Source: a virus
Lineage: Duplodnaviria > Caudoviricetes
Virus record (IMG/VR): IMGVR_UViG_2897081166_000001
Span: 1 to 64,000 of that record
Strand: one strand, 5' to 3'
DNA length: 64,000 bases
Shown: positions 1 through 64,000 of the stretch, one piece after another
Layout: every line of letters starts with the position of its first letter
Position numbering within the stretch: position 1 is the first letter of the stretch
Program-made: the position numbers and the translations under genes
The notes under the pieces: model-generated
Database searches by the model: none
Seen by the model: the letters and a program-made list of their open reading frames with translations, nothing else
Told to the model about the DNA's origin: nothing

Positions 1-2643
1 CGCACTCAACTTCCTCATCCCGATCGTCGTGAAGGTGCTGGGCTGGATCGCACAGCTCGCCACGATCGTCGGGAAGGTCGTCAAGGGCATCGTCGCCGGG
101 TTCAAGTGGCTGTTCGACGTCCTCCTCGGCCACAGCATCATCCCCGACATCGCACGCGGCGCCATCAGGTGGTTCACCGACCTCAAGGACAAAGCGCTCC
201 GGATCTTCACTGGGACGGGCTCAAGGCCCTCGTCAAGGCGCCCATCAAGTTCTGGATCGACGTCGTCTACAACAAGGGCATCGTCTCCGTCTGGAACAAG
301 ACCGCGGCGAAAATCCCCGGTGTCCCCGACCTCAAGCCGATGAGCATGCCGAAGGGCTTCGCGCGCGGTGGGATCCTCCCCGGCCAGTCGTCGTGGCGGC
401 AGGGCGACGACCAGCTGGTGCCCATGCGCCGCGGCGAGGGCGTGTACGTCTCCGAGGCGATGCGCGACCCGTATGAGCGGGCCCGGCTTCACGCCGTGAA
501 CCAGGCCGCCATGCGCGGTCAGTCCCTCCGCCAGTTCCGCGGTTTCGCGGAGGGCGGGATTTTCGACGGCATCACCAACGCCGTCGGCAGCGTCCTCTCC
601 AAGGGCGCCGACGTTGCCCGCGGCGGTCTCGCCGACCTGGCTGAGTCCGCGTTCTCCCCGGTGAAGAAGGGCATCACCAAAGCCCTCGGGAAGAACAAGT
701 CCGGCTGGCCCGGCATGATCGCCCAAGCCCCGATCGGGCTGATCGACAAGGCCATCAACTACATCCGCGGCAAGGACATCGTCGAGGGCACCGGGCAGTG
801 GCTCAAGCCCGTGAGCGCCCCCTACGGCACCCCGTTCGGCAAGCCGGGGCTGATGTGGTCCAGCGGCCGGCACACCGGTCTCGACTTCCCGGCGAAGACC
901 GGCACGCCGATCCGGGCAGTGGACTCCGGGGTCGTCCGCCAGGCAATCGACTCGGGGCCTTACGGCAAGCACATCGAGATCAACCACGGGTCGGGCCTGT
1001 CGTCCCTGTACGCCCACATGTCGGCCATGCTCGCGAAGGCGTCGGACACGGTGAAGCGCGGCCAGCAGATCGGCCGTGTCGGAGCCACCGGCAACACCAC
1101 CGGCCCCCACCTCCACCTCGAAGCCCGCATCAACGGCAAGACCGTCGACCCCATGCGCTACCTCGACGGAGGAGGCGACGGGGGTGGCGGTGCTGGGGTG
1201 GAGCGGTTCCGGGGTGTCGTCACCCAGGCCCTCGGGCAGGTCGGCCAGTCCCTCACCCTGGTCAACACCACGCTCCGCCGCATGAACCAGGAAAGCGGCG
1301 GCAACCCTCGGGCCGTCAACCGCAACGACATCAACTGGATCAACGGCACGCCCAGCGTCGGGCTCATGCAGGTCATCGAGCCGACCTACAACGCCTACGC
1401 CGGGAAGTACCGCAAGACCGGACCCAAGATGTACGGGGTGTCCGTCGACCCGATGGCGAACATCTACGCCTCCATGCGGTACGCCCTGTCCCGCTACGGC
1501 TCCCTGTCCCGGGCGTACAACCGGCCCGGCGGGTACGCCCTCGGCGGCATCGTCGGCGGCGGGGTACAGATCAACACCGGGCTCCGCAACCCCGGGTACG
1601 CCACCGGCGGCATCATCCGAGTCGGCGGCAAGAGCATCGACACCGGCCCCATCGCAGCGTCGGTCGGCACGAACTTCCTCAAGAGCCTCGCCGGAACAGC
1701 ATCCGCGATCGACAAGGCCATGACCACCGTGGCCACCGCGGTGAAGAATGCATTCAAGGGCGTCAAGACGACCCTCGACGACCGACTCATCAAGAACCTC
1801 AACGCGCAGAACAAGACCCTCCAGAAGCTCGCCGGGCAGCGCGACGCCCTCACCGCGAAGATCGCCCAGGCCAAGGCGTTCGCCACCGAAACCACCGCGA
1901 ACGCCAGCAACTTCACCGCCCTCACCAGCCTCCCCAACAGCGGCCTCCCGTTTGGTGCGGACGGCATCCTGTCCGGCCTGCAAGTACGCCTCGGCCAACT
2001 CCAGTCTTTCTCAGCGAATCTGGCGACCCTCGGCAAGCGGGGCCTGTCGAAGGAGTTCCTCGGGCAGCTCATCGCCGCCGGCCCGGACCAAGGTGCGCCC
2101 TACGCGGCGGCGTTGGTGAAGGCGACCGACGCCCAACTCAAGTCGATCAACGCAACCCAGGTGCAGATCGGGAAGGCCGCCACCGCCTACGGGCAGTCCG
2201 CCGCCGACGTCATGTACGACGCCGGGGCCATGTCGGGGAAGGGCTACCTTGCCGGGCTAAAGGCGCAGGAGTCGGCGATCGTGAAGGCGATGGCCGACCT
2301 GGCGAAGAAGATCCAGAAGACCATCAAGGTCGAACTGAAGATCAAGTCCCCGTCGCAGGTGCTGCGAGCCCTGGGCCGGTTCACCGGGCTCGGCTATGTG
2401 GGCGGTGTCCGCGAGACCATCCCGCAGGCCGCAGCAGCAGCCGTCTCCATGGCCCGCACCGTCCGGTCCGCCGCCGCGGCCACCATGGCACGCACTGAGG
2501 TCAGCACCGTCAACAACACGGCCGGTGACCGGATCTTGAACTACCACGCACGGACAACTGAGGTGGCCTCCAGGCGGAGCATCCTTGACGCGCTTGACGC
2601 CCAGGACTTGCTCCACCGCCCTGTCATGAGCGGAGCCAACTGA
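1..2643 (+). CDS. Tail tape measure protein, C-terminal part (5' truncated by window), with M23 peptidase and SLT-like transglycosylase domains; frame break near nt 210
   Basis: Amphipathic W/F repeats in frame 2 up to about 210, continuing in frame 1 (WDGLKALVKAP). M23 motifs HTGLD, LYAH, TGPHLH; transglycosylase QESGG...SVGLMQVI; C-terminal IKSPS motif typical of tape measures. Confidence 0.9.
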   Translation, partial: RTQLPHPDRREGAGLDRTARHDRREGRQGHRRRVQVAVRRPPRPQHHPRHRTRRHQVVHRPQGQSAPDLHWDGLKALVKAPIKFWIDVVYNKGIVSVWNKTAAKIPGVPDLKPMSMPKGFARGGILPGQSSWRQGDDQLVPMRRGEGVYVSEAMRDPYERARLHAVNQAAMRGQSLRQFRGFAEGGIFDGITNAVGSVLSKGADVARGGLADLAESAFSPVKKGITKALGKNKSGWPGMIAQAPIGLIDKAINYIRGKDIVEGTGQWLKPVSAPYGTPFGKPGLMWSSGRHTGLDFPAKTGTPIRAVDSGVVRQAIDSGPYGKHIEINHGSGLSSLYAHMSAMLAKASDTVKRGQQIGRVGATGNTTGPHLHLEARINGKTVDPMRYLDGGGDGGGGAGVERFRGVVTQALGQVGQSLTLVNTTLRRMNQESGGNPRAVNRNDINWINGTPSVGLMQVIEPTYNAYAGKYRKTGPKMYGVSVDPMANIYASMRYALSRYGSLSRAYNRPGGYALGGIVGGGVQINTGLRNPGYATGGIIRVGGKSIDTGPIAASVGTNFLKSLAGTASAIDKAMTTVATAVKNAFKGVKTTLDDRLIKNLNAQNKTLQKLAGQRDALTAKIAQAKAFATETTANASNFTALTSLPNSGLPFGADGILSGLQVRLGQLQSFSANLATLGKRGLSKEFLGQLIAAGPDQGAPYAAALVKATDAQLKSINATQVQIGKAATAYGQSAADVMYDAGAMSGKGYLAGLKAQESAIVKAMADLAKKIQKTIKVELKIKSPSQVLRALGRFTGLGYVGGVRETIPQAAAAAVSMARTVRSAAAATMARTEVSTVNNTAGDRILNYHARTTEVASRRSILDALDAQDLLHRPVMSGAN

Positions 2644-3581
2644 TGCCGATCCTGGTCGCCTCATCAACCCCGCCGCAGGAGCAGCCGCCGTGGGAGTGGC
2701 CACCGCGTCTCATCGAGATGCCGCTCGTCAGCTTCACCGACCCCGCGGGGGTGACGACGCTCCTCACGGACTGGGAGCACGGCTGGGTGGTGCAGCCCGG
2801 CATCAAGGGCCTCGACATGCCCGACTACGCCATGGCCACCGACGAGTCCCCTGGGATCGACGGCTACGAGGTGCGCCAGGTCCGCGCCCAAGGCAAAACG
2901 ATCAGCATCCCCATCGCGTTCTGGGCCAACGACTCCCGGGCCGCCTACCTGGCCCGCCGGCGCACGTTCATCCGCGCCCTCAATCCCAAGCGCGGGCAGG
3001 GCACCCTGACCCTGACCCAGCCGGACGGAAGCACCCGCAGCATCGGCGTCCGCTACCAGGACGGCATGGAAGGCGACGAGTCCCTCGACGCCGCAGGCGC
3101 CCGGTGGTGCATCGCGGTGATCACCTTCGCCGCCCCGTCCCCGTACTGGACCGGGGGAGAGGTCACCAGCGAATGGCGAAACGGCACGGGCGGCGACTTC
3201 TTCCCGTTCCTGCCGCTGACCGTGGGCGACTCGCAGGTGCTGGGGTCGGTCACTGTCGACAACGACGGTGACGACGATGCCTTCCCCGTGTGGACGATCA
3301 CCGGCCCGGCCACCTCGGTCACCCTCACCAACACGACGACCGGGGAGACCCTTGCCCTGACCCGCACCATCACGGGCACGGACACCATCGTCATCGACAC
3401 CCGCGAACGCCGCCAGACCGCGCTCCTCAACGGGGTCACGAACCTGTGGCCCAACTTGTCCGACGCCTCCTCCCTGTGGGCGCTGGAGACCGGCGTCAAC
3501 GACCTCACCCTCACCGTGGCCGGCTCCACGTCGGCCACCTCGGTCCGCATGACATACCAGCCCCGCTACCTGGCCGCCTGA
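2643..3581 (+). CDS. Distal tail (Dit-like) protein
   Basis: Follows tape measure with TGATG overlap; motifs GIKGLDMP, PSPYW, NDGD..AFPVWTITGP seen in actinophage tail proteins. Confidence 0.8.
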   Translation: MPILVASSTPPQEQPPWEWPPRLIEMPLVSFTDPAGVTTLLTDWEHGWVVQPGIKGLDMPDYAMATDESPGIDGYEVRQVRAQGKTISIPIAFWANDSRAAYLARRRTFIRALNPKRGQGTLTLTQPDGSTRSIGVRYQDGMEGDESLDAAGARWCIAVITFAAPSPYWTGGEVTSEWRNGTGGDFFPFLPLTVGDSQVLGSVTVDNDGDDDAFPVWTITGPATSVTLTNTTTGETLALTRTITGTDTIVIDTRERRQTALLNGVTNLWPNLSDASSLWALETGVNDLTLTVAGSTSATSVRMTYQPRYLAA

Positions 3582-3594
3582 GAGGAGGACCCCC

Positions 3595-4767
3595 ATGCCA
3601 AGCCCCGCACTTCGCGTCTACGTCCGCAACCCCGCCCTGGAGAGGATCGGTCAGGTCGACGACTACACCAGCCTCACCGTCATACCCCGCTACAACGCCA
3701 TCGGGTCCTTTGTCCTGGAGATCTCCGCCGACTCGGGGAAGGCCGGGTTGTTGGTCGAGGGCAACGGGCTCATCATCCGCACCGTCGACGGAACCTTGGT
3801 GGACTCCGGGCCGATCCGCACCGTCGACTGGTCCCGCTCCAAGGACGACTCAGGGGCCGGGAAGCTCACCATCGGCGGGGTCTCCGACACGGAGATGCTG
3901 GCCCGCTACACCTGCTGGCCGGCTCCCGGCAGCGCGATCGGGTCGCAAGCGGACGCCGTGTACAAGATCAGCGCAGTGGTGGCCGAGACGGCCATGCGGA
4001 CCCTCGTCAACGTGAACGCCGGCCCCGGGGCGCTGGCGTCACGCAAGAACGCGCTGCTGACGCTCGCGGCCAACGGGAACCGCGGGCCGGCGATCACCCG
4101 GCAGCTCAACCAGTTCGACTCCCTCTTTGCCGTTCTTCAGGACATCGCGAACGCCGCCGGGCTCGGGTTTCGCGTCGCCCAGGTCGGCTCTGGCCTCCAG
4201 TTCCAGGTGTACGAACCCGTCGACCGCAGCGGCACCGCACGGTTCGCGTTCCGGCTGGGGAACCTCACCGACGCCAACTACTCGACGACGCCGCCCACCT
4301 GCACCCGGGCCATCGTCGTCGCTGGCGGGCAGTCCTCGCCCCGCCAATGCAAGACCTACGACCGGATGGATGCGTTGTTCCCCGGCCTGGCCCTGGAACA
4401 GTTCGTCGACCTCACGAGTGTCGACACCGCGTCCGTCGACCTGGCCGCGCAGATGGACCAGGCCGCCGAGGAAGCCCTCACCTCGGGGGCAGGGCAAGGG
4501 TCGCTGGCCATCAGCCCGATCGACATCCCGCAACTCCGCTACGGACGCGACTACCAAGTCGGCGACACCGTGTCCGCAATGGTCCGCGAATCGTGGATGA
4601 CCGACGTCGTCCGCGAAGTCACCCTCGCCTGCACTGCCACCGACGGGGTGACCGTGAAGGTGGCCGTCGGCTCCAGCGACGGCGACGGCACAGTCGCCCG
4701 CATCTACAAGTTTCTCGCCCAGCTCAAACGAGACCTGGGCAGAGTCAAGACCCGGAAGGCGGCCTGA
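3595..4767 (+). CDS. Minor tail protein (ReqiPepy6 Gp37-like)
   Basis: Position after Dit; GAGGAG RBS; C-terminal YGRDYQVGDTV motif. Confidence 0.8.
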   Translation: MPSPALRVYVRNPALERIGQVDDYTSLTVIPRYNAIGSFVLEISADSGKAGLLVEGNGLIIRTVDGTLVDSGPIRTVDWSRSKDDSGAGKLTIGGVSDTEMLARYTCWPAPGSAIGSQADAVYKISAVVAETAMRTLVNVNAGPGALASRKNALLTLAANGNRGPAITRQLNQFDSLFAVLQDIANAAGLGFRVAQVGSGLQFQVYEPVDRSGTARFAFRLGNLTDANYSTTPPTCTRAIVVAGGQSSPRQCKTYDRMDALFPGLALEQFVDLTSVDTASVDLAAQMDQAAEEALTSGAGQGSLAISPIDIPQLRYGRDYQVGDTVSAMVRESWMTDVVREVTLACTATDGVTVKVAVGSSDGDGTVARIYKFLAQLKRDLGRVKTRKAA

Positions 4768-4768
4768 G

Positions 4769-5776
4769 ATGGCTGAGTTCTCCGCGCCGTTCGACGGCTC
4801 CCCGATCGCCACCCAGTCCCAGTGGTCCCGCATGGCCCGCAGGTGGGGGATCGACGGGGTCCACGCCTCCGACCCCGCCGACACCGCCCTCAAGATCAGC
4901 GGAAACGGCAGCGGCAACGTCGTCCTCCAGGCAGGCGAGGCCTTCGTCAACGGGTTCTACTACCTCAACGACACGACGAAGAACATCCCGATCACCGCGA
5001 ACCTGGGCACGACAGCCCGCGTCGACATGGTCGTCCTGCGGGCCTCCATGAGCGCCAAGACCGTCCGCGCCGCCTACAAGACCGGCGGCAGCAGCGCCCC
5101 AACCCTCGCCGCCGACGAGAACGGCGACTACGAGATGCCGCTCGCCCAGTGCACCGTTGCCGCCGGATCCTCCGTCGTTACCGCCGTCAACGTTCTCGAC
5201 CGCCGGTGGTTCACCGACCGCGGCGCCGTCCCCGGTCTCCCCGGCGCCCGACGCCCGAGCGTGAGGGGGCAGCTTCTCGTCGAGGGCACGAAGCTGTACG
5301 TCGGCGACGGGGCCGGCTGGCAGTGGCTCACGTCGCCGGGTGTGGAGGAGGACACGTACACCCCGCAGTGGACCGTCGGCAGCACCACCATCCAATGGGG
5401 TGCGTCAGCCACGAACTTCGGCAGGTACACGGTGCGCGGCAAGCGCGTCGACCTCCTGATCCACCTGGTCCCGTCCGCGAACCCGATCTCCTCCACCGAG
5501 CCGATCATGGTGTCTTTGCCGCCTGGATACCCGGCCGCCTCCCACCACCGGTCAATCCTCAACTGGGCATTCACCGGCACCGCCGGCGACGGCATCGGCA
5601 GTGCCGTCATCTACCCCACCCTGTCCACCACGAAGATCGCCCGCCTGCGGTACGCCATGAGCAACAGCGTCAGCAGCACCGTGCCGCCCGAGGTGTTCAC
5701 CATGCACACCAACCAGCCGTGGCCCATGCGCGCCGGGGATGTCCTGACCATCGACGGCTCCTACTGGCTCGCCTAA
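4769..5776 (+). CDS. Minor tail / baseplate protein
   Basis: Position in tail operon; GEAFVNGFYY, RVDMVVLR, YEMPLA motifs resembling actinophage minor tail proteins. Confidence 0.7.
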   Translation: MAEFSAPFDGSPIATQSQWSRMARRWGIDGVHASDPADTALKISGNGSGNVVLQAGEAFVNGFYYLNDTTKNIPITANLGTTARVDMVVLRASMSAKTVRAAYKTGGSSAPTLAADENGDYEMPLAQCTVAAGSSVVTAVNVLDRRWFTDRGAVPGLPGARRPSVRGQLLVEGTKLYVGDGAGWQWLTSPGVEEDTYTPQWTVGSTTIQWGASATNFGRYTVRGKRVDLLIHLVPSANPISSTEPIMVSLPPGYPAASHHRSILNWAFTGTAGDGIGSAVIYPTLSTTKIARLRYAMSNSVSSTVPPEVFTMHTNQPWPMRAGDVLTIDGSYWLA

Positions 5777-5794
5777 CCCCCGAAAGGACACACC

Positions 5795-7570
5795 ATGCGA
5801 CACCTCTTCGGGGGCACGACCTCGGACTACGCCATGCAGCAGGTCGGCAACCAGCTGCTGCTCCGCCCCGGCGCCACAGGCACCGTGTGGAACGCGGTTG
5901 TCGGCGGCACCCAGCTCGTCGATCTGACCGACACCAGCGGTGTGCCGATCACCAGCGTGGTCGCCGCAGCCGACGGGTCGGTGTCCTTCTACGGGCCTGA
6001 GGATGCCACCGAATGCTTCATCGACTTCGGGTTCGGCCGCCGGTACACGCTGATCGCCTCCGACATCGCGAGCACTGTCTCCGCCCGCCTCAACAGCTTG
6101 GTGGCGACGGCCGCCGACGACGCGGCGGCAAAGGCGACCGCAGCGCAGGCGGCAGCCACCGCGGCTGCCGCTTCGTCGGCAGCGGCCCTCTACCTGCCGA
6201 ACGCGATCACCACCATCGACGCACTGCTCGGCGGCGTGACGCCGGCGGCCCCCGTGTACTTCGGGCACCGTGGCGGGGGCATGGTGCGCCCGGAGCACAC
6301 GCTGGCCGGCTACCGGGCTACCGGGGCGATGCGGTACCCGCTGGAGATCTCCGTCAACGTCGACGCCAGCGGGGAGCTGTGGTGTCTGCATGACCCGACC
6401 GTGGACCGGACGACGAACCGGACGGGGTTGCTGAGTTCGTTCACGACGGAGGAGGTCGCCCAGCAGATCCAGACGAACAGCCGGCCGCTGTTGGGGGCCG
6501 GGTGGGCGGAGCAGAGGCTGGTTCCGTTGAGGCAGGTGCTGGATGAGTTCCTCGGCAAGGTCCCGATCCTGCTGGAGCCGAAGGCGAACGACGCGGTGGT
6601 GCCCACCCAGCAGCTGTTGGACGCCTCGTACCCGCATGCTCCCCGGTCGGTGATCTGGAAGGCTCACATCGGGACGCTCAGCTTGCCGTGGGCTAAGGCG
6701 CGCGGGTACCGGACGTGGGTGTACCTGGACTCGGGCACCACCGACGCCACCATGGACGCCAAGGACGCCAACGTCGACTACTGGGGCGTCAACACGACGT
6801 TCTCGGATGCTCGCATTTCGCAGGTGGTCGCGCGCGGGAAGCCCGTGTTCGCATGGGCGGTGTACCGGCGCAGCCAGGTTGCCCGCCTGACTGGGCTGGG
6901 GGTGGTCGGGATGATGTCGTCGGATCCCCGGTACGTGTCGACGTCGGCTCCTCAGCGGACGGCGTCCCGGTGGGATCTGCAGGTCAAGGAGTCGGGGTGT
7001 ACGCCGACGATCGACTACGACGAGACCTACGCCTTGCAGTTCGCCCCGTCTCCGGATGTGGGCTGGGTGTCGGTGGCGGCGGTTCCGTTCCAGTCGGTGG
7101 GGTTGGGCACGTACTGCCCGATCGCGGTGGGGGCGGGCGGGTACCGACTGTCGTTCGATATGAAGTTCAAGGTGCTGCCCGCCAGCACCCTGCACGGGGG
7201 GATCTACTTCGGGAAGCAGTCGGACGATCCGTACAGGTTCTCCCAGTCGAACGCCACGGGGGGCTACCACTTGGTGATGCGGGCGAACGGCCAGATGCAG
7301 CTGAACAAGCACACTGCCGGGGTGACGTCGGGAACGACGATGGGCTCGGTGATCGCGACGACAGCTCCGACGGCTGACGGGGTGATGAGCTTCCAGGTGG
7401 ATGTGACGCCGACGACGGTGGAGGTGCGGCGCACGGACGGCACTGGGTGGACGACGGGCGCGTTGGCGGATACGACGTACCGGGGCGGCTACTTCGGGCT
7501 GTCGAATGGGTCGATCACGGATGTGGCGACCCGCCCGTACTGGCGGAACCTGGTGGTCACCCAGTTGTGA
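5795..7570 (+). CDS. Tail-associated glycerophosphodiester phosphodiesterase (GDPD)-domain protein, copy 1
   Basis: GHRG, PEHT, CLHD.T.DRTT, LEPK motifs; Ala-rich linker; beta-rich C-terminal domain; AAAGGA RBS. Confidence 0.8.
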   Translation: MRHLFGGTTSDYAMQQVGNQLLLRPGATGTVWNAVVGGTQLVDLTDTSGVPITSVVAAADGSVSFYGPEDATECFIDFGFGRRYTLIASDIASTVSARLNSLVATAADDAAAKATAAQAAATAAAASSAAALYLPNAITTIDALLGGVTPAAPVYFGHRGGGMVRPEHTLAGYRATGAMRYPLEISVNVDASGELWCLHDPTVDRTTNRTGLLSSFTTEEVAQQIQTNSRPLLGAGWAEQRLVPLRQVLDEFLGKVPILLEPKANDAVVPTQQLLDASYPHAPRSVIWKAHIGTLSLPWAKARGYRTWVYLDSGTTDATMDAKDANVDYWGVNTTFSDARISQVVARGKPVFAWAVYRRSQVARLTGLGVVGMMSSDPRYVSTSAPQRTASRWDLQVKESGCTPTIDYDETYALQFAPSPDVGWVSVAAVPFQSVGLGTYCPIAVGAGGYRLSFDMKFKVLPASTLHGGIYFGKQSDDPYRFSQSNATGGYHLVMRANGQMQLNKHTAGVTSGTTMGSVIATTAPTADGVMSFQVDVTPTTVEVRRTDGTGWTTGALADTTYRGGYFGLSNGSITDVATRPYWRNLVVTQL

Positions 7571-7574
7571 TTAC

Positions 7575-7626
7575 TTGCCTGGTTCGCTGACTTTCCCGCT
7601 TGAGGGAAGCGGCGGACCAGGCAAGC
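7575..7626. terminator. Inverted repeat between convergent operons
   Basis: CTTGCCTGGT...ACCAGGCAAG arms with an inner TTCCC/GGGAA stem. Confidence 0.55.
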
Positions 7627-7647
7627 GAGCCGGAGGGCCGGGCCCGG

Positions 7648-7821
7648 TCATGACCGTGACGCCGCCCAGAGGGCACCGAGTAGGCAGAACCATGTGGCTA
7701 CTGCCAGCACGACCACGACGGGGTTCGGGTCGTTGAAAAAGCGGACGGCCCAGAGCGCGCCTATGAGGAGCGCCCCGAGGTACAGGTACCGATCGGAGTG
7801 CCGGGTCTTCTTGCTGCTCAT
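7648..7821 (-). CDS. Small two-TM membrane protein (57 aa, absent from ORF track)
   Basis: MSSKKTRHSDRYLYLGALLIGALWAVRFF...; ATGA coupling to the upstream gene. Confidence 0.6.
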   Translation of the reverse strand: MSSKKTRHSDRYLYLGALLIGALWAVRFFNDPNPVVVVLAVATWFCLLGALWAASRS

Positions 7822-8129
7822 AGGTGGTCCCGCCAGTTCATGCCGTAGGGGAGTGCACCAGGGTCTGCTGCGGGCTCACCGTTGTCGTACTGGTCGACGG
7901 TGAGGGTCATGCCGGCGCCGGTGCAGTCCACTTCGGTGACCTTGCCGAAGGCGATGATCCTGCCGGTGGCGGGGTCGGTGCAGGCGACGAAACGGCCAAC
8001 GAGCGGGTCAGGGGCGGGCTCGGTGCGCGAGGTGCACCCGCACGCCTGGTCGTTGATCAGGAGGAGCCCGCAGTCCGGCTTGGGGCAGCGGATGGCCGAC
8101 TGGATGGGGTCACCCAGGCGGCAACTCAC
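7818..8129 (-). CDS. Hypothetical protein with Cys cluster
   Basis: GTGA-coupled gene in the minus-strand operon; CPKPDC...CGC. Confidence 0.55.
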   Translation of the reverse strand: MSCRLGDPIQSAIRCPKPDCGLLLINDQACGCTSRTEPAPDPLVGRFVACTDPATGRIIAFGKVTEVDCTGAGMTLTVDQYDNGEPAADPGALPYGMNWRDHL

Positions 8130-8263
8130 GGCGTCCACCCTTCGACGGCGGCCCAGATGAGGCTGGCAGCAAGGAGGGTAAGCGCGATGGCCAGCCATGT
8201 CATCGGGAGGGTGATGAGGTCCGCCACGAACTGGCGGCAGGCGCTACGGGGCCTCTCGGTCAC
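8126..8263 (-). CDS. Small single-TM protein (45 aa, absent from ORF track)
   Basis: MTERPRSACRQFVADLITLPMTWLAIALTLLAASLIWAAVEGWTP; GTGA overlaps at both ends. Confidence 0.55.
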   Translation of the reverse strand: MTERPRSACRQFVADLITLPMTWLAIALTLLAASLIWAAVEGWTP

Positions 8264-8568
8264 TTCGCCTCCTTCGTCATTGCGGTCGGTGGTTCGACAA
8301 GGCATGGTGTGGTGCGCTCCTCCGTCAGCGGCTCGCCCCTGTCGCTGGGGTCGACGCGGATATGCCCGTCGGCGCTGAGCACGAACGCGGCGTAGTGGAT
8401 GGTGCGGTTGCCGGGCGGCCCTGTGACGGTGATGTCCCGACGAGGGATGCGCAGGGGGATGTTGTTCGCCTGGAGCCAGTCCTTGACCTGGTCGTGGAGC
8501 GGGCTATCCCAGAACGGGTCGTCGTCCGAAGGGGCGGACACCGTAGTTGTGGGGCTGAGGACGCTCAC
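8260..8568 (-). CDS. Hypothetical protein
   Basis: Coupled ORF with GGAGG RBS. Confidence 0.6.
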   Translation of the reverse strand: MSVLSPTTTVSAPSDDDPFWDSPLHDQVKDWLQANNIPLRIPRRDITVTGPPGNRTIHYAAFVLSADGHIRVDPSDRGEPLTEERTTPCLVEPPTAMTKEAK

Positions 8569-8813
8569 GTTGCCTCCGGGTCGATGAGGTCTGCGGCGCT
8601 GGCGACTCCTCGGCAGAAGTCGCACCCTTCGGCGCAGTGGGCACTGACGGGTGCGCTGCCGACACCGAAGTGGGTGCGCTGCCTGTTGGCGAGGTAGCGG
8701 GCGTGCTGATTGAGGACCGTCTTAGCCGCGTGCTCAGCTTGCTCCGGTGTGTGAGCCACGGAGAAGAGGGCCACGAGGGTCGAGCGAGGATCGGGCGCGG
8801 GGAGGCTGCTCAT
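8565..8813 (-). CDS. Hypothetical protein
   Basis: Coupled ORF with CxxxCxxC motif. Confidence 0.6.
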   Translation of the reverse strand: MSSLPAPDPRSTLVALFSVAHTPEQAEHAAKTVLNQHARYLANRQRTHFGVGSAPVSAHCAEGCDFCRGVASAADLIDPEAT

Positions 8814-9073
8814 GTCGTCTCCTGGCTGTCGAGCGCCTGGATGGTGGCGCAGGGGTGTGCGGTGGGTGGGTTGTCGGTGCTGCCGTCGGCCCATCCGGAG
8901 CACTCGACGCAGATGGTGCGGCCACCGTGCTCGACCGGGCGGTGCAGAGCGCGGACGCGCTGGATCGCTGCTGCGGAGCTTGTGGCGCCTGCTGCTATCT
9001 CGGCGAGTGTCAGCTCGTCGAAGTCCTCCAGCATCTGATGTGCACCCTCACTCAGGTCATCCCAGGCGGTCAC
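8810..9073 (-). CDS. Hypothetical phage protein
   Basis: RVRALH...ICVEC...HPCATIQAL pattern common in actinophage small proteins. Confidence 0.65.
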   Translation of the reverse strand: MTAWDDLSEGAHQMLEDFDELTLAEIAAGATSSAAAIQRVRALHRPVEHGGRTICVECSGWADGSTDNPPTAHPCATIQALDSQETT

Positions 9074-9462
9074 GGGCGTTCCCTCGCTTCGTCTTCGATG
9101 CCGAGTGACCCCCGAAGCCGGTGGAGGCGTTCCTGGGGCCAGCAGGTGAAGCGGCCCTGCTGTACCGCGTCGGCAACCTTCGGGTCGGACGATGCATACG
9201 CCCGCGACAGAAGCCGCAGCCACTCCACGTCCGTCCACCGCACGTCCCGGTGGTAGCAGCGGGGGCCCGATCCCCGGGCGTCGGCCGGCGGGCAGCCGAT
9301 CTCGACCGGGCCGCCGGACACTTCCTCGATGACGAGGTCGCATCCGGGGTGGAGTGCGCTTCCGGTCTTGATGGTGTCGGCTGCGTCTCCGGGGGTCCTG
9401 TGCTCGGTGCTGTGGGTGGCCGGGTCGTGGGACACACAGAGGACGTAGTAGTTGCTGCTCAT
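9070..9462 (-). CDS. Hypothetical protein
   Basis: Coupled ORF starting MSSNYYVLCVSHDP. Confidence 0.6.
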   Translation of the reverse strand: MSSNYYVLCVSHDPATHSTEHRTPGDAADTIKTGSALHPGCDLVIEEVSGGPVEIGCPPADARGSGPRCYHRDVRWTDVEWLRLLSRAYASSDPKVADAVQQGRFTCWPQERLHRLRGSLGIEDEARERP

Positions 9463-9863
9463 GAGTACATCCCGAGGTGGTGGAGGCGGTCGACTATGCG
9501 GCTGGTGAGGTTGCCGACGAGATAGGCGAGGACCTCTTCGTTGTCGAGGTCGTCGTTCGGGTGGCCGTGGTCGGGTTGCCAGTCGGTGCGGTAGATGCCC
9601 ATGGCCGCGTGGGTAACCTCGTGGACGACGATGCTGGTACCGAGGCGTTGTCTCCATAGTCGGATGAGGGCGGCGGTGGTCCCGCCGTCCGTGTACGCGT
9701 GGCAGACACCCAGCGCCTCCGCGAAGTGGAGCGGCTCCGCGCCGACGTACCGAGTCGCCGCATCGCGAAGCTCCGCCAAGTCCTCATAGACCTGGACCGC
9801 GACGCGGCGAAGGGGCCCTGCGGCACGGGTGGAGACGCGGAACTGGCAGGCGAGGTCAGCCAC
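9459..9863 (-). CDS. Small HExxH zinc-metallopeptidase-like protein
   Basis: IVVHEVTHAAM...NEEVLAY motif. Confidence 0.55.
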   Translation of the reverse strand: MADLACQFRVSTRAAGPLRRVAVQVYEDLAELRDAATRYVGAEPLHFAEALGVCHAYTDGGTTAALIRLWRQRLGTSIVVHEVTHAAMGIYRTDWQPDHGHPNDDLDNEEVLAYLVGNLTSRIVDRLHHLGMYS

Positions 9864-10380
9864 GGATGACCTCCACGTCGGCGTTGTCTTCGTCGTCGAG
9901 TCCGTAGGCTTCGGCGAGGGCGAGGACGGTGGGGCAGTTGCCGCGCCCTTCGGGTACTCCGTCCCAGTCGTGGCAGGTCTCGCACCCGAACCCGGCACTG
10001 TGCGGCCCGTAGCTCGGGTTGACGACTCGGGTGGTGTACGGGTGCGCGGCCAGGATCTTCCGGTCGGCGGCGCACCAGCGGAGCATCGTGGCGGGATCGC
10101 CGGCGGCGATGTGGCCTGCGACCGCAGGCCCCAGGCCGTCCGCGACCAGTAGTCCGGACTCGGTGACCACCTCGAAGAAGTCAGCGGACTCATTCCATCT
10201 CGTGCGCCACTCTCGCCCGATCTCCTTGTCGGCCGCCCGCGCGTTCTGCTCGCGTCGCTCGATCTCCTCGGTGATCCATTCGTGCAGTCCGGGGGTGACG
10301 TCCCACTCGGTGACCGTGACCACTTCCTCCGGGGCACCGTGCCGGCGGATCTGGTTCAGCCGAAGCTTTCGGTTGCTCAC
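9856..10380 (-). CDS. DUF6221-like protein
   Basis: HIAAGDPATMLRWCAADRKIL...CPTVLALAEAY pattern. Confidence 0.65.
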   Translation of the reverse strand: MSNRKLRLNQIRRHGAPEEVVTVTEWDVTPGLHEWITEEIERREQNARAADKEIGREWRTRWNESADFFEVVTESGLLVADGLGPAVAGHIAAGDPATMLRWCAADRKILAAHPYTTRVVNPSYGPHSAGFGCETCHDWDGVPEGRGNCPTVLALAEAYGLDDEDNADVEVIRG

Positions 10381-10532
10381 GCCCCGTCTCCGACGTTGGC
10401 GAGGAGGATGGCTTTGGTGAGTTCGAATGCCTGCTGTTCGGTGAACCCGGCCTGCACGTAGGTCTCGTACACCTCGTGTAGCTGGGCGGCCTGCTGTGCC
10501 AGCTCGGTCATGGGGTCGGTCGGCTCAGGCAT
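10377..10532 (-). CDS. Small hypothetical protein
   Basis: YVQAGFTEQQAFEL motif common in phage small proteins. Confidence 0.65.
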   Translation of the reverse strand: MPEPTDPMTELAQQAAQLHEVYETYVQAGFTEQQAFELTKAILLANVGDGA

Positions 10533-11046
10533 CCGGGGCCTCCTCGGTGTTGTCCGGGTAGGTATCGAGGAGCCAGATGTCGTCGAGCGCCCCGAGAGCG
10601 ACCCGTGCGGCGGCGTCGGGGTAGCTGCCGCTGATCTGCGGGGCGGGTACGTGTGCCATGTGCTCGCCACGGGATACCCACATCGCCACCCGCACCAGGC
10701 GATCGAACGCCTCCAGCGGGACCGGAACGGTGCCCGCTGCGGCCACGTCGAGTTGGATGCGCGCGGTCGCAACCACGGGCGGCTCGGGCGGCGCGGGGAT
10801 GGCCTCCATTTCGTCCAGCGCCCGGAGGACTTCTAGGACGGCCAGGATGTGGTGTACGGGCACCCCGGGGCGGGCCTGGTGGATGCGCCTGGCCGTGGCG
10901 CTGTCGGCGGTATGGCCTTCGATGAGTTCCTGTGGCGTGGGGCGCGCGCCTGCAATGACGGCGAGCTGATCCCGCAAGCGGCAGAGCGCCAGCTCCAGGG
11001 CCGCGACGTCGGACGGTGGCACTGAAGGGCCCTGAACATCAGGCAT
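10525..11046 (-). CDS. Hypothetical protein
   Basis: GGAGG RBS; overlap coupling with neighbours. Confidence 0.55.
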   Translation of the reverse strand: MPDVQGPSVPPSDVAALELALCRLRDQLAVIAGARPTPQELIEGHTADSATARRIHQARPGVPVHHILAVLEVLRALDEMEAIPAPPEPPVVATARIQLDVAAAGTVPVPLEAFDRLVRVAMWVSRGEHMAHVPAPQISGSYPDAAARVALGALDDIWLLDTYPDNTEEAPDA

Positions 11047-11578
11047 CGGAACCTCCAAGGCCGATGAAGTGGTCGCCCTCGACGCAGTGAGAGGACATGC
11101 AGCGGCCGACCGGAGTCGCATCCAGCGCCGCCTGCACAGCCCGCCAGATGATCGCGTTGCGGTGCGCGGTGTCGGGCGGCAGGTAGCCGCCGAGGCTGCG
11201 GATGTTCTCGTACACGGCGTCGTAGGCGGGCTGACGAGGGTCGGGGCGAACAGGCACGGTGTCGGATGAGGGCTCCGGGGCGCCCTCTTCGCTTGGCGCG
11301 CTCGCCGTCCGTGATCCCAGCTTCCGCTTGATGCCGTCGAGGATCTGCTCCCCGGCGACTGTGCCCGCCTCGAAGGCGGCGTCTCCCAGGGCCAGAGGGC
11401 TTGAGTCTGAACGTCCGAGGTAGGCGAGGACCTCGGCCCGGTTGTAGCGAAGGAGCCGGGGGCCGATGCGCTTCGGCTGCGGGCCGATGCCTTGCTTGGC
11501 CCAGCGTTCGATCGTGCGGGCACTCACTCCGGCCAAGCGCATGTACTCGACCTTGGTGATGAGGTCTGACTCAGGCAT
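11039..11578 (-). CDS. AlpA/excisionase-like HTH protein with C-terminal extension
   Basis: GVSARTIERWAKQGIGPQPKRIGPRLLRY motif. Confidence 0.7.
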   Translation of the reverse strand: MPESDLITKVEYMRLAGVSARTIERWAKQGIGPQPKRIGPRLLRYNRAEVLAYLGRSDSSPLALGDAAFEAGTVAGEQILDGIKRKLGSRTASAPSEEGAPEPSSDTVPVRPDPRQPAYDAVYENIRSLGGYLPPDTAHRNAIIWRAVQAALDATPVGRCMSSHCVEGDHFIGLGGSDA

Positions 11579-11918
11579 TCGCTTCTCCTTCGGCGGTGGC
11601 CCCGCAGGAGAGGCACGAGAAGCCGATGGGCGGAGCGCCCTGACAGGACGTGCACGGCGGCGGAGGCTCGATGAGTTGCATGTACGGAACCTGAAGGGCT
11701 TGCGCCAGAACAAGGAGGTCATCAACATCGACCCGTCGCTCACCCTTTTCGATTCGGGTGATCCCGGTTGCCGGGATGAGCCGTCCATGTTGCTTGCAAG
11801 CATCAGCCAACGCGCGTGTGGTGAGGCGGCGAAGAGTGCGCAGCCGCAGCAGGTTCGCGCGCACCTGATCTCCGGTCGATCCAACAATGATCGCCTTGCG
11901 GCCCGTGGCCCCATTCAT
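11571..11918 (-). CDS. XRE-family HTH regulator with C-terminal zinc ribbon
   Basis: NLLRLR...ITRIEKGERRVDVDDL; CTSC...CLSC. Confidence 0.8.
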   Translation of the reverse strand: MNGATGRKAIIVGSTGDQVRANLLRLRTLRRLTTRALADACKQHGRLIPATGITRIEKGERRVDVDDLLVLAQALQVPYMQLIEPPPPCTSCQGAPPIGFSCLSCGATAEGEANA

Positions 11919-12511
11919 GCGCTTCCCACCTTCTGCTGCTGGTGAGCAAGCAGGTCGACCTCAACCAGCGCGCGCTCCAGCGCCAACCGGGCACGACTGG
12001 CGTTGTGCGGCTGAGTGAGCATCCTCGCGACTTCTTCGCAAGCCACCTGGGCCGCCCTGGATGCCGGGTGCAGGAAGCTCTCGCGCGCGCCTGGCGGAAG
12101 CGATGAGAGCGCGTACTCCAGAGCGTCTGTCGCTCCGAGGCCAGGTAGCGGCCACTGGCTGCTGACCCACGCCCAAGCGGAGGCGGCCGAGACGGACCCG
12201 GCCCCCGTCACCTCTACTGATTCAGCGCTGGAATCCTCAAGGGGAAGCAGGAGCGCACCGGGTGACACGCCAAGCGCCACCGCAAGGGCGGCGAAGTCGT
12301 CTACATTCACCTGCCGCTCAAGGCGCTCGATTTTCGCGATCCCGGACGCAACAACGGGGCGTCCGGCGGCCCGCAGCCTCTCGGCAAGGTCGTGAATGGT
12401 CAGCCTCCGCCGCCTGCGCAGACGGCGAACGTTCTTAGCTACCTGCCCGCCGGTCGGCCCGTACTCCACGGCTGGGCGCGGACGGCGCTGGGCTCTGGTC
12501 TCGTCTGCCAC
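11915..12511 (-). CDS. XRE-family HTH regulator
   Basis: NVRRLR...IAKIERLERQVNVDDFAALAVALGVSP; GAGGAG RBS before GTG. Confidence 0.8.
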   Translation of the reverse strand: MADETRAQRRPRPAVEYGPTGGQVAKNVRRLRRRRRLTIHDLAERLRAAGRPVVASGIAKIERLERQVNVDDFAALAVALGVSPGALLLPLEDSSAESVEVTGAGSVSAASAWAWVSSQWPLPGLGATDALEYALSSLPPGARESFLHPASRAAQVACEEVARMLTQPHNASRARLALERALVEVDLLAHQQQKVGSA

Positions 12512-12628
12512 GAGGACTCCTCGGCAAGGGCGTTGGCAAGGGTGGCGGCGGGCTCGCCCCTTGCCAGAAGGAGCCCGCCGCTGGGCAAACCGGTGAAGCG
12601 GCGACCCAGGGTCAGCATAACCCCTACG

Positions 12629-12675
12629 CCTTGGAATCGTAGGCATATGCGAATCCAAAGCCTATGATTCAAAGG
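12629..12675. promoter_or_regulatory. Symmetric divergent promoter pair
   Basis: CCTTGGAATCGTAGGC...GCCTATGATTCAAAGG inverted repeat (14/16); each arm holds an outward-facing TAYGAT -10-like hexamer. Confidence 0.55.
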
Positions 12676-12722
12676 TCAACGGTTGATGCGGGCCAGCACC
12701 CCGCCACCCCGCAGGAGACACC

Positions 12723-13661
12723 ATGACCACACCACTCACAGCCGACAAGCTGCTCAAAGCCCTCCGCGACGAAGGGCTCCACGTCATCGAGCACCGGAGC
12801 TGGCGCACCAACAACCGCAACCACAAGGGACCGTGGGGTCCGACGCACGGCGTGATGATCCACCACACCGTCACCACCGGGACCGCCTCGTCGGTGGACC
12901 TCTGCTACAACGGCCACTCCGCCCTCCCCGGCCCGCTCTGCCACGGCGTGATCGCCAAGGACGGCACGGTCTACCTCGTCGGGAACGGACGCACCAACCA
13001 CGCCGGACTCGGCGACGCAGATGTCCTGCGCGCCGTCACCACCGAAGCCAAGACACTCCCCGCCGACAACGAAGCCAACACCGACGGCAACCGCCACTTC
13101 TACGGCTTCGAATGCGTCAACCTCGGCGACGGCAAGGACCCCTGGCCAGCCGCCCAACTGGACGCGATCGAACGGGCCGCCGCCGCCTTGTGCCGGGCGC
13201 ACGGATGGTCCGAGAGGTCCGTCATCGGGCACCTGGAATGGCAGCCCGGCAAAGTCGACCCGCGCGGGTTCAGCATGAACTCGATGCGCAACCGGATTGG
13301 CAACCGGCTCGACACGAAGACTCCGCCCAAGCAGCCGGCACCCACGATGCCGAACCCGCCCAAGGCCCCCGTCGTCGACCTGTCCAAGCTCATCGCCGCC
13401 GCACGCCACAACCCTGCCGCCAAGGGCACCCCCGTCACCTACGCCGGGGTCCGCATCGTCGAAGCCGCCCTCGTCGACGCCGGACTGCTCGCCAAGCCCC
13501 TCCTCGACGGGCACTTTGGCACCACCACCGTCACCGCCTACTCCCGCTGGCAGAAGTCCAAGGCCGGCGGCGGCTACACCGGGAAGGCCGCCGACGGCAT
13601 CCCCGGCAAGGACTCCCTCACCCGGCTCGGCAAGAAGTACGGGTTCACCGTCACCGCCTGA
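12723..13661 (+). CDS. Endolysin (N-acetylmuramoyl-L-alanine amidase plus peptidoglycan-binding domain)
   Basis: MIHHT, NHAG, GFEC, IGH.EW...K.DP amidase_2 motifs; DGHFG/DGIPG binding motifs. Confidence 0.92.
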   Translation: MTTPLTADKLLKALRDEGLHVIEHRSWRTNNRNHKGPWGPTHGVMIHHTVTTGTASSVDLCYNGHSALPGPLCHGVIAKDGTVYLVGNGRTNHAGLGDADVLRAVTTEAKTLPADNEANTDGNRHFYGFECVNLGDGKDPWPAAQLDAIERAAAALCRAHGWSERSVIGHLEWQPGKVDPRGFSMNSMRNRIGNRLDTKTPPKQPAPTMPNPPKAPVVDLSKLIAAARHNPAAKGTPVTYAGVRIVEAALVDAGLLAKPLLDGHFGTTTVTAYSRWQKSKAGGGYTGKAADGIPGKDSLTRLGKKYGFTVTA

Positions 13662-13681
13662 CCACCAGAAACGAGACCACC

Positions 13682-14053
13682 ATGAAGATCTTCGGCCGCG
13701 AGCCCGTCGTCATCCTCGGCGCGATCGCCGTCCTCCTCAAGCTCCTCGCCGGCTACGGCATCCAGGTCACCGAGACACAGCAGACCCTCATCAACACGTT
13801 CCTCGCCTGCGCCGTCGCCGTCGCCTCCGCCATCGTCCTCAAGAACGGCGCCGTCTACGCCGCCCTCCTCCAGGCCACCTCCGCCGGGCTCGCGCTCTTC
13901 GTCGGCTTCGGACTCAACATGACCGTCGAGCAGCAGGCCGGATGGATGGCATTCGTGTCCGCCGTCCTCATCGTCATCGAACGACCAGCCGTCGAAGCCC
14001 CCGTACCGACCACCCGCGTCGAGCAGACCAGCCCCGTCAAGCAGCAGGCCTAA
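13682..14053 (+). CDS. Holin-like membrane protein
   Basis: MKIFGREPV; about four hydrophobic helices; follows endolysin. Confidence 0.75.
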   Translation: MKIFGREPVVILGAIAVLLKLLAGYGIQVTETQQTLINTFLACAVAVASAIVLKNGAVYAALLQATSAGLALFVGFGLNMTVEQQAGWMAFVSAVLIVIERPAVEAPVPTTRVEQTSPVKQQA

Positions 14054-14089
14054 CCCAGGTCATGCACAACACAACCCGGGAGGCAGCGG

Positions 14090-14380
14090 ATGGCTGAGCT
14101 GTTCGGATTCAAGCCCGCCGACATCGGGGCCGCCGCCCTCCTCGTGGTCGTCGTCCTCATGGTCCTCACCGGCCGCCTCGTACCAAGACGCACCTACGAC
14201 GACCTCAAAGAGGACCGCAACGACTGGCGCACCGCCCACAACAAGGTCGCCGACGCCCTCGCCGAAGCGGTCCGCCAGAACGGCGAACTGACCGAGCTGT
14301 CCCGCACCGGCGTACACCTCCTCGACTCCCTGCCGCGAGGGGAGGTGACAGCCGATGGTGATCAAACTGTGGCGCCGTAA
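14090..14380 (+). CDS. Lysis-cassette membrane protein (TM plus coiled coil)
   Basis: TM followed by GRLVPRRTYDD, common in actinophage lysis cassettes. Confidence 0.7.
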   Translation: MAELFGFKPADIGAAALLVVVVLMVLTGRLVPRRTYDDLKEDRNDWRTAHNKVADALAEAVRQNGELTELSRTGVHLLDSLPRGEVTADGDQTVAP

Positions 14381-14555
14381 GAAGAACAAGCCGACAGCCG
14401 CCAAGGCGGCCATCGAACGGGCCGAGAAGGCCAACAACGAACTCGAACGGCAGCGCCCGGAAGCCAGCCACCTCAGCGCCCGCCTCCGGGCTCTCCGCCA
14501 CGAGAACCACTTCGAAGCAAAGATCAGAGCAGTCATGGAAGGAGGCGGCCAGTGA
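14355..14555 (+). CDS. Small lysis-region protein
   Basis: ENHF motif; overlaps neighbours. Confidence 0.6.
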   Translation: MVIKLWRRKKNKPTAAKAAIERAEKANNELERQRPEASHLSARLRALRHENHFEAKIRAVMEGGGQ

Positions 14556-14857
14556 TGGGCACCTGGGACCGGCTCTTGAACGTCACCACCTCGGCGGCCA
14601 TGGCCGCCACCGGTCTCACGTTCATGGTCACCTACCACCTCCTCGCCCCCTGGTGGCGATCCGAGACGGGGCGCCACCTCATGGGCTTCGGGGCCGCAGT
14701 CACCGCGCTCAGCGCCTACACAGTCGCCATCACCGCCTGGCCGGATTTCTGGCCGCTGCGCGTTGTGCGAACTCTTGTCGTCCTCGCGATCGCCGCCCTG
14801 TTCATCCAGCGGACCGTCATGGTCATCCGCGCCCAACGCCACCACCAGGAGCCTTGA
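14552..14857 (+). CDS. Putative holin (three TM)
   Basis: WWRS..GRHLM motif; hydrophobic helices. Confidence 0.7.
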   Translation: MMGTWDRLLNVTTSAAMAATGLTFMVTYHLLAPWWRSETGRHLMGFGAAVTALSAYTVAITAWPDFWPLRVVRTLVVLAIAALFIQRTVMVIRAQRHHQEP

Positions 14858-16971
14858 TGCCGTTCCCTACGGGCGTCCCGTCCGTCCCCGTCCGCTACAG
14901 CATCACCTCCCCGGCCGGCGGCGGCCCCGGCGAGGGCACCCTCCAGCTCATGCCGACCGTCCCCGCCATCCGCATCCCCGGACAGGAAGGCGTGTTCACC
15001 GGCGGTGGCACCTACCGGTTCGTCGAAGGTCGGCTCGTCGGCGGCGACGGCGAACAGGTGCGACTCCTCCCCACAAACATCGACGGGGCCAACCCCGCGA
15101 TGTGGGCGTGGCTCGGCATCGAGCAGATCAACGGCCAGCAGCCCCGCCCCTTCTACTTCACGCTCAGCGCCGGCCAAGACGAGGTCGACCTCGGAGCGGT
15201 CCAGCAGCTCGCCCCCGACCTGGCTCAGTACCTCGCCGTACCAGGAGAGTCCGCCTACGACGCATGGCGCCGGGCCGGCAACGACGGCGACGAAGCTGAC
15301 TTCCTCGCCTCCCTCATCGGGCCTCCCGGCGACATCGCCGCAGCCAACGACTACACCGACGAGCAACTCGGCCAGGCCCTCGCCGCCGAGGTGACGCGCG
15401 CCAACACCGCCTACGACCCCGCCGGCGCAGCGGGTGCAGCCCAGGCGGCAGCCGTCAGCAGCGCGGCAGCAGACGCCGCCGCGAAGGCGAACACGGCACG
15501 GGACGTCGCCATTGCCGCAGCCTCCTCCGACGCCGCCTCCAAGGCTGGTGCCGCCCAGAGTGCCGCCGTGCTGGCGGCAGCCACTGCCGCCGCCGGGCTG
15601 TACCTGCCCAAGGCGCTGCTGGCCGTCGACAGCTTCATGGCCCAGCCCGGCACGAAGATCTTCGGACACCGCGGGGCGGGCATGGTGGCACCGGAGCACA
15701 CCGAGGCCGCCTACGACTACGCGATCGCCCACGGCATCCAAGCCATGGAGCTGTCCGTCAACGTCGACAGTGAGGGGCAGCTGTGGTGCCTCCACGACCT
15801 GACCCTGGACCGGACGACGTACAACACGGGGGCGCTCAACACCTACCCGTCGACCGGGGTCGCCAACAGGGTCCTCACCAACGGGCGGACGATGCTCGGG
15901 CAGGGCTGGACGGACCAGCCGATGGTGCCGCTCCGACGCATGCTCGACAAGTACCTCGGCCGCGTCGTCCTCTTCCTGGAACCCAAGGGCAACGACGCCG
16001 TCGTTCCGCTCCAAACCTTGCTGGCCACGTCGTACCCGCACGCCAACCAGTCGGTGATCTGGAAGGCGCACGTCGGCACGAGCTTCGTCTGGCCGAAGAA
16101 CAACGGGTTCCGCACCTGGTGCTACGTCGATGACGGGTCCAGCAACGCGGTACTCGACGGCAAGGACCCACTGGTGGACTACTGGGGCGTCTCCACGTCG
16201 ATGCCGTCCGCCCGCCGCAAGGAGATCGTCGCCCGCGGTAAGCCGGTCTTCAGTTGGCCGGTCTACCGCCGGTCACAGCGGGCCGCCCTGGAGGCTGACG
16301 GGGTCGTCGGGCTCATGTCGTCGGACCCGGTGTACGTCCGCGGTGGCGCCGCGCAGGCCACCGCATCCCGGTGGGACCAGCAGGTCAAGGAGTCCGGCGG
16401 CACCCCGCAGACCGACTACAACGTGGACGCCGCCCTCAAGTTCAGCGACACCGACGGGTGGGTGTCCATCAACCGGGCGCGCGGTACCTACGGGCTCGGC
16501 CGGTACTGCCCGATCGTCCCCGGGGCCGGCGGGTACCGCATCCAGATCGAGATGAAGTACGACCAGATCAACACGGCGGACCTTGCGGTTCACGGTGGCC
16601 TCTACCTGGGGAAGGTGAGCGACGATCCCTACGAGTTCAACACCCTGAACCCGAGCAGCGGCTACCACCTGATCCTCCGCCACAACGGAGTCCTGAGGCT
16701 TTACCGGCACGTCACCACTCAGACCGGAGGCATCCAACTCGGCACCACCGACATTCCCACCGACGCCCCCGTCGCCGGACAGTCCATGACCATCCAGATC
16801 GACGTCACCCCCACCACAGTCGAAGCCCGCCGCCTCGGCAACGCCGCCTGGACCACCGGCCCCATCGCAGACACCACCAACCGCGGCGGGTACTTCGGAC
16901 TGTCCAACGGCAGCATCAGCGACACCGCAGCCAGACCGCACTGGCGGAACCTCGCCATCACGCAGCTCTGA
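14857..16971 (+). CDS. GDPD-domain tail/secreted protein, copy 2
   Basis: Aligns by eye with 5795..7570 from LYLP...GHRG to WRNL..TQL; different N-terminus with GESAYDAW motif. Confidence 0.8.
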   Translation: MPFPTGVPSVPVRYSITSPAGGGPGEGTLQLMPTVPAIRIPGQEGVFTGGGTYRFVEGRLVGGDGEQVRLLPTNIDGANPAMWAWLGIEQINGQQPRPFYFTLSAGQDEVDLGAVQQLAPDLAQYLAVPGESAYDAWRRAGNDGDEADFLASLIGPPGDIAAANDYTDEQLGQALAAEVTRANTAYDPAGAAGAAQAAAVSSAAADAAAKANTARDVAIAAASSDAASKAGAAQSAAVLAAATAAAGLYLPKALLAVDSFMAQPGTKIFGHRGAGMVAPEHTEAAYDYAIAHGIQAMELSVNVDSEGQLWCLHDLTLDRTTYNTGALNTYPSTGVANRVLTNGRTMLGQGWTDQPMVPLRRMLDKYLGRVVLFLEPKGNDAVVPLQTLLATSYPHANQSVIWKAHVGTSFVWPKNNGFRTWCYVDDGSSNAVLDGKDPLVDYWGVSTSMPSARRKEIVARGKPVFSWPVYRRSQRAALEADGVVGLMSSDPVYVRGGAAQATASRWDQQVKESGGTPQTDYNVDAALKFSDTDGWVSINRARGTYGLGRYCPIVPGAGGYRIQIEMKYDQINTADLAVHGGLYLGKVSDDPYEFNTLNPSSGYHLILRHNGVLRLYRHVTTQTGGIQLGTTDIPTDAPVAGQSMTIQIDVTPTTVEARRLGNAAWTTGPIADTTNRGGYFGLSNGSISDTAARPHWRNLAITQL

Positions 16972-16990
16972 CCAGGCCCCGCCGCGCGCT

Positions 16991-17614
16991 CTACTTGATC
17001 GTGCCGGTGAACTCCGGGAACACCTCGAACCCGTCATCCGTCGCCCGCTGCACCGTCACCACGATGTCCTTCCCGTACCGCTTCTCCAAGGCGTTGTCGT
17101 CGGTCTTCACCGCCGACACCCCGGAGGCGATACGGCCCTCAAGCGGGGCACTGCCTTTCGTGAAGGAGCTGCTCGCCGCCGTTCCACCGTTTGTGGCCCC
17201 GTCGACCATGATGGACAGCTGATTGAGGTCGACGGAGCCTTCACTCTTGTTGTCGATCTTGAGGCGGATGCGGAACTCGTTGCTCTTCGGGTCCGGCTCC
17301 TCGTACTCGTCCCAGTCAGTGAAGACCTTCGCGTCCAGGACAGTGACCTCCAGGCCGTCCGGCCAGGCATACGCCTTCCCGAACGGCAGATCCGTGGAAG
17401 GCCCGCCATCGCCGCCGGTTCCAGCCCCATCCGCCTCGGAGCAGTGCTCCATCCAGTCCGCCTGATCCAGCGACGTGTCCGAGCAATCCACTTCATGCTC
17501 CGGAGCCGACGCTTTCACCGTCGACTTCGGTACGGCCGGCTTGTCGGCGCCCCCGCAGGCCGTGAGCGAGCAGGCGAGCAGAAGAGCTGCCACGGCAGCA
17601 GTGCGGGTACGCAT
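16991..17614 (-). CDS. Lipoprotein (possible superinfection-exclusion moron)
   Basis: Signal peptide with lipobox SLTAC; Ig-like beta domain. Confidence 0.7.
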   Translation of the reverse strand: MRTRTAAVAALLLACSLTACGGADKPAVPKSTVKASAPEHEVDCSDTSLDQADWMEHCSEADGAGTGGDGGPSTDLPFGKAYAWPDGLEVTVLDAKVFTDWDEYEEPDPKSNEFRIRLKIDNKSEGSVDLNQLSIMVDGATNGGTAASSSFTKGSAPLEGRIASGVSAVKTDDNALEKRYGKDIVVTVQRATDDGFEVFPEFTGTIK

Positions 17615-17810
17615 CAGATCCCCCAGAGGTGGTTCGGAGGCCCGACCGTAACCACCCGGCCACACCGCAGGGAGCAGCTTGTTCCGGAGGTGACGGAGTT
17701 GTGACCAAACAGCGGGGGAGAGGTGCGGGCAACCTGTCGCATGGTGGGGTGCCGGGCGCCCCAAGTCCGTACACTGAAACCGGCGCGGGGCCAGAACAGC
17801 TAGGAGCACC

Positions 17811-18356
17811 ATGTTCAAGATCCCCGACCGCGTCGCGGACCTCTTCGGTGACGACGCCACCCGAGTCGAGTTCCAGCAGGCACTGCTTGCCGCCGGCCAA
17901 ATCCAGGGTCACGAGATGAAGTACCTGGAAGACGGGCCCTTCTCCGAAGCCGCCCGCATCACCTACCGACGCCTGAAGGACTTCGACCGGACCACGCTCC
18001 CGGAGGGCCAGCGAGAGCTGGTGGCCGGAGCCAAGGCGCTGTCGCACCGGCTCATCACGTCCGGCTATGCAATCGACAAAGCAGCGAGGGCCGATGAACA
18101 CGCCGCAGACGACTGGCCGGAGCTCCTCGCCTTCGTTGAGGGGAAGTGTTCAGTGCGAGTAGGGCTCCCAGACCATGACGGCTGGGAGCGCTGCTACACC
18201 CACATCATTGGTCGGGCGGAGGCTGCACTAGAGGCGGGCCGCGCGAGCGACGATCGGGACGCCGGGTACGCCGTACTCCGACACTTCGCCTACTTCTTCA
18301 GCGGAGACGCCGGCTTCGAGCGCCGCTGGTACTTCGAGGTGCCCGAAGCGAGCTGA
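17811..18356 (+). CDS. Hypothetical protein
   Basis: AGGAG RBS; upstream TACACT; downstream hairpin. Confidence 0.7.
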   Translation: MFKIPDRVADLFGDDATRVEFQQALLAAGQIQGHEMKYLEDGPFSEAARITYRRLKDFDRTTLPEGQRELVAGAKALSHRLITSGYAIDKAARADEHAADDWPELLAFVEGKCSVRVGLPDHDGWERCYTHIIGRAEAALEAGRASDDRDAGYAVLRHFAYFFSGDAGFERRWYFEVPEAS

Positions 18357-18368
18357 CCCCCGCGCACC

Positions 18369-18400
18369 TGCGCCCCGCTCTCATCCGAGGGCGGGGCGCA
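18369..18400. terminator. GC-rich hairpin between convergent genes
   Basis: TGCGCCCCGC...GCGGGGCGCA. Confidence 0.6.
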
Positions 18401-18454
18401 GTGCTGTGGAGGCGGGGAGACCAGGAGATCCCGTGGCTTCAGTCGGCTTGAGCG

Positions 18455-19336
18455 TCAAGTCTTGGCGTGTTCTTCGCCCGCACCTGCTTCGTCGCGCAGC
18501 TTGACGACTCGTAGGCCAGCAGCTCGGCCGCGCATGCTCTGTCCTGTGTCGTAAGTGAGGAGATGAACGGGGCGGCCGGCGAGCGGCTGGATCGCCACGG
18601 CTCGGTCGATGATCTCGTCGTCGTTGATCGGTAGCCGTTCATGCCCTGGGGGGTCGAACAGGATCTCGACGGTGACCTTGCCGCGGGGTATGCCGCCGGA
18701 GTCGAGTGGCGCGTAGTCCTCTTCCGCCAGGATGGCGCTGCCGGTGCCTGACGGGAGCAGGCGCTCAAAGACTGCAAGGCTGTACCCGGCACGCCAGCGA
18801 GTGGTCTTGGACTGCTTGAGCGAGTCCAGCTCGTCGACCACGACCATGGGGACGATGAGATGGATGGGCTCCTCCCGAACGGGAAGTATGCCGCGAAGGT
18901 CCCACTCCTCAAGCCTTACATCGTGCTGGATGTACACAGAGGTGTCCGCCACGACGAAGAGGCCTCGTTGGTTCCAACTGGCTACACGCTCCTTGAGTGC
19001 CTCAAGCGCCGTATCGAAATCGGCAACGCGCTCTTCGAGCTCCAGGTTAACCAGGTCGTTGACGAGCCCTTCTTGGTGGCTGCCTGCCATCCCACTGCTC
19101 GCCCCAGCCAAGAGGGTGTTGTAGCGGCGGGTCAGAACCAGATGATCGATGTCTGAACTGCGGATCTGGTAGCGGAGTTGTCGTGCCGCTGTTGTAGCCC
19201 AGCGCAGGTAGCGGACGAGCCTGTTGTACGCGGAGCCGCTGAACGGGCCTCGGAGGTTGTCGGCCTCGTGCCGCAGGGTGCCGAGGATGGTGATCAGGTT
19301 GCCGCGGTCAGTGCCGGGCAGTGGTGTCACGAGCAT
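18455..19336 (-). CDS. PIN-domain ribonuclease with N-terminal helical domain
   Basis: VADTSV, VPMVVVDELD.LK, NDDEII, LLTYDTG PIN motifs. Confidence 0.85.
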   Translation of the reverse strand: MLVTPLPGTDRGNLITILGTLRHEADNLRGPFSGSAYNRLVRYLRWATTAARQLRYQIRSSDIDHLVLTRRYNTLLAGASSGMAGSHQEGLVNDLVNLELEERVADFDTALEALKERVASWNQRGLFVVADTSVYIQHDVRLEEWDLRGILPVREEPIHLIVPMVVVDELDSLKQSKTTRWRAGYSLAVFERLLPSGTGSAILAEEDYAPLDSGGIPRGKVTVEILFDPPGHERLPINDDEIIDRAVAIQPLAGRPVHLLTYDTGQSMRGRAAGLRVVKLRDEAGAGEEHAKT

Positions 19337-19407
19337 GGGCGGATTGTGGCACCCGCAGTGATCTCAGGCACCGCCATTGACGCCAGTGCCCCTGGACCGA
19401 CCTCCGA

Positions 19408-19545
19408 GCCCGTTCATCAATCGGTCGGAACGTGAATCTGAAGCCGATCACGACGCGGGGCCCGTTTAACCAGGAGTCATCGTTCAGGAACCTGTTCATC
19501 TACCTCCCCCGTTCAGATACTCTGAGAACCCGTTAGCTGAACCAA
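19408..19545. promoter_or_regulatory. Putative res site
   Basis: Repeated CGTTCA/TGAAC half-sites (19411, 19481, 19510, 19537) directly upstream of the resolvase. Confidence 0.5.
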
Positions 19546-19556
19546 GGAGGCGATCT

Positions 19557-20180
19557 ATGGCCCTAGTTGGGCTCGTTCGAGTCAGCACCGACAAGCAGAA
19601 CACCGAACGGCAGCACGATGCCCTCGACCCGATCTGCATCAAGGTCTTCGAGGAAAAGGTCAGCGGCAAGCTCCAGGCCGAGGAGCGACCGGCCCTGATG
19701 GAAGCCATCGACTACATGCGCGACGGCGACATGCTCTGCGTGCAGGAGGTGGACCGCTTCGGCAGGAACCTCCTCGAAGGGCTCATCGTCCTCAACGACC
19801 TCTTCGAGCGCGGTATCCCCGTCAAAGTGCTGGACGGCATCGCCGTCGGAGAGCACAAGGAACGATCCCTCATCCTCGACATCGCCCTCGCCCTGGCCGA
19901 GGACCGCAGGCGCGACATTGCCAGGAAGACCAAGGACGGACTCGCCGCAGCCCGTAAGCGTGGGCGAGTCGGTGGTCGGCGGCCCGTCATGACCGAGCCG
20001 CTCGTCGTCCAAGCCGTCGCCTTGAGAGACAAGGGGTACAGCCTCAAGCAGATCCAGCCGCACCTCCGGATCGGTGAAGGCAAGAACAAGGGGAAGAACC
20101 CCAGCATCGGAGTGATCTCGCAAGCGCTCCGTGCGCACGACCAGGGCATGACCGCCGCCCCGGCAGGGGGGAGTCAGTGA
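19557..20180 (+). CDS. Small serine recombinase (resolvase/invertase family)
   Basis: RVSTDKQ catalytic motif, EKVSG, RP.L, DRFGRN, GRVGGRRP. Confidence 0.93.
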   Translation: MALVGLVRVSTDKQNTERQHDALDPICIKVFEEKVSGKLQAEERPALMEAIDYMRDGDMLCVQEVDRFGRNLLEGLIVLNDLFERGIPVKVLDGIAVGEHKERSLILDIALALAEDRRRDIARKTKDGLAAARKRGRVGGRRPVMTEPLVVQAVALRDKGYSLKQIQPHLRIGEGKNKGKNPSIGVISQALRAHDQGMTAAPAGGSQ

Positions 20181-20482
20181 CTGTCGAACTGGGTGCCAGT
20201 CGAGTCCACTCGGCTGAGGAACGACAAGTCTCCCTGATCGTGGGACGGAACATTCGTCGACTGCGCAAGGAACGGAAGATGAGCTCGGCAGCGCTCTCGC
20301 GGGAGCTGAGGGGGCGAGGCATCAGGCTTCAGGACTCTCAGATCCGACGGATGGAGACAGGGGCCCTGCACGGGCAGTCAACGCCGGCTGTAACCGTTGA
20401 CCACCTTGTCGCCTTCGCTTGGATACTTGGGGTCTCGACCACGGACCTTCTGACGCCTGTAGATGAGGGCGGGCGCCAGTAG
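20177..20482 (+). CDS. XRE-family HTH protein
   Basis: NIRRLR...IRRMETG...VTVDHLVAFAWILGVS. Confidence 0.75.
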   Translation: MTVELGASRVHSAEERQVSLIVGRNIRRLRKERKMSSAALSRELRGRGIRLQDSQIRRMETGALHGQSTPAVTVDHLVAFAWILGVSTTDLLTPVDEGGRQ

Positions 20483-20679
20483 GGCGGCGCGAGGAGATGA
20501 TCAACCAATTCCGGTCACACCTCTACCCCTGTGGCTGATTCGGGTGCATCGTTAGTCCCGTGAGACCCCTCCTGCCAGGGCGAGGTTTCCGCTCTCAGGC
20601 CCTGCCCGCGCCCCCCCGTCGCGGGCGGGGCCTGCCGCTCCTCCCGGCTCCCCACGGGAGGCCAAGCGGCTGCCCGCCT

Positions 20680-20847
20680 CTAGGGCTGGGGGAGTTCTCC
20701 GGGCCGGATCGGGACGACCTTCACGTCGGTGGCCCCGGCTGCTTCAAGCTCGGCTTTACGGTGCTCGGCGCTGGGCTTGTCGTAGGCGACGGTGGAGGCG
20801 CGCCCCTTCCCGGTGCTGTCGGTCCCGGTGAGGGCGTAGTTCTGCGT
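20680..20847 (-). pseudogene. Small ORF whose apparent start codon is ACG
   Basis: Frame TQNYALTGTDSTGKGRASTVAYDKPSAEHRKAELEAAGATDVKVVPIRPGELPQP has coding-like codon usage but no canonical start. Confidence 0.4.
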
Positions 20848-20941
20848 GGTGGAGGGCTGCGGCCAGGAGGCTGTGGAGTACGAGCCGGCCGCCTGACCTG
20901 CTGTTCGCGCCCTTCCTCGGTCGGTCTGGGGGAGGGCGTTC

Positions 20942-21151
20942 CTATGCCGCTTCGTAGTGGTGTGCCCGGCCGCCGCGCCATTCGACCCAGTCGGGTTGGT
21001 CGAGGAGGTCGTGGGCGTCGGGGAGCCCGGCCCGGCGGAGGAACTCGACGACGTCGCCGTCGGTGTGGGCGAGGCCGACGATCTGCCCTCGGATGGTGAC
21101 TCGCCGGCCGCCGGTGGGGGAGGGGTGGTGGATGACGATGGGCGCGGCCAT
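20942..21151 (-). CDS. Small hypothetical protein
   Basis: P..GGRRV...GLAH...VEFLRRAGL...VEWRGG pattern recalled from Streptomyces proteins. Confidence 0.7.
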   Translation of the reverse strand: MAAPIVIHHPSPTGGRRVTIRGQIVGLAHTDGDVVEFLRRAGLPDAHDLLDQPDWVEWRGGRAHHYEAA

Positions 21152-21177
21152 GGTTCCAGGGTGCGCCTGGTCTGGGG

Positions 21178-22047
21178 TTACCGCATGCGGGTGACGGTGA
21201 GGGTGCCGTGCCTGCCGGACCCGGCGAGCACTTCGACGGTCAGGTCCGACTCGATCCGGGTGTACGTCTCCCCGTCGGCCCGGCGTTCTCCGAGGGTCTC
21301 GGCCGCGGTGAGCGCGTCGGCGATTCTGCCGGCGAGTACGGGGTCGAGGCGTGCGGATAGCCGGATGGGGCCGCCTTCGTCGCCTACTGCGAGTGCGAGC
21401 CGGTGGGGTCGGCGCCGGGGGCCGAGGTAGCCGACGACGAGTGCGTCTTCGGTGTCGGCGTGCCTGATCTTCAACCACCCGCGCCGGTTGATCGGGTAGG
21501 CGGCCGTCCCCTTTTTGGCGACGATTCCTTCGATGCCTTGGTGTTGGAGGCCCTCGTACCAGGCGACAGCGACGGCGCGGTCGTCGGTGGCGGGTACGGC
21601 TTGGATTGGGGGCGGGATGCCGTGGAGCAGGTCTAGGAGCAGTTGCCGCCTCTCCGTGTAGGGGAGTGCGGTGGTCTGTCCTTGCGTGGGGTGTTCGAGG
21701 ATGTCCCACACTAGGTAGGAGGCGGGGTGCTGTGCGGCGAGCGCCCTTGCCCGGGTGGTGGTGGACGCGGCCCGTGATTGGGCGGCGGCGAAGTCGATGC
21801 GTCCGTTCTTCCAGATGACGGCTTCCCCGTCGAGGGTGGTCCCGGCTGGTAGCTGCATCCCTGCGACGGCGAGGTCCATCCAGTGGCTGGTGACGACCCT
21901 GCCCGAGCGCGCGTAAAGGATCACGGTGTCGTCGGTGCGCCTCAGGATCGTCCTGTGCCCGTCGAATTTGGGCTCGTACCACCAGTCCGGCCCGTGGGGG
22001 ATTACGGGTACGGCTTGGGCGAGGGCGGGTCGGATGGGGTACTCCAC
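21178..22047 (-). CDS. ATP-dependent DNA ligase (LigC/LigD-like)
   Basis: EPKFDG, LDGE, WDIL, EGIVAK, WLKIR motifs. Confidence 0.9.
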   Translation of the reverse strand: MEYPIRPALAQAVPVIPHGPDWWYEPKFDGHRTILRRTDDTVILYARSGRVVTSHWMDLAVAGMQLPAGTTLDGEAVIWKNGRIDFAAAQSRAASTTTRARALAAQHPASYLVWDILEHPTQGQTTALPYTERRQLLLDLLHGIPPPIQAVPATDDRAVAVAWYEGLQHQGIEGIVAKKGTAAYPINRRGWLKIRHADTEDALVVGYLGPRRRPHRLALAVGDEGGPIRLSARLDPVLAGRIADALTAAETLGERRADGETYTRIESDLTVEVLAGSGRHGTLTVTRMR

Positions 22048-22192
22048 GATCCGATCCTGCGCCGGGGTGGTGGGTGGCGCGCGGTGGGCTGCTCCGGGCG
22101 CGGAATCGCCCACCCCGTCCGCGCCTGCCCTGCCACACTGGGTGCGCCCCCGTCGCCTCCCCCGTCGACGGGGGCACCCCGAGGAGGGTGTG

Positions 22193-22569
22193 ATGAGCGA
22201 ACCGTTGGAAACACAGGGCGGCGTTGACGCTGAATCTCTGCGCATCATGTCTCTCACGTCAGAGGAGGCCTTTGCCGAGGTGATGGCATCGAAGGAGCCT
22301 CCCTGCGCGCTGTGCGAGGAGAGCCACTTCCGGTGCATCGATCACGGAGCGACGTGGTGATCCGCCGCCTGCTGGCCGCCACCCTGCGCCGCCTCGGTGT
22401 CCCGGGCCCGGCTCGCGGCGGGGCGCTCCCGCCGTACCGGCCGCGCCCCGGCGAGATGCTGGCCTGCCTGTCGCCCGGCCGTCAGATCACCGACCCCGAC
22501 GAAGCGGAAGCGCTCGGCATGACCGCTACTGCCCGACGAATGCGTGCGCACCCGAGGAGGACACCGTGA
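22193..22569 (+). CDS. Two small coupled hypothetical ORFs (22193-22360, 22357-22569)
   Basis: GAGGAGG RBS and GTGA coupling. Confidence 0.45.
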
Positions 22570-22729
22570 ACGACTGCGGCATCAGCGAGACGAACGACCC
22601 GCGCGTCCGGGTGCTCTGGGAACGGGAAGCCAAGACCGTGACCCTGCACCTTGTAGTGGAGCCGACACCCGCGCCCCGGATCGCTACGACACTGCCGAAC
22701 TCGCCACGCCGGGGCTGATCGAGCCCGGG

Positions 22730-22752
22730 TTGTCAGTGCCCGGTCGTAGGCT
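22730..22752 (+). promoter_or_regulatory. RecA-NDp/PafBC-type DNA-damage promoter
   Basis: TTGTCAGTG-N8-TAGGCT matches the actinobacterial consensus TTGTCRGTG-N8-TAnnnT. Confidence 0.7.
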
Positions 22753-22911
22753 TGTCACATCAACCCCCAGGGCTTCGGCCCGCGAACAAGGGGATTGCTC
22801 ACCGCCCCCGCCTGGCTGCTCCCAGGACGGGGGCGGGGCTGCGTCCGGGGGTACCCACGGACCTCAGTGAACACGCAGCTCACGACCATGTTGTGCAGTT
22901 GCGCGACATGG

Positions 22912-23187
22912 TCAGGCGTCCGGCTCCGGGTGCAGCACGATCTTCTTTGCCGCCTGCTCCAGCTTGGCCCGGTCCTGCTTCGGCTCCTGGGCAGCCTCAG
23001 CAGTCACCGCAGCCTGGAACACTGCTGCGGCCTCCATCCACGCCGCCCAGCCCTCCTGCGTGTACACCTCAGCCGTCGCCACCCGCTCAGCCTCGACAGC
23101 AGCACGACACAGATCGATCAGGTTCTCACTCGGATTCGCCACGGCCGGAAGCCTAAACGGCACCACTGACAACGACCGGTCTGCCAT
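22912..23187 (-). CDS. Small helical hypothetical protein
   Basis: WMEAAAVFQAAVT...R..LEQAAKKIVLHP; start uncertain. Confidence 0.6.
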   Translation of the reverse strand: MADRSLSVVPFRLPAVANPSENLIDLCRAAVEAERVATAEVYTQEGWAAWMEAAAVFQAAVTAEAAQEPKQDRAKLEQAAKKIVLHPEPDA

Positions 23188-23503
23188 GCTGGTGGCGGCC
23201 CGCTCGTCTGCCACCGGGAAACCGTGGCACCCGAGAACCTGTCGGCTCATAGCCGGGCGGGCCGCGTCTGCCGGACCCCCGACCCGCGAGGTGCCCCACA
23301 GGGGGACGTCCACCGAACGGGACAGAGGCCCCGGAGGCGAACGCCTTACGCCCGCCCTCCCCGTGGGGGCGGGCGTTCGTGCGCCGGAAACTTTGCGGAC
23401 CTGCGCAAGGTTTTCCTGCTGTTAGGAAAAAGCCAGGTCAGGGCGGTTTTCACGGACCTCCGTAAGAACCTGCCGGATCACTTTCGCAGCACCGCGAATG
23501 TGA

Positions 23504-23680
23504 TCACGCCGCTTCGGTGACGTCCCCACGCACCGCCGCAGCCCACTCCACCAACAGCTCCTCATACCGGCAGCGGGCCTCCGGCGACACCAGCCCGCCC
23601 GCCGACAGCAGACCCCGGATCTCCTCATTCACCACAGCCAGCGAACGGGCACGCGGCGGCTGGGCAGGAGGAGTTGGCAT
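23504..23680 (-). CDS. Small hypothetical protein (58 aa, absent from ORF track)
   Basis: RSLAVVNEEIRGL...YEELLVEWAAA; leaderless start behind a RecA-NDp-like promoter. Confidence 0.65.
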   Translation of the reverse strand: MPTPPAQPPRARSLAVVNEEIRGLLSAGGLVSPEARCRYEELLVEWAAAVRGDVTEAA

Positions 23681-23686
23681 GCCCGA

Positions 23687-23709
23687 AGTCTACGGGCCAG
23701 GTCTGACAA
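23687..23709 (-). promoter_or_regulatory. RecA-NDp-like promoter
   Basis: TTGTCAGAC-N8-TAGACT-N6-ATG on the minus strand. Confidence 0.6.
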
Positions 23710-23778
23710 CCAGCCCACGAAAAAGACCCTGCCCCATACCCTGACAGTGACGAAGCTGCACAGAGAAGGGGCAAGGCC

Positions 23779-25032
23779 ATGCCAAACGATGCTACCCCCA
23801 ACCCACACCCCGACCCCCTGGGATTCGGTCAACGCATGCAGATCCTCCGCACCCGCCGAGGCATGAGCCGGCCCACCGCCGCAGGGCTCCTCGGCATGTC
23901 CCCCTCCTGGGTAAAGCAGCTAGAACGAGGAGAGATCGGCATGCCCAAACTCCCCGTCGTTCTACGCATCGCCGAGCTCCTCCGGGTCCGCGACCTGTCC
24001 GACCTCACCGGCGACCAGACCGCCCCCGTTGACCTGTTCATTGGCCCCGGCCACCACCGACTCCCCGCCGTCCGGGCCGCGGTCAACACCCTCACCCTCG
24101 GCGCCAGCGGCAGGCAAGCACCGTCGGCGGGCCACCTCGCAGCCCGGCTCGCGAAAGCGTGGGCGGCCCGACACCAAGCCCCGAACCACCGCGAGGTCAT
24201 CGGCGAGCTACTGCCCGACCTGATCCGGGACGCCCAACTTGCCGTCCGCCAAGCCGACAGCGCCACCGACCGGCGCGCGGCCCAGGCCGTCCTCTCAGAG
24301 GTGTACTCCCTCTCTCAGTTCTTCATCGCCTACCAGCCCGACAGCGCCCTCTTGTGGCGGGTCGCCGAGCGCGGCATGGTCGCCGCTCAGGAGTCCGAGG
24401 ACCCGCATGCCATCGGTGTCGCCGCCTGGCTCGCCGCACAAGCCCATCGGGACACCGGGCCGGCGCACTTTGACGCAGCCGATGACATGACCCGTGAAGC
24501 CCTCGCCTACCTGGAACCGCTCCTCGACGGTGCCGAGGACCGCACCGCCGCGATCACCGGCGCCCTGCAGTTCGAGGCCGGATACACGGCAGCCCGGCGA
24601 GGCGAGAGGGGCACAGCGTGGGGGTGGTGGGACAAAGCCCAGGCCACGGCGGCCCGACTGCCAGCCTCCTACTACCACCCGGTGACCAGCTTCTCCCGGG
24701 CCATCATGGGCGCCCACGCCGTCACCATCGCCGTCGAGCTCCGGGCCGGCGGGGAGTCTGTGCGCCAGGCCGTTGCTGCGGACGCCACCGCGATCCCGTC
24801 CCGACCGCGGCTTGCGCGGCACCGCATCGAGGAAGCGCGCGCATACCAGCTCGACGGGCAGCAGGAGACCGCCCTTGCCACCCTGGAGCGCGCCCACCAG
24901 GCCGCCCCGGAGACGATCCGGTACAACGGGTACGCCCGCCGCATCGTGCTGGAGGAGACCGAGTCGCGGGTTCCTGCACGCAGGCAGCGAGCCGCCGTTC
25001 TGGCCGAGCAGCTAGGTCTGCTGGCCGCCTGA
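23779..25032 (+). CDS. XRE HTH regulator with large helical C-terminal domain
   Basis: RTRRGMSRPTAAGLLGMSPSWVKQLERG; C-terminal AAPETIRY. Confidence 0.85.
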   Translation: MPNDATPNPHPDPLGFGQRMQILRTRRGMSRPTAAGLLGMSPSWVKQLERGEIGMPKLPVVLRIAELLRVRDLSDLTGDQTAPVDLFIGPGHHRLPAVRAAVNTLTLGASGRQAPSAGHLAARLAKAWAARHQAPNHREVIGELLPDLIRDAQLAVRQADSATDRRAAQAVLSEVYSLSQFFIAYQPDSALLWRVAERGMVAAQESEDPHAIGVAAWLAAQAHRDTGPAHFDAADDMTREALAYLEPLLDGAEDRTAAITGALQFEAGYTAARRGERGTAWGWWDKAQATAARLPASYYHPVTSFSRAIMGAHAVTIAVELRAGGESVRQAVAADATAIPSRPRLARHRIEEARAYQLDGQQETALATLERAHQAAPETIRYNGYARRIVLEETESRVPARRQRAAVLAEQLGLLAA

Positions 25033-25126
25033 CCGAACTCATAGGCGAGGGGCAGGAATCCTGCCCCTCGTCCGCTGTTCCCGCCCTTACGGTCGCTACA
25101 CGAAGCCGATTAAGGAGGGCCGAGCC

Positions 25127-25515
25127 GTGACCACCAGAGCTTTACCACCCATCGCCACCCTGACCGAGGCGCAGCAGCGCGGCTGGGCGTGCGTCTGGTG
25201 CCAGGCCGGGCTCGGTATCGGCCTCGGCGTCGACCTCGGGGAACAGCGGGTCCGGCCGGCCGACGGAGCGGCGTACAGCTGGTTCCCGAGGCAGTGCCCG
25301 GACACGGCTGCCTGTGAGCGGCGGGAGGCGACGTGATCTGCGCCCGCTGCGACCAGCCCCTCGGCCAGGCTGCTGCGGTCCGGCTTGACCGGTCGGACTC
25401 CATGTCGGGGGCCCGCCCTGACGAGTGGGCGCATCGGGTCGGGGATCCGGTGTGCCGCCCGTATCCGGCCAAGAGCTCACCGCTCCGGGCTGCGCTTCGA
25501 CACCACACCAGGTAA
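25127..25515 (+). CDS. Two small Cys-motif proteins (25127-25336, 25333-25515)
   Basis: ACVWC...DLG and ICARCDQP; typical companions of such XRE genes. Confidence 0.6.
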
Positions 25516-25664
25516 GGGATGCCTGCCTTCTGGCCTGGAGTTATACGCGCGGTGACCCTGACGGACGGTTAGGTCATGAGTTGCCGTCAGGCACTAGTTT
25601 TTCAGTCAAAAGTGAGCAAGGCTCGATAGCGCTGACTGACCCCAGAGTCAGTAGCCGACGCATG

Positions 25665-26282
25665 TCACCGGCTGCGCAACCGAATCAACCAGCGATCAAT
25701 GGGGAGGACGAGATCAGCAGTCTCCACCGGAGCGCCGTCCTCACCCAGGCGAGTCCGCACCAGACGAAACGCCAGCATGTCCACCAGCAGGCCCAGCGCG
25801 TGAGCCTGATCGGCGGTCAGCGGCACCGTGCCCACCTCCACCACGTGACTGGTGTGCGGCCTGCGTTGACCACGCCACCACGACGACACGATCATCGCCG
25901 AATGCCCGCCCGGGTCCAGGCACTCGACTGTCTCGTGATGCAGCATCACACCTGGACGGATGCCGAGCCGGGCGGCGAGCTCCTCGGTCGCTGGCCGCGG
26001 CCGGGTGTCGGTGGTCTCGGTGCTGTACGGCCAGGGCAGGTCGGCGTTCGTGAGGGTGCGCACAGCAGGAGGATGCGCCACCGTGACGTGACGCCCCTTC
26101 TCTCCGTCGAGAACACCACTCCTGCGGAGCAGGTCGTAGGTGAGGCGCATCGTCTGCTCGTGGACCCGGTACTCGGCGGCCATGGCGCGGCGGGAGGGCA
26201 GCGGCTGGCCGATGGCCCACTCGCCGGCCCGGATGCGGCGGCGAAGGTCGGCGGCGATGCGCCGGTACGCCGCTTCTGGCAT
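25665..26282 (-). CDS. GntR-family regulator (HTH plus degenerate UTRA)
   Basis: YRRIAADLRRRIRAGEW..GQPLPS. Confidence 0.85.
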   Translation of the reverse strand: MPEAAYRRIAADLRRRIRAGEWAIGQPLPSRRAMAAEYRVHEQTMRLTYDLLRRSGVLDGEKGRHVTVAHPPAVRTLTNADLPWPYSTETTDTRPRPATEELAARLGIRPGVMLHHETVECLDPGGHSAMIVSSWWRGQRRPHTSHVVEVGTVPLTADQAHALGLLVDMLAFRLVRTRLGEDGAPVETADLVLPIDRWLIRLRSR

Positions 26283-26517
26283 CCGAACCTCTTACGTCGA
26301 TCAATGATCATCGAGTGAGGTTCGAACCTACGAAGCAGGGCGAGCAGCTGATATATCAGGTGCCCGTAGACGCTTCTGCAGGTGGCGGCTGCTGGTAGGC
26401 GGCGGTGCCCTATATTCGAAAGCGTGTTCGCTTGGATGCTTGACTGGCGCGAGTAAGCGCCCCATGGCGTGCCGGACCCGGTAACAGGTGGCCTCCTCGT
26501 CGGGTCTCCGGCACAGG

Positions 26518-26549
26518 TGAGCCCCCTCCGCTGAGTGGAGGGGGCTCAC
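26518..26549. terminator. Strong hairpin
   Basis: GTGAGCCCCCTCC...GGAGGGGGCTCAC. Confidence 0.65.
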
Positions 26550-26618
26550 TGCGATTCTGCATCAGCCGATCACGGGCCCGGGGCCCGCCGGCCAAAGTGG
26601 GGGCGGCCCCACCCATTT

Positions 26619-26944
<326 letters not shown>

Positions 26945-28333
26945 TCAACTTCTCAGAGTCTGCATCGACCGGCACAGGCCCGTAACCCTCATCGGGGAGA
27001 CTCAACGCCTCCTCCCAACTCGACTGGAGCGACTTGGCGATAGCCATCTCCATGCCCAGCGTGGTGTGGGAGTACGTCCCCTCCACACCCTGCAGAGTGT
27101 GACCCATCCGCTCTTCCACCGCCACCCTGGGATGTCCGGCTTCGTCCAGCAGCACTTTCTGGCCGTGCCTCAGGCCGTGGGGCACCATGCCTTCCACGCC
27201 GACCACTGGGCGGATTCCAGGCTGGGCACGTCGGCCGCGGACCTGCGGCTTGGGTGCACGGCCGTCCACCATCGGGCGCCAGGTATCGGAGTAGAAGTCG
27301 CCGCCGATCAGCAGCCGACCACCCTTGGGTGCGGTGAAGACGAACTCGCCCGGCCGCGAACGCACCAGCTCCTGAAGCAACGCGGCCAGGCCCGGGTTGA
27401 TGATCAACCCGCGCTCGGAGTCGTACTTCGCCGGCACCAGGGTCGGCTTACCGTCGATGTACTGCGACTGGTACTTGAGCAGGATTCGGGCGCCGTGCCC
27501 TGTGTCCTCCAGTTGCAGCCGATCCTGCGTCAGCCCAGCAAGTTCGCCGATCCGCAGCCCCGTGTAGAAGCTGGTGAGGACAAGGGCGTACATGCTGGCC
27601 CCGCGCAGGGCCAGCCCGTTGCGGGCGACCAAGAGGGCCTGGTGGGCGTTCGGGTAGACCTTCTCCTCCGTGTTCCGCTTCGACTTGTACTTCCCGCGGC
27701 GGCCGGCCGTCCCGTCTGGGATCGGGTTGTCGGCGCGAAGCTTGGAGGCTACGGCGTCTTGCAGAAGGGTCCGGAAGACGGTCCTGACGCCACTGATCGA
27801 GTTCTCGGCGTACCCCTGCTTGCTGAGGCTCAGCTCCCACGTCCGGTAGGCAACCGGCGTGATGTCGCGGATCGGGGTCCGCCCCCAGGCAGGAAGGATG
27901 ACCGCGCGCAACCGGCTCTTGTAGTCGCGAAGGGAAAGCGGTGAAAGCTCGATGGATTCGATCCAGATGTCCACCCACTCAGCCACGGTGATCTTTCCGT
28001 CCTGCGGATTGAGGAACACCTTGCGCCGGACATCGACTTCGAGACCGTGAGCGAACTCCTCGGCCGACCTCTCGGTATAGAAAGGCTTACCTTCGTCATC
28101 CCGGGAGACCGAACCCCACTGCCCGTTCGGAAGTTTGTACCGGCCTCGGTAGCGCCATTTTCTTGCACGCTTGTCGTAGGTGCGCTTTTCTGCGTGGGCC
28201 ACGATTCATCCTCCGACGTTCCCTGCGGCCCGCACAGCGCATGCGCCGGGATGCCGCAGTCGGTCTACTGCGAGCCTGCTGTACACACGGCTGCCCTGGC
28301 CCTAGGGCCAGGGTGCAGCCTTGCTGTGGAGTG

Positions 28334-28486
28334 CTAGACCGGCCATTTCGTGGCTTCGATCTTCCGCGCCTCGGCCTCGGTGATCAGCGACTCGTCTATG
28401 TACAGAACTACTTTGTTGTGCTGCACGTCTGTCCAGGCGCTGACACCGTGCGGCATTCCTGACACGCGAAGAACCAGGACTCGCAT
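28334..28486 (-). CDS. Small hypothetical protein
   Basis: MRVLVLRVSGMP..., between repressor and integrase. Confidence 0.5.
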   Translation of the reverse strand: MRVLVLRVSGMPHGVSAWTDVQHNKVVLYIDESLITEAEARKIEATKWPV

Positions 28487-28599
28487 AGGTCCCCCATACC
28501 AATCCGAGCGTGGCCCCCTCGTCGGTATCACACCATCAGATCACATCTTGGAACGGATTGTGGAGGGTTCCGTGGTGCTGAATGAACTTCTTGGGGCGT

Positions 28600-29100
28600 C
28601 TAGTTGGCCGACTCCGAAGAATCGCCGTCGCGGTCGAGGTCCCGTAGCACAGACTGCGCCTTCGCCCAGGCGATGAGATCACGGCGGATCTGCTCGGGGG
28701 ACGCGTCCGGAGTCCCCTTCACGACGATGACCATCCGTGAGTCGCCGCTGAGTGGGAGAACTGTGGTGTCCAGGAGAGGACCGTCCGACAGCTCCTGAAT
28801 GATCCGCAGCGGTAGACCCGTCTGGTCGCCGGATTGCGGAGACTCGGTGTCCTGGGCGGCGGGGGCTGGTGTGGGTTCGCCGCCGGCGAGTACGGCGTCG
28901 GCGGACCCTGGTGCCCAACCGAGGGCTGCTTCGACCTTCTTGACTGAGGGGGGCTGGCGCACGCGCGCCTTGCCTGCTTCCAGGTTCTGGATGGTTGATT
29001 CGCTGACGTCAGCGGCCGTCGCCAGGGCTACTTGTGTCATTCCCTTGGCATCGCGTGCCGCCTCGATGGCGTGCCCCAGTCGGACCCAGTCCCTACTCAT
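28600..29100 (-). CDS. CI-like immunity repressor (XRE)
   Basis: GMTQVALATAADVSESTIQNLEAG; divergent from cro; CATGAT-N7-ATG suggests a leaderless mRNA. Confidence 0.85.
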   Translation of the reverse strand: MSRDWVRLGHAIEAARDAKGMTQVALATAADVSESTIQNLEAGKARVRQPPSVKKVEAALGWAPGSADAVLAGGEPTPAPAAQDTESPQSGDQTGLPLRIIQELSDGPLLDTTVLPLSGDSRMVIVVKGTPDASPEQIRRDLIAWAKAQSVLRDLDRDGDSSESAN

Positions 29101-29324
29101 GGGGCACATCATGCCCGAGGTGCGGGCAACGCGCACCCATCGATACCCCCAAATGACCTGTATCAATCGGTGCGCCGGGCTCACTTTTGTTGCCTGCCTG
29201 TGCGCCCGTTCGCGGTCGCGTGCGCCCCCGTGGCACCTAGTGCACCCAAAGAAGGCCGCCTAACACCCAATGAATCCTGGGCTACGCCTTGCGAACACCC
29301 ATCGAAGGGCCTAAGTTGGGTGTC

Positions 29325-29540
29325 GTGACACCGAACGGAGCCGCAATCAGGTCCTTCCGAGAGAAGTGCGGACTGAGCCTGAGACGGCTCGCGCACCTCA
29401 TCGATCGCGACCCCGGCTATGTCTCCCGCATAGAGGCAGAGCAACGGGGAGCGGCGGAGGACACCCTTCGCCAAATCGCTGCGGTGCTGCAAGTGCCCGT
29501 TGCAGCCATCACAAGGGAGAAGCCCCGTGACCAGGAATGA
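29325..29540 (+). CDS. Cro-like HTH protein
   Basis: GLSLRRLAHLIDRDPGYVSRIE. Confidence 0.8.
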   Translation: MTPNGAAIRSFREKCGLSLRRLAHLIDRDPGYVSRIEAEQRGAAEDTLRQIAAVLQVPVAAITREKPRDQE

Positions 29541-29889
29541 CCTGGCGCTCGCCCCCACCGAGGGGGCCGTCATGGAAGTGCCGGCGGAAGCGTCGGACGT
29601 AGAAGCCCCCACGCCGCCGCCCGTTGTGGACGGTGCGCTCATCCTCCGGTTGGCCGAGGCGATCGAGACGCTGGCCGCCCTGTCGAAGATCCAGGACCCG
29701 GAGCTCAAGGTGCTCACGCCGGCGGAGGCCGGTAGGGCGCTTGGCAAGACGGAGAACTGGGTGAAGGAGGCGATCCAGGACCGTCGGATCCCGTTCACCT
29801 ATGTCGGTAAGTCGCCGCGGCTGTTGCCCCGCCACATTCGGTGGGTGTTGGAGAGCGGCGAGTTGATGCCCCACTCCCAGGCTGCCTGA
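29527..29889 (+). CDS. Excisionase-like HTH protein
   Basis: LTPAEAGRALGKTENWV...IPFTYVGKSPR. Confidence 0.7.
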   Translation: MTRNDLALAPTEGAVMEVPAEASDVEAPTPPPVVDGALILRLAEAIETLAALSKIQDPELKVLTPAEAGRALGKTENWVKEAIQDRRIPFTYVGKSPRLLPRHIRWVLESGELMPHSQAA

Positions 29890-29976
29890 CGGCAGCAAGT
29901 GAGGCCGCCCCGAAACGCCAGCCCCGAGGCGACCTCTGATCCACCCGCAATCCTCCGCGAACAGAGAGGTGGACCG

Positions 29977-32540
29977 ATGTCCATCCAACCATCGACAGCC
30001 CCCGATGACACCACCGACGACTTCTGGGCCAAGGAACGTGCGGCCGACGCCGCGAACCGTGGCCACCAGGCTGACCCGTCCGCGTGCGGTACCTGCCAGG
30101 CCAACGTGAAGGCTGGGAACCAGGTCGAGCACGACGAATGCGCCCAGCGCGCCACGCTCCTGCACGCCCCCGACCACCCCAGCTACGAGCTGCTCGCGGG
30201 CGTCTCCATGGAGGAGAACGCGAAGCTCCCGGCCCGCTTCCACATCCCCGTCTTCGATGACTGCGGCGTGCCGAACGCCTGGCTGTGCGCGGTCTGCCAG
30301 GAGGACGGCGTGGTCAGCAAGTGGCCGTGCGCGGTGGCTGTGGAGCAGGGCACGAAGGTCTTCACGCCGAGCCACGAGGCGGAGACCGAGTCTCGGCGGC
30401 AGGCCGCTCGCATCGTGCAACTGGAGACCGCGCTGGCCGCCGCCGGCCGTTCGCTGTCGTCGTTCATCTTCGACGCGGACGACCCGGGTGTCGATGCGCT
30501 GGGTGCCCAGTGGTTGTACTGGCAGGCGATGCCGCTGGTAGACGACCCGTTCGGGCCGCGCGCGTTCCGCTCCAGTGTCTTCTCCGAGGCGTCGAAGGCG
30601 GCCGAGGCGCTGGACACGGGTGAGCCGGGGGATCGGGAGCGGCCTCAGTCGTACCTCGATGGCTACTCGGATGGCGTCCAGGACGTGGCCGAGCGGCTGG
30701 AGAAGCTGGCCGACCAGGCGGCCGAGGGCGACGAGCCGTCCTCCGCCCCGTCGCAGCGTGAGGCAGGTGCCCTGTGAGCGCCGCCGACTTGTCCCGTGTG
30801 GACGTTCCGCTTGCCGTGCTGATCGCCCGGGTGGACGCGCTGGCCGCCGAGAAGCGGGCCGACATGGCCGCCGGGCTGCTGGCCGAGGACCGCCACCAGT
30901 ACGACCCCACCGACGCCCTGTTCGCGCAGCTGCCGTGCCCGCACCCGGAACTGTGCTCCACCGGAGCCGACTACCCCGGCTTCGACGCCTGGATCACCCA
31001 CCAGCAAACCCTCAACGCAGCCCGGAGGACCCGATGAGCATCACCACCACTGGCCGGTCCGTGTTCAAGGCCGAGTCGCTGGCCGACGCCGTCGAGTACG
31101 CCAAGGGGCAGCTCGCCATCGCGGACAACGTCAACTACGGGGACCCGGGGGCTGTCGCCTACTCGCAGGGCGGTCTCGCCGCAACCCTCCGCCGCGTCCT
31201 GTGGGCGCTCGGCGAAGAGGAGGACTTCCGGGACCGGGCGGCCGAGGTGCCGAACGAGGTCGCCGCCGAGGACGGGGTGCGCAGCATCGGCATCCCCTTC
31301 CAGCGGAAGCAGGTGGCCGCATGAGCACCTACCTCCACGACGGCGTCACCTTCGACCTGACCGTCCCCTACGCCGACGTCACCGGCAGCGAATGGATGTG
31401 GACCGGCAGCTGGGCTGAGGGTGAGCCGCTCATGCGGCAGCGGTCGGACCGGGGCGACTGCCAGACCCCGCTCACCTTCACCGACCTGTACCAGACGCAC
31501 GGCCCGCTCATCCCGATCAGCCCCCGCCCGTCCACCGACCAGTACCGGGCCGCGATCGACCCCGACTACGCGGCCACCGTCGCCGCCGGGTACGTCGACG
31601 GCCGCATCGTCGCCGCTGTTGCCCCGCAGTTGACCCCGCACCACCTGCCGGCCGCCCCGGTGCACTACGGGTGGCGGGCGTTCCTCACCACGATCAAGGG
31701 GGAGCGCCGTGGCTGACCTGATGGTGCAGATCGACGGCGAGACGGTCCCGCTCGCGGACTGCTTCTGGGCGCGCACCAACCGGGTTGGGTGCGCGGTCGG
31801 CTCGGTCCTTCCGGTCTCCGGCGACGACGTGATCGCCACCCCGCAGCAGGCGCAGCGGGAGTGGTCGACGACGAAGCGGCAGCAGGCCGCGGACGACAAG
31901 CACGGCATGCAGCACCTCCTCCTCACCTCGAAGCAGTGGGAGGCGCAGGCCAAGCCGTGCTTCCTCGGCCGCTGCAACCACCGGCTGACCGTCGGATGAG
32001 CTACCTGATCACCGCCACCGTCATCGGCGTTGTGTTCTGCCTGATGGCGGTGGCCCCCAGCCTCTGGACCCGGAAGGGCAAGCCATGAGCCTCACTCTCG
32101 GCATACGCCGCCCCCGCAAGCACCGCGCCGTCGACAAGGTCGGCCGGCTCCTCGAAGAGAACCACCGTCTGCTGACCCAGCTGGTCGGGGCCCGCGACCA
32201 CATCGCCGTCCAGGAGCGGCAGTTGGCCGACGTCCGGGCCAAGCGGGCGGAGGCCGAGCAGGTCGTCGTGTGCCTCGACGCCGACCTGGATGAACGGACC
32301 GGCGAGCTGGAGCAGGCCCAGGCGGAGATCCGCCGGCTGCACGCCCAGCTCGCCCCGTACCTGGCGGCGGACGCCAACGCGAACGCGATCACCGTCCCGC
32401 CGGCCGAGCGGGACACCACGGCGGTCGAGGACCAGGCGACCGCCCCGATCAAGGTCACCACCCTGTGGGCCGCCCACGGCATCGGCCCCGTGGTCCGCAC
32501 CGAGGGCAGCACGGACCCGGCGCACCTACCCGCCGCATGA
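29977..32540 (+). CDS. Run of coupled early hypothetical genes (29977-30777, 30774-31037, 31034-31324, 31321-31716, 31709-31999, 31996-32088, 32085-32540)
   Basis: ATGA/GTGA coupling, RBS motifs, high GC3. Confidence 0.65.
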
Positions 32541-32648
32541 GCCCACCGGGCGGGCGGTGACCACACCACCCTCCCGCCCGGTGCACCAGAACACCCCGCG
32601 AGGAGAAGTCGCGGGGCGTCCACCACCAGCATCCCAGAGAAGGACGCC

Positions 32649-33704
32649 ATGACCCAGACCGTCACCATCAACGCCCACCAGCTCGGCCGCCTCATCGACA
32701 AGGTCCGCTCCCACGTCGGCAACGAGTACACCGAGATCCTGCACGGCATCCGCTTCGACGCCGACGCCACTCACCTGCACGCGGTCGCCTCCGACCGGTT
32801 CACCGTTGCCGCGGCCCGCTACCGGCTCAACACCGACCAGCAGGCCCAGGAGCCTTGGGCGCGCACGATCCCCGCTGACTGGCTGAAGCCCCTTCGCGAG
32901 TGGGCCAGCGCCCACGGTGGCGGCGACACCATCACGATCAGCCTCGCGCCCGGGTTCGTCGGCTTCGCGACGGAGCACACCAACATGCGCATCCCGGTCA
33001 CGGACGACCAGGAGTTCCCGAACTGGCGGTCCCTGCTGACCGGTATCGCCGCCAACATCCCCGCGAAGTTCGCGTTCCCGGCCGTTGACTCCCGGATGCT
33101 GGCCCGCTGGGCTGACACCGATGACGTCCTTCGCGTCCACATCACCACCGACCTGACAGCTCTGATGGTGTTCGGCGAAGACTTCGTCGGCGCTCAGATG
33201 CCGAAGCGATACAACGGTGTCAGCCCTTCCGGCGAGTCGACGTTTGAGGACGCTCTCGCTCAGTGGCCGACGCTCGATGGCAACCCCGAGGCGCTCGCCG
33301 ATCTGGCGACGGGAATGCCCGCCGAGAACGCGCCCCACTGGGAGGCGACCTCCAGCATCTCCGACATGGTGGAGAGCCTCCTCCAGCAGACGTTGCGTTC
33401 CATGAGTGACCTCATGGGCGCGCCGAGCGATGATCCGGGAGCGGTCGCGTCCTACGCCACGGCCGGGGTGAACGCCTGGTCCGCCTACCGGTTCCTGGCC
33501 GCCCTGCACCAGGCCGACCCGCGGCTTGCCGCCCAGACCGTCGCGACGCTGGCTGAGGAGCTCAACGCGGGCGACTTCAGCGAGATGGCGTGGGAGATCG
33601 CCGAGAAGGCCGGCCACGACCCGCAGAAGTGGTCTGACAACTACGAGGCCCACCTCAAGCAGCTCGCTGAGAAGCGGGCCGCCGAGGCCGCACAGACCAC
33701 CTGA
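32649..33704 (+). CDS. DNA polymerase III beta-clamp-like protein
   Basis: ILHGIRF...LHAVASDRFTVA...EFPNWRSLL resembles the DnaN central domain. Confidence 0.6.
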   Translation: MTQTVTINAHQLGRLIDKVRSHVGNEYTEILHGIRFDADATHLHAVASDRFTVAAARYRLNTDQQAQEPWARTIPADWLKPLREWASAHGGGDTITISLAPGFVGFATEHTNMRIPVTDDQEFPNWRSLLTGIAANIPAKFAFPAVDSRMLARWADTDDVLRVHITTDLTALMVFGEDFVGAQMPKRYNGVSPSGESTFEDALAQWPTLDGNPEALADLATGMPAENAPHWEATSSISDMVESLLQQTLRSMSDLMGAPSDDPGAVASYATAGVNAWSAYRFLAALHQADPRLAAQTVATLAEELNAGDFSEMAWEIAEKAGHDPQKWSDNYEAHLKQLAEKRAAEAAQTT

Positions 33705-33902
33705 CCAGCAGACGTTCGAGCCCTCCGCTCCGCCTGCCCGCTGCGGGCCGCCAACCCCCCTGGCGGCCCGCAGCAACCCCGAACTGGAGAACCACATGAG
33801 CCCCATCGAATGCGCCCGCTGCCAGGGCACCGCAGGCCCGTTCGCCAAGCGCCCCGAAGGCCCCGTCTGCGAAGACTGCCTCAACGAACAGGACAACCAG
33901 CG

Positions 33903-34772
33903 ATGACCACCACCCTCGAACCCCCGGTCACCGCACCCGTCGTCATCGACGACATGTCCGCCGAGGCGTACCACGCCGACCGGAACAGCATCTCGTCCAC
34001 TGGCCTCCGGAAGATCCTCGCCCCCGGGTGCCCCGCCCAGCTCCGCTACGACCTCGACCACCCGCAGGCCCCGAAGAAGGAGTTCGACCTCGGCCACGCC
34101 GCACACCTCATGGTGCTCGGGGAAGGCCCGGAGCTCGACGTCCTGGACTTCGACAACTACCTCACCAAGGCCGCCAAGACGGCCCGCGACGAAGCCCGCC
34201 ACATGGGGGCCGTCCCGCTCCTGCGCCACGAGTACGAGCAGATCGAAGCCATGGCCGCGGCGATCCGCCAGCACCCGCTCGCCGGCCCGCTGTTCACCCC
34301 CGGGACGGGCGTCGCCGAACAGTCGATCTTCTGGACCGACCCGGCGACCGGTGTCCGCTGCCGGATCCGCCCCGACTGGCTGAAGCAACTCCCCGGCCTG
34401 ACCCTGTGCGTCGACTACAAGACGATCAAGTCGGCCGACCCGGACACCGTCTCCAAGGCCATCCGGGACCACGCCTACCACCAGCAGGACGCCCTCTACA
34501 CCGACGGCATCTGGGCCGCACTCGCCCCGCAGGACGTCCGCTTCGTCTTCGTCTTCCAGTCCAAGACCGCCCCGTACCTGATCACGGTGCGCGAACTCGC
34601 CGACCAAGACCGGGACATCGGCAGGGCCCGCAACGAACGCGCCCTCCGCACCTACGCCGACTGCATGGCCACCGGCGTGTGGCCCGACTGGACCGGGCCC
34701 GTCACCGACATCCCCACCATCTCGATGCCCACCTGGGCGGTCCTTAACGAAACCGAGGAGTACCTCCGATGA
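33903..34772 (+). CDS. RecE-like PD-(D/E)XK exonuclease
   Basis: YHAD..SISSTGL, GHAAH, EQSIFW, RPDWL, VDYKT, YHQQ. Confidence 0.88.
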   Translation: MTTTLEPPVTAPVVIDDMSAEAYHADRNSISSTGLRKILAPGCPAQLRYDLDHPQAPKKEFDLGHAAHLMVLGEGPELDVLDFDNYLTKAAKTARDEARHMGAVPLLRHEYEQIEAMAAAIRQHPLAGPLFTPGTGVAEQSIFWTDPATGVRCRIRPDWLKQLPGLTLCVDYKTIKSADPDTVSKAIRDHAYHQQDALYTDGIWAALAPQDVRFVFVFQSKTAPYLITVRELADQDRDIGRARNERALRTYADCMATGVWPDWTGPVTDIPTISMPTWAVLNETEEYLR

Positions 34773-35530
34773 CCAACGAACTCGCCACCCGCGACGAGCA
34801 GAACGCCGTCGCCACACCGCAGCCCACCAACGAGCTCATGAACTGGGTCGAGTCCGCCCGCCAGGCCAACCTCGTCGCCCAGTCCCTCGCCGGAACCAGC
34901 TTCGCCGGCGCCTACCGCGGCAAGCCCGACGAGATCACCGCCGCGATCCTCACCGGCCAGGAACTCGGCCTCCAGCCCATGACCGCCCTGAAGTCCATCG
35001 ACGTCATCCAGGGACAGCCCGCCCTCCGCGCCCACGCCATGCGCGCCATCGTCCAGCGGCAGGGCCACGACATCGAGCTCGTCGAGTCCGACGACACCCA
35101 CTGCATCATGCGCGGCCGGCGTAAGGGCGCTGAGAACTGGCAGTCCGTGACCTGGGACATTCCGCGAGTGCAGCGGATGGGGCTCCTCGGCAAGGACCAG
35201 TGGAAGAAGCAGCCGAAGACGATGCTCGTCGCCCGCGCCACCGGGGAACTGTGCCGTCTGATCGCGTCGGACGCCCTTCACGGGTTGCCGTATGCGGCCG
35301 AGGAAGTCGACGGCTACGTCCACGGCGAAGTCGCCCCGGCCAAGGCGCCGCTCAGTGTCGCCGCCCTCACCTCGGCCCCGGCCCCCGCGCCCGAGCCGGC
35401 CCCGACCGCCGAGGAAACCCACCAGATCACCCGGGACGACCAGCCCCCGGCTGACGGGATCTGGGACACGGAGGCCGCCGAGGACTCCGTCGACTGGCCC
35501 GACGTTGCCCAGCCCGGCTCCGCCGCCTAG
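34769..35530 (+). CDS. RecT-like single-strand annealing protein
   Basis: AILTGQELGLQPM..L.SI.VI.G.P; WKKQPKTML.ARA; follows RecE. Confidence 0.75.
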   Translation: MTNELATRDEQNAVATPQPTNELMNWVESARQANLVAQSLAGTSFAGAYRGKPDEITAAILTGQELGLQPMTALKSIDVIQGQPALRAHAMRAIVQRQGHDIELVESDDTHCIMRGRRKGAENWQSVTWDIPRVQRMGLLGKDQWKKQPKTMLVARATGELCRLIASDALHGLPYAAEEVDGYVHGEVAPAKAPLSVAALTSAPAPAPEPAPTAEETHQITRDDQPPADGIWDTEAAEDSVDWPDVAQPGSAA

Positions 35531-35600
35531 CTCACCCGCTCACCGGGGTCCCGCCCGCCGCTAACAGGCGGGACCCCGGCATCACAAGGAGACCACGAAC

Positions 35601-36311
35601 ATGACCGTCAACCACAGGGCCGAGGCCGAGAAGCACCTCGCCAACGCTGCCCGCCACCTCACCGAGCACCCCGGCGACATGCGGATCGCCGAAGTGGCCG
35701 CCGCCATCGGCCAGGGACACGCCGCACTCGCCGGGAGCCAGGACCCGGTCCGAGAGCAGCTCGCCACCCTCCTCGAACGGTGGGAGGAAGTCGCCGACAG
35801 CTACAAGCCCAGCGAGAGCGGGCACGACGACCTGGAGGAGCGGTACCGCAACTACCGGTACGTGCAGCTCCGCGCAATCCGCAACCTGCGGCAGGTACTC
35901 GACACGGGCACGATGCCGTGCGAGCTGGCCACCGACGAGGAGAAGCGTCGCGGCGACTGCGGGCAGGCCCACGCCGCCGGGGAGTTCACCGAGCGCGACC
36001 CGTGGGCGACTTCGAACCCGGAAGGCGGCACGACCGCCCGCCGCACGCAGGCACTCAAGGCTGATCAGTCGGCGTGGCTGATGCTCGGCCGCGCCATCCG
36101 CAGGGAGCGCGAGGCCCAGCAGCTGAGCCGCCGCGCACTCTCCGAGCGTGCAGAGGTCTCCGAGAAGGCGATCCAGACCGCCGAGGAAGGCCGTGTCCCG
36201 GCGAGCCGCTGGCCGCAGTCCCTGAACCGCATCACGAACGCCCTCCGCATGGGGACGGGAGCTGCCGAGGACATCGTCCTCAGCTCCCTCCCGGAGAACC
36301 CCCCGTTCTAG
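35601..36311 (+). CDS. Protein with C-terminal XRE HTH
   Basis: LSRRALSERAEVSEKAIQTAEEG. Confidence 0.65.
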   Translation: MTVNHRAEAEKHLANAARHLTEHPGDMRIAEVAAAIGQGHAALAGSQDPVREQLATLLERWEEVADSYKPSESGHDDLEERYRNYRYVQLRAIRNLRQVLDTGTMPCELATDEEKRRGDCGQAHAAGEFTERDPWATSNPEGGTTARRTQALKADQSAWLMLGRAIRREREAQQLSRRALSERAEVSEKAIQTAEEGRVPASRWPQSLNRITNALRMGTGAAEDIVLSSLPENPPF

Positions 36312-36381
36312 CCCACCCGCACTTCGGGGCAGCCCCGTACCCGACATACGGGGCTGCCCCACCCGAACAGGAGACCACGCC

Positions 36382-36777
36382 ATGCGAGCACTGACCATCA
36401 GACAGCCCTGGGCCGGGGCGATCGTCCACCAGACGAAGCGCGTCGAGAACCGCACCTGGAAACTTCCCGCCGCCCACCACGGGGCCCGCATCCTCATCCA
36501 CGCCGGAGCCCAGCCCGACAAGACCGCCGAGGTGAACGGCCCGAACCTCGACGTGTACTCCGCGATCATCGGCGTCGCCACGATCACCGGCTGCCACTGG
36601 TCCAGCGAATGGCAGTGCTGCGGCTACTGGGCATTCGAGAACACCTACCACTGGACCCTCAGCGACGTCATCGCGCTCCCCGAGCCGGTCCCCGCGAAGG
36701 GCGCCCTCGGGTTCTGGACGCCCAGCGACGACATCGTCAACGCCGCCCTCCGGCAGGACACGGCGGTGGCCCGGTGA
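36382..36777 (+). CDS. ASCH-domain protein
   Basis: ALTIRQPWA..I...KRVENRTW; KGALGFW. Confidence 0.85.
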   Translation: MRALTIRQPWAGAIVHQTKRVENRTWKLPAAHHGARILIHAGAQPDKTAEVNGPNLDVYSAIIGVATITGCHWSSEWQCCGYWAFENTYHWTLSDVIALPEPVPAKGALGFWTPSDDIVNAALRQDTAVAR

Positions 36778-37478
36778 CCTGGCACCTCGGCCGCCTGGCC
36801 GGCTTCGATATCGAGTCGACGGGCACCAACCCCGAAACCGCCCGCATCGTCACCGCCTGCATCGTCCAACTCGGTGGCCAGCAGCCCACCGTGGCCGCGA
36901 ACTGGCTGACCGACGTCGACGGCGAAGAGATCCCCGAGCAGGCCGCCGCGGTCCACGGCATCGCCACCGACAAGGCCCGCACCGAGGGCGCCCCGCTGAA
37001 GGAAGCCGTCGCGGAAATCCTCGCCGGACTGACCCAAGTCATCCTCGCCGGGATCCCGGTCGTGGCCATGAACGCCCGCTACGACATCACCCTCCTCGAC
37101 CGAGAAGCCCACCGGTTCGGCCTCGACCCGCTGCCCGCCGGCCCGGTCATCGACCCGTTCGTCATCGACAAGCAGGTCGACCGGTACCGGCCGGGGAAGC
37201 GCACTCTGACCGCGCTGTGCGAGCACTACGAGGTGCGCCTCGACGGTGCGCACAGTGCGGACGCGGACGCGGTCGCCGCGTGCCGGGTTGCTTGGCGGCA
37301 GGCCACCCGGTACCCGCAGCTCGCCGCCATGACCCTCGACGAGCTTCACACCGCACAGGTCGCGTGGGCCGCCGAGCAGGCCGCGAGCCTCCAGGAGTAC
37401 TTCCGGAAGAAGGACCCGGCCGTCGTCGTCGAAGGCGCCTGGCCGCTCATCCCCAGGCAGAGGGGGACGAACTCATGA
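36774..37478 (+). CDS. DEDDh 3'-5' exonuclease (DnaQ-like)
   Basis: FDIESTG, NARYD, AHSADAD. Confidence 0.9.
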   Translation: MTWHLGRLAGFDIESTGTNPETARIVTACIVQLGGQQPTVAANWLTDVDGEEIPEQAAAVHGIATDKARTEGAPLKEAVAEILAGLTQVILAGIPVVAMNARYDITLLDREAHRFGLDPLPAGPVIDPFVIDKQVDRYRPGKRTLTALCEHYEVRLDGAHSADADAVAACRVAWRQATRYPQLAAMTLDELHTAQVAWAAEQAASLQEYFRKKDPAVVVEGAWPLIPRQRGTNS

Positions 37479-39511
37479 CCGCGATCGAGTCGACGCTCCT
37501 CGTCTGGTACTGCCAGTCGTGCAAGAAGTCCTGCAAGACGCAGCCCCGCTCCGAGACCGCTTGCAAGTGCACCAACCCGGTCCGCGGCATGCGACCAACC
37601 CGGATCACGCAGGTTCACACCCCGAAGCCGCGCCCGCTCCACGCGCTCTCCGACGAAGAGGCCCGCCTCCGGAACCTCGCCCGAAAGAAGCAACGGGTCC
37701 GCGTCACCTACGAAGCCGAGGTGTCCGAAGCCTGGCTCTCCACCGGCATGAACGGGGTCAAGCACATCCACTTCGTGGTCACCACCGCCGACGGACGACG
37801 CCACATCGTCAACCCCGAACTGCCCGGCGTACACGTCGAGGCAGCACCTCCCGACGCTGAAGGGAACGCCTCATGACCTCTACCGTGCAGCCTGCCCTCG
37901 ACGGCACCGTTCCGCCCGAGTCCGCCGACTACGAGACGTGGCTGGCCGTCGTCTGGCCCGTCTTCATAGCCGCCGCGGCAACCGGCCGCACCTTCACCTG
38001 CTACTCGGTGGCCGACGCCGCGAAGCTCCCCAACCCGCCCAGCCCGCAGGCGCACTGGGGACGCCTCATGACCCTCCTCCGCGACGAGGGCTACATCCGC
38101 ACCGCCGGATGGGCCTGCTCCGACCGGCCCACCACCCACCACAGCGGAGTCCGCACCTGGAAGGGCACCGCCGCAGCACGACGGGAGGCAGCCGCATGAG
38201 CGACCTCGACACCCTCCTCGCCGCCGGCCAAGCGCTCGCCGCGGTCCACACGGCTGTCGGCCAGGCCATCACCGCCGCCCTCTACTACGGGCCGGGCGTC
38301 CTCGTCACCGCCGCGGCCGTCGCCGCCTGGCGCACCGGGCAGTGGACGGTCCGCCGCCACGACCAGTGGCTCCACGACCGGGCCGACCGGCGCGCGTACA
38401 CCGCCCGCGCGTTCCGGCTCTGCCGCGTCGCCGACAGTGCCGACGCCGTCATGGCCATCCCCGCCGACGACCTCAACCGCTACCTCGACAACAAGCTCGC
38501 AGCCACCCCAGACCTCGCCCCGGAGGAGGGCCGATGACCACCGCAACCCGCCGCAGCCGCCCCCTCGCCCCTCACGGCACCTACTCCCGAGCCAACGGCC
38601 AGCACGGCATCCGACCGCCCTGCCCTTGCGAGCCCTGCCGCACCACCCGAAACCGAGTGAAGAAGCAACAGCGACTCAACCGGCACCGCGGCATTCCGCC
38701 GCTCGTCGACGCCGCGCCCGCAGCGAAGCGCCTCCACGAACTCCACGAGAAGTCCGGGTGGGACGACATCGCCCGCGCGGCAGGAACGTCCGGCGCTCAC
38801 CTCCGCCAGATCGCCTTCGGCCGGCTCCCGCAGATCTCCCCGAAGACCCAAGCGAAGATCATGGCGATTCGCCCGGCCACAACCGGCGGACAGTACATCG
38901 ACTCCACCGGCACAGTCCGCCGCGTGCGGGCGCTCATCGCCCTCGGCTACACCCTCATCGAGATCGCCGAAGCGGCCACCGTGGCCGTGGCCCGCGTCCA
39001 GACCCTCGCGGCCGGCTACCCCTCGCTCCGCCGGACCGTCGCGAACCGGATCGCGAACGCCTACCGGGAACTGTCGGAGACGCCGGGCACCAACACCAGG
39101 GCGAAGAACCGAGCCATCGCCAACAGGTGGGCGCCGCCCGCAGCCTGGGACGACGACACCATCGACGACCCCGCGGCCATCCCTGACTGGACCGGGCACT
39201 GCGGGACCGACCGCGGGTGGTGGACCCACCGGCAGCAGAACATCCCCATGTGCGACGCGTGCGACCAGGCGCACACCCAGTGGAAGCACGACCACCAGCA
39301 CCTGCCCCGCACCGAGCTCATGGCCAGCCTCAACGCCTCCCGGGCCGCCGCATCGCAGCGCGGTGAAGCCATCGCCCACGACGGGCGCGAACTGCTCGCC
39401 CAGGGCCACACCCCGGAGCAGGCGGCGGCCCGGCTCGGCATCAGCGCCGACTACCTCCACCAAGAACTCCGCCGCCACCCCCTCGACGAGCGGCAGGAAA
39501 TGGCGGCATGA
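37475..39511 (+). CDS. Coupled hypothetical genes (37475-37876, 37873-38199, 38196-38537, 38534-39511; the last a multi-HTH/Cys protein)
   Basis: ATGA coupling; HGT..., CEPC, WAPPAAWDD motifs in the last ORF. Confidence 0.65.
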
Positions 39512-39735
39512 GCGACCTCGACACGTCATGGCACGAAGAAGGCATCTGCGCCACCACGGATCCGGAGCTGTTCTTCCCGGAGTCCGGGGCACCCCTGGCC
39601 GCCATCAAGGTCTGCCTCGGCTGCCCGGTCCGGCGCCGCTGCCTGGAGCACGCGCTCACCGCACCCGAAGACCACGGCATCTGGGGCGGCACCACCCGCA
39701 ACCAGCGCCGACGCATGAACCAGCAGGCGGCATGA
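39508..39735 (+). CDS. WhiB-family transcription factor
   Basis: C..TDPELFFP, C..CPV...C, GIWGG. Confidence 0.92.
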   Translation: MSDLDTSWHEEGICATTDPELFFPESGAPLAAIKVCLGCPVRRRCLEHALTAPEDHGIWGGTTRNQRRRMNQQAA

Positions 39736-39815
39736 CAAGGGCGGGCCACCACACGTGGCCCGCCCACACGCACAACAACCCCGCCACGGCGGGGGAGGGA
39801 GGAGAGGACGTGACG

Positions 39816-40079
39816 TCAGTCCGAGTCGGGGCCGAGCTTGTCGAGCCGGCGCTGAGCGGCGCTCTTACGGGTCTTCGAAGCGTCCGGGGCGATCTTCGAA
39901 ACCCACTCCCGGGTGAAGCCGGTCAGCTTCGCCATCTCGGACGGGCCCAGACCAGCCGCTCGCCCCTTCACCAGCAGCTCTTTGAGCTCCAGGTCGGCGC
40001 GCAGGAACACCCGCTCGGCCTCCGTGCGCCGGCGGGCTGCGTTCTGAATCTCCGTGTCGAGGGCGTCCATGTCGCTCAT
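39816..40079 (-). CDS. Small coiled-coil plus HTH regulator (paralog A)
   Basis: GRAAGLGPSEMAKLTGFTREWVSKI. Confidence 0.75.
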   Translation of the reverse strand: MSDMDALDTEIQNAARRRTEAERVFLRADLELKELLVKGRAAGLGPSEMAKLTGFTREWVSKIAPDASKTRKSAAQRRLDKLGPDSD

Positions 40080-40301
40080 GGTGACACACCGCAACGCGAA
40101 CGCGCTACGTGGCCGCGCCTTGTGGTCGCGAACTGTGAACGCTATTCTCATTCTCGTGGCCGTGATTCTGGCATCTCAATTACGCCCCCAAATAGCGCTC
40201 CTGCGCGGCTAATTGCCGACGCCTCAATGCCTACACGCAATGCCGAGCGGGATCCCGAGCCGCACACCACCCGAATACCTCTTCACCTGGGAAGGGCTCT
40301 G

Positions 40302-41897
40302 ATGTACCGAAACGACGGCGACGCACTCACGGTCATGGACTGGTTCTGCGGCGCAGGCGGCTCCAGCCAGGGCGCCCACTCCGTCCCCGGCGTGCGCGTC
40401 ACCCGCGCCGCAAACCACTGGGCGAAGGCCATCGACTCCCACGAGGCGAACTTCCCCGAGGCCAGCCACTACCGCGGCGACATCCGCACCGCCCCCGTCT
40501 GGGACTGGCCCGTCACCGACATCTTCTGGGCCTCCCCGGAGTGCACCAACTGGTCCGTGGCGAAGGGCAAGCGCCGCAACTTCGACACCGCCATGCAGGG
40601 CAGCCTCCTCGACCTCCTCGCCGACCAGAACGAGGAGGAACCGGCCGACGCGGAGGAGGAGTCCCGGGCCCTGATGGAGGAAGTGCCGCTGTACCTCCGT
40701 GGCGTCCAGGAGCGCGGCGGGCTCGTCAAGGCCGGTGTCGTAGAGAACGTCACCGACGTCCGGGCCTGGGACCAGTGGGACCGGTGGATCGGCGAGCTCC
40801 ACAAGATGGGCTACCTCACCCGCATCATCGCCCTGAACTCGATGCACGCGAACCCGCGGTCCGTGCACGCCGCACCCCAGTCCCGCGACCGGCTCTACGT
40901 CGGCTACTGGCACAAGTCGCTGGGCCGCACCCCCGACTGGGACAAGTGGCTGCGCCCCCGCGCCTGGTGCTCCGGGTGCGACACCTGGGTGCAGGCCATG
41001 CAGGTCTTCAAGACCCCCGGCCGCGACATGGGCCGCTACCGCACCCAGTACGTCTACCGCTGCCCCTCCACCACCTGCCGCAACCAGATCGTCGAACCCG
41101 AAGCGCTTCCCGCCGCCGCCGCGATCGACTGGTCCATCCCCGGGCAGCGCATCGGCGACCGGGCCAAGCCCCTCGCCGACAAGACGCTCGCCCGCATCCA
41201 GGCCGGGCTCAGGAAGTTCTCCCAGCCCGTCCCGATGATGGTCCCGGCCGGCGGCACCTGGAGAGACTCGGCCGTCAGCGTCGGCGAACCCATGGGCGCC
41301 CGCACCACCCGGGAGAACGACGGCCTCATGGTCCCGCCGCTCCTCGTCCCCGTCGAGGGCCGCGACGGCAAGGAAGCCCGCTCCGTCAACGACCCGCTGC
41401 GCACCATGACCACCCGCAACGAGACCGGGCTCGCCTGGCTCCCGTTCATCGCCGAACTCCGCGGCGGCGGCTCCATCGCCCGGTCCGTCACCGACGCCCT
41501 CGCCACCGTCACCGCCTCCGGGAACCACCACGGGCTCGTCACCCCGGAGAACGTCACCTGGAACGACCTCCTCGTCCCCTACTACACCAACGGCACCGCC
41601 CGCACCGTCCGCGAACCCATCGGCGCCCTCTCCACCCGCGACCGGTACGCCCTTGTCCGAGGCGACGTCGACATCAACGACGTCCGCTTCCGAATGCTAG
41701 AGCCCCACGAGATCGGGCGAGCCATGAGCTTCGCCGACGACTACATCGTCCTCGGCTCCAAGCGCGACAAGGTCCGCCAGTACGGCAACGCCGTCACCCC
41801 CAACGCCGCCGAGATCATCCTCTGCGCCCTCGTCGAAGCCGTCACCGGCGACGAACTGGAGCGGTACGCCGAACCCCAGCTGGCCGCCGCCGCGTGA
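40302..41897 (+). CDS. DNA cytosine-5 methyltransferase 1
   Basis: FCGAGG, SPEC, ENV, PQSRDR, GNAVTP. Confidence 0.92.
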   Translation: MYRNDGDALTVMDWFCGAGGSSQGAHSVPGVRVTRAANHWAKAIDSHEANFPEASHYRGDIRTAPVWDWPVTDIFWASPECTNWSVAKGKRRNFDTAMQGSLLDLLADQNEEEPADAEEESRALMEEVPLYLRGVQERGGLVKAGVVENVTDVRAWDQWDRWIGELHKMGYLTRIIALNSMHANPRSVHAAPQSRDRLYVGYWHKSLGRTPDWDKWLRPRAWCSGCDTWVQAMQVFKTPGRDMGRYRTQYVYRCPSTTCRNQIVEPEALPAAAAIDWSIPGQRIGDRAKPLADKTLARIQAGLRKFSQPVPMMVPAGGTWRDSAVSVGEPMGARTTRENDGLMVPPLLVPVEGRDGKEARSVNDPLRTMTTRNETGLAWLPFIAELRGGGSIARSVTDALATVTASGNHHGLVTPENVTWNDLLVPYYTNGTARTVREPIGALSTRDRYALVRGDVDINDVRFRMLEPHEIGRAMSFADDYIVLGSKRDKVRQYGNAVTPNAAEIILCALVEAVTGDELERYAEPQLAAAA

Positions 41898-41992
41898 CGC
41901 CCCGCCCGGACCCCGCCCCCACCTGACCCAACCGCGGGCCCCACACCGCCCCCGCCCGTACCTATCCGCACCGCCAGGAAGAAGACGACCCC

Positions 41993-43093
41993 ATGGCACG
42001 TGGCCACGGCCGGATCCTCACCAGCATCTGGGAGGACACCGACTTCACGGAACTCGACGAGAGCGAACAGCGCCTCTACCTGTTCCTGATCTCCCAGCCG
42101 AACCTCAACCACGCCGGCCTGCTCGACCTCACGCTCCGGCGCTGGTCCCGCAAGGCCCGGGGTCTGTCCGTCGGCGAGTTGGAGAAGCGCATCCACGCCC
42201 TGGAGCAGGCGCGATTCATCGTCGTGGACGACGACACCGAAGAGCTCCTCATCCGCTCGTTCATCCGCAACGACGGCGTATGGAAGCAGCCGAAGGTCAT
42301 GGGCGCCGCAGTGTCCGGGGCCCTGGAGATCTCGTCAAAGCGGCTCCAGCAGGCGCTGCTCGCCGAGATGGACCGCATCCCTCTCGACGAGCTCAGCGAC
42401 GAGCCGACGAAGGTGCGGGCCGGCGGCGAGGGGCCGTCGATCCGCAGGCAGGTCCAGAACCACATCGAAGACCTTCGCCGGGCCTTCGGCACCCCCACCC
42501 CGGACCCCACGGGAAGGGGATCCGTAACCCCCTCCGCACCCCCCTCGGGAACCCCCTCCGATACCCCTGCCGAAGGGGGTCCGAAAGGCTCTACGCGCGG
42601 GCGCGCGCCCGCATCACGCGCGCATTCCCCTGCCCCTGCCCCTACCCCTACCACCAACCCCGTAGAAGACGTGTGGGCTGAGGAGCCCTCGGAGACCGAG
42701 CCCACCGAGGGGCCTGAGGTCTCCGACGCGGCAGAGCCGGTCGGCGCGACGATCACCCAGATTCGCCCCGACGTCGAGCAGGCCTGCTCGCTGCTCGCCG
42801 AACTCATGGAAGCCAACGGCTGCCGACGGCCGACCGTCACCAAGGAGTGGCGGGACGCCGCCCGCCTCCTCATGGACAAAGACGGCGTCGCCCTCGCCGA
42901 TGTCCTCGGAGCCATCCGCTGGTCCCAGGCCGACCAGTTCTGGCGCTCCAACATCCTCTCGATGCCGAAGCTCCGCAAGCAGTACGACGCCCTGCGCCTC
43001 CGCGCCCAGCGCGACCGCGGCCGGTCCGGCCCGCAGACCGCCCCCCGCCACTCCACCGAGGAAGAGATCGCCAATGACAGCAAGTTCGGGTGA
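41993..43093 (+). CDS. Phage replication initiator
   Basis: IW.D.DF..L N-terminus; FWRSNILSMPKLRKQYD C-terminus; precedes loader and helicase. Confidence 0.8.
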   Translation: MARGHGRILTSIWEDTDFTELDESEQRLYLFLISQPNLNHAGLLDLTLRRWSRKARGLSVGELEKRIHALEQARFIVVDDDTEELLIRSFIRNDGVWKQPKVMGAAVSGALEISSKRLQQALLAEMDRIPLDELSDEPTKVRAGGEGPSIRRQVQNHIEDLRRAFGTPTPDPTGRGSVTPSAPPSGTPSDTPAEGGPKGSTRGRAPASRAHSPAPAPTPTTNPVEDVWAEEPSETEPTEGPEVSDAAEPVGATITQIRPDVEQACSLLAELMEANGCRRPTVTKEWRDAARLLMDKDGVALADVLGAIRWSQADQFWRSNILSMPKLRKQYDALRLRAQRDRGRSGPQTAPRHSTEEEIANDSKFG

Positions 43094-43700
43094 CGAAACC
43101 CCCATGAACTCCTGGCTCAACGAGCGCCGCACCCAGGCCCTCGCCGCATTCGACGACCAGATCCCGCTCCTCTACCGCCGCCGCATCTACCTCAACGACC
43201 ACGTCGCCCAGTGGGCCGACCAGACCGAGGAGGCACCCACCAGCCTGTTCCTCTGGGGGCCGTTGGGTGTCGGAAAGACCCACAACGCGTGGCAGGCCAC
43301 CCGCCGTTGGGTCGGCCAGCGATTCGCCGGCAACTACCGCGGCACCCCCATCGTCCAGACTTGGCGGTCCACCGCCCTGTTCGACGCCCTGCGGCCCGAC
43401 GACAACGGGGGCAGCCCCAAGCGGCTCATGAAGCAGCTCCAGACCGCGGACCTGCTGTACATCGACGACGTGGCCGCCGCCCGGGTCTCCCCGACCGGGT
43501 GGACCCAGGAACGGCTCTACGAAATCTTCGACGAGCGGTACATCAACCGGCTTCCGATCCTGATCACCAGCGATGTGAAGCCCAGCCAGATCAGCCACAT
43601 CGTGGGGGAGCGGGTCACCTCCCGGTCCGCGGAAATCTTCCGGGGCGGGGTCGTCCACCTCTCGGGTGCCGACCGGCGGCAGGGTGGTGAAGCCGCGTGA
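43074..43700 (+). CDS. DnaC/IstB-like AAA+ helicase loader
   Basis: GPLGVGKT, LLYIDDV, ERY...P..ITS, DRR. Confidence 0.88.
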   Translation: MTASSGDETPMNSWLNERRTQALAAFDDQIPLLYRRRIYLNDHVAQWADQTEEAPTSLFLWGPLGVGKTHNAWQATRRWVGQRFAGNYRGTPIVQTWRSTALFDALRPDDNGGSPKRLMKQLQTADLLYIDDVAAARVSPTGWTQERLYEIFDERYINRLPILITSDVKPSQISHIVGERVTSRSAEIFRGGVVHLSGADRRQGGEAA

Positions 43701-44098
43701 GCGCCCAGCCCACCCGCATCCAGCGTCGCCGCACGAAGGGCTGGCGTGCTCCCGAGGGGGCCGCCTACGTCGGACGTGGCACGGCGTTCGGGAACCCATG
43801 GGCCGTCGTGCAGACGACCAGCGGCACCGGATGGGCAGTGCAGTGGGCAGGACACGCCAACCAGCACCGCCCCCTCGGCCTCGCCAGTTTCGTCCCGGCG
43901 GACGACCAGCGCGACGCCCACACCCTCGCCGTCGAGCTGTACGAGATGTGGGTCCACGCCCACCCGCAGCTCCTCGAACGCGCCCGACGCGACCTCGCAG
44001 GCCGGGACCTCATGTGCTGGTGCGCCGACACCCTGCCCTGCCACATCGACCCCCTGCTCGCCATCGCCAACCAGCCACACCAGGAGACCAGCGCATGA
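43697..44098 (+). CDS. DUF4326-like protein
   Basis: YVGRGT.FGNP, LAGRDLMCWC, CH.D.L. Confidence 0.8.
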   Translation: MSAQPTRIQRRRTKGWRAPEGAAYVGRGTAFGNPWAVVQTTSGTGWAVQWAGHANQHRPLGLASFVPADDQRDAHTLAVELYEMWVHAHPQLLERARRDLAGRDLMCWCADTLPCHIDPLLAIANQPHQETSA

Positions 44099-45468
44099 CC
44101 ACCAGCATGTGGGACACCCCCATCGACGACCCGACCACCCTGCCCAGCACCCCCGCCGACTTCGAAGCCGAGAAGATCCTCGTCGCCACCGCCATGGCCC
44201 GCCCCACCACCGTCGACGAACTCGCCGCCACCGGCTTCGACCCCGCCGACATCGTCGACGACCGCTACCGGTGGGTGTGGTACGCCGTCGAAGAACTCGC
44301 CACCACCTTCCAGGCCGGCGAAATCCGCTACATCCCCATCGCCCGACAGCTTCAGGCATGGCGCGCCGACGGCCGCATCCTCAGCATCCCCTTCACCGAA
44401 GACCAGCTTCGCGACCTGTACAACCACGCCCAGCCCGGATCCGAGAGCTACTTCGCCGACCGCATCACCCGGCAAGCCATCGCGGCCCGCATGGTCGCCC
44501 ACGGCCACGCCTCCATCCTCCGCGGCAACTCCCCGGCCTTCGACCCCGACCAAGACGTCGCCGCGGCGCAGGCCGAACTCGACGGCGTCATCCGCGCCAC
44601 CACCGGCACCGAAACCACCCTCGTCGGCGACCTCCTCGCCGGCGTCTTCGAACGAGCCACCACCCCACCCACCAACGACGACAAGATCCCCACCGGGTTC
44701 ATCGACCTCGACGGGCTCCTCTGCGGCGGATGGGCCCCCGGCCAGATGGTTGTCGTCGGCGCCCGACCCGCCATGGGCAAAACCACCTTCGGCCTCGGCC
44801 TTGCAAGGGCCGCCGCCATCACCCACAACATCCCCACCCTGTTCGAATCCCTCGAAATGGGTGAAGCCGAACTCGGCAACAGCATCGTCTCCGCCGAAGC
44901 CCGCGTCGCCCTCCACCACATCAAGCAAGGCGTCGTCGGCGAAGACGCCGACGGCACCCGCCGCATGGCCACCCGAGCCCCGGCCATCAAAGCCGCCCCG
45001 CTCCACATCAGCGACGAAGCGAACCTGTCCATGGCCACCCTCCGCGGCCGGGTCCGCAACCTCGTCCGCACCGAAGGGCTCCGGCTCGTCGTCGTCGACT
45101 ACCTGCAGCTCATGCAGGCGCCCCGGGCCGAGTCCCGGCAGGTCGCCGTCTCGGAGATGTCCCGGCAGCTGAAGCTCCTCGCGAAGGAGTTCCAGATCAC
45201 AGTGATCGTCCTCGCCCAGCTCAACCGCGGACCCGAGCAGCGCACCGAGAAGAAGCCCATGGTGTCGGACCTGCGGGAGTCCGGGGCGATCGAGCAGGAC
45301 GCCGACATCGTGATCCTGCTCCACCGCGAAGACGCCTACGAGAAGGAATCCCCCCGGGCCGGTGAAGCCGACCTCATTGTGGGCAAGCACCGCGGGGGAC
45401 CCACGGCAACGATCACCACCGCGTTCCAGGGCCACTACGCCCGCTTCGTCGACATGGCCCAGACCTGA
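44095..45468 (+). CDS. dnaB: DnaB-like replicative helicase
   Basis: GARPAMGKT, SLEM, DYLQL, QLNR, DLRESGAIEQDAD. Confidence 0.95.
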   Translation: MTTSMWDTPIDDPTTLPSTPADFEAEKILVATAMARPTTVDELAATGFDPADIVDDRYRWVWYAVEELATTFQAGEIRYIPIARQLQAWRADGRILSIPFTEDQLRDLYNHAQPGSESYFADRITRQAIAARMVAHGHASILRGNSPAFDPDQDVAAAQAELDGVIRATTGTETTLVGDLLAGVFERATTPPTNDDKIPTGFIDLDGLLCGGWAPGQMVVVGARPAMGKTTFGLGLARAAAITHNIPTLFESLEMGEAELGNSIVSAEARVALHHIKQGVVGEDADGTRRMATRAPAIKAAPLHISDEANLSMATLRGRVRNLVRTEGLRLVVVDYLQLMQAPRAESRQVAVSEMSRQLKLLAKEFQITVIVLAQLNRGPEQRTEKKPMVSDLRESGAIEQDADIVILLHREDAYEKESPRAGEADLIVGKHRGGPTATITTAFQGHYARFVDMAQT

Positions 45469-46317
45469 TGTGGGAGCCGACCGTCGACGACATCGTCGCC
45501 GCCCGCGAACAAGGCGACCTCAAAGCCCTGTTACTCCTCGCCGCCGGCATCGCCCCCACTGCGCCCAAACAGCGCCAAGCCGAACCCGAGCAGCCCTGCT
45601 TCCACATCCGCCGCCCCGGCGCCTGGCCCTGCGGCACCGCCCCAACCGGCCCCACCCCGAAACCCTGCACCGACTGCCAGCCGCCAGAAAGGACCAGCAC
45701 ATGAGCCCCCGCCGCAAGCCCCCCGTCAACGTCCACTACCGCGCCGGCGGCTGGACGCTGCCCGACTACAGCGACCTCGCCGACTGCACCCCCAACTACC
45801 AGCGTGGCCTGAACGGCGAGCCGGCCTGCACCGGCACCGTCGTGTGGAAGGTCGTCGAGGAACAGGGGCTGATCCAGACGTTCCGCTTCTACTGCGACGC
45901 CGACCTTCCCGCCCAGGTCCGGCCGCAGGTCGACAACTGCCCCAACTGTCCGCGCCAGTGCGTCCAGCCAGCCGCCGAGTACCGCGGTGACGTCGAGGTC
46001 AGCCACCTGTACCGCTGCCCGGCCTGTGGCGTGACGTGGTCGACGAACCGGGACCTGCGGGCGTATGGGGAGGCGGCGTGACGGCCAACCCGCGGGGGAC
46101 CGGTCGTCGGTTGGGGCGCGGGCGCGACCCGGCAGTACCCCCTTCGCGGGACAAAAACCGGCCTCTCGCAGCCGAACAGGCTTCCGGTGCCCCGGAGTCC
46201 CAGCGGGGCGGAGAACGCCAGGGAGGCACCCAGCGGGCCGATCCGACCCCAGAACCCATCCCCGGGCAGACCGAACTGCCCCTCACCTACCGACAAGTGA
46301 CCCTTTGGAGCCTCTGA
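45468..46317 (+). CDS. Three small coupled hypothetical genes (45468-45704, 45701-46081, 46078-46317)
   Basis: Translational coupling; CxxC motifs. Confidence 0.6.
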
Positions 46318-47279
46318 TGGATCTACTTCGAAACGCCGTGGATTTGTTCTCCGGCCCGCGGGGCTGGACGGAGGGCATGCGCGCTCTCGGTATCAGCGAC
46401 ATCGGCCTGGAGGTCTGCCGGTGGGCGTGCGCAACCGCCATGGCGGCGGGGCACGCGACCGTGCAGTGCGACGTCACCACCGCTGACCCAGCCCTGTACG
46501 CCGACATGCCGGGCCTGATCGCGTCTCCGCCGTGCCGCCCGTGGTCCCCGGGCGGCCTCCGCCAGGGCCTGGCGGACCGGGAGTTGGTGGCCGCGGCGAT
46601 CGACGACCTGGCCGCCGGCCGCGACCCCCGGGCGACTCTCCGCGCCCTGTGCGCGAACCCCGAGAGCATGCTCGCCGCCGAGCCGATGCGGTGGCTGTAC
46701 CTGCTGCGCCCGGAGTGGGTGTGCATGGAGCAGGTGCCCGCGGTCCTCCCGTTGTGGCAGCAGTACGCCCGGCATCTGGCCGGATGGGGGTACAGCGTGT
46801 GGACCGGGGTGGTGGACGCGGGCCGGCATGGGGTGCCGCAGACGCGGCGCCGGGCGGTGTTCATCGCGTCCCGGGTGCGGGACGTGGGCCCCCCGGTGGC
46901 CACGCACGCCGCGGCCCCGGCCATGCGTGACGTGGTCCCCGGTGTCGCCGCGGACACGGTGCTGGTGTCCCGCCGGGACTCGGTGGCCCGCCTTGCCGCA
47001 CACGGGCCGCGCCGCAACCGGGCCGGGGCCGAGCCCGCCCCGACGGTCACCGGTGAGGTGTGGCGGTGGAAGTGGGACGACCACGGTGCCGTCCGCCCCG
47101 TCACCGCCTCCGAGGCCGGGCAGTTGCAGACGTTCCCCGCCGACTACCCGTGGCAGGGCCCGAAAACCCGGGTCGCCCGGCAGGTCGGGGACGCCGTGCC
47201 GCCGGCTCTCGCCACCGCGGTCGTCGCTGTGGCCACCGGGGCTACCGCCCCCGCGCAGCCTCACCTCACCGCCGCATGA
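46317..47279 (+). CDS. DNA cytosine-5 methyltransferase 2
   Basis: DLFSGPRG, SPPC, EQV, PQTRRR, GDAVPP. Confidence 0.88.
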   Translation: MDLLRNAVDLFSGPRGWTEGMRALGISDIGLEVCRWACATAMAAGHATVQCDVTTADPALYADMPGLIASPPCRPWSPGGLRQGLADRELVAAAIDDLAAGRDPRATLRALCANPESMLAAEPMRWLYLLRPEWVCMEQVPAVLPLWQQYARHLAGWGYSVWTGVVDAGRHGVPQTRRRAVFIASRVRDVGPPVATHAAAPAMRDVVPGVAADTVLVSRRDSVARLAAHGPRRNRAGAEPAPTVTGEVWRWKWDDHGAVRPVTASEAGQLQTFPADYPWQGPKTRVARQVGDAVPPALATAVVAVATGATAPAQPHLTAA

Positions 47280-47358
47280 CCCACGCAGTACCGGCTGCCC
47301 CCGTTGGACCCGGGGGCAGCCGGCCCGCCCACCGTACCTGCACTCACCTGGAGCCCTG

Positions 47359-49679
47359 ATGCCCACCTCGCCCACCCCCGCCGACTTGACCGAGGAGCAG
47401 CGCGACGCCCGCCGCACCCGGGCCCGCGACCTCATCGAGGAACGGCTCACCGACACGTGGCCCGCGTGGCGGCGCCCCGGCCGGAAGCCGAACCTGCCGC
47501 TCGCCGCCGACATCGCCCTCGACGCCCTCGGAGACCTCGCGGCCGAGATCCTCGTCGACGGCACGATGATGCGCGCCCTCACCATCCGCGACGGCGTCGC
47601 CACCCTCGAACTCGCCGAGGCCACCGAGATGGTGCGGATCTTCGCCGCCGGGATGCGCGGCGCCCTCGACGGAGCGACGAACTACGTCGAGATGGAGATG
47701 ACCGACGGGTCGACCGGTGAGGGGTTCACCGTCACCGTCCGCCGCCGGGAGCGCCCGACGCCGCACGAACTTCGGCAGCAGGCTGAGGCGCGTGTCGAGA
47801 GGCTGACGGCCGAGCTTGCGGTGGCCCGGCAGCTCCTCGGCACCAACGTGGCCGAGGGCGCGGCGGACGACGCCGCCGCCGCGTTGGGCGACGGAGCGGT
47901 GCGCTGCCCGCTGTGCCCCAGCCCGCTGATGCTGCACACCCCGAGCGGGGCCCGCGCGCACTTCGCCCACGTGCACCCCGAGCAGCAGATCAGCGGCCAT
48001 CAGGGTCCGTGGCCGGTGCTGGCCGACGCCGCCCCGCCCGCGCCTGCCGACCGGGCCGTGCTACCGAACGTCCGCCCCCACACCCTCACCGCCATCGCCT
48101 GCCACCTGGACGCCCGGTCCGTCGCGATCCTGCGGCCCGAGAGCGAGACCTACGCCGAGTGGCAGGCCGTGTCTGCCTTCCTCCGCGCGCTAGCCGCCGA
48201 CGCTGCCGCCGGGGTGCAGCCGCCCACCAGCGAGGCACGCTGCTCGTATCGGCTGGAGCACCGCCGCCCCGGCGAGACGACCTGGCAGCGGAACACCCCC
48301 GGCATCGGGGCGAACTGGTCCTGGCAGTCCCGGGAGAAGGCAGCCCAGCGACTGGCCGAGGCCCGCGACCGGTGGCCGGACTTCGAGCACCGGCTGATCG
48401 AGACAACGACCACCGTCACCGAGCAGCCCGCTGCCCCTGCCGCACCCGAGGAGCAGCGGTGACCGCCCCCTGCGTTGTCCGCGTCGCCCCGGCCCTCCGC
48501 CCGCTGGAACACCTACTCGTCAGCGGACGCCACCTCCGCGCCGCCCGCCGGTGGCCGTGGGCGTGGTGGTGCGCCACCTGCGACACCGCCTACGGAGCCG
48601 CGAAGACCGAAGCCGAAGCCACCGCAGCCGCCGACGCGCACGCCACCGCCGCCCGCACCCGAGCGCCCGAGGAGCCCACCCCGTGCTGAGCGCGATCCTG
48701 CACCGCCTCCGACACCACCACCGGTCCGACCGGGCCCGCCGCCGGAAGCCCGTCTGCCGCTGCGGCCGGGCCCACCCCGGGCCGCGACGCTACTGCCGCA
48801 CCCGCTGACCCCCACCCCTGCTGTGTGGCCGCCCCACCACAGGCGGCCACACCACACCCCGGAAGGACCACACCATGACCAACGCCGCGTACCGAACCCT
48901 CGTGGAGCAGCGCTCCATGGCCCTCGACTACCTCGAAGCCCCCGACACCGACATCCCCGACCACACCCGGCGCACGCTCCTCGGCCTCCTCGACGACGGA
49001 CGCCTCAACGGACCCCGCTGCGGCAAGACCACCGCCGCCAACGGCACCGAGCACCCGCCCTGCGCACGGCCTGCTGGACACCCCGAGGCGTACTGCCGGG
49101 ACGCCGACCGCACGGTGTACTTCATCGCCACCGAGGGGGCCCGGTGACCACCCAGCCCGAGCGCCTACCCACCGACATCGTCGAAGCCCGCCTCAACCAC
49201 CTCATCGACCGAGCCCGACGCGGCGCACTCCTACCCGACGAGGCCGACCGGTTCACCACCGACCTCCGCGACCTCGTCCGCCGTCTGGAGGACGAGGAAG
49301 ACGCCAGCCGTCGGCTCCTCGTCCAGCGGCAGGAGATGGCCGCAGAACGGTACGCGTGGCAGGAGCGTGGCGACCGCGCCGAGGCCCGTGTCCGCGAGCT
49401 GGAGGCCGAGAACGCCCGCCTGACCGCCGAGCGGCGCGCAGCCACCACCTGACCCCGCCAACCAGAGGAGCCCGCATGATCACCCGCCTCGCCGGCCGTC
49501 TTGCCACGGCCCTCACCCGGTACGCCCACCGGCACGGCACCCACCACTACCTGTCGACCGGCTGCTTGCACGGGGAGCACGGGTACTGCCAAGGGAAGAC
49601 CGGGCGGGCGGGGGCGAAGAAGCCGGCCGAGTGCAAGTTCTGCGGGGCCGGCTGCACCTGCCCATGCCACCACAACTGA
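47359..49679 (+). CDS. Run of hypothetical genes (47359-48462, 48459-48689, 48875-49147, 49144-49452, 49476-49679)
   Basis: RBS motifs, coupling, codon bias. Confidence 0.6.
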
Positions 49680-49693
49680 CTCCGGACACACCG

Positions 49694-49729
49694 CAGCCCC
49701 CACCCAGACGGGTGGGGGCTGTCGTTTTT
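49694..49729 (+). terminator. Intrinsic terminator ending the early operon
   Basis: CAGCCCCCACCC...GGGTGGGGGCTG followed by a T-run. Confidence 0.75.
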
Positions 49730-49888
49730 CCCGAACCGTCCACGCACCGTGTGGGCGTGTGCCATGCTGGGGCTCTGCCCGCGAGAGCGGGCTGTGTCAC
49801 CCTTCTCTGCACAAGCGGAGGTGGTCCGAGTCTTTCTGGACAATGGGTGGCAGGAGTGCTTCCTTCTCCGCGTGAGCGGAGCACAGCA

Positions 49889-49923
49889 TGAAGGCCCCCG
49901 CCCGCTTGGGTGGGGGCCTTCGT
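49889..49923 (-). terminator. Hairpin terminator
   Basis: GAAGGCCCCC...GGGGGCCTTC. Confidence 0.65.
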
Positions 49924-50144
49924 CATGCCCGGTTGGTGCGGCGTCCAGGTTGCCGGTCGGCGGCGACAGCGCGGACCTCTTCGGCATGCCACAGGGCGAC
50001 GATGCGCCCACTGTCCGGGTGGCGGCCTTCGCCGGCGCGTTTGATGCCTCGCCGGGAGAGGAGGCCGCTGGCGCTCTTCAGCTTGATTCCGAGGTGGTCG
50101 GCGGCTTCCTGGGTGGTCCAGAGTTCGGGGGTAGGGTCGGGCAC
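49923..50144 (-). CDS. Small HTH DNA-binding protein
   Basis: LWTTQEAADHLGIKLKSASGLLSR...PGRRT. Confidence 0.7.
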   Translation of the reverse strand: MPDPTPELWTTQEAADHLGIKLKSASGLLSRRGIKRAGEGRHPDSGRIVALWHAEEVRAVAADRQPGRRTNRA

Positions 50145-50218
50145 GCGCGGGCTCCTTCCGTGCCAGTACGGCCCGCCACCGGGGTGCATCCGGTGGCGGG
50201 CCGCTGCTGTGTTCGGGG

Positions 50219-50548
50219 TCAGGTGAGGTCGGCGAGGACCTTGGCTTCGATCTCGGGCAGGCGGTTCAGGACGATCTCCGCGGACTGGTTCAGGTAGCTC
50301 TCCAGGTCCTCCTTCTCGACCTGGTCGATGTTCTCCGTGTACGAGATCCCGCGCTCGCGGATCTCCCAGGCGCAGCCGTCCGGGAGTAGCTTGTCGAACT
50401 CCTCGACCTGGGCGTCGACCAGGGCGTCGACCAGGGCCTTCTCCTGCTTGGGGGTGAGCTCGCCGTTGTTGATGGTGCAGAGCCAGCTCTCGACGATGCG
50501 GCTGTGGTCGAAGGCCCAGTCGAGGTTGGTGTAGGGGGTGTTGCTCAT
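50219..50548 (-). CDS. Acidic hypothetical protein
   Basis: AAGGAG RBS; strong codon bias. Confidence 0.75.
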   Translation of the reverse strand: MSNTPYTNLDWAFDHSRIVESWLCTINNGELTPKQEKALVDALVDAQVEEFDKLLPDGCAWEIRERGISYTENIDQVEKEDLESYLNQSAEIVLNRLPEIEAKVLADLT

Positions 50549-50599
50549 GGTGGAGGCTCCTTCTCCGTGCCGTGGGCGGGTGCCCTTGGTGATGACCTA

Positions 50600-50623
50600 A
50601 CCTTGCAGTACGTACTGCAAGGT
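50600..50623. promoter_or_regulatory. Perfect 24-bp palindrome, likely operator
   Basis: ACCTTGCAGTACGTACTGCAAGGT. Confidence 0.7.
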
Positions 50624-50682
50624 GGTCAAGGGGTGTCACCCGAAAGAGTGAGAACCCACCAGGCCGGCGAGATCTCCCACGC

Positions 50683-51387
50683 TCACTCCGACGGCAACCG
50701 CAGAGCCACATCCGCAGCCCAGACACCAGCATCCAGGCCCTCCGGGCTGTCGTCGGCGAAGTGCTGCAACAACCGGACCGCCTTCCGATGGTCACCTTGG
50801 AGGAGGCGCGGGGCTGTCGAGTACGAGCCGGTAGGGGAGTCCATGACCGACACAACGGCCAGGGCGAGGGGCAGGACACGCCCCACCTACAGGTCCAGCA
50901 CCGCCCACACCCGTCGCCCGTCCTCCGCAGTGTCCGTCCCGCACGACACCGCGCCCAACCCGGCCAGCTCTGGCAATACTGCCTCGTCCGCGACCGCGAG
51001 ACCCGGCCGGTGCGACAGGGCCACGATCAGCGCCTGCCGGTTCTGGTCCGCAAGGTGCACGGACACCCGCCGGCCACCGTCCGCGACCGCAGTCCGCACC
51101 AGCAGCTCCGTCAGCCCTGCCGCCGCCACGTCGGCCTCCCGGTACCCCCACTCGTGCAGCCGGCCCAGCACATGCCCCGAAGCCTTCTTCGGCGACCAGG
51201 CGGCAGCCTCCAGGGTCCAGTTGGCGCTGCGCCGGTTCCGCACCTGCATCCGCGCCCGCGCCGTACCTGCAAGGCCCGTCTCCGGGCGCGGCGGCGAGAT
51301 CGGCCGCTTCGGAGGCGGTGGAGTCTTCGGCGGGTAGTCCGGAGTGTGATCCAGCACGGTCGGCTCCCAGCATCGACGGACACCCAT
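50683..51387 (-). CDS. Degenerate HATPase/RsbW-like protein (50887-about 51387) plus small ORF 50683-50886
   Basis: LHEWGY...LTELLVRTAV...GRRVWAVLDL; starts uncertain. Confidence 0.55.
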
Positions 51388-51448
51388 CGTAAAGCCGCGC
51401 TCACCGCCCGGGGTCGAAACCGCATCGCTTGGTTGTCGTTCACACGAC

Positions 51449-51661
51449 ATGACCGTTGACTCCCGCGACCTCCAGATTGCCGTCCTTCGACTCTTCCTGC
51501 GAGACGCCGTCCGCTACCTCAGCTTCGCAGCCGGCCGCGAAGTCGCAGACGACCCCGACTGGGCCCAGCAAGTCATGGACCGGGTCAGCGGCATAGAAGA
51601 AGTTCTCAACCTCACCGGGCCCGGGCCGGAAACAGAGCCTCGCCCGGACGGCGAAGCGTAG
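51449..51661 (+). CDS. Small hypothetical protein
   Basis: Coding-like 70-aa ORF. Confidence 0.5.
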   Translation: MTVDSRDLQIAVLRLFLRDAVRYLSFAAGREVADDPDWAQQVMDRVSGIEEVLNLTGPGPETEPRPDGEA

Positions 51662-51765
51662 AGCAGCAACCCCGAAGCCCCCTCAGAACCGCATGGCTGG
51701 GTGACACCGCTGGCACAGCGCAGCCCCCGCCGGCGAACCAGGCGGGGGCTGCGGCGCGGGCGCGG

Positions 51766-52173
51766 TCAGCGGGGGAGCGCCTCGTCGAGGTACTCCTGCA
51801 CGGGCCCGAACAGCCCATACGGCACGTACTCCGGGATGTCGCCGTGTCCGATCCACGCCACCGCGGCGATCTCCTCCGCGTCCCCGACGATCGCGTCACC
51901 GGAGATCAGCTCGCACGCCACATACGTCATCGGCACCCCCGTCTGCGGGTGCACCCGGTCACCGAGGACCCGGACGGCCTTCACCTCCAGGCCCACCTCC
52001 TCCGCCGTCTCCCGCACCGCCGCCTGCTCCGGGGACTCCCCGGCCTCGATGCCGCCGCCGGGGAACGCCCACAGCAGCCTCCCCTCCCGCTGCTGCCGCC
52101 GGATCATCAACACCTTGCCGCCGTCGACGATGATCGCCGTGGAGACGGGGGGCTGCACACTCTGCTCGGTCAC
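51766..52173 (-). CDS. Nudix hydrolase
   Basis: Canonical box GGIEAGESPEQAAVRETAEEVG. Confidence 0.92.
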   Translation of the reverse strand: MTEQSVQPPVSTAIIVDGGKVLMIRRQQREGRLLWAFPGGGIEAGESPEQAAVRETAEEVGLEVKAVRVLGDRVHPQTGVPMTYVACELISGDAIVGDAEEIAAVAWIGHGDIPEYVPYGLFGPVQEYLDEALPR

Positions 52174-52808
52174 GCTGCCTCCAGGGCACTCAGGATCGGC
52201 GGGAAGATGTTCTCGGCGGGGATGAAACGGGTCAGGTTGGCGAGCGGCACCCAGGCGACGTCCATGTTCTCGACCGCGTCCAGGTTGGTGGCCTCGCCGG
52301 CGAGATAGTCGCAGAGCACGTAGCTGGCCAGCACTCCGGTTTTTGGGTGGACCCGGGTGCCGAGTTCCTCGCGGACTGCGACGTGCACCCCGGTCTCCGC
52401 GTGGGTTTCCTGCACCGCCACCGCGGCGGCGGCGGCGCCCGGCTTGCACATCCCGGCCGGAAACTGCCAGGTGAGCGCATCGTCGCCGCGCCGGCACACC
52501 AGGAGCACCTCGGTTCCGCGCAGCACCACGGCGATAGCGACCCGCAACGCCTGAGCCTCAGCCGGGGCAGATTCCTCGGGCGGGCGGGACAGAAGGGTGA
52601 AACGTCTACGCACGTGCTCGTTGGCCCTCTCGTAGGTGGTGTCGAGGGCCTGCTGCATCTCGGTGCGCGGCACGATCTCCGGGTTCCTGTGCCAGCCGGC
52701 GACCGTGCGAACCGCGACCCCGAGCTTCGCGGCGAAGCCCTCGTTCGTCATGCGGAGCGCGGCCTGCAAGGCGCAGGCGGTGCGGCCGGTCCACGTGGTG
52801 ACGTTCAC
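52170..52808 (-). CDS. XRE HTH-Nudix fusion
   Basis: WTGRTACALQAALRMTNEGFAAKLGVAVRTVAGW; degenerate box GMCKPG...VQETHAETG. Confidence 0.85.
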   Translation of the reverse strand: MNVTTWTGRTACALQAALRMTNEGFAAKLGVAVRTVAGWHRNPEIVPRTEMQQALDTTYERANEHVRRRFTLLSRPPEESAPAEAQALRVAIAVVLRGTEVLLVCRRGDDALTWQFPAGMCKPGAAAAAVAVQETHAETGVHVAVREELGTRVHPKTGVLASYVLCDYLAGEATNLDAVENMDVAWVPLANLTRFIPAENIFPPILSALEAA

Positions 52809-52972
52809 TATCCGGCTCCCCGGGTCGTGGCGCTGCGGTTCTGCATCACTGCTGCACTGCTACTGCACTAGGGGCCGATCCGGTGCACTGCCACCGCACT
52901 GGCGGTTCATGTTCCGGTAAGCCGGCCGCCGGTTGACTTGAGGGCATGACAGGGACTCCTCCCGATCGGAGC

Positions 52973-53200
52973 TCAGGCCTTTCGCTGCCGGTCGATCTCG
53001 TCGGCGATCTTCCGCGCCCACTCCCGGCTGTAGGGGGTGTGCTCCGCGATCGACGTCAACGGCACGCCGGCGGCGCGCGCGTCGGCGACGAGCTCGTCGA
53101 GCTGGCGGCGCGTCTTCTCGTGCGCCGAGCTGGCTCGGTCAAGCCGTCGCAGCCACGGCTGCCGTTCCTTCTCGTCGAGCCTCGCGGGCGTACCTGTCAT
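52973..53200 (-). CDS. Small coiled-coil plus HTH regulator (paralog B), divergent from the transfer operon
   Basis: DARAAGVPLTSIAEHTPYSREWARKI. Confidence 0.8.
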   Translation of the reverse strand: MTGTPARLDEKERQPWLRRLDRASSAHEKTRRQLDELVADARAAGVPLTSIAEHTPYSREWARKIADEIDRQRKA

Positions 53201-53223
53201 GTCCGGAATGGTCTCACGTTCTA

Positions 53224-53324
53224 CCGCCAACTGAATAGGCGCTCGCCGTCGAACTCTTAGTGCCAACTTAGTTGCACTCCCTGCTCTCGCTGTGCCACTA
53301 TCGAAGTGCCAAGAAAGTTGGCAG
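53224..53324. promoter_or_regulatory. Operator repeats in the divergent promoter
   Basis: GCCAACT; TGCCAACTTAGTTGCA; TGCCAAGAAAGTTGGCA. Confidence 0.65.
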
Positions 53325-53350
53325 TCACTCTCCGGAGGGAAGACCCCGCC

Positions 53351-54325
53351 ATGCCCAAGCTCGCCAGCGCGAACCGCAGCACCAACGACTACCCGATGTC
53401 GCAGGCGGACGTCGACGCCCACCGGGAGTCGACCTACTACCGCCGCCCGGCCCAGGTCTCCCAGGACTCTCCGATTCCGCCCGCGGATCCGGCTGCTCGC
53501 CGCCGGTTCATTGCGCAGCGGCAGTGGTGACCGGCCGTGTTCGGGTCTGCTGACCTGTGCCCCGCTGACCGTGACCTTCGTCTCCGCCTGGACCGCATCA
53601 AGCGGGACGCGGAGGACGCCGAGGCCGCCCGGTTGAAGCGCGAGGCCGCCGAGAAGGCGCGCACCACCCACTGACCGCCGCTCCTGCCCGGTGTCACCCC
53701 CCGTCCCGGGCGGGAGCGGCTTCCCACCCCGCTTTTTCACCCCACCACCCAAACCGAAGGGCACTCCCATGTCTCCGTTCGTTTCCTCCGTGACCAGCCT
53801 CCTCTCCGCCGACCTCGCCACGGTGTCCGCCGAGATCCACAACCTGCGGGCGGCGCTCCTCACCTCCGACGTGCAGGTCACGTGGGAGGAGGCGGAGGGC
53901 CTGACGCCGGGGGAGATCGTCACCCGGTACGTGGCGGCCCGCGGTGACCACGGCACCCAGCACTGGCTGCGGGGCCTGGCCGCCGAGCACGACGCCGGGC
54001 AGCCGTTCGGGCCGCGGCTCGTGGACGAGCTCGACCAGCTCGACGGGCCCACCGAGATGGCCGCCGCCTGACCCCCGGCCTGCCCTGTCGCCCCCAACCC
54101 AGGGTTGGTGGCGGCGGAGTGGCCCGGATTCACCCGGACCCGAACTCCAGGAGAGACACCATGGCCCGCAAGATCACCGAGTCCTTCATTCCCTGTGCCC
54201 CCCGCCCCCGGTTCACCGTCGAGGGCGCCCACCCGTGGGACCACCACTCCACCCGGGAGGACGCCGAGAAGCAGGCCGCCGAACTCGACGCAAAGGACGC
54301 CGCCGAGGCGGAGAGGCAGCGTTGA
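53351..54325 (+). CDS. Small leader genes of the transfer operon (53351-53530, 53769-54071, 54161-54325)
   Basis: RBS motifs and codon bias. Confidence 0.55.
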
Positions 54326-54705
54326 TGCCCGCCGTCACGATCGTGTCGTTCGGGTTCCTGCACGGTGACCCGCCGCCCGCACACCTGGTCGTTGACCTGA
54401 GGCAGCACTTCCGGGACCCGCACGTGTCCCCTGAGCTGCGGTACATGACCGCCCTGGACGAGCCGGTACAGCAGGCGGTGCTCGGCACCCCCGGCATCAC
54501 CGGGCTCGTCGAGGCGGTCGCCGCGGCGGTGGACGCGTTCACCGCGGGCCCCAGCGCCGGGCCGGTGACTGTGGCCGATGGGTGTGCGGGCGGCCGACAC
54601 AGGGCCCCCGTTTTCGCCCAGGCCCTTGCCGACCAGCTCACCGCCGCCGGGCACACCGTCACCGTTCAGCACCGCGACCTGCACCGACCCGTCGTCAACC
54701 GATAG
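54325..54705 (+). CDS. RapZ C-terminal-domain protein
   Basis: IVSFGFLHG, DLR.HFRDP, GCAGGRHR, HRDL. Confidence 0.85.
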   Translation: MPAVTIVSFGFLHGDPPPAHLVVDLRQHFRDPHVSPELRYMTALDEPVQQAVLGTPGITGLVEAVAAAVDAFTAGPSAGPVTVADGCAGGRHRAPVFAQALADQLTAAGHTVTVQHRDLHRPVVNR

Positions 54706-54719
54706 AGGAGAACGAACCC

Positions 54720-54923
54720 ATGAGCGACCAGCCCACCGCGCAGACCGTCGGCACCCACGCCCTGGCCAAGGCCGTTGAGTACGCCGACAAGGCCCACGCC
54801 CACACCGTCAGCGCCTACGGGGAGCGGGCGTTCAACGAGGCGAAGGTCGCCGAGAACATCCGCTTCGCCCAGCTCTACGCCGACATCGCCAAGGCCGCCG
54901 GCCTCCTCGCGAACAACACCTGA
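54720..54923 (+). CDS. Small hypothetical protein
   Basis: GAGGAG RBS; MSDQPTAQ. Confidence 0.6.
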   Translation: MSDQPTAQTVGTHALAKAVEYADKAHAHTVSAYGERAFNEAKVAENIRFAQLYADIAKAAGLLANNT

Positions 54924-54943
54924 CCAGGAAGGACACCGCCCCC

Positions 54944-56299
54944 GTGACGACCAGCCCGCCCCAGGTGAACGGCCACCGCAGCCGGATCCCCGTGATCACG
55001 GACTGGCAGACGCTCCTAGCGCCTGCCGAGGAGCCGGCCGTCACCACCACCCCCGAACCCGACCCGGTCGCCCCTGCGGTCGACCTCGTGGCCCAGGCGA
55101 AGGCTGACGCGATCCGCACCAAGGCCTACGCCGACGCCGAAGAGCAGCGCATCCGCGCCGAGGCCGAGGCCAAGGCCGCCGAGCTCAAGGCTGCCGAGGA
55201 AGCCCGGAAGCTGAAGCTCGCCAACGACAAAGCCGCAGCCCGCGCCCTTGAGGAGCAGGCCGCGCGGGACGCCCGGATCGCCGAGTCCGAGCGGAAGCGG
55301 GCCGAGGCCGAGCGCGGCCAGCAGGAAGACGAGCGCGCCCACCAGGAGCAGCAGCAGACCGCCGCCGCTGCCGAGGCCGACGTTGCCAAGGCGGCCAAGA
55401 CGTGGCGCAGGTACGCGATCTTCTTCTACACCGTCTGCGCGGTCGTCGCCCTGCCGGTCCAGATCGCCGCGTTCTGGGACCGCGACGCACCCTGGCTCGT
55501 CATCGCCCCGCTCATGCTCGAAGGCGCCGCCCTGGTCGTCACCAAGGGTGCCGCTGCAGCCGTCGCCGCCGGGCGCCCGCACTGGCACTACCGCACCGTC
55601 GCCTGGGCGTTCGCGTTCATCGCCGCCGGGATCAACCTCAAGCACGGGCTCGACGCTTTCGACCCCGCCACCGCGATCGGCACCGCGTTCGCCTCACTCG
55701 CCGGCCCCGGAGTGTGGGACCTCCACGAGCACGGTCGGATCCGCCGACGTGATGGTGTGCCCACCCGGCGGGAGCGGCGCGCGGCCAAGAAGACGGCCGA
55801 GCGGGAAGCCGCCGAGCAGACCCAGGCGCGCCTGGTCGAAGCCGAGCGGCAGGCCCACCTGGAGAACGCCGCACGGAACGCCGCCGAACGCCTGGACGCC
55901 GACCGCAAGCAGATGTTCCCGAGAGTCCACGAGCACGCCCTGAAGCTCGCTGCGGACCTCGGCGAGACGGCCATCACCCCGGCCATTTGGAAGCAGGCGA
56001 AGCTCGACGTCGACGGTGCGCTGCCGGGGGAGTCCGACGAGATCCTCCGCATGCGGAACACGGCTGCGGCGAAGGTCGAAGCGGCCCGCCTCAACAAGCC
56101 CGTCAGCACCCTCAGCAAGACCACGAACGCGCAGCGTGCCGCCCATCTCCCCCCTGCCTCCACCAAGCCCCGCCCGAAGCCGATTCCGCCCCGCCGCACC
56201 CGCGGCGACAGCACCCCGTTTCACCCCGCCGCGAAGCGTCTCGCAGCCGACACCGCACGCCGCTCCATGACTGTCCGAATCAACGCCGAGGAGAACTGA
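54944..56299 (+). CDS. DUF2637/Spd-like membrane spread protein
   Basis: Coiled coil, about four TM helices, basic tail; upstream of tra genes. Confidence 0.65.
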   Translation: MTTSPPQVNGHRSRIPVITDWQTLLAPAEEPAVTTTPEPDPVAPAVDLVAQAKADAIRTKAYADAEEQRIRAEAEAKAAELKAAEEARKLKLANDKAAARALEEQAARDARIAESERKRAEAERGQQEDERAHQEQQQTAAAAEADVAKAAKTWRRYAIFFYTVCAVVALPVQIAAFWDRDAPWLVIAPLMLEGAALVVTKGAAAAVAAGRPHWHYRTVAWAFAFIAAGINLKHGLDAFDPATAIGTAFASLAGPGVWDLHEHGRIRRRDGVPTRRERRAAKKTAEREAAEQTQARLVEAERQAHLENAARNAAERLDADRKQMFPRVHEHALKLAADLGETAITPAIWKQAKLDVDGALPGESDEILRMRNTAAAKVEAARLNKPVSTLSKTTNAQRAAHLPPASTKPRPKPIPPRRTRGDSTPFHPAAKRLAADTARRSMTVRINAEEN

Positions 56300-56883
56300 T
56301 GAACACCCCCTCCGAGCAGGTCCGCAACTTCGCCCAGCATCAGGCAGACCAGCCCTTCACTGCCCCGCCCCGACCCCGCACCGCCCCCTCGAACGACGTC
56401 CACCCGGGCGGCGTGAACAACTCGACGAACCGCACCGGAGGCGCGTTCGCCCCGTCCCTCGGCCTCTCCGTCAACAAGACCACCGTCGTCAACGGCGCCT
56501 CCGGCGGAACCCGTGGCCCGGGACGTGGTGCCGGCGGGAAGGTCCCCGGGTCCGACTTCATGTCCAACGAGGACATCCGCGCGTTCTGCGAGTACCTGCG
56601 GAAGGACTCCCGGAACCGGGCCACCGAGCGGGCCATGGACGCCGACCACCTCGAAGCCGTCCTCCGCACCATCCCCGACGCCAGCGGCAACCTCCACGGA
56701 TCCCGCGCCCGCGCCCGACGGGTGTCCCGCTGGCTGAGGAAGGTTGCCGCCGCCGAGAAGGCCATCCAGAAGTACTCGGCGATGGTGTACGGCACGTTCG
56801 AGCGGGAGTACGAGTCCGACCTGCGGAAGGTCGGCAAGGGCCGCCACCAGCCCCCGCGCGCCACCAAGTTCGGCTGGCGCTAA
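56299..56883 (+). CDS. TraA-like plasmid transfer protein
   Basis: F.S.EDIRAFCE..R, SRARARRVSR.L pattern; immediately upstream of traB. Confidence 0.65.
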   Translation: MNTPSEQVRNFAQHQADQPFTAPPRPRTAPSNDVHPGGVNNSTNRTGGAFAPSLGLSVNKTTVVNGASGGTRGPGRGAGGKVPGSDFMSNEDIRAFCEYLRKDSRNRATERAMDADHLEAVLRTIPDASGNLHGSRARARRVSRWLRKVAAAEKAIQKYSAMVYGTFEREYESDLRKVGKGRHQPPRATKFGWR

Positions 56884-56915
56884 CCCCCCGACCACCACCT
56901 CCCCTGGAGCCCACT

Positions 56916-57140
56916 GTGAAGCAGACCTGGACCGCCACCACGATCGCCGAAGCCATCAACATCCTCGACGCCGCGACGAAGCAGCTCGAAGCGCAGGCCC
57001 TGGCCCTGGAACCCGGCGGCTTCCACGAGCGCAAGGAAGCCGAACGCCAGACCCCCATCCACCTCGCCATCGAGTTCGACCTCACCGACCTCATCCGGCG
57101 GATCACCGACAAGCACCAGGCCCGAGCCCTTAACGGCTGA
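56916..57140 (+). CDS. Small hypothetical protein
   Basis: ORF between the traA-like gene and traB. Confidence 0.55.
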   Translation: MKQTWTATTIAEAINILDAATKQLEAQALALEPGGFHERKEAERQTPIHLAIEFDLTDLIRRITDKHQARALNG

Positions 57141-57168
57141 CCACCCCACCTGATCAGGAGCTATCCCC

Positions 57169-59172
57169 GTGGCTGACAGCCAGAAGGCCGACCTGTGGAA
57201 GGCCATCAAGCACCCCCGCATGAGGCCCTGGCTGACAGTCGCCGCCGAGGTCCCCGCCACCTTCGCCTCCCACCACTATTGGGGCGACTCCGTACCCGCC
57301 GCGATCGGCCTCACCGTCGCCGCAGGAGTACTCACCGCCGCAACATGGTGGGCAGGCGAGGGGACACGGCCCGGCCGGCGTATCCACGCCACCCTGTCCA
57401 CCGGCCTCGGCACCTCCTACCTCGTCGTCGGCACCGCCGTCGGCCCGTTCGACCCGGCGCTCGCCTCCACCCTCGTCATCGGCGGCGCCGTCGCCGCCGG
57501 GTCGTGGAACATCCGCCAAGCCCTCCGCGTCAACGTCGACCCGCAGAAGGAAGGCGGCAACGCCGAGACCGGTGTCCTCGTCAAGGCCATTGGTGACGCC
57601 AAGGTCGCCCTCCGCGGCAAGCCGAAGGTCGAACCCAACAAGGTCACCGTGCCCCTCCAACTGGCCGCCGGGCAGGTTACCTCCGACGACCTCGGCAACC
57701 GCATCAAGCACATCGCCGGCGAACTCGGTGTCTCCCCGACCAGCATCCGCGTCATCCCCGACCCCGACGACGCCGCCCGCGCCACCCTCGTCGTCGTCCC
57801 CAAGGACGAACTCAAAACCAGCACCATCTGGCCCGGCCCGTCCAACCCCGGCGGCAGCATCACCGACCCGATCGCCATCGGGATCTACGAGGACGGCGAA
57901 GTGGCGGTGCTGTGGTTCCCCTTCGACTCCCAGTCCAGGCGGAACGCCACGCACTTCCTGGCCGCCGGGATGAACGGCTCCGCCAAGTCCACCGGCATCA
58001 GCGTCGCCATGGCGGAAGTGCTGACCAAGCCCGACGCCATCGTCTGGGCGGTCGACCCCTCCAAGGGGCAGCAGACGTTCGCCCCGTTCCTGCCGTACCT
58101 CGACTGGGTCGAGATGACCGAAGCCGGGGGTAACGAGATGATTGACGCCCTGCCGCAGGTCATCACCGCCCGCGCGAACGAGCTCGGCCGCCACGGCTTC
58201 AAGAACTGGACTCCGCAGGCCCACGATCAGCTCGGCATGCCGTACATGATCGTGTGGATCGAGGAAGCGGCCAAGTTCTTCCGCAACGGCACCGAAATGG
58301 AAGGCCTCGTCATGGAGGCCCGGTCCGCCGGGATCAGCGTCATCATCAGCCTCCAACGCCCCTCCGCCACCAGCATGCCCACCGACGTCCGCGAGCAGCT
58401 CGGCGGCGTCCTCTGCTTCGGCGTCAAAGGCTCCACCACCGCCGACATGGCCCTCCCCGACGACGTCCGCGACGCCGGCGCCCGCCCCGAAGCCTGGGAA
58501 AACCGCAAACCCGGCTACGCCTACCTCGTCGCCCCCGGCGTCGACGAAGACCGCTACGCCACCCCCCTGCGCACCTACCTCATCGACGACGACCAGATCA
58601 CCGGGGCCCTCGCCATCCTGCCCCGCACCCCCATCGACCCCGTCACCGCCGCAGCAGCCGGTGACGCCTACGCCAACCGCACCCGATACGACGCTGACAC
58701 CCCGCTGACCAGCGGTGACAGCCCACGACAGGAGACCGTCACCATGACCAAGGACGACGCCCAGGCCGCCGAGAAGGCGCTACTGGAGAAGCAAGTCGAC
58801 CGCGAGATCGACGCCATGGTCGGCGACGACCCCGACAACGACGGGTTCGTACCCGACGTCGACGCCGACCAGGAGATCGCCCCGGTGAGCGAAGTGTGGT
58901 CGTTCGGGCAGGCCCAAGCCCCCGTCGAGGAGAAAACGCCGGAGGCCGGCATGGACGCGCTGATGGTGATGCTCGCCGAGTTCCGGGCGGAAGAGCGGGA
59001 GTTCATCGGCCCGAAAGACTTCGGCCCGTTCGGGAAGGGGCAGCGCATCGGAAGGTCCCGTTCCTGGGTGTCAATGGCTCTCGGGGACCTGTCAGATGCC
59101 GGGATTCACCTCCAGGAGACGGAGCAGGCGGGGGTCTATCGGCTGCTGTACCCGGAGCTGGCGGAGGTCTAG
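57169..59172 (+). CDS. traB: TraB-like FtsK/SpoIIIE conjugal DNA translocase
   Basis: N-terminal TM helices; Walker A GMNGSAKS; Walker B IVWIEEA; ARSAGI...SLQRP; C-terminal winged helix. Confidence 0.85.
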   Translation: MADSQKADLWKAIKHPRMRPWLTVAAEVPATFASHHYWGDSVPAAIGLTVAAGVLTAATWWAGEGTRPGRRIHATLSTGLGTSYLVVGTAVGPFDPALASTLVIGGAVAAGSWNIRQALRVNVDPQKEGGNAETGVLVKAIGDAKVALRGKPKVEPNKVTVPLQLAAGQVTSDDLGNRIKHIAGELGVSPTSIRVIPDPDDAARATLVVVPKDELKTSTIWPGPSNPGGSITDPIAIGIYEDGEVAVLWFPFDSQSRRNATHFLAAGMNGSAKSTGISVAMAEVLTKPDAIVWAVDPSKGQQTFAPFLPYLDWVEMTEAGGNEMIDALPQVITARANELGRHGFKNWTPQAHDQLGMPYMIVWIEEAAKFFRNGTEMEGLVMEARSAGISVIISLQRPSATSMPTDVREQLGGVLCFGVKGSTTADMALPDDVRDAGARPEAWENRKPGYAYLVAPGVDEDRYATPLRTYLIDDDQITGALAILPRTPIDPVTAAAAGDAYANRTRYDADTPLTSGDSPRQETVTMTKDDAQAAEKALLEKQVDREIDAMVGDDPDNDGFVPDVDADQEIAPVSEVWSFGQAQAPVEEKTPEAGMDALMVMLAEFRAEEREFIGPKDFGPFGKGQRIGRSRSWVSMALGDLSDAGIHLQETEQAGVYRLLYPELAEV

Positions 59173-59178
59173 GGGGCG

Positions 59179-59350
59179 GGGGTGTCAGCGCTGACACCCC
59201 TCCTGACCTGCGGTGACATCAGATTCACACCAGATTTTCTTGATCAGCTGTCAAGACGGGTGTGAATCAGGGGTGTCACCGCCCCTGGCGGCTCGATCTC
59301 TATAGGTCATGCGCGTGCGCGCGCGTGACTGACGGCGGACTGACATCACC
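59179..59350. repeat. clt-like repeat/palindrome cluster
   Basis: GGGGTGTCAGCGCTGACACCCC; GATTCACACC...GGTGTGAATC; repeated TGACA/TGTCA. Confidence 0.55.
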
Positions 59351-59379
59351 GGATTTCCAACCAACCCAAAAGCTAGGAA

Positions 59380-60219
59380 ATGGTTCAAATGGTGCAACTC
59401 TTTGGTCTGTCGTCGGGCGTGCCGCGATGCGTTGCCGCGACGAGCGAGAGCCCCTGCCGTGAAGCTGCCGCCATCGCCACTCCGGTGGCGCTGTGCGAGA
59501 CACACCGGCTGAGGATCGCGCTCGACCTCACCCCAGAGGTGCTTGGCCGCGCCTTGGTACGCCGAGCCACTCCTCCCGCCCCAGGCAGGCCGGCACCGCG
59601 GAGCATGGCGAGCATTGCCACCTCAGCCCAGCCGGCAGAGTTCATCGGAGGCATAGCGGCCGGGCGGCATGCACCCGTTGTCTACTTTCTGCTGAACGGC
59701 AGTCGAGTAAAGATCGGCTACACCCGGTCCTTGGTCACGCGCCTTCGAGCGCTTGCCCTTGGAGAATCGGCGGTTGTCCTGCTTCTCAGCGGCGGTCGAC
59801 AACTTGAGAGCGCCCTGCATGCAGAGTTCGCGGCGACCAGGGTCAAGGGCACCGAGTGGTTCGAGATCACCGCGCCGCTCCTGCGCTACATCGGCGGCAG
59901 GCTTGCGCGCCCCGCCGTCGCCATCCAGCCGGACCTGGACCTGGATCGGGACGAGCCCCGTGAGCCGCAGGACGTACCGGCGCGGCCCCGCATGTCCGAA
60001 GCGCGCCAGGCGTTGCTGAGCCTCGTGAAGCAGGCCAAGGCAGAGGGGTGGGACCACATAGGGCCCCGTCACGTCTGGGGGCAGCATCGGCACACCCTGC
60101 GCCGGAGCCGACCGTGGGTGAGCGCTGAACTTGCACGACTAGCTGATGAAGGCGTTCTTTGCCGCACAGACGAAGCAGGCGTCTACACCTTCCGCGACGA
60201 CGATTTGGAGACAGCATGA
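59380..60219 (+). CDS. GIY-YIG/T5orf172-like nuclease fused to a TraB-like winged helix
   Basis: VVYF...VKIGYT..L..RL..L...E..LH..F...R..GTEWF; C-terminal RSRPWVSAELARLADEG...EAGVY. Confidence 0.7.
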   Translation: MVQMVQLFGLSSGVPRCVAATSESPCREAAAIATPVALCETHRLRIALDLTPEVLGRALVRRATPPAPGRPAPRSMASIATSAQPAEFIGGIAAGRHAPVVYFLLNGSRVKIGYTRSLVTRLRALALGESAVVLLLSGGRQLESALHAEFAATRVKGTEWFEITAPLLRYIGGRLARPAVAIQPDLDLDRDEPREPQDVPARPRMSEARQALLSLVKQAKAEGWDHIGPRHVWGQHRHTLRRSRPWVSAELARLADEGVLCRTDEAGVYTFRDDDLETA

Positions 60220-60647
60220 AAAGCCCCGAAACGGACGGAGGTCGGGCCAAGGTACTTGCTGCAGCACTCCGCACCTGGACCACCGTCGACAACGACCCCG
60301 AACCCCCTGTCGCACGCCTGGAAATCCGCTACCCACCCCACTGGGCGTTCACCTCCACCAACCCCATCACCGCAAGGCAACAGAAGCGGCTCCTCGCGTT
60401 CCTCCGTGACGACCTCGCCGAGAACCGGCCCGGATACTCCACCCCTGAACGCGCCGCCGCGATCATCCACGGGCTCATCACCGAACACGCCGCCGCCGGC
60501 CGCACCCGCATCACCACCGCGGACCTCGCCGAAGCCGCACCCCGGATCGGCCGGTCCCGTACCTGGATCGCCGCCCACGTCACCGACCTCATCGACGGCG
60601 GTGTGCTTCGCGAGACAAGACGCCCCGACACCTTCCGCATCAACTAG
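60216..60647 (+). CDS. Protein with TraB-like winged helix
   Basis: RIGRSRTWIAAHVTDLIDGGVLRET. Confidence 0.65.
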   Translation: MKSPETDGGRAKVLAAALRTWTTVDNDPEPPVARLEIRYPPHWAFTSTNPITARQQKRLLAFLRDDLAENRPGYSTPERAAAIIHGLITEHAAAGRTRITTADLAEAAPRIGRSRTWIAAHVTDLIDGGVLRETRRPDTFRIN

Positions 60648-60656
60648 GAGACCACC

Positions 60657-61139
60657 GTGCAGCTGCCCGAGCAGCCCGTTGCCGGGCAGCCCGATCCCAC
60701 CGACCGCGCCGAAGTCCGCAAGCTCGCCCACGCCGTCGAGACCGTCCTCCTGGAGGAAATGGCCACCTACCACCGCGACACCACCCCGCTCCCCGCGGTG
60801 GGTGCTGCACCGCCTGTGCCGCAGCCAGGTCAGCCCCCGATGTCGCAGTGGGCGACCGACGCCAGCGGGGTCCTCAAGGCTGTGTCCGTGGCGTCCCTGC
60901 CGATCGGCGGGGCCCTGTGGATCGTCGGCCAGGTCGACCCGCTGACCTTGGGCATCATCCTCGGCTCGCCGGCCGCTGTTGCCTTGGCTGTGGCCCGACT
61001 CGTCGCGAAGGTCAAGGACGCCAACCAGGCTGTACCGCAGCCGGTCACCAACCACTTCCACGGCACCGTCCACCACGACGAGCGCATCGTCACCAGCACC
61101 ACCCGCGGCCTCATCGCGAACAACCGGAACCGAAACTGA
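60657..61139 (+). CDS. Two-TM membrane protein (Spd-like)
   Basis: PPVPQPG.PPMSQWATD followed by two hydrophobic helices. Confidence 0.65.
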   Translation: MQLPEQPVAGQPDPTDRAEVRKLAHAVETVLLEEMATYHRDTTPLPAVGAAPPVPQPGQPPMSQWATDASGVLKAVSVASLPIGGALWIVGQVDPLTLGIILGSPAAVALAVARLVAKVKDANQAVPQPVTNHFHGTVHHDERIVTSTTRGLIANNRNRN

Positions 61140-61217
61140 CCCAATCTGATCACTTCGCCCACCAGGCGACCCACCCGCAGATAACCTCCGAACGCACACA
61201 CCATCCCTGGGGGGACC

Positions 61218-61730
61218 ATGAGTACCGAAACACCGCCGCCAGCCGAACCACCCGCTGCTCCCGAAGCGCCGCCCATGCCCGCCGAACCCCCGGCCGCGGC
61301 ACCGAAGAAGCGGCCCTCACCGCTCCTCGCCGGAATCCTCGGCCTGGCCGTAGGCGCCGGCGCGGTCGGTGCAACCTGGGCGATCACCGCAAACCAGGAG
61401 CCGCCCGCACCAGCCACGTTCACCCTCACCGGCGCCTTCGCCCTGACCGAGGGCGCAACCAGAGACGGCGACGGTTGCATCGGCACCGAGGGCTACGACG
61501 ACATCGCTGAAGGAACGTCCGTCACCGTGTACGACGGGGCTGGGAAAGTGGCCGCCACTGGGAATCTCGGCAAGTCCAAGTACGCGGCGGGTGCCTGCGC
61601 TTTCGAGGTCAGCGTTCCGGACGTACCCAAGGGGGAGAAGTTCTACCAGGTCGAGGTGTCCCACCGTGGGAAGGTTCAGCTGTCCGGAGAGGAAGCTGAA
61701 GCCGGAGAGATGTCCGTGACGCTCGGCTGA
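61218..61730 (+). CDS. Membrane-anchored protein
   Basis: Pro-rich N-terminus, TM, C.G.EGYDDI..GT.VTV. Confidence 0.7.
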   Translation: MSTETPPPAEPPAAPEAPPMPAEPPAAAPKKRPSPLLAGILGLAVGAGAVGATWAITANQEPPAPATFTLTGAFALTEGATRDGDGCIGTEGYDDIAEGTSVTVYDGAGKVAATGNLGKSKYAAGACAFEVSVPDVPKGEKFYQVEVSHRGKVQLSGEEAEAGEMSVTLG

Positions 61731-61734
61731 GGGT

Positions 61735-61917
61735 TCACCGCACGACAAGGCCCCGGACTGTTTGGTCCGGGGCCTTTCGCGTAGCGCGGGCGATCCATGC
61801 CCCGCCGAGCCGGTCGGTGGGCGGCAGGGTCACCTCGACGTGCAGCAGCCGGCGCAGGTCGTCCAGCGCCTGCTGGCATTCCTGCTGGGTGCGGCCGTGG
61901 ACCGTGAACCTCGCCAT
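61735..61917 (-). CDS. Small hypothetical protein
   Basis: Leaderless-like start CAGAAT-N-ATG; overlaps the hairpin at 61748-61776. Confidence 0.5.
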   Translation of the reverse strand: MARFTVHGRTQQECQQALDDLRRLLHVEVTLPPTDRLGGAWIARATRKAPDQTVRGLVVR

Positions 61918-62015
61918 GGGGGCATTCTGCCGGGGGAGTGTCGGCGGTGGGGTGGAAACCGGCTACGAGGACCCGTTCGCCGATACCCTGACCCTGTCGA
62001 CACCAAGGGGGGCTC

Positions 62016-62480
62016 GTGGACTACAGAGTGCGTTGCTACGTCCCAGGGAAACCGCCCCGCGAGTGGCACTACCCCACACGTCTCCAGGCAGAGAAGCAAC
62101 GCGACGGCATCCTCCGAACCGCCCGCCAAGAGGGCGCCCCTGTCGCCGTCATCCTCCGGCCCCCGAGCGGCAAGTCGGAACGAACAGCCGTCGAGGCCGG
62201 CCCACCCCGGTTTCAGCTCTCCCCGTCGATCGTCGCGAGACGCGAGGCAGGGGCGGTAGCGCAACGCCAACAACAGCGGGAAGCCGAACAAGCCGCAGCA
62301 GCCGCCGCGGCTGCTGCGCCGCCACCCGAGCCGACCATTCCCGGGTGGCAGATCGCCTTGTTCTTCCTGATGGCGTTGATCGGGGCCATGCCGCGACGCA
62401 GCCACCGCGGTACGGCGCACATCTTCTCGGGCAGGACGTGGGGGAGCGGCGGGGGCGGCGACTTCGGCGGCGACCTGTAG
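62016..62480 (+). CDS. Hypothetical membrane protein
   Basis: TM near the C-terminus; Gly-rich tail. Confidence 0.55.
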   Translation: MDYRVRCYVPGKPPREWHYPTRLQAEKQRDGILRTARQEGAPVAVILRPPSGKSERTAVEAGPPRFQLSPSIVARREAGAVAQRQQQREAEQAAAAAAAAAPPPEPTIPGWQIALFFLMALIGAMPRRSHRGTAHIFSGRTWGSGGGGDFGGDL

Positions 62481-62520
62481 TCGAGGTCGCCGCACTGGCA
62501 CGGGCCGCAGTGACAGTCGG

Positions 62521-62817
62521 CTAGTCGTGCGGGTAGTCGTTGTGCTCGAGGTAGGGGGCGGCGAGGAGCCGCAGCTGGTACTCGGCAGTCCGGCCAGCCG
62601 CCCCGCCCGCGCCCAGGTGCGGGATCACGGTGTCCTCCAGCAGTGTCAGGTGCACCTCCGCGGTGGCAACGGAGAACCGGGCGTGCTTCGCGGCGTCCTC
62701 GGGGTCGACACCGAACCGTTCGGGATCCTGGGTCACTGTGCCGCTCGCGAACCGGGCCTTCTCCAACTCCTCGGCGAACCGGGTGCGGAGGAAGGCCACC
62801 AGCCGGTCGTTGATCAT
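62521..62817 (-). CDS. Short DUF6221-like protein
   Basis: LVAFLRTRFAEE...LRLLAAPY..H.DY. Confidence 0.65.
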   Translation of the reverse strand: MINDRLVAFLRTRFAEELEKARFASGTVTQDPERFGVDPEDAAKHARFSVATAEVHLTLLEDTVIPHLGAGGAAGRTAEYQLRLLAAPYLEHNDYPHD

Positions 62818-63233
62818 GGCGTCCACTCCGGGAGGTAGTCCTGGTGATCGGCGTACACGGCTGCTTCGGCCAGCAGTACACGTCGCAGAACCTGATACTC
62901 GACCTTGGCTTCTTGGTAGCCAGTGGTGTCCGCGTTCCGCATCGCCTGGTCCATCCGATCTGCCGCGCTCTCGTACAGGTCGACGAGCTGACGCTTCGCT
63001 TTCACCTCTCTCAGCGCGCGTGCGGGATCTTGAAGCGCAACGTGCTCCATCTCGGCAGTGTTGAGCCCGCATTCCTCGGTCAGATGGATGGTTCCCAGGT
63101 CGATGAACGCTCCGTCGGCTGTGGTGCTGAACCTCCATTCGGGGGTCGCCCATGAAGCCGCAGAAGGTGCCGTAGCCGTTCGCTCGTCATCGTCCAGTCG
63201 CGCAGTTACGAACGATGGCAAGAGGCCGCTCAT
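62814..63233 (-). CDS. DUF6221-like protein
   Basis: FVTARLDDDE...DPARALREVKAKR...YADHQDY.PEW. Confidence 0.75.
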   Translation of the reverse strand: MSGLLPSFVTARLDDDERTATAPSAASWATPEWRFSTTADGAFIDLGTIHLTEECGLNTAEMEHVALQDPARALREVKAKRQLVDLYESAADRMDQAMRNADTTGYQEAKVEYQVLRRVLLAEAAVYADHQDYLPEWTP

Positions 63234-63520
63234 GCGGGCTCCTCGCTCTGGGCTTTGCGGAGCCGTTCGGCCCGCTCCTTGTAGCGGTCATCTGCTTCGA
63301 TGCCAGCTTCCCTTGCCATCTTCCTCACGTGAGCCCCGGTCCAACCGGACTTCTTGGCGACCTCGGTGGGCTTGTGGGTTCCGGCCCGGAGGGCGGCGAG
63401 GACGAGTTCCTTGAGTTCGTCGCTGGACTTCTTGAGCCGGTCTGCGTCGCGGAGTCGGCGTGTGCCGGCTGCGGCGATGTCCTCCAAGGTCGGGGACTCG
63501 GGGGGTGGGGTCGGATTCAT
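63230..63520 (-). CDS. Small coiled-coil plus HTH regulator (paralog C)
   Basis: ALRAGTHKPTEVAKKSGWTGAHVRKMAR; TAGATT-N6-ATG. Confidence 0.75.
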   Translation of the reverse strand: MNPTPPPESPTLEDIAAAGTRRLRDADRLKKSSDELKELVLAALRAGTHKPTEVAKKSGWTGAHVRKMAREAGIEADDRYKERAERLRKAQSEEPA

Positions 63521-63650
63521 GGCACCAATCTATCGCAACCCACTTGCGGTGGCCATGCCTCAGGCGTACTGTCTGAGTCATCGTCAGCGCAACACATGAT
63601 CGCTAGTGAGGCGCGATGGCGGAACGACAGGAACCACCCGAGGGGGACCC

Positions 63651-64000
63651 GTGAACATCAGCCGCCGTATCGCCCGCATCCACCAGGCCGCCCGCCACAT
63701 GGCGAAGGACCTCCGCTACCGGTGCCTCTCCGGCCTCATCGCCGCCGCCATCGACGCCGGCACTCTCATCCGCACCGGCGACATGCTGGAGCGGCTCGGC
63801 GCCGACGACCTCAAGGACGGGTACAAGTCCTGGTACGGCCGCCACGTCAAGAAGGCGTACATCGCCGCGAACGGCCACCCGCCGGTCATGGTGTGGGCGC
63901 AGCACCGCACCACCGGCCGGTGGATCCACGTCGCCGCCTACAGCCCCCTCGACCGGGCCCTGTTCGTCGCCCTCGCCTCGTACAAGCAGACCCGGCACCT
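63651..64000 (+). CDS. Hypothetical protein (3' truncated by window)
   Basis: GAGGGG RBS, GTG start, open frame to the window end. Confidence 0.6.
   Translation, partial: MNISRRIARIHQAARHMAKDLRYRCLSGLIAAAIDAGTLIRTGDMLERLGADDLKDGYKSWYGRHVKKAYIAANGHPPVMVWAQHRTTGRWIHVAAYSPLDRALFVALASYKQTRH

Follow-up and report, generated by a model that had tools for sequence, protein, structure and literature searches.

The segment between positions 51766 and 61139 is best read as a Streptomyces-type double-stranded DNA transfer module that is integral to a temperate phage genome and would give the phage two routes of spread, in virions and by hyphal mating. We give this reading, which draws on sequence and on analogy with plasmid systems, a probability of about two in three. 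Dual spread by virions and hyphal DNA transfer appears the most likely interpretation because the TraA-TraB module is intact, its repeat array is conserved, it lies inside an attP circle and traB is under purifying selection. The gene identities, the conserved repeat array, the location in an attP-bounded circle, the conserved slot and the purifying selection are established.

The phage genome

The record IMGVR_UViG_2897081166_000001 has 81,292 bases, and the window (the whole 64,000 nucleotide stretch analysed) covers most of a ~82 kb temperate siphovirus of Streptomyces. The phage features of the window are the following.

169..2643, + strand: tape-measure protein, C-terminal part, with Peptidase_M23 and SLT domains
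2643-3581: Dit (tail gene)
3595-4767: Gp37-like protein (tail gene)
12723-13661: Amidase_2 (lysis gene)
14552-14857: holin (lysis gene)
19557-20180: small serine resolvase, ~32 kb away from the transfer module
26695..26781, - strand: attP core region, a 3' fragment of an acyl-CoA dehydrogenase gene beside the integrase
26859..28019, - strand: tyrosine integrase (Pfam), with homologues at the record ends in related proviruses
43104-43700: DnaC-like loader (Bac_DnaA/IstB 1e-8), with DnaB in the replication module
44095..45468, + strand: DnaB helicase (DnaB_C 3e-84) of the phage replication module

The terminase, capsid and tail tube genes lie outside the window and inside the same record. Together with the portal, which was recognised by its position and by its 38-39% identity to annotated portals, the tape-measure, lysis and integrase genes and attP, they make up the gene set of a temperate siphovirus. 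The earlier note had placed tail, lysis, integrase and DnaB genes and a transfer operon in one element, and all of them are indeed found in this one record. The N-terminal part of the tape-measure protein is encoded at 78862-81291, at the end of the record; both contig ends fall inside the tape-measure gene, and comparison with the provirus G003 indicates that ~1 kb is missing between the two parts. Apart from a circular permutation the record is collinear with G003; it represents a ~82 kb temperate siphovirus caught as the attP-bearing circle. Of the five closest relatives, four are classed as proviruses, and integrase matches were found at the record ends in 4/5; circular plasmid records also exist among the backbone relatives. 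No match to CbiA/ParA or to ParB_N was found in the record, the positive control being matched in both searches.

Support for the integrase is modest (Phage_int_SAM_3 25 bits, cut-off 22.6; catalytic domain 26.1, cut-off 27.1). The neighbouring attP core, whose coding fragment specifies the peptide TKIYTIFEGTSEIQRLVIARAISGRHIR followed by a stop, contains 53-64 bp that are 91-92% identical to the DNA abutting related integrases. In the relatives this DNA is the end of full-length acyl-CoA dehydrogenase genes (Pfam 1.8e-52 and 9.3e-53), and judged by this match the integration site is the 3' end of an acyl-CoA dehydrogenase gene. The intact attP and the circular permutation relative to related proviruses place the transfer module inside the excisable circle, ~25 kb from its attP boundary, with the integrase ~29 kb from traB.

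The TraA-TraB operon

The module, whose limits agree exactly with those of the earlier note, consists of two Nudix genes and a divergent plus-strand operon, and is located between the early/replication genes and the packaging genes. The operon is composed as follows, and all open reading frames of the module are intact.

53769..54071, + strand: first operon gene, with no assigned function; conserved left flank of an exchangeable segment
54322..54705, + strand: stand-alone RapZ C-terminal domain protein (Pfam PapZ_C 2e-26; phrog_18111 6e-49)
54944..56299, + strand: SpdB2-like membrane protein, with a charged repetitive N-terminus and central hydrophobic segments (residues 156-208)
56299..56883, + strand: TraA, plasmid transfer protein (NCBIfam NF041213, 107.4 bits, cut-off 80)
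57169..59172, + strand: TraB, a conjugative dsDNA translocase of probable FtsK-like type that ends in a winged-helix domain (NF041214)
59380..60219, + strand: T5orf172/MUG113 (GIY-YIG-like) protein (Pfam MUG113 1.2e-8, T5orf172 2.3e-6)
60159..60647, + strand: third open reading frame with a TraB-type winged-helix domain (tblastn of the TraB C-terminus)
60657..61139, + strand: small membrane protein (phrog_19266 7e-57; hydrophobic segments at residues 71-119)

The RapZ-C, TraA, TraB and adjacent Nudix genes named in the earlier note were all recovered with Pfam or NCBIfam profiles at the same positions. TraB matches NF041214 (plasmid_TraB) with 830 bits against a cut-off of 800 over residues 9-666; for this family and for NF041213 the cut-offs are the NCBIfam equivalog cut-offs. 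TraA is present at 9/9 IMG/VR loci. The HMM searches that had been suggested turned out positive for TraA; Pfam FtsK_SpoIIIE gave no match to TraB at E of 0.01 or below, where the PHROG FtsK families do match (1.3e-13), and DUF2637 stayed below threshold. The Spd-like assignment of the 54944..56299 product is accordingly partial, with a DUF2637 score of 21.6 bits under the cut-off of 22.8, and with hydrophobic segments, an architecture like that described for SpdB2 in PMC4447253, and a DUF2637 annotation of the protein at the same position in pFP3 and NZ_CP109440 on its side. The RapZ_C protein is found at 6/9 TraB loci, and its homologues in 148 Streptomyces plasmid records and 48 phage records, frequent in both, indicate that it is not specific for conjugation.

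Walker B (MIVWIEE) and the recognition helix of the winged-helix domain (GRSRSW) of TraB are conserved out to pSN22. In Walker A (GMNGSAKS) an alanine stands at the place of the canonical glycine, a variant common to 7/17 homologues which recurs in full-length proteins with intact repeat arrays. With dN/dS values of 0.15-0.37 in 8 pairs, traB is by this measure under purifying selection. The C-terminus of the 59380..60219 protein, which is 67% identical in L010 and L107, is a copy of the TraB winged-helix domain (C-terminal part of NF041214 3e-14; tblastn E=3e-7). A further tblastn match of the TraB C-terminus at 60441-60641 (E=2e-6), with the RSRxW helix in common, falls in the 60159..60647 frame, for which no Pfam family was found.

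The candidate clt

The 3' end of traB carries a repeat array.

58695..59278, no strand: candidate clt, with five copies of TGACACCC/GGGTGTCA

Of the 7 copies of the TGACACCC 8-mer in the 81 kb record, 5 sit within 584 bp at the 3' end of traB; for the 7-mer, a clustering of at least 5 copies in 650 bp was reached by 2 of 20,000 random placements. The cluster includes a palindrome that follows the traB stop codon immediately (59179-59200). The 7-mer TGACACC is identical to DC1 of the pWTY27 clt, which according to PMC3583192 was footprinted with the TraB homologue of that plasmid. Arrays are found in the same place at 9/9 IMG/VR loci and 9/9 genome loci (18/18 related loci), and in pCQ3, the copies of the equivalent arrays after traB being often 11 or 22 bp apart, and they are kept across TraB proteins of 59-93% identity. 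From its sequence, the TGACACCC cluster is a candidate clt, the presumed cognate repeat array of TraB. There are 5 copies here as against 7-12 in most relatives, and the nuclease-winged-helix gene occupies the place where the rest of the array stands in relatives.

Nudix genes and control region

Upstream of the operon the following features are encoded.

51766..52173, - strand: Nudix hydrolase (Pfam NUDIX 1.4e-22)
52170..52808, - strand: Nudix protein with an N-terminal extension (Pfam NUDIX 1.8e-12, residues 89-194)
52973..53230, - strand: small divergent gene (PHROG 686 'HTH DNA binding protein' 6.7e-4)
53231..53768, no strand: putative divergent control region

The first Nudix protein is 93-95% conserved in L009 and L010, is kept beside the alternative translocase allele in G008, and is by analogy a candidate Pif-like conjugal exclusion factor, a role of Nudix proteins for which PMC9513070 cites Possoz 2003. 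The N-terminal extension of the second, of which 85 aa match HTH_23 at E=0.063 only, may be a helix-turn-helix domain; PMC9513070 mentions HTH-Nudix fusion proteins from a Streptomyces ICE. The small divergent gene, with no Pfam family at E of 0.01 or below, possibly encodes an HTH regulator. Of the divergent repressor that had been proposed there are thus weak HTH signals in these two genes, at a level below the threshold for assignment. The control region has two palindromic operator-like sites, at about 53260-53277 and 53307-53324, and a hairpin at 53677-53720 with one GGTGTCA copy in its loop (motif position 53690). No sigma-70-type promoter consensus was found in 53231..53768, and next to the operon there is no TraR/Kor-type GntR repressor such as pSN22, pCQ4 and pFP3 have.

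A conserved slot with exchanged translocases

An FtsK-type protein is encoded in 11/14 close portal relatives and in 1/23 distant ones. In G006, G008 and G009 a different translocase is present in the same slot, with slot and flanking genes conserved. On the left, the 53769..54071 product has 86-94% identity to its counterparts in L007 and L009, and 88% to that of G008, whose translocase is a different one. On the right, 60657..61139 is the conserved flank of the exchangeable segment, with homologues coming after the translocase in G006, G008, G009 and pFP3. The alternative translocase gene has an array of ACCCTGCC at its own 3' end (8/10 copies in G006, 7/9 in G008). Judged by these alignments, the ~80 kb lineage keeps a conserved "translocase slot" with swapped pump-plus-repeat alleles. 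The same cassette is found upstream of the packaging genes in pCQ3 and pCQ4 and in a backbone with an SPP1-type portal (L108, L113, L115), and is by sequence comparison common to three unrelated phage backbones.

This distribution bears on whether the module is an independent AICE or small conjugative plasmid that was inserted in the prophage as a hitchhiker. The combination of TraA, TraB and Nudix genes is typical of AICEs and small plasmids (PMC9513070), and the presence of the same cassette in otherwise unrelated backbones (9/99 genes in common with pCQ3) points to horizontal exchange. No att-like direct repeats flank the module, no second integrase was found around it, the serine resolvase being ~32 kb off, and a search of the whole record gave neither RepSA nor RepAM (both without positive control) nor Prim-Pol, which argues that the module is not a nested AICE; the earlier note had likewise seen no second integrase, att site or RepSA/RepAM gene near it. 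Slot and flanks are moreover conserved in relatives with a different translocase, and the module sits ~25 kb inside the attP-bounded circle; a hitchhiker is therefore very improbable. The label of phage-AICE hybrid is not supported, since the module has no AICE replication gene and no integrase and att pair of its own, and fills a conserved slot of the phage lineage.

Decay has occurred elsewhere: traB of G005 is split over two frames, that of L110 is truncated at 511 aa with transposases downstream, and G007, G011 and G016 either lack the module or have one that went undetected. The decayed copies indicate that the module is dispensable. Together with the alanine in Walker A and the shortened array, interrupted by the nuclease-type gene, they would fit a decaying or repurposed remnant which no longer moves DNA and serves, for example, in the exclusion of incoming plasmids or phages. 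Against this stand the intact reading frames, the dN/dS values, the conservation of the arrays across divergent TraB proteins and the occurrence of the alanine variant in full-length homologues with intact arrays, which leave a remnant improbable.

Proposed mechanism

The mechanism is modelled by analogy with pSVH1, pSN22 and pWTY27, from which we infer DNA binding, transfer, spreading, exclusion and regulation. TraB would form a membrane hexamer and dock with its C-terminal winged helix on the TGACACCC repeats (clt), which on the circular phage DNA lie at and just past the 3' end of traB. It would then pump the circle, double-stranded and unprocessed, into the next hypha or hyphal compartment, and TraA and the two membrane proteins, the SpdB2-like and the small one, would aid the spreading across cross-walls. 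The adjacent Nudix proteins, like Pif of pSAM2, may block redundant transfer into cells already carrying the element, and in the recipient the circle would integrate by its own integrase. The bypass of receptor-based resistance suggested in the earlier note is speculative.

The module could also serve mainly in intramycelial spreading, TraB and the Spd-like proteins moving phage DNA after infection or induction over the septal cross-walls of the same mycelium and enlarging the lysogenised or productive zone, with no true donor-to-recipient conjugation. TraB and Spd proteins do drive the intramycelial spreading of plasmids, and the operon holds TraA and two membrane proteins, one SpdB2-like and one small. 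The same plasmid TraB does both jobs, however, so that spreading and conjugation are not exclusive, and conjugal transfer is cited for pZL12 (PMC3583192); the sequence does not tell the two roles apart, and we consider a module restricted to spreading rather unlikely.

Comparison with known systems

The reading as a module for dual spread agrees with plasmid-phages. For pZL12/phiZL12 (Zhong et al. 2010) and pFP4 (Chen et al. 2012), tailed-phage genomes with a TraB-type locus, PMC4170104 and PMC3583192 cite both episomal conjugation and production of infective particles; the novelty implied by the earlier note does not hold, and the kind is already known, such phages having been described since 2010. 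As here, phage structural and lysis genes and a TraB-type locus are on one replicon. pZL12 (compared by its description), pFP4, pFP3, pSLE1 and PhiNon1 are described as autonomous plasmids with ParAB or RepA, whereas in the present record ParA, ParB and a plasmid Rep are all missing, and the relatives are proviruses in the integrated state; according to the respective reports pSLE1 has integrases (PMC4487206) and PhiNon1 integrates (PMC5431353). In pFP3 (NC_023067) the order is GntR, DUF2637, two small genes, FtsK/TraB and a g72 homologue, and capsid, portal and terminase genes are also present.

pCQ3 (NC_013449) of Streptomyces sp. W9 and pCQ4 (NC_019307) of Streptomyces sp. W75 are circular plasmids of 85 kb with a TraB 73% identical to the one described here; TraA of pCQ3 is 61% identical. 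The traA-traB genes lie upstream of annotated terminase and portal genes in pCQ4, and of the major-capsid and other structural genes in pCQ3, where a tyrosine integrase and capsid, tail and lysis genes are annotated and where a scan found TGACACC copies at the traB ends as here. Any match to pCQ3 was found for only 9/99 genes, which makes it a different phage backbone. ParA and ParB of pCQ3 and the divergent GntR regulator of pCQ3 and pCQ4 are both missing from the present module. No paper describing the biology of pCQ3 or pCQ4 was found in the literature searched, PMC4924298 having gene-table mentions only.

The traR-traA-traB-spd locus of pSN22 (NC_001425) has the same TraA-TraB pair in the same order, its TraB being 36% identical over 99% of the length with the Walker B motif and the GR-x-RSW helix in common, but pSN22, an 11 kb plasmid of the rolling-circle type, has Rep and a GntR repressor and neither phage genes nor a TGACACC array. 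As here, the clt of pWTY27 (NC_013667) overlaps both the translocase gene at its 3' end and the spacer that follows, according to PMC3583192, and the translocase (named TraA) is 37% identical to TraB; this 14 kb theta plasmid differs in having no phage genes. The AICEs of the pSAM2 type share the integrase, the TraB-type pump and a Nudix (Pif-like) gene, and dsDNA transfer with spreading, as in the TraB/SpdB2 model of pSVH1, is also the mechanism suggested here (PMC3218068, PMC9513070, PMC4447253). An AICE is defined in PMC3218068 by Int, Rep (RepSA, RepAM or Prim-Pol) and Tra in a small element with att sites at its borders, whereas the present element has Int and Tra, no such Rep, a size of ~82 kb and full virion genes.

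To this known kind of phage the present one adds an integrating form that lacks ParA and ParB, a translocase slot conserved in the ~80 kb lineage in which pump-plus-repeat alleles are swapped, and the occurrence of the same cassette in three unrelated backbones.

Genome organisation

The IMG/VR record has 81,292 bases, is classed as linear and is rated 96% complete by CheckV; the window, with a GC content of about 0.69, corresponds to its bases 1-64000. Gene calling, based on a codon-position GC score, and naming by comparison with Pfam, PHROGs and NCBIfam gave the following layout.

0.2-7.6 kb: C-terminal part of the tape measure, Dit, a Gp37-like protein and a GDPD-domain fibre
7.8-11.6 kb, minus strand: one block of small genes
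12.7-14.9 kb: endolysin and holins
14.9-17.0 kb: second GDPD fibre-like gene
17-26 kb: lower-GC genes (probable cargo) for a PIN protein, a small serine resolvase, an ATP-dependent ligase, and HTH and GntR regulators
19557-20180: small serine resolvase
21178-22047: ATP-dependent DNA ligase
25665-26282: GntR/UTRA regulator
26695-26781, minus strand: predicted attP region, last 28 codons of an acyl-CoA dehydrogenase gene
26859-28019, minus strand: tyrosine integrase
29.5-49.7 kb: early genes (clamp-like protein, DUF3799 exonuclease, exonuclease, WhiB, two C5 methyltransferases, DnaC-like loader, DnaB)
51.8-61.1 kb: transfer module
67.3-70.3 kb, minus strand, outside the window in the same record: portal and large terminase
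After portal and terminase, outside the window: capsid, connector, tail tube and the tape-measure N-terminal part, the last cut off by the record end

The tape measure is split between the start and the end of the record, so both contig ends lie inside this gene and carry no host DNA. The stretch 17000-29500 around the integrase has a GC content of 0.64-0.66 versus about 0.70 elsewhere; it includes a PIN-domain protein and an HTH_31 regulator, its ligase and HTH regulator have homologues on the Streptomyces plasmid pCQ3, and it is probably exchangeable cargo. The two GDPD fibre-like paralogues (5795-7570 and 14854-16971) share approximately 68% nucleotide identity over some 770 bases, the second being placed past the lysis cassette and apart from the tail operon. 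The early region carries two C5 cytosine DNA methyltransferase genes (40302-41897 and 46305-47279) with no obvious partner restriction gene. DUF6221 paralogues are found on the minus strand in the gap between tail and lysis genes (9856-10380) and in that between transfer module and packaging genes (62521-62826); elsewhere such genes occur after the portal gene of plasmid NZ_CP109440 and near the cassette in L115, a locus carrying a TraB relative. Among the public sequencing runs listed, the top match contains 31% of the sampled words of the record, and none of the matching runs is an RNA run.

Integration site and excisable circle

The record is collinear in patches with the 84,744-base provirus G003, at 67-95% nucleotide identity, and is circularly permuted with respect to it: positions 31234-81292 correspond to G003 5040-53496 and positions 210-25655 to G003 54686-82721, and the gap at the contig break amounts to about 1 kb of the tape-measure gene by comparison with G003. 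Among the five closest relatives, G001-G004 are classed as proviruses and G005 as linear. In all of these except G004, which gave no match, the integrase match sits at the very end of its record; in the present record the integrase is internal and the right end of the prophage is joined to the left end. At this junction a stretch of 53-64 bp (approximately 26713-26776) matches, at 91-92% identity, the sequence found next to related integrases in three Streptomyces genomes, where full-length acyl-CoA dehydrogenase genes have it as their 3' end. The junction is the predicted attP and supplies the target gene with a substitute 3' end.

The integrases abutting these genes are 52-57% identical to that of the record, and the best match among 401 Streptomyces genomes is 57% identical, so that the attP core is set by homology alone and not by the attL/attR pair of the phage itself. 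A tRNA-type att site was considered and rejected: no tRNA genes are present in the window or beside the related integrases, and the att site falls in a protein-coding gene. Since the related integrases abut full-length acyl-CoA dehydrogenase genes, a protein-coding gene and not a tRNA would be the target of this phage. The permutation of the record, together with an attP at the junction, places the module about 25 kb inside the excisable circle.

The module is not flanked by credible direct repeats, in agreement with the earlier note, which had seen no att site around it. That note had also seen no RepSA/RepAM gene there, and neither RepSA, RepAM nor Prim-Pol was found in the record, the RepSA and RepAM searches being run with no positive control. 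ParA and ParB are likewise absent from the record in searches whose positive controls gave matches.

Genes of the transfer module

The TraB-type conjugation module proposed in the earlier note stands in its central parts. TraB (57169-59172) scores 830 bits against NCBIfam plasmid_TraB (cut-off 800), TraA (56299-56883) scores 107.4 bits against plasmid_TraA (cut-off 80), and RapZ_C and the two Nudix domains give clear Pfam matches. For the 451 amino acid membrane protein, called Spd-like, the DUF2637 score of 21.6 bits is just below the cut-off of 22.8. Its N-terminus is charged and repetitive and precedes hydrophobic segments, an arrangement consistent with that of SpdB2 (PMC4447253), and its position is occupied by annotated DUF2637 proteins in the Streptomyces plasmid pFP3 and in plasmid NZ_CP109440. 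The weakest part of the claim is the divergent repressor, with only a PHROG HTH match at 6.7e-4 and HTH_23 at E=0.063. The intergenic region of the module contains two palindromic operator-like sites and a hairpin. This hairpin (53677-53720, 15-bp stem) is located just 5' of the first operon gene and holds in its loop GGTGTCA, the word of the candidate clt (the TraB docking locus), which hints that TraB or its winged-helix paralogues could bind the operon leader. A sigma-70 promoter scan of 51.5-61.8 kb gave no sites, a result that is uninformative for Streptomyces.

All ORFs of the module are intact, and traB, with dN/dS values of 0.15-0.37 in 8 pairs, is under purifying selection. Its Walker A motif (57967-57990, residues 267-274) reads GMNGSAKS, as in 7 of 17 aligned homologues; the remaining ones have GMNGSGKS, and that of the conjugative plasmid pSN22 is GMTGSGKT. 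The alanine variant is found in several sub-lineages whose genes and arrays are intact.

The winged-helix domain of TraB is present three times at the module, each copy with an RSRxW helix: in the C-terminal domain of TraB itself (about residues 570-667), at the C-terminus (E=3e-7) of a T5orf172/MUG113 (GIY-YIG-like) protein encoded at 59380-60219, and in a 162 amino acid ORF at 60159-60647 (E=2e-6). The nuclease-type gene at 59380-60219 occupies the place which in relatives is taken by the remainder of the TGACACC array, and is found at 67% identity in two other loci (L010 and L107), both of which also have short arrays. Both downstream winged-helix proteins probably bind the same repeats as TraB would, and may serve in regulation, competition or homing.

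A candidate clt

The 8-mer TGACACCC occurs seven times in the 81 kb record, and five of these copies fall within 58695-59278; a palindrome, GGGGTGTCAGC/GCTGACACCCC, follows immediately 3' of the traB stop codon. The 7-mer TGACACC is not over-represented in the whole window (14 copies against 10.2 expected), its signal being one of clustering: when its 16 copies were placed at random 20,000 times, five came together within 650 bp in only 2 cases. TGACACC arrays directly follow traB in 9/9 IMG/VR relatives, often with a spacing of 11 or 22 bp, and likewise in 9/9 Streptomyces genome loci; the TraB proteins concerned are 59-93% identical. Several more distant loci have an additional array just 5' of traB, and pCQ3 has motif copies at both traB ends; the array at the present traB is short compared to its relatives.

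The same 7-mer is the DC1 repeat in the clt of the conjugative plasmid pWTY27; there, too, clt and the 3' end of the translocase gene overlap, and a footprint with the protein has been obtained (PMC3583192). The pWTY27 translocase is 37% identical to the TraB described here, whereas pSN22, whose TraB is 36% identical, does not have the motif. GRSR(S/A)W, presumed to be the recognition helix, is kept throughout the aligned TraB homologues. The repeat cluster at 58695-59278 is proposed as the candidate clt of TraB.

A translocase slot in the lineage

Recurrence of the module in related prophages, suggested in the earlier note as a check, was examined by a portal search, which gave 76 IMG/VR loci, 37 of them on contigs of at least 30 kb whose whole records were searched. 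A TraB of the type described here is full-length in G003 and G004, and in G005 it is present in two overlapping frames. This decayed copy (G005:C1:32361-34354) has frames covering residues 1-231 and 215-667.

Three close relatives, G006, G008 and G009, carry no TraB of this type and yet keep the flanking genes: on the right the small membrane protein in all three, and on the left the Nudix pair and the first operon gene in G008. Between the flanks they encode a membrane protein of approximately 450 amino acids, similar to that of the present module (g68), and after it an FtsK/SpoIIIE protein distinct from this TraB and 737, 737 and 698 amino acids long, respectively (Pfam 5e-10, 1e-9 and 4e-4). 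Within 800-900 bp, the 3' end of this alternative pump gene carries 8 of the 10 copies of ACCCTGCC found in the G006 locus (L103 9300-10100) and 7 of 9 in the G008 locus (L102 8700-9600), which points to a second pair of pump and clt. The G009 locus (L104), with a third translocase allele, has no clear repeat array at the gene 3' end.

Of the 14 records whose portals are at least 73% identical, 11 show an FtsK-type protein, although in G014 this is no more than a weak match of 75 residues; G007, G011 and G016, the last of them 72% complete, show none. At 33-44% portal identity such a protein is seen in only one of 23 records (G037).

The cassette in other backbones

Only nine of 99 genes are common to the record and plasmid pCQ3, whose TraB and TraA are nonetheless 73% and 61% identical. 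The traA-traB pair of pCQ3 is located 5' of the major-capsid gene, from which unnamed genes separate it; that of pCQ4 is found 5' of annotated terminase and portal genes. Loci L108, L113 and L115, with TraB proteins 82%, 64% and 59% identical, have a Terminase_7 small subunit and an SPP1-type portal 6-8 kb 3' of TraB and represent a third phage backbone for the cassette. The L110 locus (10001-11990) of a complete chromosome, where TraB is cut to 511 amino acids and followed by IS4/DDE transposases and host-like genes, is a decayed copy. The cassette hosts are Streptomyces; some copies are chromosomal and others are carried by stand-alone contigs of 51-100 kb. A portal 63-66% identical to that of the record is encoded by four circular Streptomyces plasmids (88-93 kb), one of which repeats the layout, its genes being a divergent GntR, DUF2637 and two for large unnamed proteins.

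Megablast of the module DNA against the phage collection gave no match, and tblastn of TraB gave only distant Bacillus-type phage FtsK proteins of at most 30% identity, so that this TraB is present in no deposited cultured phage of that collection. The closest portal of a cultured phage is 39% identical.

We tentatively propose, with a probability of roughly three in ten, that hyphal DNA transfer is a core and diversifying trait of an integrating, non-plasmid lineage of ~80 kb Streptomyces phages. It would be encoded in a fixed slot, flanked by the Nudix genes and the small membrane-protein gene, in which cassettes of pump and clt are swapped (TGACACCC here, ACCCTGCC in G006 and G008, a third pump in G009); the cassette would also have moved among at least three unrelated backbones, in every case to the junction that precedes the packaging genes.

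Relation to known plasmid-phages

A phage that also conjugates is a principle in print since 2010-2012, with the plasmid-phages pZL12 (2010) and pFP4 (2012). Plasmid pSLE1, syntenic with pZL12, is described as carrying ParAB and two integrases (PMC4487206), PhiNon1 as integrating at a tRNA gene (PMC5431353), and pZL12 has been termed a singleton extrachromosomal actinophage (PMC7157519). In distinction to these known plasmid-phages, the present record is an integrating form with no partition genes and comes from an uncultured lineage, its best cultured portal match being that at 39%. In the literature covered, which does not extend to subscription journals, no prior description of integrated TraB prophages was found beyond the plasmid-phage papers.

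Proposed mechanism and significance

The docking of TraB on clt, the pumping of DNA and its spreading by Spd proteins are established for pSVH1, pSN22 and pWTY27 (PMC4447253, PMC3583192), and transfer of this type is, by analogy, the best-supported mechanism for the element described here. A TraB hexamer in the membrane would dock via its winged helix on the clt repeats of the circular double-stranded DNA and pump it into the neighbouring hypha, from where Spd-type proteins would carry the DNA across cross-walls. The adjacent Nudix genes would provide exclusion of the Pif type, a role for Nudix proteins named in PMC9513070 and one which these genes fit. The alanine in Walker A (GSAKS) and the short repeat array are caveats as to function in this element.

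From the practical point of view, the analysis provides a defined and directly testable pair of pump and candidate clt (TraB with TGACACCC), evidence that an uncultured lineage of ~80 kb prophages keeps the module as a conserved slot with variable alleles, and a predicted attP in an acyl-CoA dehydrogenase gene. If the module works, the temperate Streptomyces phages of this lineage would gain a second, virion-independent route of spread, which would bear on the movement of prophages through mycelial populations and on receptor-based phage resistance. Host DNA, including antibiotic gene clusters, might then be mobilised as well, and if the pump acts on the clt of an integrated prophage the flanking host chromosome could be mobilised in an Hfr-like manner.

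Follow-up and report, generated by a model that had tools for sequence, protein, structure and literature searches.

Gene flow in Streptomyces runs mainly through conjugation of the TraB type. To our knowledge, the forces that shape TraB-clt specificity are poorly understood. The accounts of pSVH1 and pWTY27 describe a C-terminal winged helix with which TraB reads the clt repeats (PMC4447253, PMC3583192), and in pWTY27 these are TGACACC repeats footprinted by its TraB homologue (PMC3583192). The sections of these accounts that are drawn on here mention neither a nuclease nor small paralogues carrying the TraB winged helix (PMC4447253, PMC3583192).

Two kinds of T5orf172 proteins are relevant to this study. 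T5orf172 nucleases can be active and sequence-directed, as the reported loss of cleavage in the E180A mutant of Odn indicates (PMC8263062). Odn (Gp88), the origin-directed nuclease of the Vibrio phage ICP1, carries at its N-terminus a copy of the RepA_N domain of a hostile satellite, targets a replication origin and has a demonstrated activity (PMC8263062). The free-standing T5orf172/GIY-YIG homing genes of phages are described as gene-sized insertions between conserved genes, sporadic in presence and located at boundaries of genetic exchange, with a modular, exchangeable DNA-binding part that is mostly a CapR, DUF723 or DUF4397 zinc-finger domain (10.1101/2023.03.23.533998).

The gene examined here, ORF2, was found next to traB in a Streptomyces phage-plasmid of the pZL12/pCQ4 kind. 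The analysed stretch of 64,000 nucleotides is referred to as the window. Its traB is a plasmid_TraB equivalog, and a repeat cluster at and after the traB 3' end has the motif and the position of the pWTY27 clt (PMC3583192). Like Odn, ORF2 joins a T5orf172 core to a DNA-binding domain homologous to the reader of short repeats at an essential cis site, and a chimeric origin is deduced in the same way for both (PMC8263062). Unlike Odn, ORF2 has a C-terminal TraB-type winged helix, shares its element with the protein that it mimics, lies beside its presumed target, which is a transfer locus, and has a presumed nuclease activity. With the phage homing genes ORF2 shares the features listed above, but its reader is the winged helix of a translocase, and it resides in the conjugation module of an actinomycete phage-plasmid. 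The original prediction had regarded a fusion of nuclease and winged helix as without known precedent. This must be qualified for Odn, which comes close: its T5orf172 nuclease took over, as a copy, the DNA-binding domain of another element's origin-binding protein (PMC8263062).

Results

Three consecutive + strand ORFs end in a TraB-type winged helix, and the C-terminal string quoted for each in the original prediction was located (Table 1). The traB product matched the NCBIfam plasmid_TraB model with an E value of 1.4e-249 and 830 bits (cut-off 800) and shares ~89-93% identity with its counterparts on related phage-plasmid contigs. Judged by the closest homologue, the second ATG (59389) is the probable start of ORF2, which gives 276 aa. 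The most likely start of ORF3 is the ATG at 60216, in an ATGA overlap with the ORF2 stop, which gives 143 aa and not 162. The GC3 of ORF2 is 0.74 versus 0.90 for traB, pointing to foreign composition; among the other neighbouring ORFs 3/4 lie at 0.88 to 0.92 and the fourth at 0.76. A sigma-70 promoter scan of 58800-60800 gave no site.

Table 1. Features of the traB-ORF3 region, in window coordinates.
Feature	Position	Strand	Description	Basis
traB	57169..59172	+	membrane-anchored FtsK-like dsDNA transfer translocase	NCBIfam plasmid_TraB equivalog
TraB C-terminal winged helix	58930..59172	+	recognition helix from ~59043	aligns with ORF2 and ORF3
clt-like intergenic region	59173..59379		TGACAC(C)-type repeats in both orientations	
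22-bp perfect palindrome	59179..59200		directly after the traB stop	inverted repeat I4, two inverted repeat copies
GC-rich near-palindrome	59303..59329			invariant columns in 6 alleles
Putative mobile cassette	59073..60215	+	last ~100 nt of traB, variant intergenic region, ORF2	
ORF2, 279 aa	59380..60219	+	conserved Cys/His N-terminus, T5orf172/MUG113 core, linker, TraB-type winged helix	
ORF2 T5orf172/MUG113 core (GIY-YIG superfamily), aa 97-175	59668..59904	+		pLDDT, invariant residues, Foldseek
ORF2 TraB-type winged helix	59947..60192	+		TraB HMM, AF2 model, WH-fold matches
ORF3, 143 aa	60216..60647	+	N-terminal domain without assigned fold, TraB-type winged helix (60435-60647)	

Homology of the three winged helices, which had been proposed from the sequence, was borne out by matches to the TraB model, by pairwise BLASTP and by the AF2 models of ORF2 and ORF3. 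Residues 190-271 of ORF2 matched positions 552-632 of plasmid_TraB (E 3e-14; 9.4e-16 in the genome search), and ORF3 matched positions 564-632 (E 2.3e-9; 564-634 with E 7e-11 in the genome search). BLASTP aligned TraB with ORF2 at 36% identity over 74 aa (E 2e-7), TraB with ORF3 at 33% over 70 aa (E 6e-8), and ORF2 with ORF3 at E 6e-4. The winged helix of ORF2 was modelled as helix-strand-helix-helix-strand-strand with a pLDDT of about 87-93 and produced many matches to solved winged-helix domains, with Z up to 9.8 and an rmsd of 2.5 over 74 residues. In the recognition helix ORF2 equals the pWTY27 TraB homologue at 8/9 positions.

The second part of the predicted fusion, a GIY-YIG-like domain, was upheld by matches above the Pfam cut-offs. 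Residues 102-169 of ORF2 matched MUG113 with an E value of 1.2e-8 and 35.9 bits (cut-off 22.3) and T5orf172 with an E value of 2.3e-6 and 28.5 bits (cut-off 20). The AF2 model of the core has the order strand-strand-helix-strand-helix-strand-helix with a pLDDT of 91-95. Foldseek against viral models generated 18 matches at E <= 1e-3; of those that carry a name, many are GIY-YIG, T5orf172 or MUG113 proteins. One predicted viral GIY-YIG/T5orf172 protein, for example, aligned with an rmsd of 2.3 over 83 columns. Foldseek against the PDB produced none at E <= 1e-3, the top hits being CRP-type proteins matched via the winged helix, and a PDB sequence-profile search returned chance-level hits only (E about 0.8) and no solved GIY-YIG chain. 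The wide VIA-align search barely probed the core, since among the matches listed all were winged-helix domains over residues 201-279. PADLOC gave a single sub-threshold hit (E 0.007). In the phage collection the core found weak matches only, in Gordonia phages, and none of these proteins has the winged helix.

Y102, K111, I112, G113, R121, E143, H147, R154, E159, W160 and F161 are invariant in 16/16 aligned ORF2 homologues. Y102, K111, R121 and E159 are candidate catalytic residues, and R121 and E159 were matched to the catalytic Arg and Glu of the Odn type by motif position only (PMC8263062). A Lys occupies the position of the second Tyr of classical GIY-YIG enzymes, a point against the homing reading proposed below. 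The core is the presumed nuclease. Homologues with the three-part build of ORF2 exist, and in two relatives, P0084 and P0094, the Cys/His N-terminus and the winged helix are retained but the T5orf172 core is lacking.

TGACAC(C)-type copies start at 59181, 59192, 59214, 59225, 59259, 59272 and 59341, with one more at 59067 inside traB, and 8/30 TSACAYC sites of the window fall within 59067-59347. The intergenic regions of four ORF2-free alleles contain 9, 10, 9 and 9 copies of TGACAC, and those of two ORF2-bearing alleles 3 and 2. The commonest 8-mer in the ORF2-free alleles is CTGACACC. Beside ORF2 the window retains three perfect and several degenerate repeats. As RNA the 22-bp palindrome folds at -27.7 kcal/mol (z -2.3); it is conserved in the ORF2-free alleles and may double as a terminator hairpin. 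The near-palindrome is conserved in every one of the 6 alleles compared and is largely common to pCQ4, and it is a possible operator or promoter element.

ORF2 is missing from four of the five related viral contigs found with ORF3 (L028, L029, L031 and L032), whose traB stops at 4807 and whose ORF3 begins at 5001. The fifth, L026 (identical in sequence to L002), has a divergent ORF2 at the same site, frameshifted by a 2-nt deletion just after the KIG motif. The more distant pCQ4, pZL12, L003 and L016 are likewise without ORF2 at the traB-ORF3 site. The window and its five relatives thus display a presence/absence polymorphism at one site, with two occupied and four empty, and ORF2 is not a backbone gene.

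The two ORF2 copies, in the window and L026, are 55-67% identical, while the flanking genes are 89-91% identical. Sites at which the window equals L026 and differs from all four ORF2-free alleles were classified as derived. The upstream 1874 nt of traB contain 4 derived sites, and the last 130 nt of the gene contain 8 (Fisher p 1e-7). The intergenic region has many, 60216-61215 has 0, and 61216-61515, a stretch of degrading flank alignment, has 1-4 per 100 nt. In the two occupied alleles the derived sites begin at 59074, in the TraB recognition helix, and stop exactly at the ORF3 start codon. At this right junction a ribosome-binding site and a 4-nt start/stop overlap are recreated. Elsewhere the window backbone most resembles that of L028, which is free of ORF2. 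The pattern suggests that ORF2, the intergenic region and the last ~100 nt of traB, which encode variable recognition helix and wing residues, are passed on together as a cassette. Because only two ORF2-bearing alleles were compared, common descent of the segment, and not homing, could explain the shared derived sites.

ORF3 directly follows the intergenic region in all relatives without ORF2. Its homologues form 72 clusters, all of about 126-147 aa and without a Pfam family, and every source-named one is a Streptomyces 'hypothetical protein'. The AF2 model is weak (pLDDT 63.9), with the helix-strand-helix-helix-strand-strand pattern visible, and the protein atlas contained no ORF3 match above 0.87. 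By homology ORF3 is a paralogue of the TraB winged helix that belongs to the conserved backbone and lies outside the cassette. Two genes beside the tra gene of pZL12 are reportedly needed for transfer. The original prediction had also placed a non-catalytic clt-binding modulator at this locus, and ORF3 is a plausible, if putative, candidate; with low confidence we suggest that it is an accessory or regulator that binds DNA and acts on the traB-ORF3 intergenic region.

The fusion was expected to occur together with traB, and it adjoins traB in all three lineages with readable context (the window, L002/L026 and L041). In L041 the tail of the T5orf172 protein is 57% identical to the adjacent TraB equivalog over 81 aa, with 20/21 identities in the recognition helix, and at least three perfect CTGACACC repeats lie right beside the gene. 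Other T5orf172 tails are homologous to the C-terminus of an adjacent Nocardiopsis-type translocase (L007 and L046, E 2e-18), of an adjacent FtsK_SpoIIIE protein (L027, E 1e-18) and of an upstream membrane protein (L006, E 2e-14). A nuclease-like gene with a tail homologous to an adjacent reader protein is therefore present in the window and four further lineages, and the tails of different lineages show no kinship with one another. A rule that every T5orf172 gene of the clade copies a neighbour domain was rejected, since 16/24 loci whose tail measures at least 35 aa are without a tail homologue nearby, many of the match-less contigs being short. The fusion of T5orf172 with a TraB-type winged helix was detected in 1/401 Streptomyces genomes, with 6 candidates scored per genome.

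Discussion

We propose to read ORF2 as a selfish gene of the TraB-type conjugative elements of Streptomyces, free-standing, homing-endonuclease-like and putatively steered to clt, and give this reading a probability of about 0.5. The C-terminal winged helix would have been captured from a TraB translocase and would steer ORF2 to the clt repeats of the TGACAC(C) type that lie beside traB. Once an element with ORF2 encounters a relative that lacks it, as might happen after conjugation, ORF2 would cut at the edge of the repeat cluster, and repair by recombination would bring in ORF2 along with the neighbouring intergenic region and the traB 3' end. Support comes from the domain homology, the conserved core residues, presence/absence at one site, the cassette-like inheritance, the repeat cluster and the recurrence across lineages. 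We infer DNA binding to the TGACAC(C) repeats, cleavage, homing and a means of self-immunity. The clt-targeted nuclease of the original prediction has gained comparative support from the TGACAC(C) repeats, the adjacency to traB in three lineages and the near-identical recognition helices of L041, and its targeting and cleavage are retained here as putative.

Some observations fit homing less well. The ORF2 winged helix is just 36% identical to that of its own TraB, so the specificity of ORF2 may differ. Repeats persist beside ORF2 in the window and beside the T5orf172 gene of L041, so that homing as proposed does not account for self-immunity. Self-protection by loss of repeats was considered; it fits the window and L026 and fails in L041, where the repeats are kept.

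ORF2 could instead cut the clt of competing or incoming elements of the same TraB/clt type, and so block or destroy them by exclusion or incompatibility, in which case ORF2 need not be copied. The domain logic is that of ICP1 Odn (PMC8263062). The altered TraB recognition helix and the fewer canonical repeats of ORF2-bearing alleles would be expected of elements escaping their own weapon, and relatives with the canonical repeat set could be its targets, although ORF2 and the protein that it mimics belong to one element. We nonetheless consider this rather unlikely as an alternative to homing, as one ORF2 copy is frameshifted, and ORF2 sits exactly beside its presumed target and is inherited with it as a cassette, a hallmark of homing. 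The two readings are not exclusive and can hold together.

ORF2 might also bind the intergenic region without cutting, as a domesticated endonuclease like CapR that regulates the downstream ORF3/spread operon or modulates TraB loading. Domesticated repressors related to T5orf172 are described (10.1101/2020.11.28.402263), P0084 and P0094 lack the core, and the element tolerates repeats beside the gene. The invariance of the core residues in 16/16 homologues argues for retained chemistry, however, and a regulator essential to the operon would not be missing from most relatives, and we judge such a role unlikely.

As a further alternative, ORF2 might nick or cut clt so that TraB can thread circular DNA; it adjoins traB and clt and shares the DNA reader of TraB, and we know of no account of how a closed circle passes a hexameric pore. 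That ORF2 would open or process the circle in this way, as first suggested, is highly improbable, as the gene is missing from 4/5 close relatives and from pCQ4, pZL12, L003 and L016, TraB is described as moving unprocessed DNA (PMC4447253, PMC3583192), and a single tra gene plus clt is reported to suffice for pWTY27 transfer (PMC3583192). The other function originally suggested, cutting of competing elements, or else homing, suits the data better.

Homing of ORF2 into the clt edge may be one case of a wider phenomenon. We tentatively suggest, while regarding it as doubtful, that actinobacterial dsDNA-conjugation modules host 'neighbour-mimicking' T5orf172 nucleases that time and again capture the DNA reader of a translocase or transfer protein encoded next to them, insert by homing at the border of the site which that protein recognises, and drive exchange and diversification of TraB/clt modules. 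If so, traB recognition helices and clt repeats would be dragged as one cassette among plasmids, AICEs and phage-plasmids. TraB and the nuclease would be natural protein pairs for testing winged-helix recognition. If the proposed reading of ORF2 is true, the principle of Odn, a nuclease that borrows the DNA reader of its victim, would extend from a Vibrio phage-satellite pair to the conjugative elements of actinomycetes. A nuclease that reads the repeats of TraB and moves with the recognition helix and clt would then provide a concrete mechanism by which transfer specificity turns over and related elements come into conflict.

Domain organization of traB, ORF2 and ORF3

The window is phage-plasmid DNA of high GC, from a viral record that is 81,292 bp long and rated 96% complete. 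Its genes include siphovirus tail genes (Dit, Gp37-like, M23/SLT protein), an amidase lysin, an ATP-dependent ligase, a DnaB-type helicase and a C5 cytosine methylase, together with the Streptomyces conjugation module traA-traB, as in the phage-plasmids pCQ4 and pZL12, which are the nearest named relatives. traB, ORF2 and ORF3 are consecutive on the + strand and together span 57169-60647.

Features of the traB region of the window
Feature	Position	Strand	Description
traB	57169-59172	+	NCBIfam plasmid_TraB equivalog (E 1.4e-249)
Near-palindrome	59303-59329		GC-rich; invariant in all six aligned alleles, largely kept in pCQ4; surrounding intergenic sequence varies
ORF2	59380-60219	+	N-terminus with conserved Cys/His, T5orf172/MUG113 core, TraB-type C-terminus
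ORF3	60216 (most likely start)-60647	+	C-terminal stretch matches TraB model positions 564-632 (E 2.3e-9)

The original prediction was that three consecutive proteins share the winged helix of TraB and that one of them carries a GIY-YIG-like core. This is borne out by profile, BLASTP and model evidence. The ORF2 C-terminal stretch matches TraB model positions 552-632 (E 3e-14), its core exceeds the Pfam cut-offs for T5orf172/MUG113, and the three-way similarity of TraB, ORF2 and ORF3 was also recovered by pairwise BLASTP. In the AF2 model of ORF2 both core and winged helix are confident. Many solved winged helix domains superpose on the latter (Z up to 9.8), and for the core, similar predicted models were found among viral GIY-YIG/T5orf172 proteins. 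The ORF3 model is weak, with the helix-strand-helix-helix-strand-strand pattern of the ORF2 winged helix still visible. Y102, K111, R121, E143, H147 and E159 are invariant in 16/16 aligned ORF2-family sequences, which argues for retained chemistry in the core.

The recorded protein for the ORF2 gene has 204 aa and begins at Met76. The longer reading is probably right, since homologues conserve the Cys/His region upstream (C17, C26, C39 and H42; window 59380-59604). The most likely ORF3 start overlaps the ORF2 stop as ATGA.

ORF2 is an insertion and ORF3 a backbone gene

Five related viral contigs were retrieved with ORF3 as query (L026, L028, L029, L031 and L032). Four of these are empty alleles, in which traB is followed by a 193-bp intergenic region and then ORF3, with no ORF2 between; TraB is ∼89–93% and ORF3 88–97% identical to the window. 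The fifth, L026, whose sequence equals that of L002 from a Streptomyces genome, is occupied by ORF2 at the same site and has a 2-nt deletion immediately 3' of the KIG motif. Its ORF2 is only 55–67% identical to that of the window, while the flanking genes are 89–91% identical. The more distant relatives pCQ4, pZL12, L003 and L016 have no ORF2 at the traB-ORF3 site.

The alignments place the right junction of the insertion exactly on the start codon of ORF3 (GTG in the empty alleles), and the ORF2 3' end provides ORF3 with a new ribosome-binding site. GC3 is 0.74 for ORF2 and 0.90 for traB; of four further neighbouring ORFs measured, three have 0.88 to 0.92 and one 0.76.

Full-length ORF2 relatives with a TraB-type tail are few (P0002, P0004, P0005, P0083 and P0085), and the fusion was found in 1/401 Streptomyces genomes searched, with six candidates scored per genome. 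The TraB-type winged helix is also borne by P0097, by P0100 (fused to a WhiB domain), by P0091 (fused to an FtsK gamma domain) and by the small proteins P0084 and P0094, which join it to the Cys/His N-terminus of the ORF2 family without the T5orf172 core. In S. olivoverticillatus (L003, 5986-10033) a T5orf172 homologue whose tail is unrelated lies upstream of traA-traB-ORF3, and the traB-ORF3 junction is empty.

A putative exchangeable cassette

The empty allele L028 is closest to the window over traB (93–99% nucleotide identity in most traB windows) and ORF3 (89–95%), while the intergenic region of the window is only ∼62–66% identical to every relative. Sites were counted at which the window equals L026 and differs from all four empty alleles. 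traB has 4 such sites in its first 1874 nt and 8 in its final 130 nt (Fisher p 1e-7), the intergenic region has many, and the first 1 kb right of ORF2 (60216-61215) has none; from 61216 to 61515, where the flank alignment degrades, there were 1–4 per 100 nt. The eight traB 3' sites alter one recognition-helix residue (Met in occupied, Gly in empty alleles) and three wing residues. By this distribution, the intergenic region and ORF2 appear to behave as one exchangeable unit with the final ∼100 nt of traB, a pattern suggestive of homing that rests on two occupied alleles.

The intergenic region is a strong clt candidate

The clt of pWTY27, the cis transfer site, consists of the last 16 bp of the tra gene and the 159 bp that follow, and footprints of the TraB homologue cover its four TGACACC repeats (PMC3583192). 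By motif and position, the window intergenic region is a strong clt candidate. In both orientations together, TGACAC occurs in the intergenic region 9, 10, 9 and 9 times in the four empty alleles, where CTGACACC is the commonest 8-mer, 6 times in L003 and 3 times in pCQ4. In the two occupied alleles only 3 and 2 copies are perfect and others are degenerate; the diverged centre that both have in common contains a new inverted repeat. TSACAYC is concentrated in 59067-59347 (8/30 sites of the window); the only other small cluster of the motif has three sites in ∼100 bp (28441-28547). In L026 and the empty alleles a repeat copy (CTGACAC) includes the traB stop TGA; the window has TAG (59170-59172) and has lost the copy. 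ORF2 and the pWTY27 protein agree at 8/9 positions in the recognition helix, which serves only as a hint.

Tail borrowing by T5orf172 proteins

The tail of each T5orf172 homologue was compared with the remainder of its own locus in 34 loci, 24 of which had tails of at least 35 aa. A match was found in 8/24 usable loci, 7 of them strong. In the window and in L002 the tail matches the TraB of the same locus. In L041 a 200-aa T5orf172 protein is encoded 20 nt 3' of a TraB equivalog (E 1.6e-252); the tail of this protein is 57% identical to the TraB C-terminus over 81 aa, with 20/21 recognition-helix residues identical. For L007 and L046 the match is to a translocase of Nocardiopsis type (51% over 68 aa, E 2e-18) and for L027 to an FtsK_SpoIIIE protein encoded on the other strand (E 1e-18); L034 has a weak match. 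Borrowing is not limited to translocases, since the C-terminal domain of the T5orf172 protein in L006 (4787-6717) is shared with an upstream 398-aa membrane protein other than TraB (40% over 82 aa, E 2e-14).

Tails of different lineages are unrelated to one another, and those of L041 and P0005 group with the L041 TraB, not with the window ORF2 group; the reader domain was therefore captured or converted more than once. The T5orf172 gene abuts the repeats in both L041 and the window; in L041 it lies between traB and a TGACACC/CGACACC cluster, and in the window the repeat cluster lies between traB and ORF2. Judged from these alignments, borrowing from a neighbour is a recurrent theme. As a general rule for T5orf172 genes it is ruled out, 16/24 usable loci having no match within the locus.

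ORF3

ORF3 lies directly 3' of the intergenic region in every ORF2-free relative examined and is nearly identical between occupied and empty alleles (98%, window versus L028), so it is not part of the cassette. Its homologues form 72 clusters of about 126–147 aa, with no Pfam family in any; every source-named cluster is a Streptomyces "hypothetical protein". ORF3 is unlikely to target the variable part of the repeats. The near-palindrome is a candidate site for it, and could be an operator for ORF3 or another regulator. Small Spd proteins of pSVH1 contact the C-terminal DNA-recognition part of TraB (PMC4447253), which offers a lead to the role of ORF3.

Discussion

T5orf172 proteins include active, sequence-directed nucleases (PMC8263062) and putative homing endonucleases whose DNA-binding parts can be exchanged (10.1101/2023.03.23.533998). 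The closest concept to ORF2 is Odn of Vibrio phage ICP1, a T5orf172 nuclease carrying a DNA reader copied from another protein; its DNA-binding domain comes from the origin-binding protein of the attacked element, and it cuts at the iterons of that protein (PMC8263062). By analogy with Odn, and from the insertion, cassette, repeat and recurrence evidence, we infer that the ORF2 winged helix would bind TraB-type repeats and that ORF2 would cut the flank of the repeat cluster in ORF2-free relatives. Repair from an ORF2-bearing copy would then spread the cassette, which is homing. Self-immunity, also inferred, is a real gap in this proposal, because in L041 perfect repeats persist next to the gene of a protein that has the recognition helix of TraB itself.

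ORF2 may instead be purely a competition weapon, or a domesticated DNA binder that does not cut, as the coreless relatives P0084 and P0094 would favour. The predicted processing of the element's own circle for transfer is unlikely, as ORF2 is missing from most relatives.

TraB with clt, homing-type T5orf172 nucleases and Odn-style domain capture are already known. Within the library of full texts searched, a T5orf172 nuclease-like gene was not linked to a TraB reader in print. GIY-YIG had zero occurrences among the matches listed for TraB, Streptomyces or AICE with GIY-YIG, and no Streptomyces conjugation paper was among the T5orf172 matches listed. The finding bears on both actinomycete conjugation and selfish nucleases, and is of real interest to both fields.
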